This document shows positions 1 through 64,000 of a stretch of DNA of 64,000 nucleotides, piece after piece (position 1 is the stretch's first letter; every line of letters starts with the position of its first letter). A program made the translations under genes and the position numbers. Source of the DNA: Actinomycetota bacterium (GTDB taxonomy: Bacteria; Actinomycetota; UBA4738; HRBIN12); contig DATAPH010000060.1 of NCBI GenBank assembly GCA_036265325.1, positions 13,993 through 77,992 of the forward strand, in the 5' to 3' direction. The notes beneath the pieces were generated by a model that saw only the letters and a program-made list of their open reading frames with translations, was not told where the DNA came from and made no database searches.

Positions 1-520
1 GGTCGGACCGGACGAGGGGATGACCGTGCTCGTCCTCGGTGCGACCGGCGGCGTCGGCGCGTTCGCCGTGCAGCTCGCGACGATCCGCGGCGCGCGCGTG
101 ATCGCCTCGGTCCGCCCGGGCGACGAGCGGTTCGTGACCGACCTGGGCGCCGCCGAAACCATCGACTACACGGGCGATGTCTCGACCGAGATCCGGCACC
201 GGTATCCGGAGGGCGTCGATGCGGTCGTCGATGCTGTCAGCTACGGCGACGAGGCGTTCGCCATGGTCGCCGGCCTGATACGCGAAGCTGGGATCCTCGT
301 GTCGACCCGCGGTTCCGCCGGAGAGGCAACCGAGATCGGGAGCGTTCGCGTCGCGAACGGAAACGCGAACCCGGGGAATCTGCTTCCGCTCGCAGATCTG
401 GTCATCACCGAGAAGCTCACGGTTCCGGTTCGCAAGACCTATCCGCTCGCGGATGCAGCGCAAGGGATCGCAGACTTCGCCGAGCGGCACACGGTGGGCA
501 AGCTCGTCATCACGATGTGA
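1..520 (+). CDS. zinc-binding dehydrogenase / quinone oxidoreductase (MDR superfamily), C-terminal part; 5' end outside window
   Basis: ORF 20..520 stays open in-frame back to position 2. VLGATGGVGAFAVQLA is a GxGxxG-type NAD(P)-binding motif typical of the MDR cofactor domain. Confidence 0.75.
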   Translation, partial: VGPDEGMTVLVLGATGGVGAFAVQLATIRGARVIASVRPGDERFVTDLGAAETIDYTGDVSTEIRHRYPEGVDAVVDAVSYGDEAFAMVAGLIREAGILVSTRGSAGEATEIGSVRVANGNANPGNLLPLADLVITEKLTVPVRKTYPLADAAQGIADFAERHTVGKLVITM

Positions 521-2522
521 GGCGTGACGCTTCGGCGTCGACCGAGATGCGCCAGGTCGACGTCGTCGCCCATTCGGTGAGCGACTCCGCGGACATCGGC
601 TTGGCGATGAAGAACCCCTGCACGATGTCGCAGCCGACCTCGCGGAGGAACGTCAGCGACGACTCGTCCTCGACGCCTTCGGCGACGATCGACAGGCCGA
701 GGTTGTGCCCGAGCCCGACGGTCGACCGCACGATCTCGCCGTCCGACGAGCTCTCGGCGAGGCCGAGGACGAACGAACGATCGATCTTGAGCTCGTTGAC
801 CGGTAGGCGTTGCAGGTAGGCGAGCGAGGAGTAGCCGGTGCCGAAGTCGTCGACCGACAGCCCGACGCCGACGGCGGCGAGCTCTCCCAGCGTGGCGAGT
901 GCACGCTCGGGCTGGTCCATGACCGACCCCTCCGTGATCTCGAGGCGCAGGCGGTCGGCGGGCACGCCGTGTCGCTCCAGCGCGTCTGCAACGGCGGCGG
1001 CGAGGCCCGCCCGCTGCAGGTCGCGAACCGAGAGGTTGACCGAGACCGTCAGGTCCAGACCTGCGCCCTGCCACGTGTGCGCCTGGCCGGCGGCCGCTTC
1101 GAGCACGTAGGTCGTGATCCTGCCGATCAGGCCGCTGTGCTCGGCGAGCGGGATGAATACGTCGGGGCCGATCGCACCCTGCGTCGGGTGGGTCCATCGC
1201 AGCAGCGCCTCGACACCGACGATCGCGCTCCGCGAGAGGTCGATCATCGGCTGGTACGCGACCGTCAGTGTTCCGTCGTCGATCGCCTTGCGGAGGTCGG
1301 CGACCAGCGCGAGTCGGTCGGTCGAGTACGTGTCCTGTGCCGGCGAGTACGACTCGAACGGCGCGCGCGCGGCCTTGGCTACGTACATCGCGACCTCCGC
1401 CCGCCGCATCAGCTGATCGGGGTCGTCGCCATGGTCCGGATACGTCGCGATCCCGATGCTTCCGCCGAGCGCGATGTCGATCCCGTCCAGCGCGAACGGG
1501 GCATCGAGGGCATCGGTAAGCTTGCGGGCGACGTCCTCGGCCTCGACCGGAGAACCGAGTCCCGCGAGCGCGATGCCGAACTCGTCGCCGCCGAGCCTCG
1601 CGACGGTGTCGCTCGCACGCAGGACACCTTGCAGCCGCGGCCCGACCTGACGCAGCAGCTCGTCGCCGCGTTCATGCCCGAGCGTGTCGTTCACGTCTTT
1701 GAAGTGGTGGAGGTCGAGGAGCAGCACCGCGACGCCGGTGCCCTCGCGCGCCGAGGTGGCGATCGTCTGCGATACGCGGTCGAAGAAGAGCAGCCGGTTC
1801 GGCAGTTCGGTCAGGTGGTCGAACATCGCGAGGCGCCGGTTCTCGTCGGCACGCCGCTCGAGCTCGTCGCGGTCGCGCCTGATCCGCCGCGAGGCGTCGA
1901 CCACGATACGGAACAGGACCGCCCATAGAAGCACGAGCCCGCCGACGAGTACGAGCAGCAACCGACGCGTGTTCGCCTGGATCTGGGCCGCGATCGGCGT
2001 CCACGGCACGTAGATCTCGAACGCGACGTGCTCGGTGCCGAACTGTACGGGCACGTAGACCTCGAGCAGCTCTCCGAACTGTCGCTCGTCGACGTTCTCT
2101 GCCTTGTCGACATGGCTGACATCGGCGCTCAGTTCGCCGTCGAGGGCCTCCTGGAGGTCGTCCTCGACTGGGAACGACTGGCCGATCAGCTCATGCTGGT
2201 CCGAATAGAGCACCTCGCCGCTCGGCGACCACAGCTTGATCCGGACGAGCTGCCCGTCGACGAGCCCCGCCTGGAACGCTTGGTCGAGCTCGTGGACCGT
2301 CTGATCGCGCAGACCGGTGTTCATGTCGGAGCGCTCGATATGCGGCTGGAGCCCGACCTGCACGAGGAGCTGGGCCGACGCCGCCGCGTCGCTCTGGGCG
2401 GTCGAGCGCTCGTGGGCAGCCTCGACCTGGGCGAGGGCGAGCCCAAGCAACGCGACGGCAGCCGCGCTCAGGAGGGCGAACGTGCCCACGAACCCGGGCC
2501 GGGGAACCCGGAGGCGTCCCAT
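510..2522 (-). CDS. membrane-anchored sensor diguanylate cyclase/phosphodiesterase (periplasmic sensor-TM-GGDEF-EAL)
   Basis: RLGGDEFGIALAG (GGDEF) and EALLRW..QP (EAL) motifs are present, with hydrophobic segments flanking an about 200-aa extracytoplasmic region. Trimmed to the ATG of MGRLRVPRP; the Arg/Ser-rich 108-aa extension in the track looks non-native. Confidence 0.85.
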   Translation of the reverse strand: MGRLRVPRPGFVGTFALLSAAAVALLGLALAQVEAAHERSTAQSDAAASAQLLVQVGLQPHIERSDMNTGLRDQTVHELDQAFQAGLVDGQLVRIKLWSPSGEVLYSDQHELIGQSFPVEDDLQEALDGELSADVSHVDKAENVDERQFGELLEVYVPVQFGTEHVAFEIYVPWTPIAAQIQANTRRLLLVLVGGLVLLWAVLFRIVVDASRRIRRDRDELERRADENRRLAMFDHLTELPNRLLFFDRVSQTIATSAREGTGVAVLLLDLHHFKDVNDTLGHERGDELLRQVGPRLQGVLRASDTVARLGGDEFGIALAGLGSPVEAEDVARKLTDALDAPFALDGIDIALGGSIGIATYPDHGDDPDQLMRRAEVAMYVAKAARAPFESYSPAQDTYSTDRLALVADLRKAIDDGTLTVAYQPMIDLSRSAIVGVEALLRWTHPTQGAIGPDVFIPLAEHSGLIGRITTYVLEAAAGQAHTWQGAGLDLTVSVNLSVRDLQRAGLAAAVADALERHGVPADRLRLEITEGSVMDQPERALATLGELAAVGVGLSVDDFGTGYSSLAYLQRLPVNELKIDRSFVLGLAESSSDGEIVRSTVGLGHNLGLSIVAEGVEDESSLTFLREVGCDIVQGFFIAKPMSAESLTEWATTSTWRISVDAEASRLTS

Positions 2523-2601
2523 GACCTTGGACGTATCGCCCGGTGCAAGGGGGTGCTTGAAGCGGTAACGAAGCGTAGAAAGGCGGAGCTCCGGCGCGTG
2601 T

Positions 2602-3747
2602 CTACGCCGCCGGCACCTTCTTCTGCGGATCAATGAATGGGATCGCGGCCGTCGTTCCCGTGCGCGAGCCGTCGTCGGTCTCGACATCGAGTCGGTTCCC
2701 CGGCTCGGCGAGACCGATCGGCACCCAGACGTACCCGATGTTCTTTTCCAGACGTGGAGAGTACGTCGCGTCGGTGACATGGCCGACGTGCTCGCCCCCC
2801 GAGAACGCCGGCCAGTGCTGCGTCGGCTGCTCGACCCGGGGACCATCGATCTCGATGCCGACGAGCTTCCGTGAGACGCCCTCGCGCCGGATCCGTTCGA
2901 GCGCCTCCTTGCCGATGTAGTCGGCGTCTTGCTGCTCGACCAATCGCTCGAGGCCGGTGACCTCGAACGGATTCGTCTCGAGCCCGAAGTCCGAGCCCCA
3001 GTCGAAGATGCCGGCTTCGATCCGGCGTGCGTCGGACGACGGCGTCACGCGGATGTTGTACGGCTTGCCGGCGTCGAGGATCCGTTCCCAGAGGTCGTCG
3101 CCCTTGCTCGGATCGCGCAGGTAGATCTCGTAGCCGACCACAGCCGTCCAGCCCGTGCGGCTGATGACGACGGGGATGCCGTCGAGGTCGGACTCGTCGC
3201 ACCAGTAGTACTTCATGTCGAGGACCCAGTCGCCGAAGAGGTCGCGCATGACGTCCTTCGCCTTCGGGCCCTGTACCTGGACCGGATAGACATCGGGATG
3301 ACCGACGTCGACGTCCATCCCGGAATTGACCGCGACGCCCATGGCGTACAGGCCGGCGTCCGAGTCGGCGAGCGCGAGCCACCACCGGTTCTCCTCGACG
3401 CGCAGCAGGACGGGGTCGTTCACGATGCCGCCGTCCTGCGCCGTGACGAGCATGTACTTGCCCTGCTTGACCGCGCACGTGGTGAGGTCGCGACAGGTCA
3501 GGAGGTTGGTGAAGGCGGTCGCGTCCGGGCCGGTGATCTCGACGATCCGTTCGACGCTCACGTCCCAGAGCGTGACGTCGTTGATGAGCGACCAGTACTC
3601 CTCCAGTGGATCGCCGTAGGTGTTGGGGTGGTACATGTGCTGATAGACGTCGTAGGCGGAGCATCCCGCGCGAAGCGTCGCCTCGAAGAACGGCGAGCGC
3701 CGGTACCACGGTCCGAAGTTGAGGGTGGTGCTGCTCGGCTGGGACAC
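2602..3747 (-). CDS. aminomethyltransferase family protein (GcvT/DmdA-like, folate-binding)
   Basis: Similar over its full length to glycine-cleavage T-protein-like enzymes (WYRRSPFFEATLRAG... architecture). GTG start (VSQPSS) is preceded by AGGAGG with 8-nt spacing. Confidence 0.8.
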   Translation of the reverse strand: MSQPSSTTLNFGPWYRRSPFFEATLRAGCSAYDVYQHMYHPNTYGDPLEEYWSLINDVTLWDVSVERIVEITGPDATAFTNLLTCRDLTTCAVKQGKYMLVTAQDGGIVNDPVLLRVEENRWWLALADSDAGLYAMGVAVNSGMDVDVGHPDVYPVQVQGPKAKDVMRDLFGDWVLDMKYYWCDESDLDGIPVVISRTGWTAVVGYEIYLRDPSKGDDLWERILDAGKPYNIRVTPSSDARRIEAGIFDWGSDFGLETNPFEVTGLERLVEQQDADYIGKEALERIRREGVSRKLVGIEIDGPRVEQPTQHWPAFSGGEHVGHVTDATYSPRLEKNIGYVWVPIGLAEPGNRLDVETDDGSRTGTTAAIPFIDPQKKVPAA

Positions 3748-3884
3748 GACAGGTCGACCTCCTGTGTGGGTGGAAGGGTCTCGCGATGCTAGCGGCAGGC
3801 GGGCGCCGGCAGGTATCGCGGCGTCGACCGCTCGGCGTTGTATCGCCTGTTGCGCGGTGGGACATCGAGCGGGCGAGGCGCCAC

Positions 3885-3975
3885 GCAGAGTTGCGTCAAC
3901 CGCTTGACGACCGAAGTGGCGCAATGCGTTGACGCCTGATCGCGGGCGATGAACCGTCAAGACGTTGCGCGACTT
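3885..3975. promoter_or_regulatory. cluster of TTGACG / CGTCAA inverted-repeat motifs upstream of the aminomethyltransferase-like gene
   Basis: Direct reading shows ttgcgtcaaccgcttgacgacc, gcgcaatgcgttgacgcc and ccgtcaagacgttgcgcgac. The core hexamer TTGACG/CGTCAA occurs 5 times within about 90 bp, partly as palindromes. Confidence 0.3.
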
Positions 3976-4010
3976 CGAGCGACAACGTATCGACGCATCT
4001 CTGTGCGAAG

Positions 4011-4056
4011 CCGCCCCCCACTCGCGTTAAGAGGTCGACGCGCGTAGGGGGCGGCT
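4011..4056 (-). terminator. GC-rich hairpin downstream of htrA-like gene (candidate intrinsic terminator)
   Basis: gccgccccc ... gggggcggc is a 9-bp perfect inverted repeat lying 33 nt past the HtrA stop on the transcribed strand. It has no U-tract, which is common in high-GC actinobacteria. Confidence 0.3.
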
Positions 4057-4088
4057 CCAGCCTCCGACCGAGTTCCGAGGAGCTGTCC

Positions 4089-5306
4089 CTAGACCGCCGG
4101 CCCCGAGATCAGCTGGACCGCCGCCGTGTGCTGCCCGGTCTGGTCTACCCACGTGATCTGGGCCGTCTCGCCGGGCACGTGCGCGTGCAGGGGCGGTCCG
4201 AGCGTGTTCGGCGACGTCACCGTGTGGCCGTCTACGCCCGTGATCACCGCGGGCACGGTCATGCCGGCCTGGGCCGCGGGGCCGTTCGGCTCCAAGCCCA
4301 CGACCAGCGCGCCCGACTGCACGCCGAGGTTCGCGGCGGCCGTCGGGTCGGCCTCGATCGCCTTGACGCCGACGCCGAGGTAGCCACGCTCGCCCATCAG
4401 GACGGTTCCGCCACCGCCGGCCTGGATCTGGTTGACCACGTCGAGCGCCGTCGTGATCGGGATCGCGAACCCAACGCTCTGCTGCGACGCCGAGGTTGTC
4501 TGGGTGTCGGTGCCGGCGGTGATCATGCCGATCACCTGACCGTTGGCGTTGATGAGGCCGCCGCCCGAGTCGCCCGGCTGGATGTGCGCGTTGGTCTGGA
4601 TCATGCCGGTGAGCCGCTCCGACGTGCCGTCGGGATCGTTCGCCGTGATGCTCCGGTTGAGACCCGTCACATCGCCGTTCGCGACGCTCGGGCTGCCGCC
4701 ACGGCCGAGCGCGTTGCCGACTCCGGCCACGTTCTCGCCGACCGACACCGACGACGAATCGCCGGGACTGATCGTCGCGAGTCCGGATGCGTTCTGCAGT
4801 TGGATCACCGCGACATCGTGTGCCGGATCCACGCCGACCACCGTCGCCGTGTAGGACGACGCGCCGGGCACCCGGACCTGGATCTTCCATGCGCCCTTCA
4901 CGACGTGGTTGTTGGTCAGCACCTCGCCGTTGGACGTGAGGACCATGCCGGTGCCGGCGCCCATCGGGGTCAGCTGGCTCGTCGGCGCGCCGATCTCCTT
5001 ACCGAACGTCGTGACGTCCACGATGCCGGTCGCGGTGCCCGTCACCGGCGCTCCGGTGTTCGAGCCGTTCGACATCGAGATCGCGGTGACCGCGCCGACG
5101 ACGAGCGTGCCGACGAGCGCGAGCGCGACGAGAAGCGGTACCCACTTGGAGGGCCGCTTCTTCGGTGCGGGCTGATCGGGCCGGGGAGCCCAGCCGACCG
5201 GGGAGGGTGCGGTCGGCTGGTTCCATCCCGGAGGCGCCGGCATGCCATGGAGGGCGCCGGGCCAGTGGTTCTGGGTCTCGTCGGGCGGGTTCATCAGGTC
5301 GGACAC
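4089..5306 (-). CDS. HtrA/DegP-family trypsin-like serine protease with C-terminal PDZ domain, N-terminal membrane anchor
   Basis: HVV...D...GDSGGGL catalytic triad context; one TM segment (LLVALALVGTLVVGAV); PDZ-like C-terminus. Start set at GTG (VSDLMNPP) with GAGGAG 8 nt upstream; an ATG 12 nt further downstream is also possible. Confidence 0.85.
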   Translation of the reverse strand: MSDLMNPPDETQNHWPGALHGMPAPPGWNQPTAPSPVGWAPRPDQPAPKKRPSKWVPLLVALALVGTLVVGAVTAISMSNGSNTGAPVTGTATGIVDVTTFGKEIGAPTSQLTPMGAGTGMVLTSNGEVLTNNHVVKGAWKIQVRVPGASSYTATVVGVDPAHDVAVIQLQNASGLATISPGDSSSVSVGENVAGVGNALGRGGSPSVANGDVTGLNRSITANDPDGTSERLTGMIQTNAHIQPGDSGGGLINANGQVIGMITAGTDTQTTSASQQSVGFAIPITTALDVVNQIQAGGGGTVLMGERGYLGVGVKAIEADPTAAANLGVQSGALVVGLEPNGPAAQAGMTVPAVITGVDGHTVTSPNTLGPPLHAHVPGETAQITWVDQTGQHTAAVQLISGPAV

Positions 5307-5484
5307 GTCATCGGCTCCTCGATCGTTCAACACCACTGATTCGGTTGACGTTCCCCGCAGGCTCGCAGTCACGCCTGGGAGTTCCCTGTGGAAACGGCTC
5401 GAGGTGTGTCGGAACACACCTCATTGACCGGTGGGACACCTCCCGCGTAGCGTCCGACCTGGCATTTTTCGAGGGGAGGACCGC

Positions 5485-5934
5485 ATGGCAGATCCGCCGG
5501 TCTACACCGTCAGTATCGACGCTCCGCCGGACAGGGTGTGGCCGCTCGTCGCCGATCTGAGCCGCCAGGGCGAATGGTCGCCGAAGCCGTACCGCGTCGA
5601 GTGGCAGTCCGGGGCACACAACGCCGTCGGAAGCACGTTCCGGTCGATCGGCTGGCTGCCGCAGGAAAGCGAGCACGTGATGGAGGGCGTGGTCACGGTC
5701 AACGAGCCGATGAAGATCTTCGAAGTGACCACCCACGACGACAAAGAGGAGTGGACCAACACATACGAGCTCACGCCGACGGGCTCCGGGACGACGGTCA
5801 CGAAGACGGTCATCTGGCCGCCGCTGAGCGGCGTCAAGGCGTTCGGACGGTCCGCCGTGTTCGCGGTCTACGTCAACGGCGCGATGCGCAAAGGCCTTTC
5901 GATGTTGAAGCAGAAGGCCGAAGCTGGCGCGTAA
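5485..5934 (+). CDS. SRPBCC (START/Bet v1-like, polyketide cyclase/dehydrase-type) family protein
   Basis: ATG of MADPPVYTV is preceded by GGGGAGGA. Small soluble protein with the pattern of the lipid-binding SRPBCC fold. Confidence 0.7.
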   Translation: MADPPVYTVSIDAPPDRVWPLVADLSRQGEWSPKPYRVEWQSGAHNAVGSTFRSIGWLPQESEHVMEGVVTVNEPMKIFEVTTHDDKEEWTNTYELTPTGSGTTVTKTVIWPPLSGVKAFGRSAVFAVYVNGAMRKGLSMLKQKAEAGA

Positions 5935-6102
5935 CCTCGTACCTATGTCGCGCAACTGTGTCGCGATAGAGATTAGGCCGAGGAACCTTGCGAAACTCGC
6001 CCTTGCGGGTGAGTCTCCTCGCTCGGTCCCTCGGCCCGATCTTATCTCTCGCTCCGACAGCGCTCCGTGAGGCGCGCGAACCGGGTTCAAGAGATGAAAG
6101 GT

Positions 6103-6283
6103 GGTCCCAGGCAACTCCACGACCGGCTTGGTTTCCTCGCGGTACCTCCGCTTTGGGGATTCCCAGATACCCCGCAAGCACAGGCAGTTCGCTTTCCCAC
6201 CCGTACTCACAGGTACTCCGAGTCGCCTTACGGCATCAGCCCTGCTCGGTTCCCTGCTTCGATCTGTTCGGCCGCCTGGGACC
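6103..6283. ncRNA. candidate structured small RNA (about 180 nt) inside a 0.5-kb low-GC non-coding gap; strand undetermined
   Basis: A perfect 10-bp long-range inverted repeat ggtcccaggc (6103-6112) / gcctgggacc (6274-6283) encloses 161 nt. No ORF has consistent coding signal across 5935..6428. GC is about 58% against about 70% for the window. Confidence 0.2.
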
Positions 6284-6428
6284 GATGCGAACGATAGGCG
6301 ACGCATACGACGTCTGCAAATGGCGTTGACCTGCACATATGTCCGATGACCTGCGCATCCTTCGACACCAGAAAGAGTGACAAGACGACGGACGTCATGT
6401 TCGCGCTCGACGTCGGTACGCTCGTCGT

Positions 6429-7025
6429 ATGTGTGCACACGCACGTGCGGACGGGTTCAACGATGCGTATCGCGACACGCCGCCCTGGGACATCTCACGT
6501 CCGCAACCCGGGTTCCGTGCGCTTGCCGAGGACGGCGCGTTGCACGGACGCGTGCTCGATGTCGGATGTGGAACGGGTGAGCACGCGTTGCTCGCCGCGT
6601 CGCTCGGGTTGGATGCGACCGGGATCGACGGCGCGCCGATCGCGATCGAGAAGGCCGAGGCGAAGGCGCGCGAGCGCGGCATCGATGCTCGGTTCCTGGT
6701 CGGCGATGTGCTTGAGCTCGCGCAGACGGGCGAGCAGTGGGACACGGTGCTCGACTGCGGCGTGTTCCACGTGTTCGACGACGACGACCGCCCCGTGTAC
6801 GTCGAGAACCTCGCCGCGGTGATCCCTGCGGGCGGTCGGTACTTCATGCTGTGCTTCAGCGATCGGCAGCCGGGCGCCGCGGGACCGCGCCGCGTGTCGC
6901 AGGACGAGATCCGTTCCTCGTTCGCGGACGGCTGGCGCGTGGACTCGATCGAGGCGTCGGTCATCGAGACGAACTGGCAGGAGCGAAGCGCCCGGGCCTG
7001 GCTCGCGACGATCACCCGCATGTGA
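6429..7025 (+). CDS. class I SAM-dependent methyltransferase
   Basis: VLDVGCGTGEHAL is the glycine-rich SAM-binding motif I; 198 aa. Confidence 0.75.
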   Translation: MCAHARADGFNDAYRDTPPWDISRPQPGFRALAEDGALHGRVLDVGCGTGEHALLAASLGLDATGIDGAPIAIEKAEAKARERGIDARFLVGDVLELAQTGEQWDTVLDCGVFHVFDDDDRPVYVENLAAVIPAGGRYFMLCFSDRQPGAAGPRRVSQDEIRSSFADGWRVDSIEASVIETNWQERSARAWLATITRM

Positions 7026-7131
7026 GCGGCAAGCCGAGAACGACTGCGTACGAGGCGTCTGCAGGGTCTCACGGCGGCGTGTAGGGTTGCCCTCTCGCGC
7101 ACATGCGTCGGTCTGACATCCGGAGGTTGAG

Positions 7132-8634
7132 GTGCTGCAGTCGTCCCGTCTTGCGCCCGCTCGCGTCGGTGCGTGGCTCGCCGTCGCCGTCCTCGTTGTG
7201 GCGGCCCTGGCCGGGGTCGCCGCGCCGGCCCGGGCCGCCTCGGGGCTGACGGCGTTCACGGTCGACAGCGAGGCCGGCGACTCCATCGCCGCAGGGCAGA
7301 GCGTCACCTTCACGTCGTCGAACGCGACGATCACGGCGACCGGCGATGACACGGCGCTGACGATGAACGTGACGGACGGCACGGATCACTTCGCCGCGGA
7401 TCTGGCGGCGCCGACGGGCGGCGCCTTGACGGCCGGGACCTACACGACGACCCGATCCGGCGACGCCTCGAACGCCGGGCTTGATGTGTCCGGCGACGGC
7501 CGCTCGTGCAGTTCTTCAACGGGCACGATGACCGTGCACGAGATCGCGGTGGACGGATCCAACGCGCTCGCGACGCTCGCGGTCACCTACGAGCAGCACT
7601 GCGACGGCGCGACGCCGGCGTTGTTCGGCGAGCTTCGGTTCAACTCGGCGGTCGACTACAAGGCCGTTTCGGCGTCACCGGCGAGCATCGACTTCGGCAC
7701 GCAACCGCGTCACCCGTCGGCGCCTAACCCCATCACGATCACGAACACCGGAAGCACGGCGGTCACGTTCGGCGCCGCGTCGCTCAAGGGAACGGCGCGC
7801 GCCGACTACTCGATCGACTCGGACGACTGCTCCGGAACCTCGCCGGCGCCGACCGAGACGTGCGCGGTCGCGATCGTGTTCGACCCGAGCTCGGGCGCGA
7901 GCCGCCCGGCGCGCGTCGAGCTGCCGGTGGACACGGCGCGCGGCGTGGTCGTCATCCCGCTGACCGGCAAGGGCCAGAAACACACCACGTCCGTCTCGAT
8001 CAAGGTGTCGAACTCGCGCGTCAACTTCAACGGCTCGGTCACGGTCACGGCGCACCTCGAAGATCACCGCAAGGTGCACAACAGGACGCTGTTCATCCTC
8101 GAGAAGCCGTACGGGGGCGCCAGCAAGCCCATCAAGTCCGCGTTGGTCGACCGGCACGGGAACCTCCAGGCCAAGGTGCGGCTGCAGAAGCGGGCCTCGT
8201 TCTCGGCGCAGTTCGGTGGTGACGTCGATTGGAAGGCCGCGACGAGCCGCTCACTGACCGTGCACGTGTTCGCGTCGATCAAGGGTCGGATGATCCGCAA
8301 CTACAGCCGTTCCGGCTCCTACGCGCTGTACCACTACAAGGGCTCGTGCACGACGTCGGCCCACACGCGCTGCCCGGAAGAGGCCGTCAAGGTAAGCCCG
8401 AATCACCAGGGCGACACGATCACCGCCACCCTCCAGGCGTTCACCGCAGGGAAGTGGCACACCATGGCGAGCATCAGCGGTCCGCTGTCGGCCAACAGCA
8501 CCGCGATCGTCATCACGTACTACACCGGGCCGGGCGTGATCGGCGTCAACCTCCGCTCGCACATCCGGTTCAGCGGTGACGACGAGAACCTCGCGCGAAC
8601 GTCGTCGTGGGCGTACTTCCGCGTGACCAAGTAG
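7132..8634 (+). CDS. secreted protein with choice-of-anchor-D/HYDIN-like Ig-fold domain; function unknown
   Basis: GTG start with GGAGG 5 nt upstream. Signal peptide (AWLAVAVLVVAALAGVAAPARAAS). Central segment SIDFGTQP...ITITNTGSTAVTF...CSGTSP...TCAVAIVF matches the beta-sandwich pattern of choice-of-anchor D domains. Confidence 0.7.
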   Translation: MLQSSRLAPARVGAWLAVAVLVVAALAGVAAPARAASGLTAFTVDSEAGDSIAAGQSVTFTSSNATITATGDDTALTMNVTDGTDHFAADLAAPTGGALTAGTYTTTRSGDASNAGLDVSGDGRSCSSSTGTMTVHEIAVDGSNALATLAVTYEQHCDGATPALFGELRFNSAVDYKAVSASPASIDFGTQPRHPSAPNPITITNTGSTAVTFGAASLKGTARADYSIDSDDCSGTSPAPTETCAVAIVFDPSSGASRPARVELPVDTARGVVVIPLTGKGQKHTTSVSIKVSNSRVNFNGSVTVTAHLEDHRKVHNRTLFILEKPYGGASKPIKSALVDRHGNLQAKVRLQKRASFSAQFGGDVDWKAATSRSLTVHVFASIKGRMIRNYSRSGSYALYHYKGSCTTSAHTRCPEEAVKVSPNHQGDTITATLQAFTAGKWHTMASISGPLSANSTAIVITYYTGPGVIGVNLRSHIRFSGDDENLARTSSWAYFRVTK

Positions 8635-8643
8635 CGAGTTTCG

Positions 8644-9834
8644 TCAGTCGGGAAGCAACGGGACCTGGAGGCCGTCGCGGCGGCCGAGCAGCACGCCGCG
8701 GGTGAGGGACTTCGAGCCGAAGCGCTCCTGGACGTGGTCGAGCGTCGTGTCCATCGCCGCGGCCGGCGCTTTGCCGAACGGGAGCGCGAGCTGGATGGCG
8801 TCGTCGTTCGACAGGTTGCTGAACGTGATGCCGATCAGCGTGATACCGCGCTCCTCGATGATGGGGAGGGCGTCGTGGAGCAGCGAACGTCCCGCCGTGA
8901 GCAACGTCACGGTGTCGGTCGTCGACTCGTGCAGTGTGTGTGAGCGCGTCGCGCGCGTCAGGTCGTCGAATCGAAGCCTGAGCGTCACCGTGCGCGCGAC
9001 GCGGTGTGCCTTGCGCAGCCGGCGTGCGAGCCGGTCGACCAGCGCGATCAGATCGACCTCGAGCTGATCGGGCGGGCGTGCGCGGCGGCCGAGCGCGCGT
9101 TGCGTGCCGATCGAGTGGCGCCGTTTGCCCACCTCCACCGGGCGCGGATCTCGGTTGTGCGCGAGCGCGTGAAGGTGCCGGCCCGACGCGCGCCCGAGGA
9201 TCGCGATCAGCGCGTCTTCGTTCAGCTGCGCCACATCAGCGACGGTTGTGAGCGATCGTTCGCGCAGCTTCTTGGCGGTGACGTTGCCGACGCCCCAGAG
9301 GCGTTCGACCGGCAGTGGATGGAGGAAGCCGAGCTCGTCGTCGACCGGCACCACGAGCAAGCCGTCGGGCTTCGCGACACCGCTCGCCACTTTGGCCAAG
9401 AACTTCGTCCGCGCGACGCCGACCGTGACCGGGATGCCGACCCGCTCCCGGACCTGTGCACGGAGACGGACTGCGATCTCGGGCGGTATGCCGGAGATCC
9501 GCTTGAGCCCGCCCACGTCAAGGAACGCTTCGTCGATCGAAAGCCCTTCCACCAGCGGCGTCGTGTCGCGGAATACCTCGAACATGGCGTCGCTCGCGTC
9601 GCTGTACGCCTCCATCCGCGGGCGCACGACGATCGCCTGCGGGCACATGCGGCGCGCTTGCATCTCGCCCATCGGCGTGTAGACGCCGAAGGCCTTGGCC
9701 TCGTAGCTCGCGGCGAGCACCACCCCGCCGCCGACGATGACCGGCTTGCCGCGGAGCGAGGGGTCATCGCGCTGCTCGACAGACGCGTAGAAGGAGTCCG
9801 CATCGGCGTGCAGGATCGTGGCTTGCTCGCCCAC
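8644..9834 (-). CDS. dinB: DNA polymerase IV (Y-family translesion polymerase)
   Basis: ILHADADSFYASVEQ is the N-terminal catalytic motif of the DinB/UmuC family, with thumb and little-finger regions following; 396 aa; GTG start. Confidence 0.9.
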   Translation of the reverse strand: MGEQATILHADADSFYASVEQRDDPSLRGKPVIVGGGVVLAASYEAKAFGVYTPMGEMQARRMCPQAIVVRPRMEAYSDASDAMFEVFRDTTPLVEGLSIDEAFLDVGGLKRISGIPPEIAVRLRAQVRERVGIPVTVGVARTKFLAKVASGVAKPDGLLVVPVDDELGFLHPLPVERLWGVGNVTAKKLRERSLTTVADVAQLNEDALIAILGRASGRHLHALAHNRDPRPVEVGKRRHSIGTQRALGRRARPPDQLEVDLIALVDRLARRLRKAHRVARTVTLRLRFDDLTRATRSHTLHESTTDTVTLLTAGRSLLHDALPIIEERGITLIGITFSNLSNDDAIQLALPFGKAPAAAMDTTLDHVQERFGSKSLTRGVLLGRRDGLQVPLLPD

Positions 9835-9874
9835 AGGCCGATGCTCGCACGGGGGACCGACACGCGAGCCGGGT

Positions 9875-10267
9875 CTACCGGTTGTCCAGGTACGACTCGG
9901 CGAGTGCGGCCGGGGCGCAGGCGAGCCACCCGTCGACGAGCAACTCTTTCAGTGGTCGCTTGCCCACCACCCGGAGCTCGATCAGCACGGCGGGATACCC
10001 GTTGAAGTGCGCCATGTCGAACACGCCCTTGATCCCGGCCTGGAGCACTGCGTCCTTCTCCGTCATCCCGTCGGTGCGCACGGCGACCACCGGCTGACGC
10101 GGTGGCGTCTCATCATCGAACCGCTTCAGGTCGGCTTTCGTGTACGGGCGCTCCCACGCGAAGCCCTTGCCGGCGACGGACCACGTGCGGTTGCCGTGGC
10201 GTTCGCCCTCGGTCACGTCCGGAAGCGCCAGCACGTAGCGCGCGACGTCGTCGAGCGTGGCCGCCAT
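9875..10267 (-). CDS. MmcQ/YjbR family DNA-binding protein
   Basis: 130 aa with conserved YjbR-family architecture; lies 9 nt downstream of a small ORF on the same strand. Confidence 0.75.
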
Positions 10268-10276
10268 CGCGGCAGG

Positions 10277-10441
10277 CTATGCGATCTGGAAGAACAACAG
10301 CGCGCCGATGATGACGGTTGCCGCGGCGCCAATTAAGACGAGCAGCCGGCGCGTAACCGACGGCTTCCTCGTGTACAGGTACGTGACGATCCCCGCGGCG
10401 ATCAGCACCGCGCCCATCAGCGTGTCTTTGTTGAGCTTCAC
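10277..10441 (-). CDS. small hydrophobic (2-TM) protein, 54 aa, below ORF-track size cutoff
   Basis: My translation: VKLNKDTLMGAVLIAAGIVTYLYTRKPSVTRRLLVLIGAAATVIIGALLFFQIA*. GTG start is preceded by GGAGAGGGAG and codons are strongly GC3-rich. It ends 9 nt before the YjbR start. Confidence 0.45.
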   Translation of the reverse strand: MKLNKDTLMGAVLIAAGIVTYLYTRKPSVTRRLLVLIGAAATVIIGALLFFQIA

Positions 10442-10542
10442 AGGCTCCCTCTCCGCCTCGTGTGCACCGACTGTAATGCGCGTGGCCTGTTGGCACGAAT
10501 CCAGGCCGCGGCCGTATCCGCGCCCGGTGATACGGTCGGTCG

Positions 10543-11586
10543 ATGGAGTACAGAACGCTCGGCGGGACCGGCCTCAAGGTCAGCACGCACTGCCTCGGCA
10601 CCATGATGTTCGGGGAGTGGGGCAACAAAGACGTCGACGACTGCGTCGGTACGATCCGTGCGGCGATCGACGGCGGCATCAACTTCGTGGACACGGCCGA
10701 CGTCTACTCGGCCGGCGAGTCCGAGGAGATCGTCGGCAAGGCGCTGAGGGGCCGGCGCGACGAGGTCATCCTCGCGACAAAGGTCCACGGGCAGATGGGT
10801 CCGGGGCACAACGACGCCGGCAACTCGCGCGTGTGGATCGCCAAAGAGGTGGAGAACAGCCTCCGCCGCCTGGGAACCGATCACATCGACCTGTATCAGA
10901 TCCATCGCCCCGACGGGGACACCGACGTCGAAGAGACGCTCGGCGCACTGACCGATCTTCAGCGCCAGGGCAAGATCCGGTACTTCGGTTCGTCCACGTA
11001 TCCGGGTTGGCAGATGGTCGAGGCGCAATGGACGGCCGAGCAGCGTGGGCTGTCGCGGTTCCGGACGGAGCAGCCGCCGTACTCGATCTTCGTTCGGCAG
11101 ATCGAACACGACGTGCTGCCGGTCGCCGAGAAGTACGGGATGGGCGTGCTCGTGTGGAGCCCGCTCTGCCGTGGATGGCTCACCGGGCGCTACCGCCGCG
11201 ATGAGTGGGACGACTCGCCGGAGGCGCGCGCGACGCGCGGGCCGCAGCGGGCAGACTGGATGCGACCGATGTACGACCGCTCCCGCCCGGAGGTCCAGCA
11301 CAAGCTCGATCTCGTCGAGCAGTTGCTGACGATCGCCGACAAGGCGGGCATCACGCTGACCCACATGGCGATCGCGTTCACGCTCGCGCATCCCGCGGTC
11401 ACGTCGACGATCATCGGTCCGCGCACGCGCGAACAGCTCGACGACCTGTTGGGTGCGGCCGATGTGCGGCTCTACGACGGGACGCTGGACGCGATCGACG
11501 AGCTGGTGCCGCCCGGCACGCTCGTCGACGAAGAGGACCGCGGGTTCGATCCCTGGTGGTTCGAGCCCGAGGCGCGCAGACGCTGA
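10543..11586 (+). CDS. aldo/keto reductase
   Basis: GTMMFG, DTADVY and IDLYQIHRPD are canonical AKR motifs; 347 aa. Confidence 0.9.
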   Translation: MEYRTLGGTGLKVSTHCLGTMMFGEWGNKDVDDCVGTIRAAIDGGINFVDTADVYSAGESEEIVGKALRGRRDEVILATKVHGQMGPGHNDAGNSRVWIAKEVENSLRRLGTDHIDLYQIHRPDGDTDVEETLGALTDLQRQGKIRYFGSSTYPGWQMVEAQWTAEQRGLSRFRTEQPPYSIFVRQIEHDVLPVAEKYGMGVLVWSPLCRGWLTGRYRRDEWDDSPEARATRGPQRADWMRPMYDRSRPEVQHKLDLVEQLLTIADKAGITLTHMAIAFTLAHPAVTSTIIGPRTREQLDDLLGAADVRLYDGTLDAIDELVPPGTLVDEEDRGFDPWWFEPEARRR

Positions 11587-11616
11587 GCGCCTGCAGACGC
11601 GAAGGAGGGAAGCGCG

Positions 11617-11976
11617 ATGAACTTCAACGGCATCTTGATCGGCTCGGAGGAGCCCGCCCGCCTCGTCACCTACTACACGAAGCTGTTCGGCGATTCGACT
11701 TGGGACGAGTCCGGATACACCGGCTGGCAGCTGGGCAACGGCGGCTTCACGGTCGGTCCCCACGACCAGGTCAAGGGCGACAACGAGCAGCCGGGCCGGA
11801 TCATCTGGAACATCGAGAGCGCCGACGTGCGCGGGGACTTCGATCGGTTCAAGGCTGCCGGCGCAACCGTCGTTCAGGAGCCCTACAACCCCGGCGACGA
11901 GGCCGACGGCGACATGAGCATCGCGACGTTCGCCGACCCGGACGGCAACTACTTCCAACTCGTCTCGCCGATGTAA
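11617..11976 (+). CDS. VOC (glyoxalase/bleomycin resistance/dioxygenase) family protein
   Basis: 119 aa, pattern of paired beta-alpha-beta-beta-beta modules. RBS GAAGGAGGGAAG precedes the ATG. Confidence 0.8.
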   Translation: MNFNGILIGSEEPARLVTYYTKLFGDSTWDESGYTGWQLGNGGFTVGPHDQVKGDNEQPGRIIWNIESADVRGDFDRFKAAGATVVQEPYNPGDEADGDMSIATFADPDGNYFQLVSPM

Positions 11977-11983
11977 GCGGGCC

Positions 11984-12610
11984 GTGCTGACCGACCCGGA
12001 GCTCGACGCGCTCGAGCACGCGGTCGCAAGCATCCCGATAGCCACCTTCGAGTTCGTCGCGGACGACTACGTCATGGCGCTGTTCGACACCGTGCTCGAC
12101 TACCAGAACCAGGCCGCCGCGATCCAGAAGGCGGAAGACCACTTCCGCGAGGAGCACTTCGACGAGATCCGCACGCTGGAGGACCTCGAGGCGGTGCTCG
12201 AGCGGTTCCCCGAGGAGCGCGAGGGCAACGAGGAGCTCGCGCAGTACCTCTGGGGGAACCACCATTGGCGCCGCGCGCAGGAACTCCGCGGCCTGGTGGG
12301 CTACTTCCGTGAGCGGAACGTGACCACGTTGCGCCGGCTGCGGACGTGGGCGGCGAAGTCGCAACAGGACGACTTCGTCGGGCGCATCAAGGGCCTCGGG
12401 CCGGCGGTGTATCGGTCACTTGCGATGCGGATGGGCGTCGATACGGTGAAGCCCGACGTCCACGTCCTTCGGTTCGTGTCGGCGGCGATCGGGAGGAACG
12501 CGTCACAGGCCGAAGCGGTCGACGGACTGACGGAAGTCGCGATGAGGCTCGGCGTCCCGGCCCGTGACGTCGACTGGAGCGTCCTCGAGTATCAGAAGAG
12601 CAGCGCCTAG
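11984..12610 (+). CDS. hypothetical protein with helix-hairpin-helix-like motif (IKGLGPAV)
   Basis: GC3-rich ORF of 208 aa. Its stop overlaps the convergent kinase stop in a CTAG tetranucleotide. Confidence 0.6.
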   Translation: MLTDPELDALEHAVASIPIATFEFVADDYVMALFDTVLDYQNQAAAIQKAEDHFREEHFDEIRTLEDLEAVLERFPEEREGNEELAQYLWGNHHWRRAQELRGLVGYFRERNVTTLRRLRTWAAKSQQDDFVGRIKGLGPAVYRSLAMRMGVDTVKPDVHVLRFVSAAIGRNASQAEAVDGLTEVAMRLGVPARDVDWSVLEYQKSSA

Positions 12611-14664
12611 CTCACCGGGACGGAGCCCGAGACCGAGGTGCCGGCGCCCGGCGTGCTGGCGATGTGCAAGGTCCCGCCGATCGCGTCCAACCGGTCCGCC
12701 ATGCCCTGCAGGCCCGTGCCGTAGGTGGTCGCGGCCGCGTCGAACCCGGACCCGTCGTCGGTGACCGTGAACCGGAGGTCGCCGTTGTCCTGCCGGATCG
12801 TGACCTGCGCGTTCGATGCGCCGGCGTACTTCGCGACGTTGTTCAGCGCCTCGAGCGTGCAGAAGTAGACGGCCGCTTCGACCGGCTGCTCGTAGCGGCC
12901 GATGCCGTCTGTCTCGACCGAGACGGGCACGACCGACTTCCGCGCTTGCGCCTCCAATGCGGCGCTGAGCCCCTTGTCGGCAAGCAGCGGCGGGTAGATG
13001 CCGCGGGCGAGGTCGCGGAGGTCTTCGAGGGCTTCCGTCGCGCGGGCCTGGAGCTGCTCGGCCATGTCGGCGACCTTCGACGGATCGCTCGTCCCGACCC
13101 GCGCGAGCAACCCCGCTTGCACGTTCAGGGCCACCAATTGCTGCTGTACCCCGTCGTGGATGTTCCGCTCGAGCTTGCGGCGTTCCTCGTCCTGGGCGTT
13201 GACGAGCCGTTGCCGCGACGCCCGGAGGTCTTCGATCAGGCCGACGTTCCGCAGGACCAAGCCGGCCTGAGACGCGACGTCCGCGAGGAGCTTCTCGTCC
13301 GCCGACGTCAGCACCTGACCGGGGGCCTTGGTCACCGACAACGCGCCGAGCAGTTCGCCTTGGTAGCGAACGGGCGCCGTCGCGGTCGCCCCGGGGACGA
13401 CCACGTCGTTCGTGATCGGCACACGCGACACGGACGCCGTTGGCCACGAACCGGCGGTCCGGAGTTCCGAGCCAACCTTCACCCACACGTCGGCGCCCCT
13501 CGCGCCCATGCCTTCGGCAAGGATGTGCGCCGTTCGCGGCAGCACGTCGTCGACCGCGTATGTGCCCGCGACGCGTTCCGCGAAGTCGGAAAGCACCTCG
13601 TAGGGCGTCGCTCGCTTGCCGTAGACGAGCCGATTCGCGAAACGCCGGCTTCGTTCGCGGACGGGCTGGAACGCGATCGCGATCACCGCGGCGGCCACGG
13701 CCGCGAGGAACTTGCTGCTCTGTCCGCCGACCATCGTGCCGACGCCGACGACGATCGCCGCGTAGATCAACGTGATGAACACCGCGAGCGTGCCGTAGAC
13801 GACCGCACGGTTGATCACGACGTCGATCTCGTACAGCCGGTACTTCAAGACGGCGATCGCGATCGTGGAGAACAAGAAGATGAACGCCAGGCTCTGGAAC
13901 ACCGAGATCCACACCGGCGTGACCTCGCCCTGCGTGAAGTTGATCAGGAACGACAGCACGACGAGCGCGGCGCCGGTCGCGAACCACTTGATCTGCAGCC
14001 GTTCGTCCCCGGTTGAGTAGATCGCCCTCACGAGGACGGCGACGAGCGACGCGATCAGCGACGCGATCAGCGGTACCAAGAACACGAGAAGGAACAGGGC
14101 GAGGGCCAGTGCACCGATACCCCCCGGACCTTGCGCCGCGTACGGGTCGTGCCAGCTCGTCGTCGCGAAGAAGACACCGGAGCACGTCGCGACGATCGTC
14201 GACACGACGAGGAGCCACCAGACCGGACGCCAGCGCGGCGTTCGGATCTCTCCGGTCGGGAACAGCAAGAAGAGGAACGTGAGCATGTAGATCGGGATGA
14301 AGTTGGTGCTCGACGCGAGCCAGGCGGCGAAGTTCCCGCCGGGCCAGGAACCGGGGTCGACCACGAGCGCGTGTACCGCGTACGCGCCGAAGAACCCGCT
14401 GATCCCGAGCGTGACTCCGGCGGCCATGAAGAACCACCCGATGCGGTTGTCGGAGCGCTTGGCGGCGACCACCGTGCCGATGGAGATCCCCACGATGTTG
14501 GCGATGACCCCGAGCGCGTTCGCTTGGCTCCAGTCGTACGAGCTGGCGGCAGACGGGACGGCCGCACCTCGGTCGACGAACATCAGCACCAGGCCGGCGG
14601 TCATCAGCGCGATGGCGCTGCCGCCGAGCCAGACGGCGACCCGGGCCGGGTTCCGGAGCCTCAT
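12607..14664 (-). CDS. polytopic membrane sensor histidine kinase (HisKA_3/NarL-type, with GAF-like domain and HATPase_c)
   Basis: Eight to ten TM helices at the N-terminus; H-box ERRKLERNIHDGVQQQL (HisKA_3); G-box GTGLQGMADR. No response regulator on either side. Confidence 0.85.
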   Translation of the reverse strand: MRLRNPARVAVWLGGSAIALMTAGLVLMFVDRGAAVPSAASSYDWSQANALGVIANIVGISIGTVVAAKRSDNRIGWFFMAAGVTLGISGFFGAYAVHALVVDPGSWPGGNFAAWLASSTNFIPIYMLTFLFLLFPTGEIRTPRWRPVWWLLVVSTIVATCSGVFFATTSWHDPYAAQGPGGIGALALALFLLVFLVPLIASLIASLVAVLVRAIYSTGDERLQIKWFATGAALVVLSFLINFTQGEVTPVWISVFQSLAFIFLFSTIAIAVLKYRLYEIDVVINRAVVYGTLAVFITLIYAAIVVGVGTMVGGQSSKFLAAVAAAVIAIAFQPVRERSRRFANRLVYGKRATPYEVLSDFAERVAGTYAVDDVLPRTAHILAEGMGARGADVWVKVGSELRTAGSWPTASVSRVPITNDVVVPGATATAPVRYQGELLGALSVTKAPGQVLTSADEKLLADVASQAGLVLRNVGLIEDLRASRQRLVNAQDEERRKLERNIHDGVQQQLVALNVQAGLLARVGTSDPSKVADMAEQLQARATEALEDLRDLARGIYPPLLADKGLSAALEAQARKSVVPVSVETDGIGRYEQPVEAAVYFCTLEALNNVAKYAGASNAQVTIRQDNGDLRFTVTDDGSGFDAAATTYGTGLQGMADRLDAIGGTLHIASTPGAGTSVSGSVPVS

Positions 14665-14778
14665 GTTCGTCCAGATGATGCCGCCGAGAGCGGGCCGGGG
14701 GAAGGGGTGCAGGCAGGCCGACCGGACGGGGAGAGGACACCCATGGATCGCCTGGGTGCCCGGTGGCGCGTGAGGGGT

Positions 14779-16194
14779 CTAGCCGAAGTTGTACGTGCGC
14801 ACGTCGAACGTGCGGCCCAGCTCGTCGGTCGGGGTCACTGTCACCGTCGAGCCGTTCACGGTTACCAGCAGGAAGTGGAACACGCGGTCGATCGTCGTCG
14901 GGCGGGCGAGCGACCCGCACGAGCTTCCGTGCGTGCTCGACGAGTACGACCAACCGAGGGCCGCGGCGATCGGTGCGCCGCAGCGGGTTGCAGGCTCGAG
15001 CTTGGCGCCGCCGCCGCCTGTCACGTAGCTGACGGGGAGGCCAGTCGGCGTGGACCGGGCGTACGTGTGCGCGTGGCCGTTGAAGATGAGGTCGACGCCG
15101 TTGTCGCCGAGCAGCCCTTCCAGGTGATCCTCGCCCGCCAGGTACGTGTCGGATGCCTCCGTGCTGTTCGGTGAGTGCGGCGGGAAATGGAAGAAGGCGA
15201 ACTTGAGGCCGCCGGGATGCGCGGCGAGATCCTGGGCGAGCCACTTGTACTCGGCGCTGGTCGTCGTCCAGTGGTTGTCGTAGTCGTTCTTGTAGATGTC
15301 TGCCGTGCCGACGTTGGAGTTTCCCCAGGCCGCGTCGAGCACGTAGAACCGCGCGGTGCCGGCGTCGAACGCGTACCACGCGCTCGGGTAGCTCGCCGAC
15401 CGCGTTCCGTTCGTGCAGCAGTACGTCTGCATGGCGTATGTGCCGCCCGAGGTCGATGCCGCTCGCGATTCCGGCCAGGTGGTCAGCGCGGTCGAGTTCA
15501 AGCCGTGGTTGCCCAGGGCGTTGAACATCGGGATCGTGTCGCCGGGAACGGTCCAATAGGAAGGCCCGAACACGGTGCTCACGCTGGCGCCGGTCTGGGT
15601 GAGGTCTCCGTAGTTGGTCTGCGATCCGCTCTGATAGGCGATGTCACCCGTGGTGACGGCGAAGCGGGCGCCGCTGGACGCGATGCGCGCCATCACGTTG
15701 GCCTGGTCGGTGTTGAGGGCCGCCGTGTCCTGCCAGCCCCAGTCGCCGATGACCGCGAAGGAGTACGACGCCGTCGATCCGGCAGCGACCTGCGACCGGA
15801 AGACCGGCGAGGCGTCGGTGCCGAGGAGGTCGATGGTGCTGCTCCGAACCCGGTAGCAGTACGCCGCATCCGACGTCAGCCCCGACAACGTCGCTTTCCA
15901 CTGATACTCGGCGGTCGAGCCGACGGTGATCGCAGTCTTTGTCGCCGAGACCGTATGATCCGCGCAGCTTCCGCCCGATCGACCGTAGGTCACCGCGCCC
16001 GTCTGGATGCCCGTCGTCGTGGCCCAGTTGACGGTGACGCCGTTGTTGACCAGGTCGGTGAGGTACGGATATCGCCGCAGCGAGCTCGACGTCGATGCCG
16101 ACGCCACCGGTGCGGCCAGCGTCGTCCCGACGAGGGCGAGAGCCGCTGCAGCGACGGTGATGAGGACGCGCTTGGTCCTCGCTGTGCCGTGCAT
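14779..16194 (-). CDS. secreted metallophosphoesterase / purple acid phosphatase-like protein
   Basis: Signal peptide (LITVAAAALALVGTTLAAPVASAS); GDWG, GDIAY, GNHG and GHAHTY are calcineurin-like metal-binding motifs. Trimmed from the 830-aa track ORF to MHGTART (471 aa). Confidence 0.8.
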   Translation of the reverse strand: MHGTARTKRVLITVAAAALALVGTTLAAPVASASTSSSLRRYPYLTDLVNNGVTVNWATTTGIQTGAVTYGRSGGSCADHTVSATKTAITVGSTAEYQWKATLSGLTSDAAYCYRVRSSTIDLLGTDASPVFRSQVAAGSTASYSFAVIGDWGWQDTAALNTDQANVMARIASSGARFAVTTGDIAYQSGSQTNYGDLTQTGASVSTVFGPSYWTVPGDTIPMFNALGNHGLNSTALTTWPESRAASTSGGTYAMQTYCCTNGTRSASYPSAWYAFDAGTARFYVLDAAWGNSNVGTADIYKNDYDNHWTTTSAEYKWLAQDLAAHPGGLKFAFFHFPPHSPNSTEASDTYLAGEDHLEGLLGDNGVDLIFNGHAHTYARSTPTGLPVSYVTGGGGAKLEPATRCGAPIAAALGWSYSSSTHGSSCGSLARPTTIDRVFHFLLVTVNGSTVTVTPTDELGRTFDVRTYNFG

Positions 16195-16260
16195 GACGCC
16201 GCGTCGGTACCCCGATCCGCAGTGATCCACACGCCCCGGCGCCGGATTAGCCTGTCGGAC

Positions 16261-17268
16261 GTGCATCCCGCGCTCGAACGGCTCGATCCGGCCGACCGCA
16301 CGCTGGTCCGCCGCCAGGCGATGCCGGCGTTCACGCCCCCGATGCTCGCGACCCTGACCAGGCACGTCTTCTCGGACCCGGCGTGGGTTTACGAGCCGAA
16401 GCTTGACGGCCAGCGGTCGCTGCTGTGGCGCCGCGGCAAGAACATCCGTCTGCTGACTCGCAACGAGAAGGATCGGACCTCCCACTATCCGGACCTGACG
16501 GCGGGGATCCTCAGCGAGGAGACGCCACCCCTGATCGCCGACGGCGAGATCGTTGCGTTCGACGGCGAGGTGACCTCGTTCTCGAAGCTCCAGGGCCGGA
16601 TGCAGAACGCGCGGCCGAGCGGGGCGAACGTGGCGTGGGTGCCGGTCTACTTCTATCTGTTCGACCTGATCTGGTTCGACGGCAACGACCTCTCGGCGTT
16701 GCCGCTGGTTGCGCGGAAGGCGGTCCTGCGGGAGGCGCTCACCTTCGCCGACCCCATCCGGTTCTCGGAGCACCTGGAAGAGGAGGGCGAGGCTGCCTTC
16801 CGCGCCGCCTGCGAGCAGCGGTGGGAGGGATTGGTCGCCAAGCGCGGAGCGTCGCCGTACACGCACGCGCGGTCCAAGGATTGGCTGAAGTTCAAGTGCA
16901 GCAACGAGCAGGAGTTCATCGTGATCGGCTGGACCGATCCGCGCGGGTCGCGCGAGGGCTTGGGCGCGCTGCTCGTCGGGTACCACGAGGGCGGCGAGCT
17001 GCGGTTCGGCGGAAAGGTCGGAACCGGGTTCAACGAGCGCGAGCTCGACCGCCTGAGCGCCAAGCTTCGCCGGTTGGAACGGCAGACGTCGCCGCTCGCT
17101 GACACGAAGGGGATCGGGATGAAGGGCGTGCACTGGGTGCGACCGGAGCTGATCGCCGAGGTCGGGTTCGCCGAATGGACGCCGGACGGCAAGCTCCGGC
17201 ACCCGCGGTACCTCGGCCTGCGCGACGACAAGTCGCCCGACCAGATCGTGCGAGAGCGGCCGCGGTGA
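16261..17268 (+). CDS. ligC: ATP-dependent DNA ligase, LigC/LigD-ligase-domain type (stand-alone)
   Basis: Adenylation-domain motifs EPKLDGQR (motif I, with the lysine nucleophile), FDGE, LEGLVAK and DWLKFK. GTG at 16261 is preferred; ATG at 16321 is possible. Stop overlaps the next start (GTGA). Confidence 0.85.
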   Translation: MHPALERLDPADRTLVRRQAMPAFTPPMLATLTRHVFSDPAWVYEPKLDGQRSLLWRRGKNIRLLTRNEKDRTSHYPDLTAGILSEETPPLIADGEIVAFDGEVTSFSKLQGRMQNARPSGANVAWVPVYFYLFDLIWFDGNDLSALPLVARKAVLREALTFADPIRFSEHLEEEGEAAFRAACEQRWEGLVAKRGASPYTHARSKDWLKFKCSNEQEFIVIGWTDPRGSREGLGALLVGYHEGGELRFGGKVGTGFNERELDRLSAKLRRLERQTSPLADTKGIGMKGVHWVRPELIAEVGFAEWTPDGKLRHPRYLGLRDDKSPDQIVRERPR

Positions 17269-18134
17269 CACCCGACGTCAAGATCACGAAGCCCGACAAG
17301 CTGCTGTGGCCTGCGCTCGAGATCACGAAGCAGCGATACGTCGATTACCTGAACGCGGTGAGCGACCGGATGCTGCCGTGGTTGCGCGACCGGCCGCTGT
17401 CACTCGTTCGTGCACCGGACGGTGTGACGGGGGAGCAGTACTACCAGAAGGACACGCCCAAGTACGCGCCGTCGTGGATCAAGACCGTCACGATCCCGGC
17501 GGTGCGGCGCGATGTCGCGTACACGGTGTGCAACGACGCAGCGACGCTCTCGTGGCTCGGCAATCAGGCGGCCCTCGAGTTCCACCCCGCGCCGGTCCGA
17601 CGCGACAACGTCGACAAGCCGGACGTGTTGACGATCGACATCGATCCGCCCGACGACGCGTTCGACGCTGCGGTGGAGGTCGCGTTGCTCGTGCTCGAGG
17701 TGACCGACGATCTCGGCATGCGGACGTTGGTGAAGACGACCGGTGGGAAGGGCCTGCACATCGTCGCGCCTATCCAGCGGCGGGTGACGGCGGACGAGCT
17801 TCGGTTCGCCGCGAACCGGTTGACCGAGATCGTGCAAGGCCGTCGTCCCGATCTTGTGACCGCCGAGTTCCGCAAGGCGGATCGCGGCGGCAAGGTCATG
17901 CTGGACCCGTCACGCAACTCGACCGGTGCAACCGTGGTGGCGCCCTACTCGCCGCGCGCCCGCGACGAGGCGACGGTGTCGTTCCCCGTCGTGCCTGATG
18001 AACTGAAGAAGACGGACCCGAGCACGTTCACGGTCGCGACGGTGGCCGACCTACTTGGGAGACGGGGTCCAAAGGCTTGGCGTGAGGCGGAGCGCGAGTC
18101 GCCGCAGCGGATCCCTCAAGCGCTCCTTCCATAG
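17265..18134 (+). CDS. non-homologous end joining / BER primase-polymerase (LigD POL-domain-like, stand-alone)
   Basis: ITKPDKLLWP start region; HVRTTGGKGLHI-like TTGGKGLHIV motif; archaeo-eukaryotic primase fold signature; GTG start inside GTGA overlap with ligC. Confidence 0.85.
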   Translation: MTPDVKITKPDKLLWPALEITKQRYVDYLNAVSDRMLPWLRDRPLSLVRAPDGVTGEQYYQKDTPKYAPSWIKTVTIPAVRRDVAYTVCNDAATLSWLGNQAALEFHPAPVRRDNVDKPDVLTIDIDPPDDAFDAAVEVALLVLEVTDDLGMRTLVKTTGGKGLHIVAPIQRRVTADELRFAANRLTEIVQGRRPDLVTAEFRKADRGGKVMLDPSRNSTGATVVAPYSPRARDEATVSFPVVPDELKKTDPSTFTVATVADLLGRRGPKAWREAERESPQRIPQALLP

Positions 18135-18192
18135 CGATAGTACGTCACGATCTCGGTAGGCGTCCCCACAGCGCAGTGGGAACATGCGGGGC

Positions 18193-19200
18193 ATGCCAAC
18201 GACAGCGGTCCGCGTCTCAGGTCTGACCAAGAAGTTCGGCGAGGTGCAGGCGCTCGCCGGCATCGACTTCGAGATCCCCGAGGGCACGATCTTCGGGTTG
18301 CTCGGCCCCAACGGTGCCGGCAAAACGACGGCGGTACGGATCCTCGCGACGGTGCACCACCCCGATGGCGGCACCGCCGAGGTGCTCGGCTACAACGTGG
18401 TCACGGATCCGCACGAGGTCCGGATGCGGATCGGCCTCGCCGGTCAGTACGCGGCGGTCGACCCGAACCTCACCGGCCGCGAGAACCTCCGCCTGATGGG
18501 CCGGCTCGCGCAGGTCGAGCCCGCCGCCATCCCGCCACGGGCGGACGAGCTCCTGCGCAATTTCGACTTGGTCGACGCGGGAGACCGGCCGGCCCGCACG
18601 TATTCAGGCGGGATGCGCCGTCGGCTCGACGTCGCCGCGTCGCTCGTCCAGAAGCCGCCCGTGCTCTTCCTCGACGAGCCGACCACAGGCCTCGACCTGC
18701 AGAGCCGTCAGGCGCTGTGGAACACGATCCGCACCCTGGTCGAGGAGGGCACGACCGTCATCCTCACGACGCAGTACCTCGAGGAGGCGGATCAGCTTGC
18801 CGACGACCTCGTCGTCATCGACCACGGAAAGATCATCGCGCAGGGCACAGCCGGTCAGCTCAAGAAGAACCTGGGGGGCACGGTGATCGAGCTCACGATG
18901 GGCGAGGGCAGCGACGTCGACAAGGCCGCCTCGCTGGTCGGCGCCGTGATCGGGAATCAGCCGGAGCGCCAAGGGACGCTGCTGCGCATGCCGTCGCCCG
19001 AGGGTTCGCATCTGTTGACCCAGATGCTCCGACGACTCGATGACGAAGGCGTGCAGCCGACGGCGGTCGCGCTCCGTGAGCCGTCGCTCGACGATGTGTT
19101 CCTGTCGCTCACCGGTCACGCCGCTGAAGAGGAGCAGTCGCGAGAGAACGGTCAGGGGAACGGGAAGCCGAAGGGCCGGAGGAGTAGGAGGGCATCATGA
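18193..19200 (+). CDS. ABC transporter ATP-binding protein (DrrA-like, ABC-2 exporter)
   Basis: Walker A GPNGAGKTT, signature YSGGMRRRL, Walker B LFLDEPTTGLD. Confidence 0.9.
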   Translation: MPTTAVRVSGLTKKFGEVQALAGIDFEIPEGTIFGLLGPNGAGKTTAVRILATVHHPDGGTAEVLGYNVVTDPHEVRMRIGLAGQYAAVDPNLTGRENLRLMGRLAQVEPAAIPPRADELLRNFDLVDAGDRPARTYSGGMRRRLDVAASLVQKPPVLFLDEPTTGLDLQSRQALWNTIRTLVEEGTTVILTTQYLEEADQLADDLVVIDHGKIIAQGTAGQLKKNLGGTVIELTMGEGSDVDKAASLVGAVIGNQPERQGTLLRMPSPEGSHLLTQMLRRLDDEGVQPTAVALREPSLDDVFLSLTGHAAEEEQSRENGQGNGKPKGRRSRRAS

Positions 19201-20018
19201 GCGCGATCACTGCAACAACCGGCCGCCTGCCGGTCGCGAGGCGCTCGGCGCTCGCGAAGGAATTCAACGACGGGCGCGCGATGATCGGGCGGAACCTGAT
19301 CGCATACAAGCGCGTGCCGCAGCTGCTCGTGTTCTCCACGATCCAGCCGATCATCTTCGTGCTGATGTTCACGTATGTGTTCGGCGGGGCGATCAAGACC
19401 TCGCTGCCGCCAGGTATGAACTACGTCGACTACCTGATGCCCGGCATCTTCGTGCAGACGGTGGTGTTCGGGTCGCTCGCGGCCGGTGTCGGCCTCGCGA
19501 CCGATCTGAAGAGCGGTCTGCTCGAGCGGTTCGCGTCGTTGCCGGTCACGCGCTCGGCGGTGCTCGTCGGCCGGACGGGTGCCGACATGGCGCGGAACAT
19601 CTTCGTCGTGATCCTGATGTTGATCGTCGGCACGATCGTCGGCTTCCGGGTGCACACCAACGTGTTCGCGCTGCTGGGGTCGATGGCCCTGGTCGTGTAC
19701 TTCGGGTTCGCGCTCTCGTGGATCTTCGCAACGCTCGGACTCGCGGTGAAGGACCCGGAGACGGCGCAGGCGGCGGCGTTCCCGATCCTGGCGCCTTTGG
19801 TGTTCGCGTCGGTCGCGTTCGTGCCTGCCTCGAGCATGCCTGGCTGGCTGCAGCCGTGGGCGAATAACCAGCCCGTTTCATCGGTGGTGTTGGCGGCACG
19901 CGCGCTGGTCCTCGGCGGCCCGACGGCGCATTACGTGTTCTGGGCGATCTTCTGGTGCACGGTGGTGCTGGTGATCTTCGTGCCGCTGGGCGTTCGCACG
20001 TACCGCCGCGCGATCTAG
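19197..20018 (+). CDS. ABC-2 type transporter permease
   Basis: Six hydrophobic helices; ATGA overlap with the upstream ATPase gene. Confidence 0.85.
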   Translation: MSAITATTGRLPVARRSALAKEFNDGRAMIGRNLIAYKRVPQLLVFSTIQPIIFVLMFTYVFGGAIKTSLPPGMNYVDYLMPGIFVQTVVFGSLAAGVGLATDLKSGLLERFASLPVTRSAVLVGRTGADMARNIFVVILMLIVGTIVGFRVHTNVFALLGSMALVVYFGFALSWIFATLGLAVKDPETAQAAAFPILAPLVFASVAFVPASSMPGWLQPWANNQPVSSVVLAARALVLGGPTAHYVFWAIFWCTVVLVIFVPLGVRTYRRAI

Positions 20019-20093
20019 CGATCTCGTCACCTATCGCTGAACCGACGCGGTGAGCGACCCGTACTCCCTTCCAAGGTGATGGGGGGACAGGTC

Positions 20094-20492
20094 ATGAACA
20101 GATATCTCGTGGTGTCGGACCTGATGGTCGGGTCGAGCCAGCTGAAGGACTTCGTGCGGAGCCGGACGACCGACGACGCATCGACGTTCTATCTCGTCGT
20201 GCCGTCGATGCCGGACCGCAGCCATCTCGCGTGGGACGAGAGCGAGGCGCATCTGATCGCGCGCAGACGCTTGTTGAACGGCCTGGAGTGGATGCGCGAG
20301 GTCGATCCGGACGCAGACGGCGAGGTCGGGGATGTCGACCCGATCATGGCCATCGAGGACGCGTTGCGGGAGACCGACTACGACGCGGTCGTGCTCGCCG
20401 TCCGCGAGCGGCCACACCGTCGGCGTCTGCGGGTCGCGGCGCGAGCGCGCCAAGCGTTCAACGTGCCCGTCGTGGACGTGCTCGCCGCCTAG
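20094..20492 (+). CDS. hypothetical protein (possible USP/Rossmann-like alpha/beta fold)
   Basis: GC3-rich ORF. ATG of MNRYLVVSD is preceded by GGGGGA. Alternating hydrophobic beta-strand pattern (YLVVSD, FYLVVP, AVVLAV, VPVVDV). Confidence 0.5.
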   Translation: MNRYLVVSDLMVGSSQLKDFVRSRTTDDASTFYLVVPSMPDRSHLAWDESEAHLIARRRLLNGLEWMREVDPDADGEVGDVDPIMAIEDALRETDYDAVVLAVRERPHRRRLRVAARARQAFNVPVVDVLAA

Positions 20493-20503
20493 CGCCCGGC
20501 ACG

Positions 20504-21700
20504 TCAGCTCATATGTGCCAACAGCAACTCGGTCGAGCCGGCGACGCCCTTCAGGTCGACCGGGCCGATCTCGCGGAAGCCGATGTCGGTCTCATCTGAC
20601 GCGTCGACGACCGATCGGGTGACGAGCACCTCGCCGGGCCGCGCGTAATCGGCGATCCGGGCCGATAGGTTCACCGTCTGGCCGAAGTAGTCGCCTTCCT
20701 GGAACAGCACCGGGCCGCACGACATGCCGACGTGCACAGGCGGGAGGCCGGCGGCCGGGATCGCCTCGGCCATCTGGAGCGCAGCGCGCACGCCGGGTCC
20801 GGGGTGGGCGAAGTAGAACATCACGCCGTCGCCGAGCCACTTGATCGGCTTGCCGCCGTGCTGCACGGAGTTCCGCTGGACGAGACGTGCGACGGTCGCT
20901 GCGAGCTCGGCCGCGGCGTCGTCGCCCATCTCCTGCGTCAGGCGCGTGTATCCCGTGATGTCGAGGAAGCAGATCGCGGGCGGCCGCTCGAGCGTGCTGT
21001 GGATCCCAGCCTTCGCGAGCAGCTGCTCGAACCCGCCGATGATGTTCGCCGTCCACTCGCGCGCCTGTTGCGCGTGATAGATCGAGAGCAGTGCACGTTC
21101 CGACAGCGGCGTGACCTTGTCCGAGAACTCCGGGTTCGCGATCTCGTCGGCCCCCTTGCCGGCCGCCATCGCCGGCTCGATCACCTCGGACCGCCACCAG
21201 GCGGCCTCCTGCTCGCTGATCCGGCGCGTCGCATCGCCAACCACCCGCATGAGGCGTTCGACCGCCGGTGCTCGGAACCCCGCCTCCATCTGAAGCTGGA
21301 GGAACGGGACCACCTCGAGTTCGTCTTCCCTCATGCGGTCGCGGGGCTCCGGCTGGGCCATCCCGATCGACTCCCGGATGAGCATGAGCGTCTCGACCGG
21401 GACGCCCGTTCGCTCGCTCACCTCTTGGAACGTCTCGTCGCACAGGCCCGAGAACCGCTCGTACGCCTCGGAGTCGAGGAAGTCGAGGTTGAGGGCACCG
21501 CTCCGCACCGCTTCGCCGAACACGTCGATCGCGATGCCGGCGTTCTCGAGCGATCGTGTGGTGAGCGCGCGGCGCACGTCTCCGTCCGAGAACGTGCTGC
21601 CGGTTCCGGGAACGATGCCGAGGTCCCGCAACCGCTGCAGGTAGGCGGGCTCGACCCCTGCTCGCTCCGCAGCTTGTTCGAGCGTGAGCTCCACGGTCAC
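20504..21700 (-). CDS. class III adenylate/guanylate cyclase with N-terminal MerR-like HTH and middle domain of unknown function
   Basis: C-terminal CHD motifs ICFLDITGYT, KWLGDGVMFYF and GQTVNLSARI. N-terminal LTLEQAAERAGVEPAYLQRLRDLGIV resembles a MerR-type HTH. GTG start overlaps the upstream stop (GTGA). Confidence 0.8.
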   Translation of the reverse strand: MTVELTLEQAAERAGVEPAYLQRLRDLGIVPGTGSTFSDGDVRRALTTRSLENAGIAIDVFGEAVRSGALNLDFLDSEAYERFSGLCDETFQEVSERTGVPVETLMLIRESIGMAQPEPRDRMREDELEVVPFLQLQMEAGFRAPAVERLMRVVGDATRRISEQEAAWWRSEVIEPAMAAGKGADEIANPEFSDKVTPLSERALLSIYHAQQAREWTANIIGGFEQLLAKAGIHSTLERPPAICFLDITGYTRLTQEMGDDAAAELAATVARLVQRNSVQHGGKPIKWLGDGVMFYFAHPGPGVRAALQMAEAIPAAGLPPVHVGMSCGPVLFQEGDYFGQTVNLSARIADYARPGEVLVTRSVVDASDETDIGFREIGPVDLKGVAGSTELLLAHMS

Positions 21701-24700
21701 GGCGCGAGGGTACCGTCCGCCGTGACGGCCTGAACAGCGGGCAACGCCAGAAAGGTCGCGCGGAGCGACTCCTCGTCGATGTTCTCGGCGAGCTGCACGA
21801 CGATGGCCCCGGCTCGTTCGCGGAGCTCGGCCGCTCGCGTGGCGTCTCCGCGGTCGGCGACGACGCGGCTCAGCGCGAAGTCGATCTGCCACGTCATGGG
21901 GGCGAAACTGAGCTCCTCGGCGGCGTCTCGACCGTCGAGCAGCGCGCGCTCGGCCTCGTCCGTCTGGCCGAGCGCAGCCAGAGAGGTGCCCTTCAGCAGC
22001 AGCGCTTCGCACTCGTACGGACGAACGCCCAGGGGACGAAGCCATGTGAGCACGTGGTCGGCTACCTCGATCGCTGCGCCGTGGTCGCCGCGGATCGCCG
22101 CGAGCCGACCCTTCTGGATCTCCGCGTTGGCGGCCGCCGAGAAGGCCAAGAGACCGGGGAGCACGTCGGTCATGCTTCGATCGACCGCCGCCTCGGCGTC
22201 TTTGAGCCGTCCTTGCAGCAGGGCGATCTCCGCCACGGACGCCATAACGAGCGGGATCGCGAGCGCGTTCACGTGCGCGGCGATGGTGAGACCTTCCGCG
22301 GCCAGGTCGGCGCCTTGCTCAACCGCGCCGAGGTTCGCGTACAGAGCGCCCATGTCGGCCCGCGTCGCGGCGAGCGGGATCATGAAACCCGAGGCGTCGG
22401 CGCACTCGATGCACTCGCGCATCTGAGCGAACGCGCGCGCGTAGTTCCCCATCGACGCCTCGACGTGGTAGCTGTTCAGCAAGCTGTAGGACTGCCCCCA
22501 CAGGTTCCCGATCTCGCCCGCGATCCGGTAGGACTTCCCGGTGAGTGCAAGCGAGCCCTCGTTGTCTCCGGCGAGCGCGAGCAGGGCGCCGGTACTCGAG
22601 AGGTTTTCGCAGTACATGGGCTGGTTCTCGAGCTCCAGCCACAACGGGCGGGATTCCTCGAGGACGGCGCGCGCCGTCTCGAGGTCGCCGGATGCGGCGT
22701 ACGGACGCCAGATGTCGTTCAGCGTGAACGCGACCTGTTCGCGAAGGTCGAGCTCGCGCGCGATCTCGAGCGACCGCTCGCCGGCGCGCACTGCCTCCTG
22801 CGGGTCGCCGCCGCTGAACGTGTTCAGCGTCATCAGGTTCCACAGGGCCTTCGATTCCGCGGCGCGGTCGTGGAGCTCGCGCGCCAGCGCGATCGTGCGC
22901 TCGCACAGCGCGCGCCCCGCGACCGCATCGAACACCGGCGTCGGGGTCGAGTACAGGGTGGTCAGTTTGAGGCGAGCCGCGAGGGCGGCCGTGCGGTCCC
23001 CGCTCGCGTCGGCGACCGACTCCATCTCTTCGTACGTGGTGACGGCGTCCTGGATCCGGCCGGACAGCTCGAGCGCGCGACCGCGCGTGGTGTAGAGACT
23101 GGCCAGCGCCGCTTCGGGCCGGCCGAGCGCCTTCGCGGCGTCGATCGCCCAGGTGGTGTGCGTCACGGTCTCTGCGTTCGCGTACAGGCGCGAATCGGCC
23201 TCCGCCGCGAGCGATGCGTAGCGCAGGGTCCGCTCGTCGTCGCCGCCCTCGCGCGCGTGCTGCGCGATGAGCGACGCGCCGGCCTCGATCCGGTTCGCGT
23301 AGAGCTCCTCGTACACCTCCGCCACGCGGCGGTGCAGCTCGCGCCTACGCTTGAGCAGGATCGTCCCGTAGGTGGCGTCCTGCGTGAGGCTGTGCCGGAA
23401 GGCGTACTCGCGCTCGGGCGACCGTGCCGTCTCGATGATCAGCCCGGCACGCTCGAGCGTGCGAAGCGATGCTGTCACGTCGTCACCGCTCACCGCACGA
23501 AGCACGGGCTCGGTGAACGACCGGCCGATCACCGAGGCGAGCTGCAGCGTGTGCTTGGCCTGCTCGTCGAGCGCGTCGAGCCGCGCGGTGAACAGCGCCT
23601 GCAGCGTGGTCGGGATCGCCATATCGAGGTGGTGCTCGTGGACCGCGGCCGTGACTTCCTCGAGGAAGAGCGGATTGCCGTCGGTCCGGGCGACGATCTG
23701 CGCGCGGACGTCCGCTGCCTCATCGGGGATCAGCGCGTCGATCAGCTGCTCGCTCTCGTCGGCGGACAACGCTGAGAGCGACAGCTCGGTCGACCGGTGC
23801 GGGTACTCCGTCTCGAGCCACTGCTTCAGACGCCACGATGGGGCCTGCCGATCGGGCCGGTACGCGAACACGAACAGGCTCGGGATGTCGTCGACGAGCC
23901 TCGCCGTCTCGATCAGGACGTCCATCGACGCTTCGTCGCACCAATGGAGGTCTTCGAAGACGAGGAGCCGCGGCTCCGCGCCGAGCGCCCGCGTGGACGT
24001 CGTCACGAGCTCCGTGATCGCGTCGCGGAAGGCCTCGCCCTCCAGGGGCTGTTCGTCGGGCTCGGTCACGCCGAACAGCGAACGCCAGACGCGCATGTGC
24101 GGGTCGAGGCGATCCTCCCACCCGTGTTCCATGGTTCCGGCGAGCTTGGTCCGCACCACATCGGGCGAATCGGTGTCGTCGATCCCGGCGACGCGGGCGA
24201 CACGGCGACGGTATTGGGAGTACGGCCGGGTTGCGTCGTACGAGACGCACTGCCAGGTTTCCCATGCACGCTGGTTCTCGTGCTCCCAATGTGCGTCGGG
24301 CATGCGCCGGTCCCACTCGGTGCGCGCTTCGGCGATCAGGCGCGATTTGCCGAGCCCGGCCTCGCCGACGATCGAGACGATCCGACCCCCGCCGGACTGC
24401 GCCTCCTCGATCGCGCGGGTGAGCTCGTCGAGCTCGCGGTCGCGGCCGACCAACGGCGAGTCGCGCATCTCGCGGTTCGCGCCGTGCGCGTGCCGGCGGC
24501 CCGTCACGGTGTACGCCTCGACCGGCTCGGCCTTGCCCTTCACCTCGACGCCGCCCCGCGAGTCCACGTCGAACAGCGACTCGATCAGCCGGTAGGTCTC
24601 GGCTGTGATCTGAACGGTTCCCGGTTCGGCGGTTTGCTCCATGCGGGCGGCGACGTTCACCGCGTCACCCATCGCGGTGTACTCGAGCCGCAGGTCCGAC

Positions 24701-25215
24701 CCGACCTGTCCGACCATCACCGGGCCGGTATGGATCCCGACACGGACGTCCAGGTCGAGCCCATGGCGCGCGCGGATGTCCTCTTTATAGGTGGCGATGC
24801 CGGAGATGATGTCGAGGCCCGCGCCGACAGCACGCTGCGGGTCGTCCTCGTGGGCGATCGGCGCGCCGAAGAACGCGAAGATGGCGTCACCCATGAGCCG
24901 CGCGAGCGTGCCCTCGTAGCGGTAGACCGGAGCGATCAGGCGCTCGAACGCGCCGTTCATGATCTCGGTCCAGTCCTCGGGGTCCATCGTCTCCGCCATC
25001 GCGGTGGAGCCCTTAACGTCGCAGAACAGCATCGTGACGACGCGGCGTTCCCCCTCCATCGCGCGGCCCGCGCGGGCGGCCTCAAGCTTGGCGAGCAGCT
25101 CGCGCGGCAGGAAGGGATCGAGCTCGCCGGCTCCGGTTGCGTCCAGCCGGTTCCCGCAGGCGTTGCAGAATCGAGAGCCTTCGGGATTGCTCGTGCCGCA
25201 CGCCGGGCAGTTCAC
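21697..25215 (-). CDS. multidomain signalling protein: double zinc ribbon - class III nucleotidyl cyclase - AAA/STAND ATPase - TPR repeats (1172 aa)
   Basis: NCPACGTSNPEGSRFCNACG (zinc ribbon); VTMLFCDVKGST...GDAIFAFFG (CHD cyclase); Walker A GEAGLGKS; long C-terminal helical repeat region. GTG start overlaps the nei stop (GTGA). The 370-aa Arg-rich N-terminal extension in the track is rejected. Confidence 0.85.
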   Translation of the reverse strand: MNCPACGTSNPEGSRFCNACGNRLDATGAGELDPFLPRELLAKLEAARAGRAMEGERRVVTMLFCDVKGSTAMAETMDPEDWTEIMNGAFERLIAPVYRYEGTLARLMGDAIFAFFGAPIAHEDDPQRAVGAGLDIISGIATYKEDIRARHGLDLDVRVGIHTGPVMVGQVGSDLRLEYTAMGDAVNVAARMEQTAEPGTVQITAETYRLIESLFDVDSRGGVEVKGKAEPVEAYTVTGRRHAHGANREMRDSPLVGRDRELDELTRAIEEAQSGGGRIVSIVGEAGLGKSRLIAEARTEWDRRMPDAHWEHENQRAWETWQCVSYDATRPYSQYRRRVARVAGIDDTDSPDVVRTKLAGTMEHGWEDRLDPHMRVWRSLFGVTEPDEQPLEGEAFRDAITELVTTSTRALGAEPRLLVFEDLHWCDEASMDVLIETARLVDDIPSLFVFAYRPDRQAPSWRLKQWLETEYPHRSTELSLSALSADESEQLIDALIPDEAADVRAQIVARTDGNPLFLEEVTAAVHEHHLDMAIPTTLQALFTARLDALDEQAKHTLQLASVIGRSFTEPVLRAVSGDDVTASLRTLERAGLIIETARSPEREYAFRHSLTQDATYGTILLKRRRELHRRVAEVYEELYANRIEAGASLIAQHAREGGDDERTLRYASLAAEADSRLYANAETVTHTTWAIDAAKALGRPEAALASLYTTRGRALELSGRIQDAVTTYEEMESVADASGDRTAALAARLKLTTLYSTPTPVFDAVAGRALCERTIALARELHDRAAESKALWNLMTLNTFSGGDPQEAVRAGERSLEIARELDLREQVAFTLNDIWRPYAASGDLETARAVLEESRPLWLELENQPMYCENLSSTGALLALAGDNEGSLALTGKSYRIAGEIGNLWGQSYSLLNSYHVEASMGNYARAFAQMRECIECADASGFMIPLAATRADMGALYANLGAVEQGADLAAEGLTIAAHVNALAIPLVMASVAEIALLQGRLKDAEAAVDRSMTDVLPGLLAFSAAANAEIQKGRLAAIRGDHGAAIEVADHVLTWLRPLGVRPYECEALLLKGTSLAALGQTDEAERALLDGRDAAEELSFAPMTWQIDFALSRVVADRGDATRAAELRERAGAIVVQLAENIDEESLRATFLALPAVQAVTADGTLAP

Positions 25216-26030
25216 CTGCCGAACGATACCGGGCGTCGCGCCGGGCCATCGTCGGTCGCTTGGCACGTGGGACACCACCAGACCGTCCGCGCCTGCTCGC
25301 CGAGGCGCTCGGCTCGGATCGGCGTCCGGCATCGCGGGCACGCGCGGCCCGCTCGGTCGTACGCCGCGAGGCCCGAGGGGATCGTTCGGCGCGGGCGACC
25401 GATGTTGGCGCGGAGCAAGCGATGCGCCGTCGTGTAGAGCGTGCGGCGGACGTCCGGTCCGACGTCCGCGAGTCGTACGCGCGGCGCGACACGCTCGGCC
25501 CACAGGACCTCCGAGCGATAGACGTTCCCGATGCCGCTCGCCGAACGCTGATCGAGCAGCACGACGCCGATCGGGGTGTCTGGATCGAGCCCACCCAGGC
25601 GGAGCTCGATCTCGTCGAGGTCGATGGTCTCGTCGCACAGGTCGGGGCCGAGCGTCCGCAAGACGGGATGCCGTCGAAGTTCCGCGTCGGTCAAGAGCTC
25701 GACGGTCGGCGTTCCGCCGACGACCGCCGAGGCGCGCTGTGTGGAGAGCCTCGCGAGCAGCCCACGGCCTGGGGGACCGCCGCGCGGCACAGCCCGACCC
25801 GGCGATCGCTCCACGCGCCACCACCCGTCCATCCCGAGATGCGTGTGCAGCGTGACGCCGCCGTCGAACCCGACGAGCAGATGCTTGCCGCGCGCGGTGA
25901 CGTGCATCGGACTGCCGGGCGCCGGCTGCGGGCCCCGAACACGGGGTCCTTCGAACGAGGCAAGGGCATCGCTGCCGAACGCGGTGCGGAGCCGCTCGGC
26001 GGCCCCGTGGATCGTGTCGCCCTCGGGCAC
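25212..26030 (-). CDS. nei: Fpg/Nei family DNA glycosylase (endonuclease VIII-like, Nei2-type)
   Basis: N-terminal MPEGDT (catalytic Pro2), H2TH region and C-terminal zinc finger CPRCRTPI...WWCPTCQ; 272 aa; lies 3 nt downstream of the lhr stop. Confidence 0.9.
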   Translation of the reverse strand: MPEGDTIHGAAERLRTAFGSDALASFEGPRVRGPQPAPGSPMHVTARGKHLLVGFDGGVTLHTHLGMDGWWRVERSPGRAVPRGGPPGRGLLARLSTQRASAVVGGTPTVELLTDAELRRHPVLRTLGPDLCDETIDLDEIELRLGGLDPDTPIGVVLLDQRSASGIGNVYRSEVLWAERVAPRVRLADVGPDVRRTLYTTAHRLLRANIGRPRRTIPSGLAAYDRAGRACPRCRTPIRAERLGEQARTVWWCPTCQATDDGPARRPVSFGR

Positions 26031-26033
26031 GGC

Positions 26034-29000
26034 TCAGCCTCGGAGCGTCACGCCGCGGTAGTCCTCCGCGAAGCCGGCCGCGCGGAGCGCCTCGAGCGCC
26101 GGGTGCTCCCACACCGGCACGGCGTCCACCCTCCGAAGCTCGATGCGACGGACGCGCCCGTCCTTCACGAGCGCGGCGAGCGCATCGGCCCAGACGCCCG
26201 GCTCGGCGCCGCCGAAGGTCGTCAGCGTCTTGCCGCCTCGTTCGAGGAATGCGACGGGCTCGCCTTGGTGGATCAGCACGAACGCGCCGGCTGTCCGCGA
26301 GGGACGGCCGGCTGACTCGGGCCACGGCAGCATCGCCCCGAACGGCTGCGCCGGGTCGGCGGCGGACAACGTGAGGATCTCCGCGTCGGGAGCGGGGTCT
26401 CGCACCGCGCGCAGCCGGTCGATCGCGCCCGGCAGCGCGAACTGCGCCGCGCCGAGGCCGGCGACGAAGTAGCCCCGCCGAACGGTCCCGGACGCCTCCA
26501 TCGCGCGGAGCACCGGATAGACGGCGGCGAACCCACCAGGGACGTCTTCGGCGAGGGTCGCCTCACGTGTCAACACCCCGTGCCGGTCGAGCAATTGCAT
26601 CGCGAGCGCGTGCGCGCGCTCCGTCGGCGACGGTTCGGCGGCGAGCCGCTCGACGAGCGACCATCTGCCGGCACCCGCCGGCGGGCCAGACACACGAAGG
26701 GCGCCGGGGCGAGGACGGCCGGTGCCATGCCCGCGGCGACGACCGCTGTTGCCTCGGACGAACGACCGCAACGGGGCGAGCGTGTCGTTCGTGAGCTCGC
26801 CGGCCCATACCAGATCCCACAACGCTCGTAGCACCACCTGTTGGTCGGCGATGCCTGAGGCCGAGAACAGATCTGGCCAGAACGAGGCGCCGCGCTCGGA
26901 GAGGTGCGCCCGGATGGCGTCGTGCACGGCGCCCACGGGCCGGTCGTCGGGCGCAGCCCGCATCAGCACGCCGGCGCGCTCGCGGAACAGGAGCGTCACT
27001 CGCCCGTCGCTCGCGCCGATGGAACCGCGGCCGATCCAGACGACCTCGCCCGACGCCACCAAGCCGTCGAGATCCGTCGGCCGGAACCCGTTGACGCGGG
27101 CGGGAAGCACGTCGGCCTCGAGGATCGACGCCGGGATCGACGCTCCCTGGAGGCGGCCGATCGTCTCGATCAACGCGTCGACGCCGCCGCGCGGGCGGTC
27201 GGCGCCCTGCCACGCGGGCACGAACCGGGCGAACGCCGACGGATCGACCGGCTCGACCTCGCGACGCAAGCGCGCGAGGGAACGCCGCCGGATCCGACGC
27301 AGCACGTCGGGGTCGCACCATTCCCGGTCGCGTCCGCCGGGGCGGAACTCGCCGTGCAGCACGCGTTCGGCCGACTCGAGCGTCTCGAGCGAGGCGCGAA
27401 CGCGGTCGAGGCCGGCCCCAAGGCGAGTCGCGACGTCGTGCGCCTCGAACGGACCGTGGGTCCGCGCGTAGCGCGCGACGAGCACCTCGAGCGGCCGCCC
27501 CTGCGGATCGGTCGGTTCGGTGAACGCCGCCGGGACGCCGATCGGGATCGTGACGCCGAGGGCATCACGCAAGCGTCCGGCGTCTTCGACGGCGGCGATG
27601 CGCGGCTCGCCCGCGACGCGAACCTCGATCGCGCGACCCTCCGCGACGAGCTGCGCGGCCCATCCGTCTACGTCGCCATCGGTTCGGCTCGCGATCTCGT
27701 CGATGCGGAGCGGGCCGAGCTCGCGCAACAGGTCGTGCACACCGTCGAGGCCGCGAGCGTGGCGCCCGTCGGCGAGCCGCTGGAGCTCGAGCTCGACCTC
27801 GTCGAGCGCGGCCGGGTCGAGGAGCTCGCGCAGGTCCTCCGCCCCGAGGAGCTCGCGCAACAGATCGCGATCGAGCGCCAGGGCCGCGGCGCGTCGCTCG
27901 GCGAGCGGCGTCTCCGACTCATACATCGAGACGGCGAGCCACTTGAACAGCAGCGACTGCGCGAACGGCGACGCATGATCCGTATCGACGCCCGCCACGC
28001 GGACACGGCGCGACCGGACGCCGGCCATCAGCTCTTGCAGGGCAGGCACGTCGAAGTAGTCGCGGAGGCACTCCCTGGTCGCCTCGAGCAGGATCGGAAA
28101 CTCAGGGTGTGCGCTTGCCGCCGCGAGCAGGTCGGCGCTCCGTTGTCGTTGTTGCCACAGCGGCGTCCGCATGCCGGGCCTGCGCCGCGGGAGAAGGAGC
28201 GCCCGGGCCGCCGCCTCGCGGAACACCGCGGCGAACAGCGGCGTTCCGGGCAGCACGTCGATGACTGCGTCGGCGACCTCGTCGGGGTCGAAGAGCAGCA
28301 TCTCCATCGGGAGGGTCTCAACCGCCTCGGGCAGTCGAAGCACGATCCCGTCGTCGGTCCACATCACCTGCGCGCCCGGCCCGAACCGGTCGGTGAGTCG
28401 CGCTTCGATCGCGAGGCCCCAGGGCGCGTGGACGCGCGAGCCCCATGGCGTGAGGATGCAGATCCGCCAGTCGCCGAGCTCGTCGCGGAACCGTTCGATG
28501 ACGATGGTGCGGTCGTCGGGAACGGCGGAAGCCTCTGCCTGCTCGTCGACGTACTCGACGAGGTTCCGGGCGGCGCGCTCGTCGAGACCGAGATCGCGCC
28601 CGAGCTCCGCCAAGGCGTCGTCGCGGTGCTTCGATCGCAGCTCGCGGGTGAACTGCCCGATCTTCCGACCGAGCTCGGCCGGGCGCCCCGGGCCCGGCGC
28701 CTTCCAGAACGGAAGCTTGCCGTGCTCGCCCGGCGCGGGCGTCACGATCACACGGTCGCGGGTGATGTCCTCGATCCGCCACGAGCTCGCTCCCAACAGG
28801 AAGACCTCGCCGCGGCGCGACTCGTACACGCATTCCTCGTCGAGCTCGCCAACGCGCGACCCCTCGGCAGTGAAGACGCCGAACAGACCACGGTCCGGGA
28901 TCGTGCCGCCCGACGTGACCGCGATGCGTCCCGCGCCCTCGCGAGCCCGCACCGTGCCGCCGGCGCGGTCCCAGACCACCCGAGGGCGGAGCTCCGCGAA

Positions 29001-30449
29001 GGCGTCGGACGGGTATCGGCCGGCGAGCAGATCGAGCACGCCGAGGAACACGTCCTCCGTGAGATCGGCGAAGCTGGCGGTGCGACGCGCGGTCGCGAAC
29101 AGGTCGTCGACGTGCCACGTGTCGACGGCGGTCATCGCGACGATCTGCTGTGCGAGCACGTCCAGCGGGTTGCGCAGGTAGTGCGTCGCCTCGATGTCGG
29201 CGCGCAACATGCTCTCCGTCACGACCGCCATCTGCAGCAGGTCGCCGCGGTATTTCGGGACAAGCTTCCCGACGCTCGGCGCGCCGACCTGATGGCCTGC
29301 TCGTCCGATCCGTTGCATGCCGGTCGCCACCGAGCCGGGCGACTCCACCTGGACCACGAGGTCGACCGCGCCCATGTCGATGCCGAGCTCGAGCGACGAC
29401 GTCGCAACGATCGCCCGGAGCTGGCCCCGCTTGAGCGCGTCCTCCACCTCGGTGCGTTGCTCGCGCGCGAGCGAACCGTGGTGTGCGCGAGCCAGGTCTT
29501 CTTCGGCGAGCTCGTTCAACCGGGCGGCGAGGCGTTCGGCCGACCGACGGTCGTTCACGAAGACGATCGTCGAGCGATGGTCGCGGATCAGCTCGAGGAG
29601 CACCGGGTGGATCGAGGGCCAGATCGACGTCCGGTCGGCCCCGAGCGCGGGGTTGCCCATCGGCGTCGCGGATCCGGCACTCGGCGTTCCGACGGACCCC
29701 ATGTCCTCGATGGGGACGACGACCTCGAGGTCGAGCGTCTTGCGGATCCCCGCATCGATCACCGCGACCGGCCGCGGCCTTTCGGGACCGTCGAAGCCCC
29801 CGAGGAACGTCGCGATCTCCTCGAGCGGTCGTTGCGTGGCGGAAAGGCCGATGCGCTGTGGACGTCGCTCGGCGATCGTCTCGAGGCGCTCGAGCGACAG
29901 CATCAGGTGGGCGCCTCGCTTCGTGGCGGCCACCGAGTGGATCTCGTCGACGATGACGGTGTCGACCGAGCGGAGTGTCTCGCGCGCCTGCGAAGTCAGC
30001 ATCAGATAGAGCGACTCGGGCGTGGTGATCAGGATGTCGGGCGGCTCCCTGATCAACCGGCGCCGTTCGCGCGCGTCCGTGTCACCCGTGCGCACGCCCA
30101 CCGTCGGGATGTGCGCGAGCGCAGCCCCTTCACGCTCGGCCGCGTGCTGGATGCCCGCGAGCGGCGCCCGCAGGTTCTTCTCGATGTCGATCGCGAGCGC
30201 GCGGAGCGGCGATATATAGAGGACTCGCGTCCGGGCTTCACGTGCGGGTGGTGCGGTGGACGATAGGCGGTCGATGGCCGCGAGGAACGCTGCAAGCGTC
30301 TTGCCGGAGCCGGTCGGAGCGAGCAGCAGCGTGTGCTCCCCGCGGCCGATCGCCGGCCACGCCTTGGCCTGCGCGTCGGTAGGTTGCTCGAACGAGGCCT
30401 CGAACCAGGCGCGAACAGCGGGGGAGAAGGGCAACGCACTCACGGCCAT
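26034..30449 (-). CDS. lhr: Lhr-family ATP-dependent DNA helicase (large helicase-related, with C-terminal extension)
   Basis: Motif I APTGSGKT, DEIH (DExH), SAT-equivalent and QRIGRAGH motif VI; about 1470 aa. The conserved lhr-nei adjacency is known from mycobacteria. Start at MAVSALPFS; the track begins at an upstream TTG. Confidence 0.9.
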   Translation of the reverse strand: MAVSALPFSPAVRAWFEASFEQPTDAQAKAWPAIGRGEHTLLLAPTGSGKTLAAFLAAIDRLSSTAPPAREARTRVLYISPLRALAIDIEKNLRAPLAGIQHAAEREGAALAHIPTVGVRTGDTDARERRRLIREPPDILITTPESLYLMLTSQARETLRSVDTVIVDEIHSVAATKRGAHLMLSLERLETIAERRPQRIGLSATQRPLEEIATFLGGFDGPERPRPVAVIDAGIRKTLDLEVVVPIEDMGSVGTPSAGSATPMGNPALGADRTSIWPSIHPVLLELIRDHRSTIVFVNDRRSAERLAARLNELAEEDLARAHHGSLAREQRTEVEDALKRGQLRAIVATSSLELGIDMGAVDLVVQVESPGSVATGMQRIGRAGHQVGAPSVGKLVPKYRGDLLQMAVVTESMLRADIEATHYLRNPLDVLAQQIVAMTAVDTWHVDDLFATARRTASFADLTEDVFLGVLDLLAGRYPSDAFAELRPRVVWDRAGGTVRAREGAGRIAVTSGGTIPDRGLFGVFTAEGSRVGELDEECVYESRRGEVFLLGASSWRIEDITRDRVIVTPAPGEHGKLPFWKAPGPGRPAELGRKIGQFTRELRSKHRDDALAELGRDLGLDERAARNLVEYVDEQAEASAVPDDRTIVIERFRDELGDWRICILTPWGSRVHAPWGLAIEARLTDRFGPGAQVMWTDDGIVLRLPEAVETLPMEMLLFDPDEVADAVIDVLPGTPLFAAVFREAAARALLLPRRRPGMRTPLWQQRQRSADLLAAASAHPEFPILLEATRECLRDYFDVPALQELMAGVRSRRVRVAGVDTDHASPFAQSLLFKWLAVSMYESETPLAERRAAALALDRDLLRELLGAEDLRELLDPAALDEVELELQRLADGRHARGLDGVHDLLRELGPLRIDEIASRTDGDVDGWAAQLVAEGRAIEVRVAGEPRIAAVEDAGRLRDALGVTIPIGVPAAFTEPTDPQGRPLEVLVARYARTHGPFEAHDVATRLGAGLDRVRASLETLESAERVLHGEFRPGGRDREWCDPDVLRRIRRRSLARLRREVEPVDPSAFARFVPAWQGADRPRGGVDALIETIGRLQGASIPASILEADVLPARVNGFRPTDLDGLVASGEVVWIGRGSIGASDGRVTLLFRERAGVLMRAAPDDRPVGAVHDAIRAHLSERGASFWPDLFSASGIADQQVVLRALWDLVWAGELTNDTLAPLRSFVRGNSGRRRGHGTGRPRPGALRVSGPPAGAGRWSLVERLAAEPSPTERAHALAMQLLDRHGVLTREATLAEDVPGGFAAVYPVLRAMEASGTVRRGYFVAGLGAAQFALPGAIDRLRAVRDPAPDAEILTLSAADPAQPFGAMLPWPESAGRPSRTAGAFVLIHQGEPVAFLERGGKTLTTFGGAEPGVWADALAALVKDGRVRRIELRRVDAVPVWEHPALEALRAAGFAEDYRGVTLRG

Positions 30450-30619
30450 CCAACCGTACCTGCTGATGCTGACTTCGTGGATGGAGCGAGGGTCACTGCT
30501 CGACCATCCCGCGGACGCAGGCAAGACGCCTCGGACGGTGACGAAAGTCTCCGGAACGCAGAGCAGCAGCTCGGTGACGTATCGCCCGACGGAGTCGCCG
30601 AGTGCGCTGCCGGAGCGCG

Positions 30620-30832
30620 CTAGTCCTGCTCGTACTTGAACGAGATGTTCACGCGCGAGCGGTACTGGGTGACGCGGCCGTCCTCGATCGTGACGTCGAG
30701 CTTGACGACCTCGCCGACCCGCAGATCACGAACCGTCTGTGCCGCCGTCTCGACCGCGTGGCGCGTCGCGTCCTCCCAGGATTCACTGCTCGTGCCGATC
30801 ACCTCGGTCACGCGATAGATGCTGTCCGCCAT
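30620..30832 (-). CDS. dodecin family flavin-binding protein
   Basis: 70 aa. YRVTEVIGTS...W......A...........GEVV....TIEDG matches the dodecin beta-alpha-beta-beta fold signature. Confidence 0.85.
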   Translation of the reverse strand: MADSIYRVTEVIGTSSESWEDATRHAVETAAQTVRDLRVGEVVKLDVTIEDGRVTQYRSRVNISFKYEQD

Positions 30833-30878
30833 CTGTGCCTCCCTTCCTGTGGTCCGCCTGATCCGGCGGAATGACGTT

Positions 30879-32303
30879 TCAGGCGGTGAACCGAGCGCCC
30901 AGCTCGAGCACGACCTCGGCGACGAGTTCCACGTCTTGTTCTCGAGCGCGCCAGTTCACGATCGCCGGGCGGAACGCGACCCGGCCGCCGTACACGGTCG
31001 AGCCGAAGAAGACGCGGCCGTCGGTGATCGCGACCTCGCCGATCCTCCGGTTGAGCGCGTCGAGCTCGGGACCGTCCTTCGAACCGGCCGGGCGGTAGCG
31101 GAAGCACACGACGTTGAGCGGCACGTCGGCCAGCCGCTCGAGCTCGGGCGCCTGGTCAACGACCCGGGTAAGATGCTGCGCGAGGTCGAGGTCGTGCTCG
31201 ACGATCGCGCGATGCCCCTCGCGACCGTACGCGCGGAGCGTCGCCCACACGGGGAACGACCGCGCGCGGCGCGACATCTCCGGCCCGCGGTAGCCCCAGT
31301 TCGGCTGCGGCTCGTCGACATCCGGCAGGTACGCTGCTCCGGCGCCGCCAAAGACGGCGGGCAGCAGCGCCTGGTCGTGGACGAAGGCGAAGCCGTTCTC
31401 GTACGGCACGTTGAGCCACTTGTGGCCGTCGGCGATCACCGAGTCGGCTCGTTCGACCCCTTCGACCAGGTGCTTGGTACGCGACGACAGCCCGGCGAAC
31501 AGCCCGAACGCTCCGTCGACGTGGAACCAGGCGTCGTATCGCTCCGCGAGGTCGGCCATCTCGTTGAGCGGATCGAAGTCGCCCGCGTTCACCTCGCCGG
31601 CGCTCCCGATCACGATCGCTGGGCCGCCGTCGAGGTCCCGGAGCTTCGCCTCCATCGCGGCGAGGTCCACGCGACCGACATCGTCACGCGCGAGCTTCTG
31701 CACGCGTGCGCGGCCCACGCCGAGCATCCCGAGCGCCTTGATGTCGCTCGGATGCGTGTAGCCGCCGCCGAGCACGGTGACTGGCGGCGCTGCCGCCACG
31801 CCGAGCTCGTCGACGTCGATCCCGGTGCGCTCGGCGCACCACCGGCGCGCGCACGCGAGCGCCACGAAGTTGGCCATGGTCGCGCCCGTCGTCAGGACGC
31901 CGCCCATCGACGCGGGCAAGCCGAACAACTCCTTCAACCACTCGATCGAGACTTGTTCCAGCCGCGCGGCGAGCGGTGTCGACACCCACGCGCCGGGGTT
32001 CTGATCGGTGGTTGCGGCCAGCCAGTCGGCGCCCAGCGACGCCGGCGTCGCGCCGCCATCGACGAAATGGAAGAACTTCGGCCCGGCCGAGTGCACCGCG
32101 CCATCGAACCCGGCGACGAGCTCCTCGAGGGCTTGGATCGCGCCGACGCCTTGCTCGGGAAGCGGCCCGCCGAAGGTCGCGGCGACCTCGTCGGCGCGGG
32201 GGTCTCGAACCGGGCGGTCGGCGAGCGTGTCGAGGTACTCGGCCGCCTCGCGCGCGGTGAAGTCGACGACCTTCTGGAGCTCGGCCGGGTCCGGCATGCC
32301 CAT
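30879..32303 (-). CDS. PLP-dependent amino-acid decarboxylase (group II; fold type I)
   Basis: DGHKWL PLP-lysine motif; similarity to DABA/aromatic amino-acid decarboxylases. Start at MGMPDP (track M1 is further upstream). Confidence 0.8.
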   Translation of the reverse strand: MGMPDPAELQKVVDFTAREAAEYLDTLADRPVRDPRADEVAATFGGPLPEQGVGAIQALEELVAGFDGAVHSAGPKFFHFVDGGATPASLGADWLAATTDQNPGAWVSTPLAARLEQVSIEWLKELFGLPASMGGVLTTGATMANFVALACARRWCAERTGIDVDELGVAAAPPVTVLGGGYTHPSDIKALGMLGVGRARVQKLARDDVGRVDLAAMEAKLRDLDGGPAIVIGSAGEVNAGDFDPLNEMADLAERYDAWFHVDGAFGLFAGLSSRTKHLVEGVERADSVIADGHKWLNVPYENGFAFVHDQALLPAVFGGAGAAYLPDVDEPQPNWGYRGPEMSRRARSFPVWATLRAYGREGHRAIVEHDLDLAQHLTRVVDQAPELERLADVPLNVVCFRYRPAGSKDGPELDALNRRIGEVAITDGRVFFGSTVYGGRVAFRPAIVNWRAREQDVELVAEVVLELGARFTA

Positions 32304-32359
32304 GGCCCCCGAGTCTACGAGCGCGGGTCCGGAGGCAGGACCGCGCATATCCTGGGTGG

Positions 32360-33118
32360 ATGGACCACGACCGGCCGCTCATCGCCGTTCCCGCGTACCG
32401 GCTCGGGCCCGGCCGCGTGGAGCGGTGGCCCGATGGCGGCTACGGCGTGCCCGCCCCGTACCTCGACGCGCTTCGGAGAGCCGGTGCGCGGACCGCGATC
32501 CTCGCGCCGGGCGAGGTGGCGGAACCCGGCGAACTCCTCGAGCCCTTCGACGGCTTGCTGCTCGTCGGTGGAGGCGACGTCGATCCTGTGCGGTACGGCG
32601 CCGAGCGCGGGGCGCACGACTACGGCGTCGATCCGCAGCGCGACTCGTTCGAGATCGCGCTCGTGCATGCCGCCGATCGAGCGGCGATGCCGACCCTGTG
32701 CATCTGCCGCGGCGCGCAAGTGCTGAACGTGGCGTTCGGTGGGACGTTGCATCAGCACCTGCCCGAGATCGACGGGCTGCTCGAGCACGGCGTGCCGCTC
32801 GACGGCACAACATCTATGCATGATGTCGAGACGGCGCAGCAGACGAAGCTCGGCGGCGCGACCGCCGCAGGATCGCTCCGCTGCTCGTCGCATCATCACC
32901 AGGGCATCGCGTCGGTCGGGACGGGCCTCACCGTCTCCGGACACAGCAGCGACGGACTGGTCGAGGCGATCGAGCGCGAGATGCCCGAGCCCGGATGGCT
33001 CCTCGGCGTCCAGTGGCATCCGGAAGAGACGGCGGCCGCTGATCCGTCGCAGCAGGGATTGTTCGACACGCTGGTTCGGCTGGCGGGAGATCGGGCCGTC
33101 AGCGCGAGCGCGACGTAG
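32360..33118 (+). CDS. gamma-glutamyl-gamma-aminobutyrate hydrolase family protein (PuuD-like, class I glutamine amidotransferase-like / peptidase C26)
   Basis: Catalytic CICRGAQ (nucleophile Cys) and HHHQG/HPE histidine region typical of PuuD. Confidence 0.85.
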   Translation: MDHDRPLIAVPAYRLGPGRVERWPDGGYGVPAPYLDALRRAGARTAILAPGEVAEPGELLEPFDGLLLVGGGDVDPVRYGAERGAHDYGVDPQRDSFEIALVHAADRAAMPTLCICRGAQVLNVAFGGTLHQHLPEIDGLLEHGVPLDGTTSMHDVETAQQTKLGGATAAGSLRCSSHHHQGIASVGTGLTVSGHSSDGLVEAIEREMPEPGWLLGVQWHPEETAAADPSQQGLFDTLVRLAGDRAVSASAT

Positions 33119-33121
33119 CCG

Positions 33122-33904
33122 TCAGACGCGTTCGCCGCCCACGAACGTCGCGGCAACGTGGCGCCAGTACGCGGCGATCGGTTCGACTGGCGCGAGCGAG
33201 CTGAGCTCTTCGCCCGGAGCGTCATGCACCTGGAGCTCGAACGAGCCCGTGTACGCCGGACCGGTCTCGACGTCTCGCGAGCGCAGGACGACCAGCTCGT
33301 CGAGCGCGTCGCCGCCACCGTCGATCGCCGGCATCCACCGCGAGTGCAGCATCGGCAGCGCGTTGACGAACCCAGCCGTGTCGGCGTTGCCTTCGATCGT
33401 GAAGACGGCGTCGATGAGCCGGCGGTCGTTCGCGGCGAGCGTCGCGCCGATGCGCCCACCCGGCTCCAACCGCGGCCCCGCCTTGCCGATCGACGTCGGC
33501 CGCGTCATCCAGATCGACCCGAGCTTCTTCGGATAGCCCTGGAACCAGCCGCGGGCCAGCGCGAAGTCCTTGTCGACCCAGATCAGGATGCACCGCGAGT
33601 ACGTCTCGCCGTTGTGGCGGCATCGCACGACGATGAACGCCTCCTTGTATTGGGAGCGCACGGGATCGAGCAGTTCCGCGCCGTCGTCGCTGCACGATTG
33701 CCAGTCCGCGAAGACGACGGCGACCGCATCGGGGTCGTCCTCGGCGGGCTCGACGCCGGCCGGCAGCCATCGCCGGACGGACCCCGCGGCCGCGCGGTAT
33801 TCCATCGTCAGGACGTCGCCCGAGTAGTGCCACGGGGGAGCGGGAACGAGCGACGCCGCGCCTTCGGGTGAGCGTGGCGCGAGGAAGCCGCGGAGCTCAG
33901 CCAT
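33122..33904 (-). CDS. acetoacetate decarboxylase (ADC) family protein
   Basis: PAPPWHYSGD N-terminal motif of the ADC-like fold. Start at MAELRG; the 58-aa extension in the track is rejected. Confidence 0.75.
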   Translation of the reverse strand: MAELRGFLAPRSPEGAASLVPAPPWHYSGDVLTMEYRAAAGSVRRWLPAGVEPAEDDPDAVAVVFADWQSCSDDGAELLDPVRSQYKEAFIVVRCRHNGETYSRCILIWVDKDFALARGWFQGYPKKLGSIWMTRPTSIGKAGPRLEPGGRIGATLAANDRRLIDAVFTIEGNADTAGFVNALPMLHSRWMPAIDGGGDALDELVVLRSRDVETGPAYTGSFELQVHDAPGEELSSLAPVEPIAAYWRHVAATFVGGERV

Positions 33905-33923
33905 CGGGGCGGATAATACGTCG

Positions 33924-34769
33924 ATGGAGACGCGCCGCATCGTTCTGCAAGGTCGTCCCGTGACGGTGACCCGCGAAGGCGACGAGCTCGTCACCGACGA
34001 CGGCGAGCGCGTCGCGATCGACGCGGGACAGCACCTTCCTCCCACCGAGCCGTCGAAGATCATCTGCGTGCATCTCAACTACGAGAGCCGGCGCGCCGAG
34101 TTCCAGGCGACGCTCGCGGCGGCCCCGACGTATTTCCACAAGCCGGTGAGCGCGCTCAACCATCACGAGGGCGATGTGGTGCGGCCCCCTCGATGCCGCT
34201 ACCTCAACTACGAGGGCGAGATCGCGATCGTGATCGGCCAGCGCACGCTGCATGTCTCGCCCAGCGAGGCCGAACAACGGATCCTCGGCTACACGGTCGC
34301 GAACGATTACGGGTTGCACGACTTCCGCGACACCGATGCGGGCTCGATGCTTCGCGTGAAGGGCTCCGACACGCTGTGTCCGCTCGGACCGGGCCTCGTC
34401 ACCGACTGGGACTTCCGCGGCAAGCAGATCGAGACCCGCGTCAACGGTGAGATCCAACAGGCAGGATCGACCGACGAGATGATCTGGGACATGCCGTATC
34501 TCGTCGCTGACATCGCGCGCACCATCACCCTTGAGCCCGGCGACGTGATCCTCTCGGGCACGCCGGCCAACTCGCGTCCCGTGGAGCCCGGCGACGTGGT
34601 TGAGGTCGAGGTTGAGGGCTTAGGAACGCTGCGGAACACGATCGTCGAGGGTGACGTCGCGGTCCGCGACGATGTCGGCGCGCAGCCGAGCTCCTCCGAA
34701 GAGGTCGAATCGACGGCGTTCGGCGGCGACTGGGAGTTCCGCGGCATCCGTCCGCCCATGAAAACCTGA
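33924..34769 (+). CDS. fumarylacetoacetate hydrolase (FAH) family protein
   Basis: KIICVHLNY, YEGEIAIVIG and DxTxRD-like metal-binding region; 281 aa. Confidence 0.85.
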   Translation: METRRIVLQGRPVTVTREGDELVTDDGERVAIDAGQHLPPTEPSKIICVHLNYESRRAEFQATLAAAPTYFHKPVSALNHHEGDVVRPPRCRYLNYEGEIAIVIGQRTLHVSPSEAEQRILGYTVANDYGLHDFRDTDAGSMLRVKGSDTLCPLGPGLVTDWDFRGKQIETRVNGEIQQAGSTDEMIWDMPYLVADIARTITLEPGDVILSGTPANSRPVEPGDVVEVEVEGLGTLRNTIVEGDVAVRDDVGAQPSSSEEVESTAFGGDWEFRGIRPPMKT

Positions 34770-34810
34770 CCCGGAGTATGCTCGGCCGAGGTAGATAGTT
34801 CGTATCCAAA

Positions 34811-34860
34811 GGAGTCGACCGAGGGAGTCGACCAAGGGAGTCGACCAAGGGAGTCGAGTG
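34811..34860. repeat. 3.8 tandem copies of a 13-bp unit (GGAGTCGACCRAG) immediately upstream of and running into the GTG start of the glutamine-synthetase-like gene
   Basis: Direct reading: ggagtcgaccgag ggagtcgaccaag ggagtcgaccaag ggagtcgagtg. Each unit carries an SD-like GGAG and a GTCGAC palindrome. Confidence 0.85.
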
Positions 34861-36162
34861 GAGACGAACGGAACACGGCTTCGACTGCTGTGGTCGGACA
34901 TCCACGGCATCGAGCGAGGCAAATACCTCTACGGCAACTGGGCGGAGCGTGGACGCGCCAACTTCTGTCTCGCGACCTTCCCGCTCACGTTCGACCGAGA
35001 GATCCTGCCGATCGAAGGGCTTGCCTTCGACGTCGGACTGCCCGACCTCGAAGCGACGATCGAGCCAGACAGCTTGCGGACCGGTTGGGAGCCGGAGACG
35101 ACCGTCGGGATCGGGCGGCTCAGCCGGCTCGACGCGCCGCTCGCCGTCGATCCGCGGCATCTGTTGGAACAAGCCGTCGCCTCGTGGATCGCGCGCGGCC
35201 TCACGCCGCAGATCGCGTTCGAATTCGAGTTCTACTTGTTGCGACCGGATGGCGAGGATGGCTGGCTCCCACTCTCCACGCCGGGCTCACGCGTGTACGG
35301 AACAGGCATGGCCGTCGACCCAGACGGTGTCGTCGCCGAGATCGTCGCTGCGGCTGCTGCGGCCGGTCTGGATGTCGAGGCGTGGTGCACCGAGTTCGAC
35401 GATTCGCAGTTCGAGGTCAACATCCGCTACCGCGACGCCGTCACCGCGGCCGACGACGCGTTCCTGTTCCGCGTGCTTGCGCACGAGATCGCCACGTCGC
35501 GTGGGCATCGCGCCACGTTCATCGGGCGGCCGTTCGCCGAACGCGGTGGCTCGGGTCTGCACGTGAACATCAGCTTCTGGGACGCAGCCGGCACCAACGT
35601 GCTCTACGACCCGAGCGATGCCGAGGGCCTGAGCGATCTGGCGCGGAACTGCATGGCCGGGATGCTGGCCCATCACGAAGGAACGGCGGCGATCCTGGCG
35701 CCGACCGTGAACGCCTACAAGCGCCTGCTGCCCGACATGATGAACGGCTACTGGGCGAACTGGGGGCACGACGATCGCACGGTGGCGATCCGGATCGGTC
35801 CCGACCGGGGTGACTCGACCCGCCTGGAGAACCGTGTGCCCGACGGCGCGTGCAACCCGTACCTCGCGGCTGCGGCCCTGCTCCACGCCTGCCGGTTCGG
35901 CGTCGAGGACGCGATGACGATGCCCCCCGCACAGCCGATCGCGGCGCAGCCGACCGGCGATCACATCCCGGCGACGCTGGAGGCCGCCGTCGAGGCGATG
36001 GGCCGCGACGACCGGCTGTGCGACGCACTCGGGGCGCCGTTCGTCGATGCGTTCTCGCAGCTCAAGCTCGCAGAGTGGAAGCGGTACACGGAAGCGGTGG
36101 ACGATCCGGCCACGTCGGATCCGACGCCGTGGGAGCTCGACTACTACACCCCGTTCTTCTGA
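34858..36162 (+). CDS. glutamine synthetase family protein (type III-like; gamma-glutamyl-amine ligase, PuuA/IpuC-like)
   Basis: GS catalytic-domain motifs (EFEFYL, GSGLHVNISFWD, NPYLAAAA) without the GlnA N-terminal regulatory features; 434 aa; GTG start. Confidence 0.85.
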   Translation: METNGTRLRLLWSDIHGIERGKYLYGNWAERGRANFCLATFPLTFDREILPIEGLAFDVGLPDLEATIEPDSLRTGWEPETTVGIGRLSRLDAPLAVDPRHLLEQAVASWIARGLTPQIAFEFEFYLLRPDGEDGWLPLSTPGSRVYGTGMAVDPDGVVAEIVAAAAAAGLDVEAWCTEFDDSQFEVNIRYRDAVTAADDAFLFRVLAHEIATSRGHRATFIGRPFAERGGSGLHVNISFWDAAGTNVLYDPSDAEGLSDLARNCMAGMLAHHEGTAAILAPTVNAYKRLLPDMMNGYWANWGHDDRTVAIRIGPDRGDSTRLENRVPDGACNPYLAAAALLHACRFGVEDAMTMPPAQPIAAQPTGDHIPATLEAAVEAMGRDDRLCDALGAPFVDAFSQLKLAEWKRYTEAVDDPATSDPTPWELDYYTPFF

Positions 36163-36172
36163 TGGAGCGTTC

Positions 36173-37423
36173 GTGACGGCCGTCCTCGATGGGATCGATC
36201 TGGCCGATCCCGACAACTTCGTCGACGGGGTGCCCTACGACTGGTTCCGGCGACTGCGCGAGGAAGCGCCGGTCGCGTGGCATCCCGAGCCGGGATCGAA
36301 CGCCGGATTCTGGGCGGTCACGCGCTACGACGACCTCGTCGCGATCCACATGGATTGGGCGACGTATTCGTCCGAGGTCGGCGCCGTCTCACTGGAAGAG
36401 CTCGATCCCGAGCAGCTCGAGATCCGGCGGTCCATGCTCGAGACCGACCCGCCACGGCACACGAAGCTCCGGTCGATCTGCGCCAAGCGGTTCAGCGCGC
36501 GCGGGGTGGGGCAGTACGCCGACTGGATCCGAGACGTCGCACGCGAGGTGCTCGATGCGGCGCTGCTGAGCGACGAACCCTTCGACTTCGTCGGCTCGAT
36601 CAGTCGCGAGCTGCCGATCCGGTTCCTATGCTCGATCTTCACCGTGCCGCAAGAAGATGCGCCGCAGCTGATCTCGTGGGGCGACAAAATGATCGCGAAC
36701 CAGGACCATGAGCTGTCCGCCGCGGTCATCGACAAGGTCGACACCGAGGAATACCGACTGCTGCCGTTCCGCTCGCCGGTCGCACGGGACGTGTTCGCGT
36801 ACGCAGATGCGCAGGCCGACGAGCGACGTGCAGAACCGAGCGACGATGTGATCCAGGCGCTCGTCACCGCCCAGAACGAAGGCGTGCTGAACGAGCGCGA
36901 GTTCCACAACTACTTCTCGCTGCTGATGATCGCGGGCAACGAAACGACGCGGCACACGATCAGCGCCGGGATGCTGGCGCTGATGGCGAACCGCGACCAG
37001 ATGCAGCTGTTGACCGACGAGCCCGAGCGCATCCCCCTGGCCGTCGAAGAGATCCTTCGGTGGGCGACGCCGGTGCTGCATTTCCGCCGGACGGCGACCC
37101 GCGACGTCGAGCTGCGTGGGGAGACCATCCACGCTGGCGACAAGGTCGTAACGTGGTACATCAGCGCCAACCGCGACGAGGACGCCTTCGACGAGCCGGG
37201 CGCGTTCGACGTGACGCGCAAGCCGAACGACCACGTCACGTTTGGTCCGGGCGGTCCGCACTTCTGTCTCGGCGCGCACCTGGCACGCCTCGAGGCCACG
37301 ATCCTGTTCGAGGAGCTGCTCCCGCGGATCCGGTCCATCGAGCTCGCCGGCCCGACCGAACGCATCCGCTCGAACTTCGTCAACGGCATCAAGCGGATGC
37401 CGGTGCGGATCGAAACGCGCTAA
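36173..37423 (+). CDS. cytochrome P450
   Basis: Heme-binding loop FGPGGPHFCLGAHLAR, EEILRW (ExxR) and AGNETT I-helix. GTG start 10 nt after the GS-like stop, with GGAG 6 nt upstream. Confidence 0.9.
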   Translation: MTAVLDGIDLADPDNFVDGVPYDWFRRLREEAPVAWHPEPGSNAGFWAVTRYDDLVAIHMDWATYSSEVGAVSLEELDPEQLEIRRSMLETDPPRHTKLRSICAKRFSARGVGQYADWIRDVAREVLDAALLSDEPFDFVGSISRELPIRFLCSIFTVPQEDAPQLISWGDKMIANQDHELSAAVIDKVDTEEYRLLPFRSPVARDVFAYADAQADERRAEPSDDVIQALVTAQNEGVLNEREFHNYFSLLMIAGNETTRHTISAGMLALMANRDQMQLLTDEPERIPLAVEEILRWATPVLHFRRTATRDVELRGETIHAGDKVVTWYISANRDEDAFDEPGAFDVTRKPNDHVTFGPGGPHFCLGAHLARLEATILFEELLPRIRSIELAGPTERIRSNFVNGIKRMPVRIETR

Positions 37424-37923
37424 GACCCGTCGCGGTCCTGGACGCTTCGTGACAACGATCTGAGCAACGACGCCAAACGGTCTTGATCGCGCTCGCCGAG
37501 CGTGCCGGCGATCGCCGTTTCCTCGGCGTTGAATCTCGGGAACAGGTGCTCGATCGTCGTGCGACCGGCCGGGGTGAGCGACACGAGGACACTCCGACCG
37601 TCGTCCGGGTCGGCGCGACGGGCGATCCACCCGCGGGCGTCGAGGGTCCGCAGCACCCCGGTCGCCGTCGGACGGCTGATCCCGACGGCCTCGGCGAACG
37701 CGTTCGCGCCGAGCTCTCCCCAGACCCACAGGACCCAGAGCGCGACGAACCCGGTCCACGACACTCGTTCGGTCGCGAGCACCTTCCCCTCCATATGCCG
37801 GCGAACCGCGGCCGCGCTCCGGAACAGATTCGAGATCGCCCACATCGCGCGGAAGTCCAGCTGCCGGTCGCCGAGCGTCTCCAGAACCTTGCGTTCTGCG
37901 GGCAGCAGGTCGTCCGCGCTCAT
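37420..37923 (-). CDS. MarR family transcriptional regulator
   Basis: Winged-HTH pattern (ISRPTATGVLRTLDARGWIARRADPDDGRS); 167 aa; ATGA-type overlap with the upstream decarboxylase; stop overlaps the convergent P450 stop. Confidence 0.85.
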   Translation of the reverse strand: MSADDLLPAERKVLETLGDRQLDFRAMWAISNLFRSAAAVRRHMEGKVLATERVSWTGFVALWVLWVWGELGANAFAEAVGISRPTATGVLRTLDARGWIARRADPDDGRSVLVSLTPAGRTTIEHLFPRFNAEETAIAGTLGERDQDRLASLLRSLSRSVQDRDGS

Positions 37924-39335
37924 GCCGCGCCCGACATCAGCCGGCCGCCGAGCTCACGGGCAACGTCCAAGATCGCCTCGACGTCTTCATCGGTGGTTCG
38001 GAAGTTCACGAAGCACGGACGGAGCCACACCTCGCCGTCGATCAGCGCCGACGCGAGGTAGATCCGGCCGTCGGACTGGATCGCGTCGGCGAGCCGCTGG
38101 TTGTGCGCATCGACCGCGACGCCCGTTGGCGCATGCCGGAAGGGCACGATCGAGAGCTGCGGAGGAGCTTCGAATACCTCGAAGTCCTCGCTCGACTGCG
38201 CCCGGCGGTAGAGCAGGTCGGCCTCTTCCAGGTTGCGGGCGATCGCGTCGCGGAACTGCTGAGCCCCGTGGGCACGGAAGGCCAGCCACGCCTTGAGCGC
38301 GCGGAACGGCCGCGAGTACTCGAGGGTGATATCGGCAGCGTGCAGTTCGTGCTGCTGGTGGGGGAGATACCCCTGCTCGTGCGAGAACGACTCCTCGAAG
38401 GCATCCCCGTGTCGGCTCATGACGACGCCGCACGCCTTGGGCAGGTAGAGCCATTTATGCGCGTCGACCGAACACGAGTCGGCGCGAGCCAGCCCGGCGA
38501 ACACCTCGGGACGGATCGCCGCGGCCGGAAGTCCGTAGGCGCCGTCGACGTGGAGCCAAACCTCGGCTGCTTCGCAGGCATCCGCGACCGCGTCCAGATC
38601 GTCGACCGCGCCGGTCAAGGTCGTGCCGGCCGACGCCACGACGGCCACGGGCGTCGCGCCGTCGGCTCGGTCGGCTGCGATCGCGTCCGCCAGCAGGTCT
38701 GGGCGCATCCGTCGGAGCGGATCCAGCGGGATCGCACGCAACCGGTCCGACCCGATGCCCAGCAGCTCCACTGCACGGGTCACCGAGTAGTGAACCTCCT
38801 CCGAGCAGTACACGACGGGGCGCTGGCCGCCGAGTCCGGCGTGCCGCGACCCCGGCAACGCGCGTTCGCGCGCGGCCGCCAGCGCCGTCAGGTTGCTGAT
38901 GGTTCCACCGCTGGTGAAGGCGCCCGTCGCCACGGGATACCCGACGAACGATCCGATCCAGCGCACCGCCTGCTGTTCCACAACGGTCGCCGCCCGCGCG
39001 TCGACCGCGAGGTTGATGTCGTACGTGTGCGCGAGCAGGTCGCCGATCGCGCCGATCGGCAGCCCGCTCGACCCGATGAAGGCAAAGTACCGCGGCCGTG
39101 GCTGTGCGATCGATTCGTCCAGGATCCGTGCCGCATCGTCGAGCGCCTCATGGACAGGCACGGGCTCTTCCGGCAATCCCGCCCTGATCAACGCGCGGAC
39201 GCGATCGTCCAGCGGCGGCTCCTCCGGGCGGAACCGGTCGAACGACCCCCATGCTTCTTCGACGAGCCGCGCCGCGTGCGCCAGCGCCTCCTCGCGAGGG
39301 GCGTCGAGGCGCAGCGGCCGCTCGTCGTCGGTCAT
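37920..39335 (-). CDS. PLP-dependent decarboxylase (group II pyridoxal-dependent decarboxylase family)
   Basis: SVDAHKWLYLPKACG (PLP-Lys) and HVDGAYG. Start at MTDDERP; the track fuses this ORF with the upstream permease frame. Confidence 0.85.
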   Translation of the reverse strand: MTDDERPLRLDAPREEALAHAARLVEEAWGSFDRFRPEEPPLDDRVRALIRAGLPEEPVPVHEALDDAARILDESIAQPRPRYFAFIGSSGLPIGAIGDLLAHTYDINLAVDARAATVVEQQAVRWIGSFVGYPVATGAFTSGGTISNLTALAAARERALPGSRHAGLGGQRPVVYCSEEVHYSVTRAVELLGIGSDRLRAIPLDPLRRMRPDLLADAIAADRADGATPVAVVASAGTTLTGAVDDLDAVADACEAAEVWLHVDGAYGLPAAAIRPEVFAGLARADSCSVDAHKWLYLPKACGVVMSRHGDAFEESFSHEQGYLPHQQHELHAADITLEYSRPFRALKAWLAFRAHGAQQFRDAIARNLEEADLLYRRAQSSEDFEVFEAPPQLSIVPFRHAPTGVAVDAHNQRLADAIQSDGRIYLASALIDGEVWLRPCFVNFRTTDEDVEAILDVARELGGRLMSGAA

Positions 39336-40873
39336 CCGATCCCTTCCGCGCGCACGCCGGCCGGATTGATCCCGTCCGCCTCGTCGGAGCGGAGCTCGTC
39401 GAGGACGCTGCTCGCCGGCGCCCGTCCCTTCATCACGAACGCGACGATCAGGCCGAGGACCGCCCACACCGCGACGTACTCCCAGACCAGGTTGAACGGC
39501 GACGGCTGCTTGTAGATTCCGCCGAAGACGGCGGCGACCGAGATCGCGACGCCGATCAGCGCCGCGATCACGACGCCGACGTAGTTCGCGCCCTCGCGCA
39601 AGCCCCAGAACGAGCCCAGCGCGAGGAGCCCGTAGACGACCATCAGCGCGAACCCACCGAACGTCGACAGCCACAGGAACATGTCGAAGAAGTGCGGGCT
39701 CGGGCTCGCGCTCGCGAACACCGAGTCTGCGAACTGCGCGATGCCGACCATGATCAGCGACACCGCCTCGACGAAAATGATCGCCGCGACCGGCGTGCCA
39801 CGGCGATGAGCGACCGCCGCCAGGCCGCCCGGGATCCGCCGGTCGCGCGCCAACGCGAACACGCCGCGTGCGGACGCGACCGCCGCACCCAGTCCAACCG
39901 CGAGGATGTCGAGGAGCACCACGACCTCGAGCACCTTCAGGATGAAGTCCGAGCCGTACCCTCCTGCCGCCGTCGGTGATCCGAGTGCGAACAACGGCGC
40001 GGCGGCGACGGCGGGATCGGTGATGACGGAGAGGTCTTGCCCGAACCCGACGATCTGCGCGTAGGCCGCGATCAGGTAGAACACCGTCGCGATCAACACC
40101 GTGTACAGCACCGCGCGAGGGATCGACCGCTTCGGCTCGGCCGTTTCTTCCCCCAGGTTCGCCGCCGTCTCGAACCCGACGAAGATCAACACGCCGTACA
40201 GGACGCCGAACATGATGCCGCTCCATCCGTCCGCGGCCGAGCTCGGCTTGAACGGCTCGAGGTTCGTGTTCGGCGCATCCACGATCACCTTGACGAAGAA
40301 CGCGAGCACCACGACGGCCGACGCGAGCGCCAGTGTCAGCTGCGCCCGGGTCGAGATGTGAACGCCGAGGTACTGCACCAGGAACACCGCCGCGACGAAG
40401 ATGAGGCTCCAGCCCCACATCGGCAAGGGCGACGTGGACGAAAGCACGCCCGGAACCGCCGGGTCGACGGTGAAGATCACGTCGTGGACGTACCAGCCGA
40501 CCAGGCACGCGATCGCCGACGCCAGGACCGTGGTGCCGCCGTAGTAGATCCAACCGGCGAACGCGCCCGCTCGGCCGCCCAGACCGTTCGACACGTAGTC
40601 GTAGAGCGAGCCAGCCGCGTGTACCCGCTTCGCATACTGCGCGACGATCCAGCCGAGCGCGAACGTCCCGATCGCCGCGAGCAGCACGGCGAGCGGCGTC
40701 GCAACACCCGCGCCCTTGCCCGACGCGCTCACTCCCGCGATCAGCGGGATCAGGAACGCCGCCGAGAACACGGGTCCCATGAACCCGACCGATTGCGAGA
40801 TGCAGTCCACCAGCCGAAGCCGCTTCGCGCCGAGGCGCTCGTAGCCCAGCTTCTCCTCCGGCATGTCCGCCAT
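39332..40873 (-). CDS. APC superfamily amino acid / polyamine permease
   Basis: Twelve predicted TM helices with APC-type consensus (GSGIF-like region GKGAGVATP, FVGFE). ATG of MADMPEEKL is preceded by GGGAGAGGGGGA. Overlaps the decarboxylase start by 4 nt. Confidence 0.85.
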   Translation of the reverse strand: MADMPEEKLGYERLGAKRLRLVDCISQSVGFMGPVFSAAFLIPLIAGVSASGKGAGVATPLAVLLAAIGTFALGWIVAQYAKRVHAAGSLYDYVSNGLGGRAGAFAGWIYYGGTTVLASAIACLVGWYVHDVIFTVDPAVPGVLSSTSPLPMWGWSLIFVAAVFLVQYLGVHISTRAQLTLALASAVVVLAFFVKVIVDAPNTNLEPFKPSSAADGWSGIMFGVLYGVLIFVGFETAANLGEETAEPKRSIPRAVLYTVLIATVFYLIAAYAQIVGFGQDLSVITDPAVAAAPLFALGSPTAAGGYGSDFILKVLEVVVLLDILAVGLGAAVASARGVFALARDRRIPGGLAAVAHRRGTPVAAIIFVEAVSLIMVGIAQFADSVFASASPSPHFFDMFLWLSTFGGFALMVVYGLLALGSFWGLREGANYVGVVIAALIGVAISVAAVFGGIYKQPSPFNLVWEYVAVWAVLGLIVAFVMKGRAPASSVLDELRSDEADGINPAGVRAEGIG

Positions 40874-40893
40874 GGAGTCCCCCTCTCCCGCCG

Positions 40894-41787
40894 CTAGGCG
40901 GCCGCGTCCGTCCACCCTTCCGCGGGACGCTCGAACCACACGTGCACCTGCCCGGTGCCGACCGATGCCTCGTATTCGCTGAATAGCTCGCCCGGCGCAC
41001 GACACTCGGCGCCGCCCATCGCCGCGGCCATCATCAGGTAGTGACCGAAATGGCCCTCGGGGTAGGCCTTCCGGTAGGTCGGCATGTTGTCGATCACGCC
41101 GGCGTGGTCGCCCTTCTGCATCAGCTCGAGCACGCGCATGTCGGCGTCGTAGTACGCGCGATCGTAGATGTTGTCCGGCGCCCGCTGGGCCTCACGCTGC
41201 CGGAGCTCCTTGAACCCGAAGAACCGGTGCGTCATGCCGCCCGAGGCGAGCAACACAACACGGCGGTCGCTCTCGGCGATCGCCTGCCCGATCAGCGACC
41301 CGAGCAGCAGGAAGTCGTCGGTGTCGCAGCATTGGTTGAGCGCGACACTCAGCCAGCTCGTGTCGGGGTCGCCGAGGAACGACCAGATGTTGACTGTGCC
41401 GTAGAAGATCGGCAGGTACGGGTCGTCGGACGCGAGGATCCAACAGTCGTCACGGCCCTCGGCCTGCGCGGCGATCCGCTTCGCGAGGTCAGGGTCGCCC
41501 GGCATGTCGTACGGGATCTGGCGCATGCCCCGTGGGAGCTCGCTGCTCGTGAACAGGCCCTGTCGCCGGTCCTGTGCGGTCACGATGTGCTCGAACGTCG
41601 ACTCCCAGTGTGTGTCGAAGACGATCACCGTGTCCGGCTTCAGCCGATCGATGCACTCGCTCTTCATCCGTTGCAGGCCTGGGACCAGGGAGATCTCCTT
41701 GCCGTCGTTGAGCTCGAGCCGGACGTCCTCCGGCAGCATGATCGTCGGAACGTGCGCGACCAGCGCCGCGCCCACCACCTCACCCAT
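40894..41787 (-). CDS. class III extradiol ring-cleavage dioxygenase (LigB / AmnB family catalytic subunit)
   Basis: N-terminal VVGAALVAHVPTIM, and H..W..H.. metal ligands (DTHWES, GGMTHRF) typical of the LigB superfamily. Confidence 0.8.
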   Translation of the reverse strand: MGEVVGAALVAHVPTIMLPEDVRLELNDGKEISLVPGLQRMKSECIDRLKPDTVIVFDTHWESTFEHIVTAQDRRQGLFTSSELPRGMRQIPYDMPGDPDLAKRIAAQAEGRDDCWILASDDPYLPIFYGTVNIWSFLGDPDTSWLSVALNQCCDTDDFLLLGSLIGQAIAESDRRVVLLASGGMTHRFFGFKELRQREAQRAPDNIYDRAYYDADMRVLELMQKGDHAGVIDNMPTYRKAYPEGHFGHYLMMAAAMGGAECRAPGELFSEYEASVGTGQVHVWFERPAEGWTDAAA

Positions 41788-41796
41788 CAGTCCTCC

Positions 41797-43317
41797 TCAC
41801 CCGCCGGACGGCGGCGCTGTCACGACGTTCTTCACGTCTGCGTAGAAGTCGAAGCTCCAGCGACCCCCCTCGCGGCCGATCCCTGAGTTTCGCGACCCGC
41901 CGAACGGCGCGTCGAGATCGCGCACGAAGAAGCAGTTGACCCACACAGTGCCGGCGACGAGCTGCTCGCCGACCCGTCGCGCGCGCGCCTCGTCGCCCGT
42001 GTAGACGGTCGCGGCCAGGCCGTAATCGGTGCTGTTGGCGAGCTCGATCGCCTCCGCCTCGTCACGGAACGGCTGCGCCGTCAGCACGGGTCCGAAGATC
42101 TCCCGCGTCAACAGCGGCGAGCCATCCGGCACATCGACGAAGACGGTCGGCCGGTAATAGAGCCCGCCGAGATCCTCGTTCGGACCGCCTCCGACGAGCG
42201 CCCTCGACCCTTCGTCGTGTCCGGCCCGGACGAACCCGTCGACGCGCTCGAAGTGTTCGCGGCTGATGAGCGGCCCGATGTCGGTCGGCTCGTTGCGAGG
42301 GTCGCCGACGACAACGCGGGCCGCTACCTCAGCGAGACGTTCGAGGAAGTCGTCGTAGATCGAGGACTCGATCAAGAGACGGGTACCGGCAAGGCAGACC
42401 TGGCCCGCGTTGTCGAACTGGCCGACCGCCTGGTTCAGCGCCGCGCCCCGGTCCGCGTCGGCGAAGATCAAGAATGGCGACTTGCCGCCGAGCTCGAGGG
42501 ACGTCGGGGTGAGGTTCTGGGCCGCCGCCGCAGCGACGAACCTCCCCGTTTCGACCGATCCGGTGAACGCGATCCGGCTCACGCCAGGGTGGGCGACCAG
42601 AGCCGCGCCCGCCTCCTCACCGATCCCTTGGACGACGTTGTAGGCGCCGGCGGGGAGTCCGGCGTCGAGCGCGATATCGCCGAGCAGCGACGCGGTGAGC
42701 GGCGCCCACTCCGGCGGCTTGTGTACGACGGCGTTCCCGGCGGCGAGCGCCGGCGCGATCCGCCACGTTGCAAGCATCAGCGGCGCGTTCCACGGTCCGA
42801 TCACCGCGGTGACGCCCGACGGATCCCACGTGAATCGCTCGCGGTTGCCGTTGAAGGTCGCGTCCCCTTCCGCCTCGATCTCGAGCAACTTGTCGGCGAA
42901 GAACCGGAAGTTGCGTGCGACCCGAGGCATCACCGACCGGCGGTGCGACCGGAGGAGCGATCCGTTGTCGCGCGTTTCAACGACCGAGATCTCTTCGACC
43001 CTGGCCTCGACGCCGTCGGCGATCCGGTGCAGAACGGCAGCGCGGTCCTTCGGCGGCGTGCGTCCCCATCCGCGGGCGGCGTGATCCGCCGAGGCGACCG
43101 CGAGATCGACGGTGTCTGCATCGCCGCGTGCAACCTCGGCGATGACCTGTTCGTCGATCGGCGAGACGTCCGAGAACCGTTGCTGCGAACCGAGGCGTTC
43201 GCCGCCAACCAGATGGTCGGTCGAGACCTCGACCCCTTCGACCACGGCGCGCTCGTCCGTTGGCTCCTCCAGATGGTTCGTATCCGAACGGTATGGCTGG
43301 AGGCTTTGCGCTGTCAA
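41797..43317 (-). CDS. NAD(P)-dependent aldehyde dehydrogenase (semialdehyde dehydrogenase-like)
   Basis: ELGGKSP, catalytic FDNAGQVCLAGTRL (Cys) and GSVETG motifs; 506 aa. Confidence 0.9.
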   Translation of the reverse strand: MTAQSLQPYRSDTNHLEEPTDERAVVEGVEVSTDHLVGGERLGSQQRFSDVSPIDEQVIAEVARGDADTVDLAVASADHAARGWGRTPPKDRAAVLHRIADGVEARVEEISVVETRDNGSLLRSHRRSVMPRVARNFRFFADKLLEIEAEGDATFNGNRERFTWDPSGVTAVIGPWNAPLMLATWRIAPALAAGNAVVHKPPEWAPLTASLLGDIALDAGLPAGAYNVVQGIGEEAGAALVAHPGVSRIAFTGSVETGRFVAAAAAQNLTPTSLELGGKSPFLIFADADRGAALNQAVGQFDNAGQVCLAGTRLLIESSIYDDFLERLAEVAARVVVGDPRNEPTDIGPLISREHFERVDGFVRAGHDEGSRALVGGGPNEDLGGLYYRPTVFVDVPDGSPLLTREIFGPVLTAQPFRDEAEAIELANSTDYGLAATVYTGDEARARRVGEQLVAGTVWVNCFFVRDLDAPFGGSRNSGIGREGGRWSFDFYADVKNVVTAPPSGG

Positions 43318-43338
43318 TCCGAGCGCGTGGAGGCTCGG

Positions 43339-43575
43339 CTAACGCTTGCGCAGCGCCCTGATCAGGGGTCGCCCGAGCCTGTAGACGGTGTAGGCGAGGA
43401 GAAGCAGCCCGAGGATCGCCTCGATCTGTTCCTCATCGAAACGCGTTCGCTTGGCGATCGGCTTCGCGATCGCTCGTCCAACCGACCCGCGCCAACCGGT
43501 GAGCGCTGCCTCGCCGACCTGTACGACCGCGCCGTGCTGCTGTCCGTTATCTGCCATATCGCAGCGGTTCCCCAC
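43339..43575 (-). CDS. small hypothetical protein with C-terminal hydrophobic helix
   Basis: 78-aa ORF lying 22 nt upstream of the ALDH gene on the same strand. AILGLLLLAYTVY is a possible membrane anchor. Coding evidence is weak. Confidence 0.35.
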   Translation of the reverse strand: MGNRCDMADNGQQHGAVVQVGEAALTGWRGSVGRAIAKPIAKRTRFDEEQIEAILGLLLLAYTVYRLGRPLIRALRKR

Positions 43576-43612
43576 CGGCGTCGCTCCGAAACCAGAGCTG
43601 TTGTCGGTCAGC

Positions 43613-45556
43613 TCATCGGCGGCCCGCCATCTGCCGCGCGAACGCGAGCGGTGACGAGGCGGTCAGGTCGATCGCCGGCTCCGTGTTGTCGTAGGACTGC
43701 ATGTTGTCCTGGAACTGTGCACCGCTGCCGTTGAACGGTGCGTACGTGTCCGCGCCGTTGGCGGGACACGCGACCATCCCCGAGACGGCGCCGTGCGTCG
43801 GGGATGAATTCGGGCCCTCGACCGCCGCCCCGGCGAGCACCGGGGAGCCACCGGTCAACGAGCCGGCGAGATTCGCCACCTGATGCTGCAGACACTTGGG
43901 GTACGTCGAACCGTCGCCGACGATGAACGACAAGCCCCACGCGTTCGCGCCGAGGATGTTCGCGAGCCAGCGGTCCGCGTACACCGCGTAGGTGTTCGTT
44001 CCCGATAGCTGGTCGTACTCGCTGGCCTGAATCGACAGGCCGGCTCCGTGCGTTGTCGTGTCCCACGCGGCCCACGTGAACCCGAATCCGAACGGGTCCG
44101 TGCCGGCCTGTGCGACGGCCCCGTCCAACGCCTTCTTCATGTCTGCGAGCAGGGCCGCCTGCGTGGTCTCGAGCCCGGACGGGTTCCCTGCCGTCGCGAT
44201 CGCGCGGTACAGCTCATAGTGCGCGAGGCCCGACACGTCGTATAGGTTGAGCGTGTCGGCCGCGTCTTCGGGTCCCGTGATGTAGGCGTTCGCCCAGTGC
44301 GCCGCCTTCTGCAGGTAGAACATCGGATCGGTGTGCGGTAGTCCGGCCGGGAGCCCACCCGAGGCGATCGCTGAATACAGCTCGGTCGCGCCGAGCTCCA
44401 TGTCGTCACGCCATTCGGTCTCCGGGTAGAAGCTGAACGGGATCACCGTCATCAGGTTGCCGGTCGGGGCTGTGTTCGCGAGGTCGAAGATGTGCTCGGC
44501 CGAGAGCAGGCATCGGTTCGCGAACGCCGGGTCCGACGTCTTGAACACGACGAAGCACTCCGCGAATGCGGCCGCGTCCCGGCCCGCGAGGTTGGGGCTG
44601 ATCAGCGACCCTGGCGGCCCCGCCCGGAACACCGGCCGGTTGCGGATGTACCGGTACACCGAGTTGGTCCCCTGGTACGTGTCGTCGGCCTGCGGAAGCC
44701 GCCAGATGTCGTGGTCGCCGAGCGTCTTCGCGTTCCCGGTGCCGATGCCGACCTGGTAGTAGAGCGTCTGCGTCGTGTCGTTCCACATCCGCATCAACCA
44801 GTCGGTGCCGAACTTCGCCTCCGCGGTGTAGTTCGACGAGCCCGACGCCATCTGCGCCGGGAAGTCCCGCACGCCCGCGAGCAGCAGCGCATCGGTGTAG
44901 CTCGTGGTCTGGACGAACTTGAGGTAGTCGCCCGCATCCCACCAGCCACCCGAGGCATCCATCCGCGTCCCGAGCGGCGACAGATCGCCCGAGAACCGTC
45001 CCGAGCCGGCGTTGTATGCCGGCGTGGTGTACGTCATCGCCGTCTGATCGTTGAGGTGCGCCGGCGCTGTGCGGAGCGCCGACGGGATGTAGTTCGCACC
45101 ATCACGCTGAACCTGGAAGAAGTTGAGCCCGTTGGCCTCGGCGCCGCTGTAGATGTTGGTGCCGGTATCGATCTTGAACGACGGTGACGTGGCCGCGATC
45201 GGTCCGGCGACGGCGATCGTGTAGGTGCCGGCGGTCGTCACCGACGGGAAGTCGAGGGCGTATACATGGCTCAGCGACGAGCTCCACGAGCCGAGGTCCG
45301 CGCCGATCGGCCCGGAGAACACCGTCGTCGAGCCGCTCTTCACCGCGAACGTCGCGCCGGTCTCGACGCCGGAGGACAGCAGGTAGGCCCGCTTCGACGC
45401 CGCGTCGACGGGATAGCCGAGCTGGTTGACCCGAACGTATGCGCTCGACCCGTTGGTCGGCGCAGACGGTTTTCCGGCGATGGCCGGCGCCTGCGCACCG
45501 ATCAGGATCGCCGCCAGGGACACCACCGACGCGGTCGCAAGTCGCCCGAGCTTCAT
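43613..45556 (-). CDS. secreted glycoside hydrolase, family 9-like endoglucanase with N-terminal Ig-like (CelD_N-type) domain
   Basis: Signal peptide MKLGRLATASVVSLAAILIGAQAPAIAG follows RBS GGGAGGA. GGWWDAGDYLKF resembles the GH9 catalytic-region signature. Confidence 0.65.
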   Translation of the reverse strand: MKLGRLATASVVSLAAILIGAQAPAIAGKPSAPTNGSSAYVRVNQLGYPVDAASKRAYLLSSGVETGATFAVKSGSTTVFSGPIGADLGSWSSSLSHVYALDFPSVTTAGTYTIAVAGPIAATSPSFKIDTGTNIYSGAEANGLNFFQVQRDGANYIPSALRTAPAHLNDQTAMTYTTPAYNAGSGRFSGDLSPLGTRMDASGGWWDAGDYLKFVQTTSYTDALLLAGVRDFPAQMASGSSNYTAEAKFGTDWLMRMWNDTTQTLYYQVGIGTGNAKTLGDHDIWRLPQADDTYQGTNSVYRYIRNRPVFRAGPPGSLISPNLAGRDAAAFAECFVVFKTSDPAFANRCLLSAEHIFDLANTAPTGNLMTVIPFSFYPETEWRDDMELGATELYSAIASGGLPAGLPHTDPMFYLQKAAHWANAYITGPEDAADTLNLYDVSGLAHYELYRAIATAGNPSGLETTQAALLADMKKALDGAVAQAGTDPFGFGFTWAAWDTTTHGAGLSIQASEYDQLSGTNTYAVYADRWLANILGANAWGLSFIVGDGSTYPKCLQHQVANLAGSLTGGSPVLAGAAVEGPNSSPTHGAVSGMVACPANGADTYAPFNGSGAQFQDNMQSYDNTEPAIDLTASSPLAFARQMAGRR

Positions 45557-45628
45557 GCCTGTCCTCCCTCTTAGAACGGCGTGATCGCTCGACGCTAGCA
45601 CCGGTCCGCGACTCGAGCCACCCGGGCT

Positions 45629-47023
45629 TTAGGCGGAGGGCATCTTTCCGAGCGCGTCGTAGGCCGCGTACTTGAACGTCTCGCTCAGCGTTGGGTGGTT
45701 GAACACCATCTGGATGAACGTCTCGACGGTGCCCTCAAGCGTGATCACGGCCTGACCAACGTGGACCAGCTCCGACGCGCGCTCGCCGATCACGTGGCAC
45801 CCGATCAGCCGGCGGTTGGAGCGGTCGAACACGAGCTTCACCATGCCGTCACGATCGCCGACGATCTGTCCGCGAACGTTGTCGGCGAACCGCGCGCGGC
45901 CGACGACCGTGTCGGTGCCTCGCTTGATGGCTTCGTCCTCGCTCAGGCCGACGCAGCTCACCTCGGGGATCGTGTAGACACCGTACGGGTAGAGCTCCGC
46001 GACCTGCCGCTTGTACGTGAAGCCGAACACGTGGCACACAGCCACGCGCGCCTGTTCCATCGAGACGCTCGCGAGCGCGGGGAACCCCACGACGTCGCCG
46101 GCCGCGTAGATGTTCGGCACCGCGGTTCGAAAGTCCTCGTCTACGACGACGTAGCCGCGGCGATCCACTTCAACACCGATCTCCTCGAGCCCGAGCCCCG
46201 CGGTGTTCCCGCTCCGCCCCGACGCGACGAGGACGCCATCGGCCTCGATCTCGGCGCCGGAGGTCAGCGTCGTCACGAGCACACCGTTGTCTCGGGCGAC
46301 ATGGTCGAGTTTCCGCTCGAGGTGCAGATGCACGCCGAGCGCGGTCATCGCGTCGGCGAGCCGTTCGCCCATCTCCGCGTCGAGGAACGGCAGTAACGCC
46401 GGCCGCGGATCGATCAGATGCACCTCGACGCCGAGCGCGGCGAACATGCACGCGTACTCGCAGCCGATGACGCCGCCGCCGATCACCACAAGCTTCGTCG
46501 GGAGGTGGTCGATCTGCAAGATCCCGTCGGCGTCGTGCACGCCCTCGTCTTCGTACGGGATGCCGGCTGGCCGATGCGGCGACGATCCCGTGACGAGGAG
46601 CACGTACTCGGCTCCGAGGCGGCGCTCGGGTTGGTCAACTTGGTTGACGAGTACCTCGTGAGGGCTTGCGAGGCGTCCGATCCCTCGGATCAACTCGATC
46701 TTGTGGCGCTCGAGGTTCGCGTGGATCCGTTGCGTCTCGAGGCGTTCCACGACGTTCTTGCGCCCGAGCAGTCGGGCGACGGTGAGGTCAGGGTCGACAT
46801 GCACGTTGACGCCGTACATATCGCGCTGGTGATAGCCCGAGAGGAACAGTCCTGCTTCTCGAAGCGTCTTGGACGGAAGTGTGCCGGTATGAACCGCGGC
46901 GCCACCAGGCTCGGGCTGGCGTTCGATCAGGGCGACCCGCTTACCGAAGTACGCGGCCTGGGCGGCGCCGCGCTCGCCGGCCGGGCCGCCGCCGATCACC
47001 ACGAGATCGAACCGCTCGGTCAC
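45629..47023 (-). CDS. soluble pyridine nucleotide transhydrogenase-like flavoprotein (SthA / class I pyridine nucleotide-disulfide oxidoreductase family)
   Basis: FAD motif VVIGGGPAG, NAD motif VVIGGGVIGCE and C-terminal dimerisation domain. Lacks the CxxxxC redox disulfide, as SthA-type enzymes do. GTG start. Confidence 0.75.
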   Translation of the reverse strand: MTERFDLVVIGGGPAGERGAAQAAYFGKRVALIERQPEPGGAAVHTGTLPSKTLREAGLFLSGYHQRDMYGVNVHVDPDLTVARLLGRKNVVERLETQRIHANLERHKIELIRGIGRLASPHEVLVNQVDQPERRLGAEYVLLVTGSSPHRPAGIPYEDEGVHDADGILQIDHLPTKLVVIGGGVIGCEYACMFAALGVEVHLIDPRPALLPFLDAEMGERLADAMTALGVHLHLERKLDHVARDNGVLVTTLTSGAEIEADGVLVASGRSGNTAGLGLEEIGVEVDRRGYVVVDEDFRTAVPNIYAAGDVVGFPALASVSMEQARVAVCHVFGFTYKRQVAELYPYGVYTIPEVSCVGLSEDEAIKRGTDTVVGRARFADNVRGQIVGDRDGMVKLVFDRSNRRLIGCHVIGERASELVHVGQAVITLEGTVETFIQMVFNHPTLSETFKYAAYDALGKMPSA

Positions 47024-47036
47024 CCCCCGAGCCTAG

Positions 47037-48281
47037 TCAGGAGCAGCGGGGTGGGACCCAGAACGGTGTCCGCTGCGCTGCGCTGCGCAACGACGTTTGC
47101 ACGGCGGCGAGCGCGGGCGTCGGCTGCATCTTGTCGTCGAACGGCAGCGGCCGACGGGGGGCGCCGTCCGATCGCGGGTAGTCCTCTTGAAGCCAGGTGT
47201 ACCGGTCAGACAGGCCGAAGGTCATCAGCGCGGCGATGTCGGGCTCCTGGAGCGCGGCGTTCAGATACGTCGAGTAGACGCTCGCGACCGCATCGTCGCG
47301 CTTCTGCTGGTCGGCGGGCAAACCGTCGTCGAGCACGTCCATCTCGGTGATCAAGATCTTCAAGCCTCGCTGGGCGACGTCGGAAAGGAACGTCCGGTAC
47401 GCGTCTGCGTCGAATCTCTCCGCAAACCGTGCGGCGTGCAGGTGCGCCTGGATGCCAAGCGCGTGGACCGGCACGCCCTGCGAAAGCAGCCCGTCCAGCA
47501 CATCGAGCGTGGCGGCGCGCTTGTCCGCCGCGGTGTCTGCGCCGAGGTCGGTCTCGTACCCGTAGTCGTTGTACACGAGTAGCGCCGTTGGATCCGCCGC
47601 CTGGGCCCACGTGAACGCGTCCGCGATGTAGTCCGGGCCGATCGTCGAATACCACGGGACGTTGGTGCGGACGCCGTTCGTATCGATCGCCTCGTTCACC
47701 ACGCTCCAGGCGGCGACCTTGCCTTGGTAGCGGCTCACGACGGCGTCGATGGTCGAGTGGATCAGATGCGTGGCCTTCTCGTGGCTCATGCTCCAGAGGT
47801 CGTCGTCGGTCCAGCCGTCGCCGAACCCTTCGTCCCAAACGAGATGCGCGCCGAACACCAGCATGCCGTTGCGGTTCGCGAGATCGATGATCCGGTCGCC
47901 GAACGTGAAGTCCAGGCCGGACTGCGGTGTCGGGCGGAGCCGCCACCAGAGCAGGTCGTCCTCGGTGAACAAAATGCCCGCTTCCTGTTCGAACAGCGAT
48001 CGGTACTGAGCGTCCGAGAGTTGCCAGGTCGCAGCCGAGGACCCGTAGACGAGGCCGTTGGTGAGCGCCTGCTTCCACAGTGGCGCCGAGGCATCGGCGT
48101 CCGTGAGGCAATCGACCGGGCCGGGCGATACGGAAGGAAGCACCGCCTGCGCCAACGCCGGCCCGGCGCTCGAGGATGTCCCGTCGTCGGTTGACCGGGT
48201 GCAAGCGGCGAGCACCGCCGTCGCGGATCCGGCGGCCGCCAGCAAGAATCCTCGCCTGGTGATCGCGGTATCGAGTCGCAT
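47037..48281 (-). CDS. endo-1,4-beta-xylanase, glycoside hydrolase family 10 (Tat/lipoprotein signal)
   Basis: Twin-arginine ITRRGFLLAAAG and lipobox LAAC; catalytic WSVVNEA (acid/base) and ILITEMDV (nucleophile) motifs. AGGAGG precedes the ATG. Confidence 0.85.
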   Translation of the reverse strand: MRLDTAITRRGFLLAAAGSATAVLAACTRSTDDGTSSSAGPALAQAVLPSVSPGPVDCLTDADASAPLWKQALTNGLVYGSSAATWQLSDAQYRSLFEQEAGILFTEDDLLWWRLRPTPQSGLDFTFGDRIIDLANRNGMLVFGAHLVWDEGFGDGWTDDDLWSMSHEKATHLIHSTIDAVVSRYQGKVAAWSVVNEAIDTNGVRTNVPWYSTIGPDYIADAFTWAQAADPTALLVYNDYGYETDLGADTAADKRAATLDVLDGLLSQGVPVHALGIQAHLHAARFAERFDADAYRTFLSDVAQRGLKILITEMDVLDDGLPADQQKRDDAVASVYSTYLNAALQEPDIAALMTFGLSDRYTWLQEDYPRSDGAPRRPLPFDDKMQPTPALAAVQTSLRSAAQRTPFWVPPRCS

Positions 48282-48290
48282 CGCGTCCTC

Positions 48291-49196
48291 CTAGGAAGAT
48301 CGGTCGACGACAGGTTGGTTCGAGAGGTGCTCATCGAGCTGCCGACGCGTCGGCATCCCCTCCCGCGCGCCCGAGACCGTCACCGACATCGCGGCGGCTG
48401 CGATCGCGCGTTCGACCGCCTCGCGGAGCGGGCGCCCTTCGGCGAGACCGGCGGCGAAGACCCCGCTGAAACAATCGCCCGCTCCGGTGGTGTCGACGGC
48501 GTCGACCGCCGGTGCGGACAGCTGCTCGTCGCCGTTCTCGTCGCGGATGCGGACGCCGTCGGACCCTCGGGTCTCGATTACGATCGCCCGTCGCGCCGCG
48601 TCCCCGAGCTGCTCGAGCTCGTGCTGGTTCGGGATGAGATAGGCGGTGCGGTCCCGCAGGTCGCGTACCAACTGGGCGTTCATCGGTGCCGGGTTCAGGA
48701 CGAACGCGACGTCGTGCTCGTCGCACCACTCGGCGGCCGCGACGACCGCCGCATCTGGTACCTCGAGACTCGCGAGTACCACCGAGGGCGTCGAGTGCTC
48801 GAGCGCCTCCCGAACGACCTGTGGGTCCAACGCGTCGTTCGCGCCCGGCGCGACCGCGATCTGGTTCTCTCCCTTGCGGTCGACGAGGATCAGCGCGACG
48901 CCGGTCGGCAGGTCGGAGGCCGGCTCGGCGGGTTCAAGCGTGATCCGTTCCCCCCGCAGCGCGTCGAGCGCTTCCCGGCCGAGGTCGTCCCGACCGACCG
49001 CGCAGATCATCACGACATCGCCCGCGTCGCCGAGCGCCCGCGCTGCACCGACCGCCTGGTTCCCTCCCTTCCCACCTTGATGGCGCGAAAAGGTCCCGTC
49101 GGTCATCGTTTCGCCGGCCACGGGCAGGCGCTCGAGCTGCACGACGAGATCCACGTTCACGGCGCCGACGACGGCAACGCGCGGCTTCGCGCTCAT
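48291..49196 (-). CDS. rbsK: ribokinase / PfkB family carbohydrate kinase
   Basis: GGKGGNQAVGAA (PfkB signature 1) and DTTGAGDCFSGVFA (signature 2). Start at MSAKPRV forms an ATGA overlap with the upstream deacetylase. Confidence 0.85.
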   Translation of the reverse strand: MSAKPRVAVVGAVNVDLVVQLERLPVAGETMTDGTFSRHQGGKGGNQAVGAARALGDAGDVVMICAVGRDDLGREALDALRGERITLEPAEPASDLPTGVALILVDRKGENQIAVAPGANDALDPQVVREALEHSTPSVVLASLEVPDAAVVAAAEWCDEHDVAFVLNPAPMNAQLVRDLRDRTAYLIPNQHELEQLGDAARRAIVIETRGSDGVRIRDENGDEQLSAPAVDAVDTTGAGDCFSGVFAAGLAEGRPLREAVERAIAAAAMSVTVSGAREGMPTRRQLDEHLSNQPVVDRSS

Positions 49197-49981
49197 AAGC
49201 GACCGCCCTTCGATGCATCGATCCCCGCGAACAGATCCGGCCGCGGCTCGTTCATGTCCTGGCGTGGCCGTGCCTGCGCGAACGCCTCCTCGTCGAGATA
49301 GATCCAGCGGAGCGATTCGGGGATCCGTTCCCACTCGCAGATCTGGGTGCGGTGGGCGAGGATCGCCTGCAGCTTCGTCGAAAGGTAGGGACGCGCGTCG
49401 AATCGCACGGCGATCTCTTCGTCCGGGACGCCGGTGACGTCGAACAGATCGCCTTCCTCACCGTATCCGGTTTCTTCGTCAAGGTGCGCGTAGAAGCGGT
49501 CGACGTCGGCGCGAGGGAGCGCGACGTGGAACAGAGAGGCGGGAGCGTCCTCGGGCCCGAGGCCATCGAACGCGGCGGTCGTCGCCTCGCCCACGCGGAT
49601 GTGGTCGTGATGCGACGTCATACCGTCCGGGCCGAACGTCACCACGACGTCGGGCCGGACGCCGAGCAACACGTCCGTGATCTGGCCTACGAGATCTTCG
49701 AAGGGAACGTCTGGCAGGTAGTAGTCGGGTAGCCGCAGGAACCGCGACGTCGTCGACTCGGCAACGCCTAGTGCTTCCATCGCCGCCCGCTGTTCGGTTT
49801 CGCGAACCGCGCCGAGCTCTTCTCTCGGGACGGCTTCTGGGTCGGTGATCGGTCCTGCCTCACCGCTGGTCGCGAACACTAACGTCGTCTCGAGCTCGTC
49901 CCGATGCGCGATGAGCGTCGCTCCGAGCGAGTACACGTCGTCGTCGGGGTGGGCGAAGACGCCGAGCAACTTGATCGTCAT
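49193..49981 (-). CDS. PIG-L family deacetylase (LmbE/MshB/Mca-like N-acetylglucosaminyl deacetylase)
   Basis: VFAHPDDDV zinc-binding motif and downstream HxxH. Start at MTIKLLG; ATGA overlap with the upstream gene. Confidence 0.85.
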   Translation of the reverse strand: MTIKLLGVFAHPDDDVYSLGATLIAHRDELETTLVFATSGEAGPITDPEAVPREELGAVRETEQRAAMEALGVAESTTSRFLRLPDYYLPDVPFEDLVGQITDVLLGVRPDVVVTFGPDGMTSHHDHIRVGEATTAAFDGLGPEDAPASLFHVALPRADVDRFYAHLDEETGYGEEGDLFDVTGVPDEEIAVRFDARPYLSTKLQAILAHRTQICEWERIPESLRWIYLDEEAFAQARPRQDMNEPRPDLFAGIDASKGGRL

Positions 49982-52079
49982 CGGTCCAGGACCGCGATCG
50001 CGTACAAGGGCACGTCGCGGATCCGAAGGCGCACGAGCGAGCCGTCCGTTTCCCACTCCAGCTTCGCCTGACCCAGCGGATCGACGATTTCGCACGACGA
50101 GACCGGGAACGGAACCCGAACCTCGAGCCCGAGGTCGTCGAGCGGCGCCACGACGTCGTCGAGCTCGTCGTAGCGGATCAGATGCAACGCGGCGCCCCGC
50201 TCGATCGCCTGGAGCGTGGTCGCCGCGTCGGTCGGTCCGCCGCCGGTCAGGCGGACCTGCGGGCCATCGAGGATCATCTCTGTCGAGAATGACGGCAACG
50301 AACGGACATTGGCGTGGGACGCGAGCGCGTCCCGGCGCTCGGCGGCCAAGTTCGATCCGAGTTCGCCGATAGCGAGCACATGTCCGCCGCCGTCGAGGAA
50401 GCGTTCGACCAGATCCACCTGTGCCTCGGTCAGGAACGAGCAGCTCGGAAGGATCACGGTCCGGTACGAGCTGAGGTCCTGACGTTCGGGATCGTCAGGC
50501 CGCGTGTCGCCGTCGGGGAAGAAGACCACGTCGTACGGCTGCATCGCGTCCGAGAGCGCGTCGCTCACGATGCCGAACGGGTGCTCGCCTTCCGGCATCT
50601 CGTTCGTCCGGTTATCGGCCATCACCTCGCGCGCGGCGAGGGCTCGGTAGTTGCTCTCGATCGAGAAGACGACCGCGACCTCCGCGAGCGACGGATCACG
50701 TCCGAACAGGTCCTCGTGCTCGGCCAGGAACGTCTGGATCTCGACGGCGAGATCGTGCGGCGGGTAGAAGGCGTCCTCGATCACGCTTCCCATCCACGCG
50801 CCGTACGGGACGCTCATGTTCGCGCCGAGCGCCGCCGCCTCGTACAACGAGCGGCGGAAGCGGTCGTAGCCGCGACCCTCCTGTAACGCATCGACGAGCT
50901 CCGGGACGACACCGCCGTACGGGTTCTCGACGACGACCACCGGCTTCGGGCCGCCGAACCCGGCGGCGTACCGGTACCAGGACGGCTGCCGATAGGTCGT
51001 GTTCCGCATCTCGGTGACGATCACGTCGACCTTCGGCTCGAGCGCGAAGTAGTGGTCGAACAGATGGAAGAAGTTTCCCGAGATCCGGATCTCGCGCCCG
51101 ACGCTCGCCGCGTACTCGCGCGCGTAGTCCGCGAGCTCGCCGAAGTAGCGAGCGATGTTCCGCCGCTGGAAACGCAGGTAGTCGTAGAACAGCGGCGCAG
51201 CCTCGCGGTCGGACTTGAAGTCGTGGCCCCGTTCCAACAGCCACTCGCCGTAGTGGAACGTGGCGAGGTCGGTGGCGTCGAGTTCGGCCGGCCGCTCATC
51301 CGCCGACAGTTCTGCCAGGTACCCGCGGAACCCGCGCATGCACGTATCGCAGAAGCAGCCGCCGTACTGGAGCGACGTGATCGGCACCTCCGACTCGTCG
51401 AAGTGCACTCCTTGGACGCCTGCGTCGATCTGGATGCGCACGACCGCCTTGAGGTACTCGCGCCAGACCGGATTGTTGCGGTCCATCATGTAGTTCCAGT
51501 GCGTCGCGCCCGGGACCTCGATCCACAGGGCGTGGCAGGGCTCGCCGTAGATATCCCGTTGCGCGCATTCCTCGAGGATGTCGGTCACCTCCTCGCCGTC
51601 CGCGTTGCGCACACCGTCAGGGAAGTAGTGCGCACGGGGAGGCCACAGCTTCGGATAGCGGTCGTCCCAGAACTCGCGGATTCCGAGCCAGCCGGGCGTC
51701 CCGACGCCGCGGGTCTCGTTGAGCGATAAGACGGTGTCTTCCGCGTCGTTGAACTCGGCAGGGAATTCCCACGCGTGCTCGAAGACCACACCGAACACGT
51801 CGATCCCGCGTCGGCCGCATTCCGCGATGAAGTCGGCGTCATTCACGAACCCGTACATCCGGAAGCGCGGTGGGACGGGGCCGAACGCCTCTTCCTCTAG
51901 GTAGGGGAGCGACAGCGCGCCGCCGCCGAGCGCGGCCCATACGAGCATCGTGCCGCGGTAGGCCTCGATGTGATCGATCATCCGTAGTCGCCGTGGCGGC
52001 AGGCTCGGATGATAGTTGTGCTGCAATGGGAACCAGGCGTCGAAGTAGATGCCTCGCTCGGGGCGCGGGGCGGTTCGGG

Positions 52080-52083
<4 letters not shown>
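49978..52083 (-). CDS. uncharacterised 701-aa protein, putative glycoside hydrolase (N-terminal TIM-barrel-like region plus C-terminal GH42-type trimerisation/class I GATase-like domain)
   Basis: Strongly coding (GC3-rich) with 4-nt overlaps to both neighbours. C-terminal [10 protein letters not shown]...[11 protein letters not shown]...[14 protein letters not shown] resembles the beta-galactosidase trimerisation domain. I recognise no named family signature. Confidence 0.75.
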
Positions 52084-53291
<1,208 letters not shown>

Positions 53292-53295
53292 ACCA

Positions 53296-53802
53296 TCACC
53301 CCCTTTCGATCTCGATCGGCGCGTCTTCGAACCGGACGACCGTCACGTCGTCGCGACCGGTCCCCGCAAGCAACAGCACGATCGCCTTGGCCGGCTCTTC
53401 GGCGATCGGCGCGCCGTGCCAGACGGCCGGATCCATCACGACCCCGGAGCCGGGTGGTATCCGGAACACCTGGAAGGCGTCGAACGGCGGCAGCCGGTCC
53501 GGCTCGTCCGGGTGATCGGGCGGCGCGACGTACACAAGGCACCCGCCGCTGACCGGCACGATCGCTTCTTGCGAACGAAGGTGCCGTTCGGCCCAATCGA
53601 ACCGAGGCGGCGGCGACGGTTCGAGGTCGAGATAGCCGACGGCCCACGGGCGCCCGTCGTCCTTGAGCACCACCGTCTCCGCCCACCACTGCCAGCCGGG
53701 GCCGGTGGCGTCGTGGGCGCGGGCCGGCGTGTGCACGACCGTGCCGAACGGCGCGAAGGCGTCGTCCGTGAGGTCGTCCACCGGGAGCGTCCGCTCAGCC
53801 AT
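53296..53802 (-). CDS. cupin-fold ureidoglycolate lyase (AllA)-like protein
   Basis: 168 aa. The FAPFG...EAIVP...VWHGAP spacing mirrors the ureidoglycolate lyase family. Confidence 0.6.
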
Positions 53803-56800
53803 CGGTGGCCTCCGCGGATGTCAGCGCGCCGAGGTCGAACGTGAAGGAGGCGTGCGCCACGATCCTCGGGACACCGGCGAGCCCGGACGGCCGGTCGACC
53901 GCGTTGATCAGGTTTGCCAGTGTGTTCGTCACCGAGATCGCGAGCTCGTTCGTGCCTGCATGCAGGTGCTCCGTGAGTTCGACCACGTACGGGTCCCACA
54001 GACGCACGCCGGCGGGCACGCCGTTGACGTGCACCTCGAGGACGTCGTCGTTCATCGGCACGTCCAAGAACCACCGGTGGTCCGCGAACGACGCAGGCAG
54101 CTCGACGGTGTGCCGGTAGACGCCCGTTCCCGAATAGAACGGGTATCCCTGCTCGGTCCAGACGCGCGGGTCGACGTCCGTCACGGGCGCGGCGATGCGA
54201 TAGCCCGCCTCTGCATCGCCCGCCAGCGAGAAGGTGCCCGTTAGCTTCACGTTGTCGACGATGCCGCCCGTCGACCCCTCGACGACCAAGCGCACGCCGA
54301 GCACGTTGCGGCCCGTTCGAACGAGCGGCGTCAGATCCACGCTCTGCATCTGTGAATCGAAGCTCGACCGCACGGGGGTGGCGCTGACCGGCTCGCCGTT
54401 GAGGAACAGCGTGTGGCCGGAGCCGTCGAACCCGTCGATCACGACCTCAAGCCGCTCGGGCACGTTGTCGACGTCGAAGGGGATCCGATATCGGACGGGG
54501 ATCGGGTAGGGACGATCGGGCTCCGCGGGCAGCTGATAGGACCACGCGCCCGGTCGAAGGTCGAGCCAGTCGCCATCGTCGACGTCGTTCGTCGACCACG
54601 AGCCGTCGGCCTGGCCGTCGTCGATCGAGGCGCGGAACGAGCGCAGCACGAGCCCGTTCGCGCCTTCCGTCTCGAAGCGGAACCTTCCGTCGAGCACGAT
54701 CGGCTCGGGCGCCGGCGGGACGTCGAGGGCGGCGCGTTCGACGTGCCCGTTCCGCCGTACATCGATCCACCCCTGCTCCGTCGCGGCGTGCCCGAACGCG
54801 CTGCTCGCGTCGACCCGTTCGAGCGTGATGTTCGTTCCGACCACCGCCGGACCGGTCGTCACGTTCGTGACGATGAACGCCGACCCAACGGCCGGCAGTG
54901 CGAGGTCGAACGACGTTCGGCCGTTCGACACGTCGATCGGCCCAACCGGAAGCTCCTCGCCGGTCGTCGGGTCCCACAGCGCGGGCAGCACCTCACCGGC
55001 CAGCGAGAGCCGGCCTGCCTGCGGCTCGAACGTCGTGTTCACCGCGAAGAAGACGTCGCGATCGTCCTTGACGCGGTGCAGAACGAAGATCTCTTCGTTG
55101 TCCAGCACGACGTCAGGGTCGATCAGCTGGCCGATGGCGCGACGAAGTTCCGCCTCGAGCAGCGAGCCACCGCCGATCGCGTCATCCAGCAGCGCCCGCC
55201 AGTCTCCCTCGACCAACCCGCTCAACACGCCGTTCACGCGGTCGGCAACGTCGACGAGCCCGTCGTGACTCATCGCTCGGTCGGGCCGCCGCAAGACGCC
55301 GAGCACCTTGCCGCCGTCCGACGCGAACCGCTCGAGCGCCTCGACGGTCGACAGCTGAACGAACGGCATCGGGGGCACGATCACCAACTCGTAGGACTCG
55401 TCGGCGACCCGCACCCGGCCACCCGACACGTCCGCCTCCGCAAGCACGTCCTCGTCGAGGTAGTCGAAGTCGTGGTGCAGCCGGAGCAGCCGGTCGGTGA
55501 TCGCGTTGAGACCGCCCTCGATCTCCTCGGCCGCCGGCGTCGGCTCCTGCGGGATGTACGAGCCGAACATCGCGTTGATCGGCCAGAGCACCGCGACCTT
55601 GGCGACGTGCCGGCCGCCCGTGAGCGTTTCCGACAGGCGAGACATATAGGCGGAGAAGTGCTCGTAGTACCGCCACCATGGGTACTGGTAGAACATCGAC
55701 GGCGGCCAGTCGCGCTTCCGCGGCCCCTCGAGCGTGTAGTGGAACCCGTGTGGATTGAGGACGTTCACGCCGAGGACGTACTCCCAGTCGGCGATCCACT
55801 TCATGCGCTGCATCGTCGCGTCCATGTGGATGCCGCCGAACGACTCGCAGATCAGCCGTTCGGAGCCGAAGTGATGCGCCGCCGAGCTCGCGACCTTGAT
55901 CGCGACGTGCTGGTCGGGCGAGGACCGGGTCCCGATCACGGGGTACAGGTGGTCGACGGCAACGACGTCCATCTCGCGGTAGTGCGAGAAGAGGTTGCCC
56001 TCGACGCGCACGACGCGACGCAGCCACTCTTCGTAGAGGAGGTGCGCGGTGAACGCGACGCCGTGCTCGGCGCACCACTCACCGAGCTGCCGGTAGTAGG
56101 CATCGGAGTAGAACGCGGTCAGTGACGTGTAGAAGTCGTACCGCACGCGGGGCGAGTCCTCGGCCACGTCGAAGAACAGGTCGGGAAGGCGACGGCGAAG
56201 GTCGTACCCGTGCCGCTCGGAGAACCGGCGGAACATGTTCTTCGTCCAGGGGACGACCGCGTTGTCCGCCGCCGTCAGGAAGTAGTGCATCGCCGGCTCA
56301 TCCGAGTAGTAGCCGACGATCCGATCGGCGAAGGCCGCACCGATCCGGTCGGCGTACGGCGCGTAGCCCTGCCGGATGAATTCCTGCGTCGCCTCGGGGT
56401 CGAGCGCGTCGATGTAGTAGTCGGCCCGCTTCTCGACCATGTAACAGAGCCGCCATGTGCCCGGCGGCACCTCCCACGGCACCACGTTGTCGAACGACAG
56501 GTTCGCCGTCAGATCGATCACGCTGCCGTCCTCGCCGATCGCGAACGCGGCGACCGGCGTCGATTTCTCGAAGTCGAGGTAGCGGCTGTCGCCCCCGGTG
56601 AGGCACATGAACCACGGACCCTGGATCGTGAAGCTGATGCATTCCAGGTAGCGCTGCGCGAGGTCCGGCCGGGCCTTCAGCACGCGCAGGTCCGCGGTGC
56701 CGCTCGGCCAGTTCATCTCGTCGTAGATCCACGTCGCGAGGCCGAGCCGCTCGGCCTCCTCGGCGGCGAGCGCGATCCGGTCCAGATACTCCTCGCCGAC

Positions 56801-56989
56801 GTACGCCAGCTCGAGCCCGAACCGCCCGTGCAGGACGACGCCCTGCATCCCCTTGGCCCGAAGCTCGCCGAGCTGGTAGCGCATCTCGTCGGGGTCGAGC
56901 TCGCCGTTCAGGAACCAGAAGGGCAAGATCCCGTAGTCGCGTGACGGATCTCGGAAGGCGGCGTGGTCGAGCGGGCGTCGTTCGGTCAT
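53795..56989 (-). CDS. large glycoside hydrolase (GH106-like alpha-L-rhamnosidase-type N-terminal catalytic region; C-terminal GH2-type sugar-binding beta-sandwich domains)
   Basis: N-terminal YGILPFWFLNGELDPDEMRYQLGELRAKGMQGVVLHGRFGL matches the conserved opening of GH106-type enzymes as I recall it; 1064 aa. Family assignment is tentative. Confidence 0.75.
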   Translation of the reverse strand: MTERRPLDHAAFRDPSRDYGILPFWFLNGELDPDEMRYQLGELRAKGMQGVVLHGRFGLELAYVGEEYLDRIALAAEEAERLGLATWIYDEMNWPSGTADLRVLKARPDLAQRYLECISFTIQGPWFMCLTGGDSRYLDFEKSTPVAAFAIGEDGSVIDLTANLSFDNVVPWEVPPGTWRLCYMVEKRADYYIDALDPEATQEFIRQGYAPYADRIGAAFADRIVGYYSDEPAMHYFLTAADNAVVPWTKNMFRRFSERHGYDLRRRLPDLFFDVAEDSPRVRYDFYTSLTAFYSDAYYRQLGEWCAEHGVAFTAHLLYEEWLRRVVRVEGNLFSHYREMDVVAVDHLYPVIGTRSSPDQHVAIKVASSAAHHFGSERLICESFGGIHMDATMQRMKWIADWEYVLGVNVLNPHGFHYTLEGPRKRDWPPSMFYQYPWWRYYEHFSAYMSRLSETLTGGRHVAKVAVLWPINAMFGSYIPQEPTPAAEEIEGGLNAITDRLLRLHHDFDYLDEDVLAEADVSGGRVRVADESYELVIVPPMPFVQLSTVEALERFASDGGKVLGVLRRPDRAMSHDGLVDVADRVNGVLSGLVEGDWRALLDDAIGGGSLLEAELRRAIGQLIDPDVVLDNEEIFVLHRVKDDRDVFFAVNTTFEPQAGRLSLAGEVLPALWDPTTGEELPVGPIDVSNGRTSFDLALPAVGSAFIVTNVTTGPAVVGTNITLERVDASSAFGHAATEQGWIDVRRNGHVERAALDVPPAPEPIVLDGRFRFETEGANGLVLRSFRASIDDGQADGSWSTNDVDDGDWLDLRPGAWSYQLPAEPDRPYPIPVRYRIPFDVDNVPERLEVVIDGFDGSGHTLFLNGEPVSATPVRSSFDSQMQSVDLTPLVRTGRNVLGVRLVVEGSTGGIVDNVKLTGTFSLAGDAEAGYRIAAPVTDVDPRVWTEQGYPFYSGTGVYRHTVELPASFADHRWFLDVPMNDDVLEVHVNGVPAGVRLWDPYVVELTEHLHAGTNELAISVTNTLANLINAVDRPSGLAGVPRIVAHASFTFDLGALTSAEATDG

Positions 56990-57933
56990 GGGATCACCGT
57001 CGCTTTCACGAATCCGGTCGGTTTGTCGATCGCGGCGTGGAACGCCTCGTCGATGGCGTCCAGTGGGTAGCGGTGGGTCACAAGGTCGTCGAGGCGGATC
57101 CGGCCCGAGGTCAGCAGGCGCATGCCGGTCCGCATGCCGCCCAGGATCGTCGCGACCTCGCGGAAGTGCGCGTTCGCCACGTGGAACGCCATCCAGTTCC
57201 AGTGCGCGAGGTCGATCGTGCGCGGCGGCCCCTGGTGGTAGCCGACGATCGCCACGGTCCCGCTCATCCTCGTGACCTGACCGAGCGCGTCGAGACCAGG
57301 CTGCACGCCGGTCGCCTCGAACGAGACGTCCGCGCCGCGGCCGTCGGTCAGCTCGCGCACGATCGCCGGCAGGTCCTCGTGCGTTACGTCGACCGTGCGG
57401 GTCGCGCCGAGCGCCGCCGCGCGCTCAAGCGCGTCGGCACGGGTGTCGGCGACGATCACCTGTCGCGGACCGCGCAGCTCGACCAGCTTCTGGACGAGGT
57501 TGCCCATGAACCCTGCGCCGATCAGCACGACGTCGTCGCCGAGCGAAGGGTCTGCGAGCTCGACCGCGTTGACCGCGCACGCGAGCGGCTCACCCAGGGC
57601 GACCTCGAGCGGGACGTCGCCGGCCGGGAAGCAGTAGTCAGCACGGACGGCGACGAGCTCGCCGTAGCCGCGCGTCGTCACCCACGCCGCGACACGATCA
57701 CCGGTTGCGAGCGTCTCTACCTCAGCTCCGATGCGCTCCACAACACCGCTGACCTCGTGCCCCGGGTACCACGGGTAGGTCGCGTGCCCGGCGAGCCCGC
57801 GGTACATATCGAGCTCCGAAGTACAGACGCCGCACGCCGCGACCCGGAGCAGCACCTCGTCGGGCGCGATCGTCGGCTCGGGCTCGTCCACGAGCTCGAA
57901 CCGCTTCGGCTCCGGCAGGACGGCCAGGCGCAT
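56986..57933 (-). CDS. zinc-binding alcohol/polyol dehydrogenase (MDR family, sorbitol/threonine dehydrogenase-like)
   Basis: CGVCTSELDMY and GHEVSGVV catalytic-zinc motifs; GAGFMG Rossmann motif. Start at MRLAVLPEP; the 119-aa Arg-rich extension in the track is rejected. Confidence 0.85.
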   Translation of the reverse strand: MRLAVLPEPKRFELVDEPEPTIAPDEVLLRVAACGVCTSELDMYRGLAGHATYPWYPGHEVSGVVERIGAEVETLATGDRVAAWVTTRGYGELVAVRADYCFPAGDVPLEVALGEPLACAVNAVELADPSLGDDVVLIGAGFMGNLVQKLVELRGPRQVIVADTRADALERAAALGATRTVDVTHEDLPAIVRELTDGRGADVSFEATGVQPGLDALGQVTRMSGTVAIVGYHQGPPRTIDLAHWNWMAFHVANAHFREVATILGGMRTGMRLLTSGRIRLDDLVTHRYPLDAIDEAFHAAIDKPTGFVKATVIP

Positions 57934-59963
57934 CAGGACGCCCCCGGTTCGAGCACGTAGGCGGTCGTCTGGCCGATCGGGAACGACACCGAGTTGCCGT
58001 GGACGTCGAGGTGGATCGTCTTGCCGGTCAGCAGGTCGTGCATCGTGCCGCCGCCGACGGCGGCTTTGAGGTCCGGCGTCATCGTCATCGAGAAGTCGGA
58101 CACCTTCTTGTCGAAGTTGCACATCACGAGCACCGGTGCGCCGCCTCCGCTCGGCGGACGGACGTAGGCGAGGACGCTGTCTGCGTTCGTCTGGAGCACG
58201 TCGATGTCGTGACCGTTCAACGTCGGCGTGTCGTGCTTGAGCTGGATCAGCCGCTCGTAGAGCGGCAGCAGACCGTGCTTGTCCTTCCACGGGATCGGCT
58301 GCAGGTTCGAGTACGGCTCGTAGCTCGCGCCGATCTCATCGCCGGCGAACATCTCCGGGATCCCCGGCAGCGTGAACTGCATCACCGCCGCGACCTTCGT
58401 CATCGGGGCGCCGTACTGGTCGACGAACCGGATGCCGGTGTCGTTGTTGTTCAGGAACCGCATGACGATCGCGTCGGCCGCATATCCCATAGACCCGTTC
58501 GTGATCGCAGGCGAGAGCAGCGCGCCCGCCTCGGCGGGGAACTTGAACGCCGACGCCCATGCCCACTGGCCCGGCTGATCCGTCCAGTCGTATGCGACGT
58601 CGAACCCGTGGGAGAAGTAGAAGGGGTCGACCGCGGATGCCTCGGCGAGCATCAGCACGTCAGGGTCGACGCGTTTGATGGCGCTGCGGAGCTCGGGCAG
58701 GAAGTCCGGGCGCCGCTTCTTGATCCCCCACACGGCGTCGACGCGGAACCCATCGATCCCCATGCGCACCCAATGGACGAACGCCTCGGTGATCATGGCG
58801 CGGACCTCCGGGTTGTCGTAGTTGAGGTTCGGCAGGTTCTTCCAGTCGAAGTAGTGCGTCGGCGTTCCTGACGCGTTGCGGTCGAAGAAGTTGTAGTAGT
58901 GCGACGCCGTGCCATTGGCCTTCGTGTCCTGGAAGTACGGACTCTTGTCGGACATGTGGTTCGGGACGATGTCGAGCAGCACATGCATGCCCAGCTGATG
59001 CGCGCGATCGATCATCTCCTTGAACGCGGACTCCGGGCCCCACGACGGATCGAGCTTGAAGTAATTGTCGATCGCGTACTCCTGGCCGGGGGTCCGCTTC
59101 TCCGAGGGCGGCCAGAGCCACAACGCGTCGACGCCGAGCTTCTTCAGGTACTCGAGGTGCCGCGTGATCGCCTTCGGGCCGCCGTTGCCCCAGAGCTGCG
59201 GGATCGGCGCGTAGATCACCGCGGAGTCGATCCACGACGGGTGCTCGCGGGCCATGTCGACGGCCCGCGCCTGCCCGTTGTCGACGACGAAGTAGGTCGT
59301 GCTCGTGTCGGACCTGCCCTTCGAGTCCGTCACCGTGAGCGAGGCGTAGTACTCCCCGTCCGTCGACGGCGTCCGCAAGACCAGACGCTGTCCCGGCACC
59401 GACCCGTGCAGCGGCTGGCCCGAGGCCAGCGTCACCTGTGACGGATGGCGCGGATCGGTGTGCCACTCGTATCGTTCGATCGGCGCCCCGTCGGGCATCG
59501 CGGAGTCACTGCCCGATCCGTCCAGGACCACCGTCGAGCCGTTGACCGTCACGCGGATCCGGGCCGTCGGACCGGCGGTCAGACGCTCGTCGAACTCGAG
59601 CGGCTGCGACTGCTCGCCGGAGCCGCACGAGGCGACGATCGCATTCCGGCCGGAGCCGAGCGGCGCAACGACGGCGAACTTCGTGCCGTTCATCTTCACC
59701 GGCGCCTTCGTGTCGTGCCCGTTGATCGAGAGCGTGACATCGCCGCACGTCGACGTGCCGGTGAGCGCCTCGTTCCAGGCGAAGGCGTCGCCGCCGAGCG
59801 TGTCGAAGCTGACCGGACCCGCTTGCGCCGACGAAGACGGCGATGCGGACGCCGACGCGGATGGCAGAGAAGACGACGTGTCGCTCACCGCCGACGTGCA
59901 CGCTCCGACGAACACGGCGACGAGGGTCGCGGCAACGACTCGCCGTCGCGCGCTCGCATCCAC
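57933..59963 (-). CDS. secreted alpha-amylase family glycoside hydrolase (GH13) with N-terminal beta-sandwich domains, probable lipoprotein
   Basis: GFRVDAV (region II), MLAE (region III Glu) and VPNH (region I) GH13 motifs. Signal DASARRRVVAATLVAVFVGAC. GTG start shares 1 nt with the malG-like stop. Confidence 0.8.
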   Translation of the reverse strand: MDASARRRVVAATLVAVFVGACTSAVSDTSSSLPSASASASPSSSAQAGPVSFDTLGGDAFAWNEALTGTSTCGDVTLSINGHDTKAPVKMNGTKFAVVAPLGSGRNAIVASCGSGEQSQPLEFDERLTAGPTARIRVTVNGSTVVLDGSGSDSAMPDGAPIERYEWHTDPRHPSQVTLASGQPLHGSVPGQRLVLRTPSTDGEYYASLTVTDSKGRSDTSTTYFVVDNGQARAVDMAREHPSWIDSAVIYAPIPQLWGNGGPKAITRHLEYLKKLGVDALWLWPPSEKRTPGQEYAIDNYFKLDPSWGPESAFKEMIDRAHQLGMHVLLDIVPNHMSDKSPYFQDTKANGTASHYYNFFDRNASGTPTHYFDWKNLPNLNYDNPEVRAMITEAFVHWVRMGIDGFRVDAVWGIKKRRPDFLPELRSAIKRVDPDVLMLAEASAVDPFYFSHGFDVAYDWTDQPGQWAWASAFKFPAEAGALLSPAITNGSMGYAADAIVMRFLNNNDTGIRFVDQYGAPMTKVAAVMQFTLPGIPEMFAGDEIGASYEPYSNLQPIPWKDKHGLLPLYERLIQLKHDTPTLNGHDIDVLQTNADSVLAYVRPPSGGGAPVLVMCNFDKKVSDFSMTMTPDLKAAVGGGTMHDLLTGKTIHLDVHGNSVSFPIGQTTAYVLEPGAS

Positions 59964-60910
59964 TAGCCCTTCGACCCCGCGAGCGAGATCCCTTGCACGA
60001 ACTGCTTCTGGAAGATGAAGAACACGATGATCAACGGCAACGCGCCGACCACCGATCCGGCCATGATCAGGTTCCACACCGATCGGTGGCCTTGTTCGAA
60101 GAGCGCCAGTCCCAGCGGCAAGGTGTAGAGCTGCCTGCTCGCCAAGATGATCAACGGCCCGAAGAACGCCTGCCACTGGAACTGGAAGGTGAAGATCGCC
60201 ACGGCGGCGAGCGCCGGCTTCGACATCGGGATCACGATCTTCCAGTAGATGCGCCAGTGGTTGGCGCCGTCGACGCGCGCCGCGTCGATGAACTCGTCCG
60301 GGATCTGCACCATGTACTGGCGCAGCAGGAAGATCGCGAACGGGTTGCCGATGTTCGGCGCGATCAGGCCCCAGTAGGAGTCGAGCCAGCCGTGCCCACC
60401 GAACCCGGCGAGGTTGTTCCCGCCGAACAGCGGGATCCCGCGCAGGATCAGGTAGTTCGGGATCAACGTGACCTGCGACGGCAGCATCAACGTCGCGAGC
60501 CCGAGGAAGAACAAGAAGTCGCGCCCCGGGAACTTGCGCTTCGCGAACGTGTACGCCAGCAGCGAGTTGAAGAACAGTTGGAGCACCGTGATCGAGATGC
60601 TCACGAACGCGCTGTTGAAGATCCACCGGCCGATCGGGTGGTCCGACGTGAAGAAGCCGCTGTAGTTCGAGACCGTCGGGTGCAGCGGGATCCAGTGCGG
60701 CGGGTAGGAGAACATGTCCCCGAGCGGCTGGAACGACAACGTCACCATGTACACGAACGGCGCGACGAACAAGATCGCGAACGCGGTGAGGAATATGTAC
60801 GTCGCGAGCGTGCCGGGCCGCAGCCGTCGTCGCCTCGCGGGCTTCCCCACGGTGGGAACCGGAACGACGCCGCTCGGCTTGACCTCGGTGCCGCCCGCGA
60901 CGGTGCTCAT
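59963..60910 (-). CDS. carbohydrate ABC transporter permease (MalG/UgpE type)
   Basis: EAA-like loop (DAARVDGANHWRIYWKIVIPMSKP) and six TM helices. Start at MSTVAGG; the N-terminal 288 aa of the track ORF are rejected. Confidence 0.9.
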   Translation of the reverse strand: MSTVAGGTEVKPSGVVPVPTVGKPARRRRLRPGTLATYIFLTAFAILFVAPFVYMVTLSFQPLGDMFSYPPHWIPLHPTVSNYSGFFTSDHPIGRWIFNSAFVSISITVLQLFFNSLLAYTFAKRKFPGRDFLFFLGLATLMLPSQVTLIPNYLILRGIPLFGGNNLAGFGGHGWLDSYWGLIAPNIGNPFAIFLLRQYMVQIPDEFIDAARVDGANHWRIYWKIVIPMSKPALAAVAIFTFQFQWQAFFGPLIILASRQLYTLPLGLALFEQGHRSVWNLIMAGSVVGALPLIIVFFIFQKQFVQGISLAGSKG

Positions 60911-61854
60911 CGTTCCACCTGCTTGACGTACCACCGGAACTGGATGAGCGACAGCGCGAAGACGACCAGGAACAGGGTCCACGCGAGCGCCGAGGCCTTG
61001 CCCATCTTCAGGTATTGGAACGCGTTCAGATAGATGTAGTAGGTGACGGTGGTGGTCGCTCCACCCGGTCCGGGCGGACCGCCGCTCGTCATGACGAAGA
61101 TCTGGTCGAACGTCTGCATTCCGAGGATCGTCTGGAACACCAGCAGGAAGATGGTCGTCGGCCACAGCATCGGGATCGTGATGCGTCGCATCCGCTGCCA
61201 CGCCGTCGCGCCGTCGACCTCGGCCGCTTCGTACAACTCCGCCGGGATGGCCTGCAGGCCGGCGAGGTACACGACCATGTTGAAGCCGATGCTCAGCCAG
61301 ATCTGCATCAAGATGACCGCCGGCATCGCCCACCGCGCGTCGGCGAGGAACTGGATGGGCGTGTCGATGATGTGCAGTCGCAGTAGGTAGTAGTTGATCA
61401 GGCCGTAGTCGCCGTTGTAGAGCCATTTCCACAACAGCGTCGCGATGACGAGCGGCGTGATCGCCGGCAGGTAGAACGCGGTGCGATAGAAGCTCAGCCC
61501 GCGGATCTTGCTGTTCAGTAGCGAGGCGAGACCGAGCCCGATGACCATGCTTGGGATCATCGTTCCGAGGGTGAAGTACAGCGTGTGTCCCATCGCGGCC
61601 CACCACGTGCCGTCGTGGAGCACCGCCCGGTAGTTCGCCCATCCGACGAAGTCTCCGGACCGGGCGACCGGGTCGTAGTTGGTGAACGACAGGTACGCCG
61701 CGGCGCCCACGGCGTAGACGGTGAACACCGCGAACAGGAGCAAGCCCGGCAGCTGCATCGCGTAGGCCGTCCACTCGTTGCGCATCTGACGGGTGATGCT
61801 CCGCTTCGGCGCGGTGACGGTGATCGGCTGTTTGGGTGCGGTTACCTGCGCCAT
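60907..61854 (-). CDS. carbohydrate ABC transporter permease (MalF/UgpA type)
   Basis: EAA loop EAAEVDGATAWQRMRRITIPM and six TM helices. ATG of MAQVTAPK is preceded by GGGGAA. ATGA overlap with the downstream permease. Confidence 0.9.
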   Translation of the reverse strand: MAQVTAPKQPITVTAPKRSITRQMRNEWTAYAMQLPGLLLFAVFTVYAVGAAAYLSFTNYDPVARSGDFVGWANYRAVLHDGTWWAAMGHTLYFTLGTMIPSMVIGLGLASLLNSKIRGLSFYRTAFYLPAITPLVIATLLWKWLYNGDYGLINYYLLRLHIIDTPIQFLADARWAMPAVILMQIWLSIGFNMVVYLAGLQAIPAELYEAAEVDGATAWQRMRRITIPMLWPTTIFLLVFQTILGMQTFDQIFVMTSGGPPGPGGATTTVTYYIYLNAFQYLKMGKASALAWTLFLVVFALSLIQFRWYVKQVER

Positions 61855-61937
61855 CCCGTTCCCCAAGGGTGCGTGTGGTTCGCGGGAAGCCGGCGTCGCC
61901 GCCGGCTCCCCGCCTTCGTGTTGTCGCTACCGCGAGA

Positions 61938-63272
61938 TCAACCGCCCGACAACATCTGCTGGCCGTTCTGGGCGGCCGTGTTGATCGCCTCCTCGGGCGT
62001 GATGTCGCCGTAGATCGCCTTGCCGAGTTGCTTGTTCAGCTCGTCGGAGACCTGGCCCCAGTTCTTGTTGCCGAGGTTGTCGGCGACGGCGCAGTCCATC
62101 TGTTGCGCGAACCCTTCCAGCCACGGGTTGTACTTCCCGAGGGCGGCGGTGTCGTTCAAGAGGTCGACGCGTGGCGGCAACAACGTGGTCGTGGGTGACC
62201 CGTACGTCCACGCCTTCATGTTGTCGGGCTGCGTCAGGTACTGCATCCACAACCAGGCGGCGTCCTGGTTCTTCGACTGGCTGAACATCACCAGGCTGTC
62301 GCCGGCGACCGTCGTCGCACATCCCCCTGGGCCCGCCGGCAGCGGCGCCACATCCCACTTGCCCTTGATCTGCGGGAACGAGGAGTTCATCTCCCCGCCG
62401 AACCAGGAGCCGGCCTCGTACATCGCGACCTTGCCCGTGGCGAACGCCACGCGGCCGTCCCACGACGTCTGGCCGTAGTAGTCCGGCGGCGAGTACTGCT
62501 TCAGTCCGACGTAGAAGTTCGCCGACTGGATGCCCTGCGGGCTGTTGAACGCGACGGAGTTGCCGTCGGCGGATGTGAGGTGGCCACCCGCTTGCCACAG
62601 GAACGGCTCCCAGTAGTACTCGGACTCCGGCGCGAAGATGGCGAACCCGTATTGCTTCTGCGCCGTGTTCGTCAGCTTGGCGGCGTCGGACTGGAATTGG
62701 TCCCACGTCCAGTCCTTGGTCGGGTACGAGAGGCCGGCCGCGTCGAACAGATCCTTCCGGTAGAACATCGCCGTCGTCTCGCCGTCGTAGGGCAGGCCGT
62801 ACGTGCTGCCGCCGTACTGGTTCATCTGGAGGAACGCCGGTACGAATTCGCTCGGCTGCGACGTCGGACTGCCCGCCATGTAGCCGTCCAGATTGACGAG
62901 CGCGTTGCGCGATCCGAACTCCGTGACCGCGCTCGAGTCGACGAACGCGACGTCGGGCGCCGTATTCCCGGCGACCTGCACGATCAGCTTGTTCGTCGCG
63001 TTGGCCGACGAAACCGACTGGAGCTGGATGTTGATGTTCGGGTGCAGCTTCTCGAAGTCCTTGACGAATCCCTGCATCTGGGGGGAGTCGCCCACCCACG
63101 ACGAGAACGTGATCGTGACCGGGCTCGTCGGTTCGACGGCCGTCTTGGGCGTGATCGACTGGCCCGGCGCGTTGCTGCCATTGTTGCCGCCGCCCAGACA
63201 GGCGGTCGAGACGATCGCCAGGACCGCGACGGTTGCCAACACCCGCCAAGAACGCCACGAGGGCCTGCGCAT
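61938..63272 (-). CDS. extracellular sugar-binding lipoprotein (ABC transporter substrate-binding protein, family 1)
   Basis: Signal/lipobox VLATVAVLAIVSTAC. Start at MRRPSW with strong RBS GGGAGGAGG. Typical SBP_bac_1 composition. Confidence 0.9.
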   Translation of the reverse strand: MRRPSWRSWRVLATVAVLAIVSTACLGGGNNGSNAPGQSITPKTAVEPTSPVTITFSSWVGDSPQMQGFVKDFEKLHPNINIQLQSVSSANATNKLIVQVAGNTAPDVAFVDSSAVTEFGSRNALVNLDGYMAGSPTSQPSEFVPAFLQMNQYGGSTYGLPYDGETTAMFYRKDLFDAAGLSYPTKDWTWDQFQSDAAKLTNTAQKQYGFAIFAPESEYYWEPFLWQAGGHLTSADGNSVAFNSPQGIQSANFYVGLKQYSPPDYYGQTSWDGRVAFATGKVAMYEAGSWFGGEMNSSFPQIKGKWDVAPLPAGPGGCATTVAGDSLVMFSQSKNQDAAWLWMQYLTQPDNMKAWTYGSPTTTLLPPRVDLLNDTAALGKYNPWLEGFAQQMDCAVADNLGNKNWGQVSDELNKQLGKAIYGDITPEEAINTAAQNGQQMLSGG

Positions 63273-63367
63273 GGTTCCTCCTCCCTCCACCCGTACCGAC
63301 GCCGTCCGGCCGGCGATCAGTCCCGGGCTCCGTTCCTTCCGTCCCGCTATACGGTCCGATCGGGGCG

Positions 63368-63442
63368 AACCGATTTGTCCGCCCGCCCGTTCAGCAAACC
63401 GATTTGTAGCGAGTCGCATCCTCGCGAGCGGTTCCGCCCGTT
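63368..63442. promoter_or_regulatory. paired direct repeats in the promoter region of the sugar-binding protein gene
   Basis: AACCGATTTGT occurs at 63368-63378 and 63397-63407. CCGCCCGTT occurs twice (near 63383 and 63434). All lie within the 184-bp intergenic region upstream of the SBP start. Confidence 0.3.
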
Positions 63443-63456
63443 GTCAAGACGGGACG

Positions 63457-64000
63457 TCAGCGGCCGATTGCGGCGCCGGTCCGCGGGTCGAACAGGTGCA
63501 GGTGGCCGGGCGCGACGGAGACCTCGATCACGTCGCCCACGCGAACGGGACGGTCGAGTCGCGCGGTCCACAGGTTGAGGCGTTCGGCGGGCGCCGGCTC
63601 CGTCTCGGTGTCGCCGACATCCTCGGCGTCGTCGGACACGAGGATCGGGGCGTTGATGACGAACCGCGCGTATGTCTCGTCGCCGAGCGTGTCGGCGGTC
63701 GCGACGGGCGCCCGGAGGCGCGCGTCATGGGGAACGGCGCCGTCGGCCTCGCGCAGATGATGCGGTCGCACCCCGACGACGATCTGACGATGCTCGTAGT
63801 CGGCGATCGTTGGACCGGCCGCGAGCGTGTCGCCGTCGATCCGCAGCGCGTGGTCGCCGATCTGGATCGCGAGGTGCCCGTCCTCGGCCCGCTCCACTGT
63901 TCCCTCCGCGATGTTCATCGGCGGCGAGCCGACGAACCCGGCGACGAACAGGTTGTCCGGCCGGTCGTAGAGGGTCGATGGGGTGTCCGCCTGCTGCAGC
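63457..64000 (-). CDS. sugar ABC transporter ATP-binding protein (MsiK/MalK type), C-terminal TOBE portion; 5' end outside window
   Basis: The frame continues open to the window edge; the upstream residues read ...NLFVAGFVGSPPMNIAEG, the typical junction between the ABC ATPase core and the TOBE domain. Confidence 0.85.
   Translation of the reverse strand, partial: LQQADTPSTLYDRPDNLFVAGFVGSPPMNIAEGTVERAEDGHLAIQIGDHALRIDGDTLAAGPTIADYEHRQIVVGVRPHHLREADGAVPHDARLRAPVATADTLGDETYARFVINAPILVSDDAEDVGDTETEPAPAERLNLWTARLDRPVRVGDVIEVSVAPGHLHLFDPRTGAAIGR

Follow-up and report, generated by a model that had tools for sequence, protein, structure and literature searches.

The window analysed here is a 64,000-nt stretch of DNA from an Actinomycetota bacterium, the host being described as a soil actinobacterium. 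Its minus strand carries, at positions 37420-43575, a run of six co-directional genes, each with a coding-type GC pattern: a small ORF (43339-43575 from a GTG start or 43339-43557 from an ATG start), an aldehyde dehydrogenase (ALDH, 41797-43317; Pfam Aldedh, 506 bits), a LigB-type (class III) extradiol dioxygenase (40894-41787; LigB, 94 bits), an APC-superfamily amino acid/amine permease (39332-40873; AA_permease, 109 bits), a group II PLP-dependent decarboxylase, DC1 (37920-39335; Pyridoxal_deC, 194 bits), and, as the last gene of the operon, a MarR-family regulator (37420-37923; MarR, 52 bits), all of these domain matches being strong. The intergenic gaps are 9-21 nt (21 nt between the small ORF and the ALDH gene, 9 nt between ALDH and LigB, 20 nt between LigB and the permease), and there are two 4-nt overlaps, one between the permease and DC1 genes (ATGA) and one between DC1 and MarR. 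The six closely spaced genes described by an earlier, sequence-only reading are thus all present, and the operon it placed at 37920-43575 holds with its end at 37420, but its extent had to be revised: the functional unit is larger than the six-gene run and covers 32360-43575, possibly starting from 30879.

The gamma-glutamyl/P450 module which that reading placed next to the operon does exist (32360-37423). It consists of a cytochrome P450 (36173-37423, plus strand; p450, 86 bits), a GS-like glutamate-amine ligase (34858-36162, plus; Gln-synt_C, 279 bits), an HpaG-like decarboxylase/isomerase of the FAH family (33924-34769, plus; FAA_hydrolase, 193 bits), an MppR/Sbi00515-like protein of the ADC superfamily (33122-33904, minus, in a frame open to 34078; ADC, 183 bits) and a PuuD-like Peptidase C26 gamma-glutamyl hydrolase (32360-33118, plus; Peptidase_C26, 178 bits). 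The two halves are interleaved, as the FAH and ADC-family genes lie beside the GS-like and P450 genes and the DC1 and permease genes lie within the LigB operon. A second group II PLP decarboxylase, DC2 (30879-32348, minus; Pyridoxal_deC, 159 bits), follows; the models it matches best, those of diaminobutyrate and aspartate decarboxylases, score weakly, no orthologue was found across 80 related loci, and its membership of the island is uncertain. Neither a ferredoxin nor a ferredoxin reductase gene was found within the window's island, and the cluster holds no tautomerase (CHMI-like) gene.

The product of the small ORF (78 residues from the GTG, 72 from the ATG at 43557) has a hydrophobic C-terminal segment and no match to Pfam or NCBIfam. 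It is kept, at 82-94% identity, only in the three closest relatives (loci L008, L009 and L012), and it appears to be a real gene because the changes in these relatives are mainly third-position and synonymous, yet it is evidently no general component of the cluster. The overlap of the permease and DC1 genes points to translational coupling; the permease itself is swapped for a Liv-type ABC transporter in locus L092 and for other permeases in Streptomyces clusters. The best solved structures for DC1 are 4obu (8e-58), which we take to be the tryptophan decarboxylase of Ruminococcus gnavus, and then the DOPA decarboxylase 7xin (5e-48). In this comparison with solved structures a tryptophan decarboxylase scores 200 bits and a diaminobutyrate decarboxylase 146 bits. 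DC1 also scores on the NCBIfam diaminobutyrate and aspartate decarboxylase models. Recognisable in its sequence are the motifs DAHKW with the PLP lysine, EEVHYS with the histidine and GYLPH with the catalytic-loop tyrosine, and the JGI name of its orthologues is aromatic-L-amino-acid decarboxylase. DC1 is therefore closest to the aromatic amino acid decarboxylases, and these relative similarity scores suggest an aromatic substrate.

The best characterised relatives of the LigB, ALDH, FAH and MarR proteins are HpaD, HpaE, HpaG and HpaR, but every island enzyme stays under the curated cut-off of the Hpa or Puu family whose name it bears. The ALDH reaches 512 bits on HpaE (cut-off 638) and is probably an NAD(P)-dependent, HpaE-like dehydrogenase of ring-fission semialdehydes; the MarR protein reaches 42 bits on HpaR (cut-off 121), and the FAH protein 193 bits on the HpaG C-terminal model (cut-off 276). 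The LigB protein, with 144 bits on HpaD_Fe (cut-off 316), has as its best solved structure 8iq8, the DHPAO of A. baumannii (1.9e-21), followed by the beta subunits of 2-aminophenol 1,6-dioxygenases; residues H12, H60, H187 and E244 are invariant across 18 orthologues. The ADC-family protein matches MppR (4jm3, 2e-58; 212 bits on the MppR model, cut-off 380), whose Schiff-base Lys156 aligns with the PKK motif of the query, and we propose that it may act as a hydratase-aldolase. MppR itself acts on a 4-hydroxy-2-oxo acid whose tail carries nitrogen.

The GS-like protein, in which Pfam does not detect the N-terminal GS domain, scores 222 bits on the gamma-glutamylputrescine synthetase model (cut-off 650) and is probably a glutamate-amine ligase of the gamma-glutamyl-amide synthetase type. 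It lies nearer to true GS and to methylamine ligases than to the 510-residue chain 8wwu, which we suspect to be NpaA1 and which ranks lower, with 101 bits. The P450 frame is open from 36047, a GTG at 36173 being the likely start, and contains the cysteine-ligand motif FGPGGPHFCLG; its best solved relatives are CYP125, CYP126 and CYP124. The protein seems to belong to a clade whose members adjoin GS-like genes, as do its orthologues (43-52%) in Embleya, S. canus, Novosphingobium, Ruegeria, Tritonibacter and Sagittula. The C26 hydrolase, best matched by gamma-glutamyl-GABA hydrolase (89 bits, cut-off 266), was found in only 2 of the 50 loci within reach, the closest relatives L008 and L009.

Most of the gene set recurs in about 40 of the 50 related uncultured Actinomycetota loci for which 10 kb of sequence downstream is available. 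The genes do not lie together by chance, because the ALDH-LigB pair is present in 48 of these loci, DC1 in 38, P450 in 37, the MarR orthologue in 36 and the GS-like gene in 28. The ALDH-LigB-transporter-DC1-MarR operon facing P450-GS-FAH/ADC is found at 55-90% amino acid identity, and the order ALDH-LigB-MarR-P450-M20 amidohydrolase-GS is seen in locus L088, which has different flanks. Also conserved next to the cluster in the relatives, and outside the scheme proposed below, are genes for an F420-dependent LLM oxidoreductase, an SDR and a CMD-family protein, together with a second P450 that is accompanied by a MetE-like protein.

Orthologous cores (LigB, ALDH, FAH, ADC-family, GS-like and usually P450) are carried by a plasmid of Streptomyces canus, pSLUN1 of S. 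lunaelactis, two Embleya replicons and pABRDHK22 of Novosphingobium, with ALDH orthologues at 48-63% in the Streptomyces, Embleya and Novosphingobium clusters and FAH identities of 70-72%. The MarR orthologue accompanies the S. lunaelactis and Embleya clusters (48-50%), and a MarR-family gene is annotated in that of Novosphingobium. In a survey of 72,556 plasmid records, LigB matches of at least 49% and ADC matches of at least 54% fell in exactly the same five records. The LigB matches are bimodal, with 49-55% in these five, all with the GS/ADC cluster, and 28-32% for hpaD; the subfamily thus appears distinct from canonical HpaD. In Sphingobium TomTYG64 a LigB gene of 40% protein identity shares its cluster with hpcH and hpcG, the classical aldolase and hydratase genes, and no GS-like gene is present there, so the ADC-family enzyme seems to travel with glutamylation. 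A P450 is missing from the S. lunaelactis cluster, which does have a permease, a decarboxylase best matched by tyrosine decarboxylase models, a second ALDH best matched by PuuC (554 bits) and a PuuD-like hydrolase. The pair of second ALDH and C26 genes is also present in Embleya, and the S. canus and Novosphingobium clusters are without the hydrolase. Non-orthologous transporters and decarboxylases are substituted at the same position of the cluster. The linkage of both halves across about 40 species-level genomes, in L088 and in the Streptomyces, Embleya and Novosphingobium clusters bears out the earlier view of module and operon as one island.

We give about an even chance to the reading that the island encodes one catabolic pathway, in which an aromatic amino acid is degraded via its amine, the amine being carried through ring fission as a gamma-glutamyl amide. 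The APC permease would bring in tyrosine or DOPA, or directly the amine, DC1 would decarboxylate the amino acid to tyramine or dopamine, and the GS-like ligase would add glutamate at the expense of ATP, giving gamma-glutamyl-tyramine or gamma-glutamyl-dopamine. The P450 would hydroxylate the gamma-glutamyl monophenol to a catechol, a step not needed for a substrate that is already a catechol, and the LigB enzyme would open the ring beside the side chain. The resulting semialdehyde would be oxidised by the ALDH, the product tautomerised and decarboxylated by the FAH-family protein, and the 2-oxo acid hydrated and cleaved by the MppR-like enzyme, via its Schiff-base lysine, to pyruvate and gamma-glutamyl-4-aminobutanal. 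An ALDH would convert the latter to gamma-glutamyl-GABA, from which the C26 hydrolase would free GABA and give back glutamate, and MarR would hold the operon repressed until a pathway intermediate builds up. Left uncapped, the cleavage products of DOPA and dopamine cyclise to betalamic-acid-like or pyrroline products through condensation of the amine with the ring-fission aldehyde, a reaction that the glutamyl cap would prevent. In the classical pathway an HpaE-type dehydrogenase can oxidise the downstream aldehyde too (PMC12718150), therefore one ALDH gene of the window could serve twice.

This scheme leaves no catalytic gene from 32360 to 43317 without a role, and the P450-less set of S. lunaelactis is what it would predict for a catechol substrate. 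Counting against it, the P450 has its closest relatives of solved structure among aliphatic omega-hydroxylases (CYP124/125) and not among enzymes that hydroxylate aromatic rings, and the aromatic preference of DC1 is a matter of relative similarity (200 against 146 bits). The missing ferredoxin, ferredoxin reductase and tautomerase genes, the C26 hydrolase gene that most related loci and the S. canus and Novosphingobium clusters lack, and the conserved neighbours outside the scheme also speak against it. All in-silico tests run agree with the earlier interpretation, which is supported in that permease and decarboxylase would feed an aromatic amine into the LigB and ALDH steps. We infer a tyrosine/DOPA-type substrate; of the two rings suggested earlier the DOPA/dopamine-like catechol stands, and the aminophenol is less favoured, as the one LigB subunit lacks an AmnA-like partner and has HpaD as its best relative.

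An unlikely alternative is that P450 and glutamylation strip the amine: hydroxylation of the carbon beside the amide nitrogen would release glutamine and an arylacetaldehyde, which an ALDH would oxidise to (3,4-di)hydroxyphenylacetate, and LigB, ALDH, FAH and ADC-family enzymes would then follow the usual homoprotocatechuate pathway, ending in pyruvate and succinic semialdehyde. The Hpa-like relatives named above and the two ALDH genes of the Novosphingobium cluster agree with this, and the paaABCD genes of Ruegeria sp. TM1040 have a GS-like/P450/amidotransferase module directly beside them, an arrangement that would suit conversion of phenylethylamine to phenylacetate. Dopamine would require no further ring hydroxylase, but tyramine would leave one missing. 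S. lunaelactis, moreover, combines the GS-like gene and the full ring-cleavage set with no P450, hence no route to lose the amine, and its second ALDH and hydrolase resemble PuuC and PuuD. The Hpa-like enzymes lie far under the Hpa equivalog cut-offs (127-144 bits against 316 for HpaD in all three lineages), and the MppR-like enzyme replaces the classical hydratase and aldolase only where the GS-like gene is present.

It is rather improbable that two unrelated neighbours are seen, an Ipu/Puu-like aliphatic amine or diamine unit (permease, decarboxylase, GS-like, P450, C26) and a separate homoprotocatechuate-type ring-cleavage unit (LigB, ALDH, FAH, ADC-family). GS-like/P450/amidotransferase modules do stand alone in Sagittula and Ruegeria, the P450 looks like aliphatic hydroxylases, DC1 scores on the diaminobutyrate and aspartate models, and 9 of the 50 loci have only ALDH-LigB-APC within 10 kb. 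However, even these triad-only loci have a further GS-like gene at a distance of 3-7 kb, the LigB and ADC subfamilies occur together with a GS-like gene in all five plasmid records from two phyla, and the genes of both supposed units are interleaved. We see still less probability in a ring-bound arylamine (4-aminophenol, aniline) that would be glutamylated before oxygenation, as in the degradation of aniline or 1-naphthylamine, with the P450 in place of a Rieske dioxygenase. The aniline dioxygenase system does follow the logic of a GS-like enzyme, an amidotransferase-like hydrolase and an oxygenase (PMC11335346), and LigB's second-best solved relatives would fit, but no Rieske oxygenase or AmnA-like second subunit is present, the GS-like protein resembles true GS and methylamine ligases more than 8wwu, and an amino acid decarboxylase, which has no role with arylamines, was recruited twice independently (DC1 and that of S. 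lunaelactis). Extradiol cleavage of DOPA or dopamine also supplies the lincomycin and pyrrolobenzodiazepine pathways, which counts for the least probable alternative, a biosynthetic cluster. Such a cluster would make a ring-cleaved building block for a pigment or heterocycle, as in betalain-type pigments fed by the same cleavage (PMC11376341, PMC11926856), and MppR itself is biosynthetic and an NRPS gene lies about 12 kb from the S. lunaelactis copy, but no NRPS/PKS accompanies the cluster in the window, the 80 related loci, S. canus, Embleya or Novosphingobium, the permease, MarR repressor and PuuC/PuuD-like and HpaE/HpaG-like enzymes indicate complete breakdown, and capping of the amine blocks the very cyclisation on which such biosyntheses rely.

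We found no paper describing this cluster, which is so far uncharacterised, although the catabolic kinds themselves are already known; the glutamyl-amide scheme is testable in cultured hosts. Its ligase has 31% identity with the protein annotated as IpuC in P. aurescens TC1, and its putative hydratase-aldolase keeps the catalytic lysine of MppR. The homoprotocatechuate pathway, whose HpaD is the best relative of the island's LigB enzyme, yields succinic semialdehyde, and gamma-glutamyl-4-aminobutanal would be its amine counterpart here.

The six co-directional genes listed by the sequence-only reading were all found on the minus strand, with unambiguous Pfam assignments: a small ORF (43339-43575), an aldehyde dehydrogenase (ALDH; 41797-43317, 21 nt from the small ORF), a LigB dioxygenase (40894-41787, 9 nt from the ALDH gene), an APC permease (39332-40873, 20 nt from the LigB gene), a group II PLP decarboxylase, hereafter DC1 (37920-39335, overlapping the permease gene by 4 nt), and a MarR regulator (37420-37923, overlapping DC1 by 4 nt). 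The MarR gene meets, tail to tail and again with a 4-nt overlap, a plus-strand operon made up of an FAH-family gene (33924-34769), a GS-like ligase gene of the glutamate-amine type (34858-36162) and a cytochrome P450 gene (36173-37423). An acetoacetate-decarboxylase-superfamily (ADC-family) gene lies on the minus strand, divergent from the FAH gene (33122-33904), and is followed by a peptidase C26 gamma-glutamyl hydrolase gene on the plus strand (32360-33118). A second group II PLP decarboxylase gene, DC2 (30879-32348, minus strand, 489 aa), a possible member of the island, is divergent from the C26 gene; its product is about 30% identical to DC1, and none of 80 related loci has a DC2 orthologue at this position. 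The island is bordered by an Lhr helicase gene on one side and a GH9 cellulase gene on the other, and elsewhere the 64-kb window contains genes of ordinary kinds, for signalling, transport and glycoside hydrolases, and no other aromatic catabolic genes. The small ORF has no family match, encodes a hydrophobic C-terminus and is present only in the three closest relatives; it is a real lineage-specific gene, because the changes among these relatives are mostly synonymous.

The source is an uncultured soil actinomycetote with high G+C content (about 68% over the 64 kb), and its nearest matches in public databases are metagenome-assembled genomes whose only label is "Actinomycetota bacterium". Scans for sigma-70 promoters and terminators stayed at the level of shuffled sequence, as expected for the G+C content of the region, and Rfam and tRNA scans gave no match in the island or in the whole window. 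A search for a MarR operator common to the region upstream of the ALDH gene and the two divergent intergenic regions gave only 11-mers at chance level. In the flank at 43613-48281 a pyridine nucleotide-disulfide oxidoreductase gene separates a GH9 from a GH10 gene, and 53795-57424 (minus strand) carries genes for a GH106-like rhamnosidase and a sugar ABC transporter; these glycoside hydrolase flanks suggest a plant-polymer-degrading lifestyle. The minus-strand gene at 21697-26562 encodes a very large signalling protein that combines a zinc ribbon with adenylate/guanylate cyclase and AAA ATPase domains and TPR repeats, and similar cyclase/AAA ATPase/TPR proteins are encoded immediately upstream of the ALDH gene in two related loci (L090 and L091).

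Each enzyme of the island resembles a known catabolic enzyme, yet scores well below the cut-off of the curated equivalog model. The dioxygenase belongs to the LigB superfamily (PF02900, 94 bits against a cut-off of 26.3, residues 7-285 of 297), and its H12, H60, H187 and E244 are invariant in 18 orthologues and align with the corresponding residues of 8iq8; by comparison with LigAB, we take these to be the putative two-histidine, one-glutamate iron ligands and the catalytic histidine. The homoprotocatechuate dioxygenase of Acinetobacter baumannii (8iq8) is the best solved relative (1.9e-21), followed in a second tier by the 2-aminophenol dioxygenase subunits AmnB (7e-14) and AmnA (8e-9). The HpaD equivalog TIGR02298 (cut-off 315.95) is reached neither by the window protein (143.7 bits) nor by its orthologues from Streptomyces canus (127 bits) and Novosphingobium (130 bits), and with about 30% identity to canonical HpaD the protein falls into a subfamily of its own. 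The public names of this subfamily (P0001, L097, L100) are supported by the scores of the curated models in neither case: the NCBI pipeline calls it "catechol 1,2-dioxygenase", the name of an intradiol enzyme that is surely wrong for a LigB-type protein, and JGI calls it 3,4-dihydroxyphenylacetate 2,3-dioxygenase, a label that is doubtful.

The other ring-cleavage proteins follow the same trend. The best curated models are HpaE for the ALDH (512 bits, cut-off 638), the C-terminal domain of HpaG for the FAH-family protein (193 bits, cut-off 276) and HpaR for the MarR regulator (42 bits, cut-off 121); no tautomerase gene is present in the island. The ADC-family protein is closest to MppR (TIGR04460, 211.7 bits, below the cut-off of 380); their full-length alignment (2e-58) shows that the Schiff-base lysine is conserved, and the full-length match to Sbi00515 is 2e-46. 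MppR and Sbi00515, both from Streptomyces, are not decarboxylases; their substrates are 2-oxo-4-hydroxy or 2-oxo-3-enoic acids, on which they carry out hydration/dehydration and aldol reactions.

On the amine side, DC1 is a member of the group II PLP decarboxylases (PF00282, 194 bits), and its translation contains the PLP lysine (DAHKW), the stacking histidine (EEVHYS) and the catalytic-loop tyrosine (GYLPH). In plant and insect enzymes the retained tyrosine marks a true decarboxylase as opposed to an aldehyde synthase. An aldehyde synthase, which would lead from DOPA to homoprotocatechuate via the ALDH, was considered and rejected, since DC1 has kept the catalytic-loop tyrosine as well as the histidine of the active site; the tyrosine argues for DC1 being a true decarboxylase. 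Among solved relatives 4obu, which we take to be the tryptophan decarboxylase of Ruminococcus gnavus, is the best (200 bits, 8e-58), followed by DOPA decarboxylase (168 bits) and diaminobutyrate decarboxylase (146 bits). The automatic JGI annotation of the DC1 orthologues is aromatic-L-amino-acid decarboxylase, and DC1 reaches no curated NCBIfam equivalog (88 bits with the MfnA model, cut-off 299). The GS-like ligase is best matched by gamma-glutamylputrescine synthetase (222 bits, cut-off 650) and is 31% identical to annotated IpuC, and the C26 hydrolase is best matched by the gamma-glutamyl-GABA hydrolase PuuD (89 bits, cut-off 266). The nearest solved relatives of the P450 are the CYP124/125/126 group, which are aliphatic hydroxylases, and the window island contains no ferredoxin or reductase for it.

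The gene set is conserved in related genomes. We collected 80 loci from uncultured Actinomycetota with a LigB orthologue at 68-94% identity and mapped the window proteins on them by tblastn; GC3-based gene calls missed or mis-framed several genes in these loci. Over the 50 loci that have 10 kb downstream of the LigB gene, orthologues were found of ALDH in 48, DC1 in 38 (median identity 77%), the APC permease in 37, the P450 in 37 (76%), MarR in 36 and the GS-like ligase in 28 (58%), while the counts for FAH (11/50) and the ADC-family gene (9/50) are limited by the 10-kb reach. Upstream aminotransferase IV, peptidase M1 and PALP genes are also conserved, and so part of the conservation is vertical synteny; shared ancestry as the only explanation was rejected in view of the different flanks of the L088 locus and the window and of the occurrence of the cluster in other phyla. 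In L088 the order ALDH-LigB-MarR is followed by a P450, an M20 amidohydrolase and a GS-like gene, and L038 has the same trio. In L092 a Liv-type ABC transporter between LigB and DC1 replaces the APC permease, and in L094 a second, Rv2993c-like FAH-family gene follows the ADC gene. The hydrolase is C26 in the clade of the window and M20 in another, and is absent from the S. canus and Novosphingobium clusters. Other conserved neighbours in the relatives (an F420-dependent LLM oxidoreductase, SDRs, a CMD-family protein and a second GS-like gene) are not accounted for by the scheme that we propose below.

Several of the related loci depart from this pattern. In L009, the closest relative on a long contig (LigB 93%), the permease, DC1, MarR and P450 genes are each split into several frames at 10915-15700, and the ALDH, LigB, GS-like, FAH, ADC and C26 genes around this segment are intact; the broken segment is either a local long-read assembly error or decay. 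The loci L005, L022-L028 and L090 are without the DC1-MarR-P450 block: ALDH-LigB-APC is followed, about 3-9 kb downstream of LigB, by an F420/LLM-type oxidoreductase gene, with a different GS-like gene (about 31% identical), a CMD-family gene and two SDR genes; a second P450 (about 28% identical) is often present as well. This arrangement seems to be a parallel form of the cluster. A second P450 and a MetE-like (Meth_synt_2) protein recur near the cluster, adjacent to each other in L091 (18380-20696) and L093 (15120-17437), whereas in L088 (18046-19260 and 15852-17009) they lie on opposite strands with about 1 kb between them; we know of no function for this pairing.

Searching 72,556 plasmid records with the window P450 and GS-like proteins (tblastn) showed that the two genes are adjacent in several unrelated bacteria and that four such loci carry the whole core. 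On a plasmid of Streptomyces canus NBC_00633 (48.6-62.2 kb), genes for an APC permease, an F420-dependent LLM oxidoreductase, a ferredoxin, a second P450, TetR, FAH, LigB, ALDH, ADC-family protein, ferredoxin reductase and ferredoxin face GS-like and P450 genes, and transposase and integrase genes follow. Plasmid pABRDHK22 of Novosphingobium sp. EMRT-2 (201-212 kb) carries MarR, LigB, P450, GS-like, ALDH, ADC-family, FAH, second ALDH and 2Fe-2S ferredoxin genes. In Embleya sp. NBC_00896, ferredoxin reductase, FAH, LigB and ALDH genes face a second ALDH gene and C26, and MarR and ADC-family genes face GS-like and P450 genes. Plasmid pSLUN1 of Streptomyces lunaelactis MM109 (63.6-76.6 kb) has PLP decarboxylase, FAH, LigB and ALDH genes facing a second ALDH gene and C26, and ADC-family and MarR genes facing a GS-like gene and an amino acid permease gene, without a P450. 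Candidate redox partners of the P450 are thus encoded in three of these clusters: ferredoxin and reductase in S. canus, a reductase in Embleya and a 2Fe-2S ferredoxin in Novosphingobium. The identity to the window proteins in these cultured clusters is 70-72% for FAH, 55-58% for the ADC-family protein, 49-54% for LigB, 48-63% for ALDH, 43-52% for the P450 and 33-40% for the GS-like ligase.

The LigB matches in the plasmid records are bimodal: five records lie at 49-55% identity, all with the cluster, and canonical hpaD lies at 28-32%. One Sphingobium record (LigB 40%) has a classical-looking cluster with hpcH aldolase and hpcG hydratase and without a GS-like gene. ADC-family matches of at least 54% are confined to exactly the five LigB records. 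Therefore, given the co-occurrence in 5/5 plasmid records, the LigB subfamily, the ADC subfamily and the GS-like ligase travel together, in two phyla and often on mobile replicons. We take this co-occurrence across two phyla as good evidence that the gamma-glutamyl/P450 genes and the ring-cleavage genes, placed in one island by the earlier suggestion, form one pathway. Modules of related kind occur elsewhere: on the megaplasmid of Ruegeria sp. TM1040 (L095, 6487-14680) genes for a GntR regulator, an amidotransferase, a P450 and a GS-like protein lie directly beside paaABCD and a 2Fe-2S protein gene, which hints at a glutamylation route from phenylethylamine to phenylacetate catabolism in roseobacters, and Sagittula stellata E-37 (L098) has a GS-amidotransferase-P450 operon.

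Tyramine, dopamine and DOPA occur commonly as biogenic amines and as allelochemicals of plants, and in the textbook bacterial route an amine oxidase removes the nitrogen first and the Hpa pathway follows. The gene set of the island combines four elements, namely an amino acid decarboxylase, a module that glutamylates, oxidises and hydrolyses an amine, a homoprotocatechuate-like ring-fission set and Puu-like finishing enzymes. In the scheme that we propose, tyrosine or DOPA, or perhaps another aromatic amino acid, would be imported and decarboxylated to tyramine or dopamine, the GS-like ligase would make the gamma-glutamyl amide, the P450 would convert the gamma-glutamyl monophenol to the catechol and LigB would open the ring; the product would then be oxidised by the ALDH and decarboxylated by the FAH-family protein, and the MppR-like enzyme would hydrate and then cleave the 2-oxo acid. 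By analogy with homoprotocatechuate, which gives pyruvate and succinic semialdehyde, the dopamine side chain would end as 4-aminobutanal, still glutamylated, next to pyruvate. Gamma-glutamyl-4-aminobutanal and gamma-glutamyl-GABA would thus be the intermediates, and these are the PuuC and PuuD substrates of putrescine catabolism. The rationale of the glutamyl cap would be that the free ring-fission products of DOPA and dopamine cyclise spontaneously via the amine. Lincomycin-type biosyntheses use the same amine cyclisation. In plants, betalamic acid and its decarboxy analogues are formed through the cyclisation of such ring-fission products (PMC11376341, PMC11926856).

In S. lunaelactis and Embleya the second ALDH gene is directly upstream of the C26 hydrolase gene. 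The prediction of Puu intermediates fits these pairs; the best models in S. lunaelactis are PuuC for the second ALDH (554 bits) and gamma-glutamyl-GABA hydrolase for the hydrolase. In the window the C26 gene is accompanied by a single ALDH gene, and HpaE-type enzymes can oxidise the downstream aldehyde too (PMC12718150). We infer the scheme as the reading that gives every gene a use. At somewhat less than an even chance, we propose that the gamma-glutamyl group is kept through P450 hydroxylation and ring fission, that tyramine or dopamine, derived from tyrosine or DOPA, is completely mineralised by a dedicated LigB subfamily and an MppR-like hydratase-aldolase in a hitherto undescribed route that joins polyamine catabolism at gamma-glutamyl-4-aminobutanal, and that this route is common throughout one lineage of uncultured soil actinobacteria and travels on Streptomyces and sphingomonad plasmids.

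The main rival is that glutamylation and the P450 serve to strip the amine oxidatively, giving an arylacetaldehyde that enters the normal homoprotocatechuate pathway. The Hpa-like best matches of the ring-cleavage proteins speak for it, as does the module beside paaABCD in Ruegeria sp. TM1040. However, the S. lunaelactis cluster has no P450 to perform the deamination, the PuuC/PuuD-like pair fits it poorly, the Hpa scores are uniformly sub-threshold in three lineages, and only in clusters with glutamylation do the classical hydratase and aldolase give way to the MppR-like enzyme. Two independent modules lying side by side would be a further reading, against which stand the interleaved order of the genes and their co-occurrence in 5/5 records. 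An arylamine or aminophenol as substrate is disfavoured as well: it leaves no role for the decarboxylase, which was recruited twice independently, and aminophenol, which the sequence-only reading had kept among the possible substrates, would call for two LigB-type subunits together as in AmnAB, whereas the island has a single LigB gene and no second subunit. A biosynthetic role of the cluster is argued against by the permease, the repressor and the complete lower pathway.

If the scheme with the glutamylated nitrogen is true, it would be a new logic in aromatic catabolism, in which glutamate protects the nitrogen through ring fission. It proposes roles for three so far unassigned enzyme subfamilies. 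A distinct LigB subfamily would gain a physiological role, MppR-like enzymes of the ADC superfamily would gain their first catabolic one, and the GS-like "organic amide synthetases" would become a larger family. The scheme would also explain how aromatic amino acids are used by an uncultured actinobacterial lineage that is abundant in soil. Since orthologous clusters are carried by cultured strains, namely S. lunaelactis MM109, S. canus NBC_00633, Embleya and Novosphingobium EMRT-2, the idea is directly testable. We found no description of this cluster in the full-text literature, whose coverage leaves most subscription journals outside, and in the same literature gamma-glutamyltyramine appears in a pathway context only as a precursor of methanofuran or methylofuran, its other mentions being metabolomics lists.

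The methanofuran route is the system that makes the proposed amide itself. Its MfnD ligase is an ATP-grasp enzyme and not a GS-like one. MfnA decarboxylates tyrosine and MfnD joins tyramine to the gamma-carboxyl of glutamate, giving gamma-glutamyltyramine (PMC8141765, PMC11365854), but this product is built into a cofactor and not degraded. In the aniline and 1-naphthylamine systems (AtdA1-A5, TdnQ/T, NpaA1-A5) a GS-like enzyme must glutamylate the aromatic amine before it can be oxygenated; these systems also include an amidotransferase-like hydrolase, and their product goes on to meta or ortho cleavage (PMC11335346). There, however, a Rieske dioxygenase removes the nitrogen while forming the catechol, whereas the island has a P450 as oxygenase and a side-chain nitrogen that is proposed to stay capped through ring fission; a Rieske oxygenase, which a system of the aniline dioxygenase type would need, was found neither in the island nor elsewhere in the window. 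MppR differs in its surroundings, as the context of the ADC-family gene in the window is catabolic and without enduracididine genes.

The closest precedent for the GS-like/P450/C26 trio is the isopropylamine (Ipu) pathway of Pseudomonas sp. KIE171 and Paenarthrobacter aurescens TC1, which has a permease and the GS-like IpuC, a P450 whose substrate is the gamma-glutamyl amide, and a hydrolase of the amidotransferase-like kind (PMC6776027). All four kinds of protein are encoded within 32360-40873. The Ipu substrate is a small aliphatic amine without ring cleavage, and Ipu has its own ferredoxin and reductase, unlike the window; the low identity to IpuC and these missing partners do not indicate IpuC/IpuD orthology. 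The Puu pathway of Escherichia coli (PuuP/A/B/C/D) shares with the island an APC-type importer, a GS-like ligase, an aldehyde dehydrogenase and a C26 hydrolase, and the proposed late intermediates would be the same; the aldehyde of the island would stem from ring fission and not from diamine oxidation, no PuuB-like oxidase is present in the island, and the PuuC score (362 against 850 bits) is below its cut-off together with those of the PuuA-type and PuuD models. With the Hpa/Hpc pathway of E. coli and A. baumannii the island shares a class III LigB-type dioxygenase, a semialdehyde dehydrogenase, an FAH-family decarboxylase/isomerase, a MarR-type regulator and, as proposed, an end in pyruvate and a C4 aldehyde, and Hpa families are the best matches of four window proteins. 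Only HpaD-, HpaE- and HpaG-like enzymes of that pathway are present, all below the cut-offs; HpaBC, HpaF, HpaH and HpaI are absent from the annotated genes of the 64-kb window, which has the MppR-like enzyme instead, and a decarboxylase and a glutamate-amine ligase are tied to ring cleavage. We place the island with two known kinds, the meta-cleavage pathways on the one hand and the gamma-glutamyl amine pathways on the other, as a variant of both.
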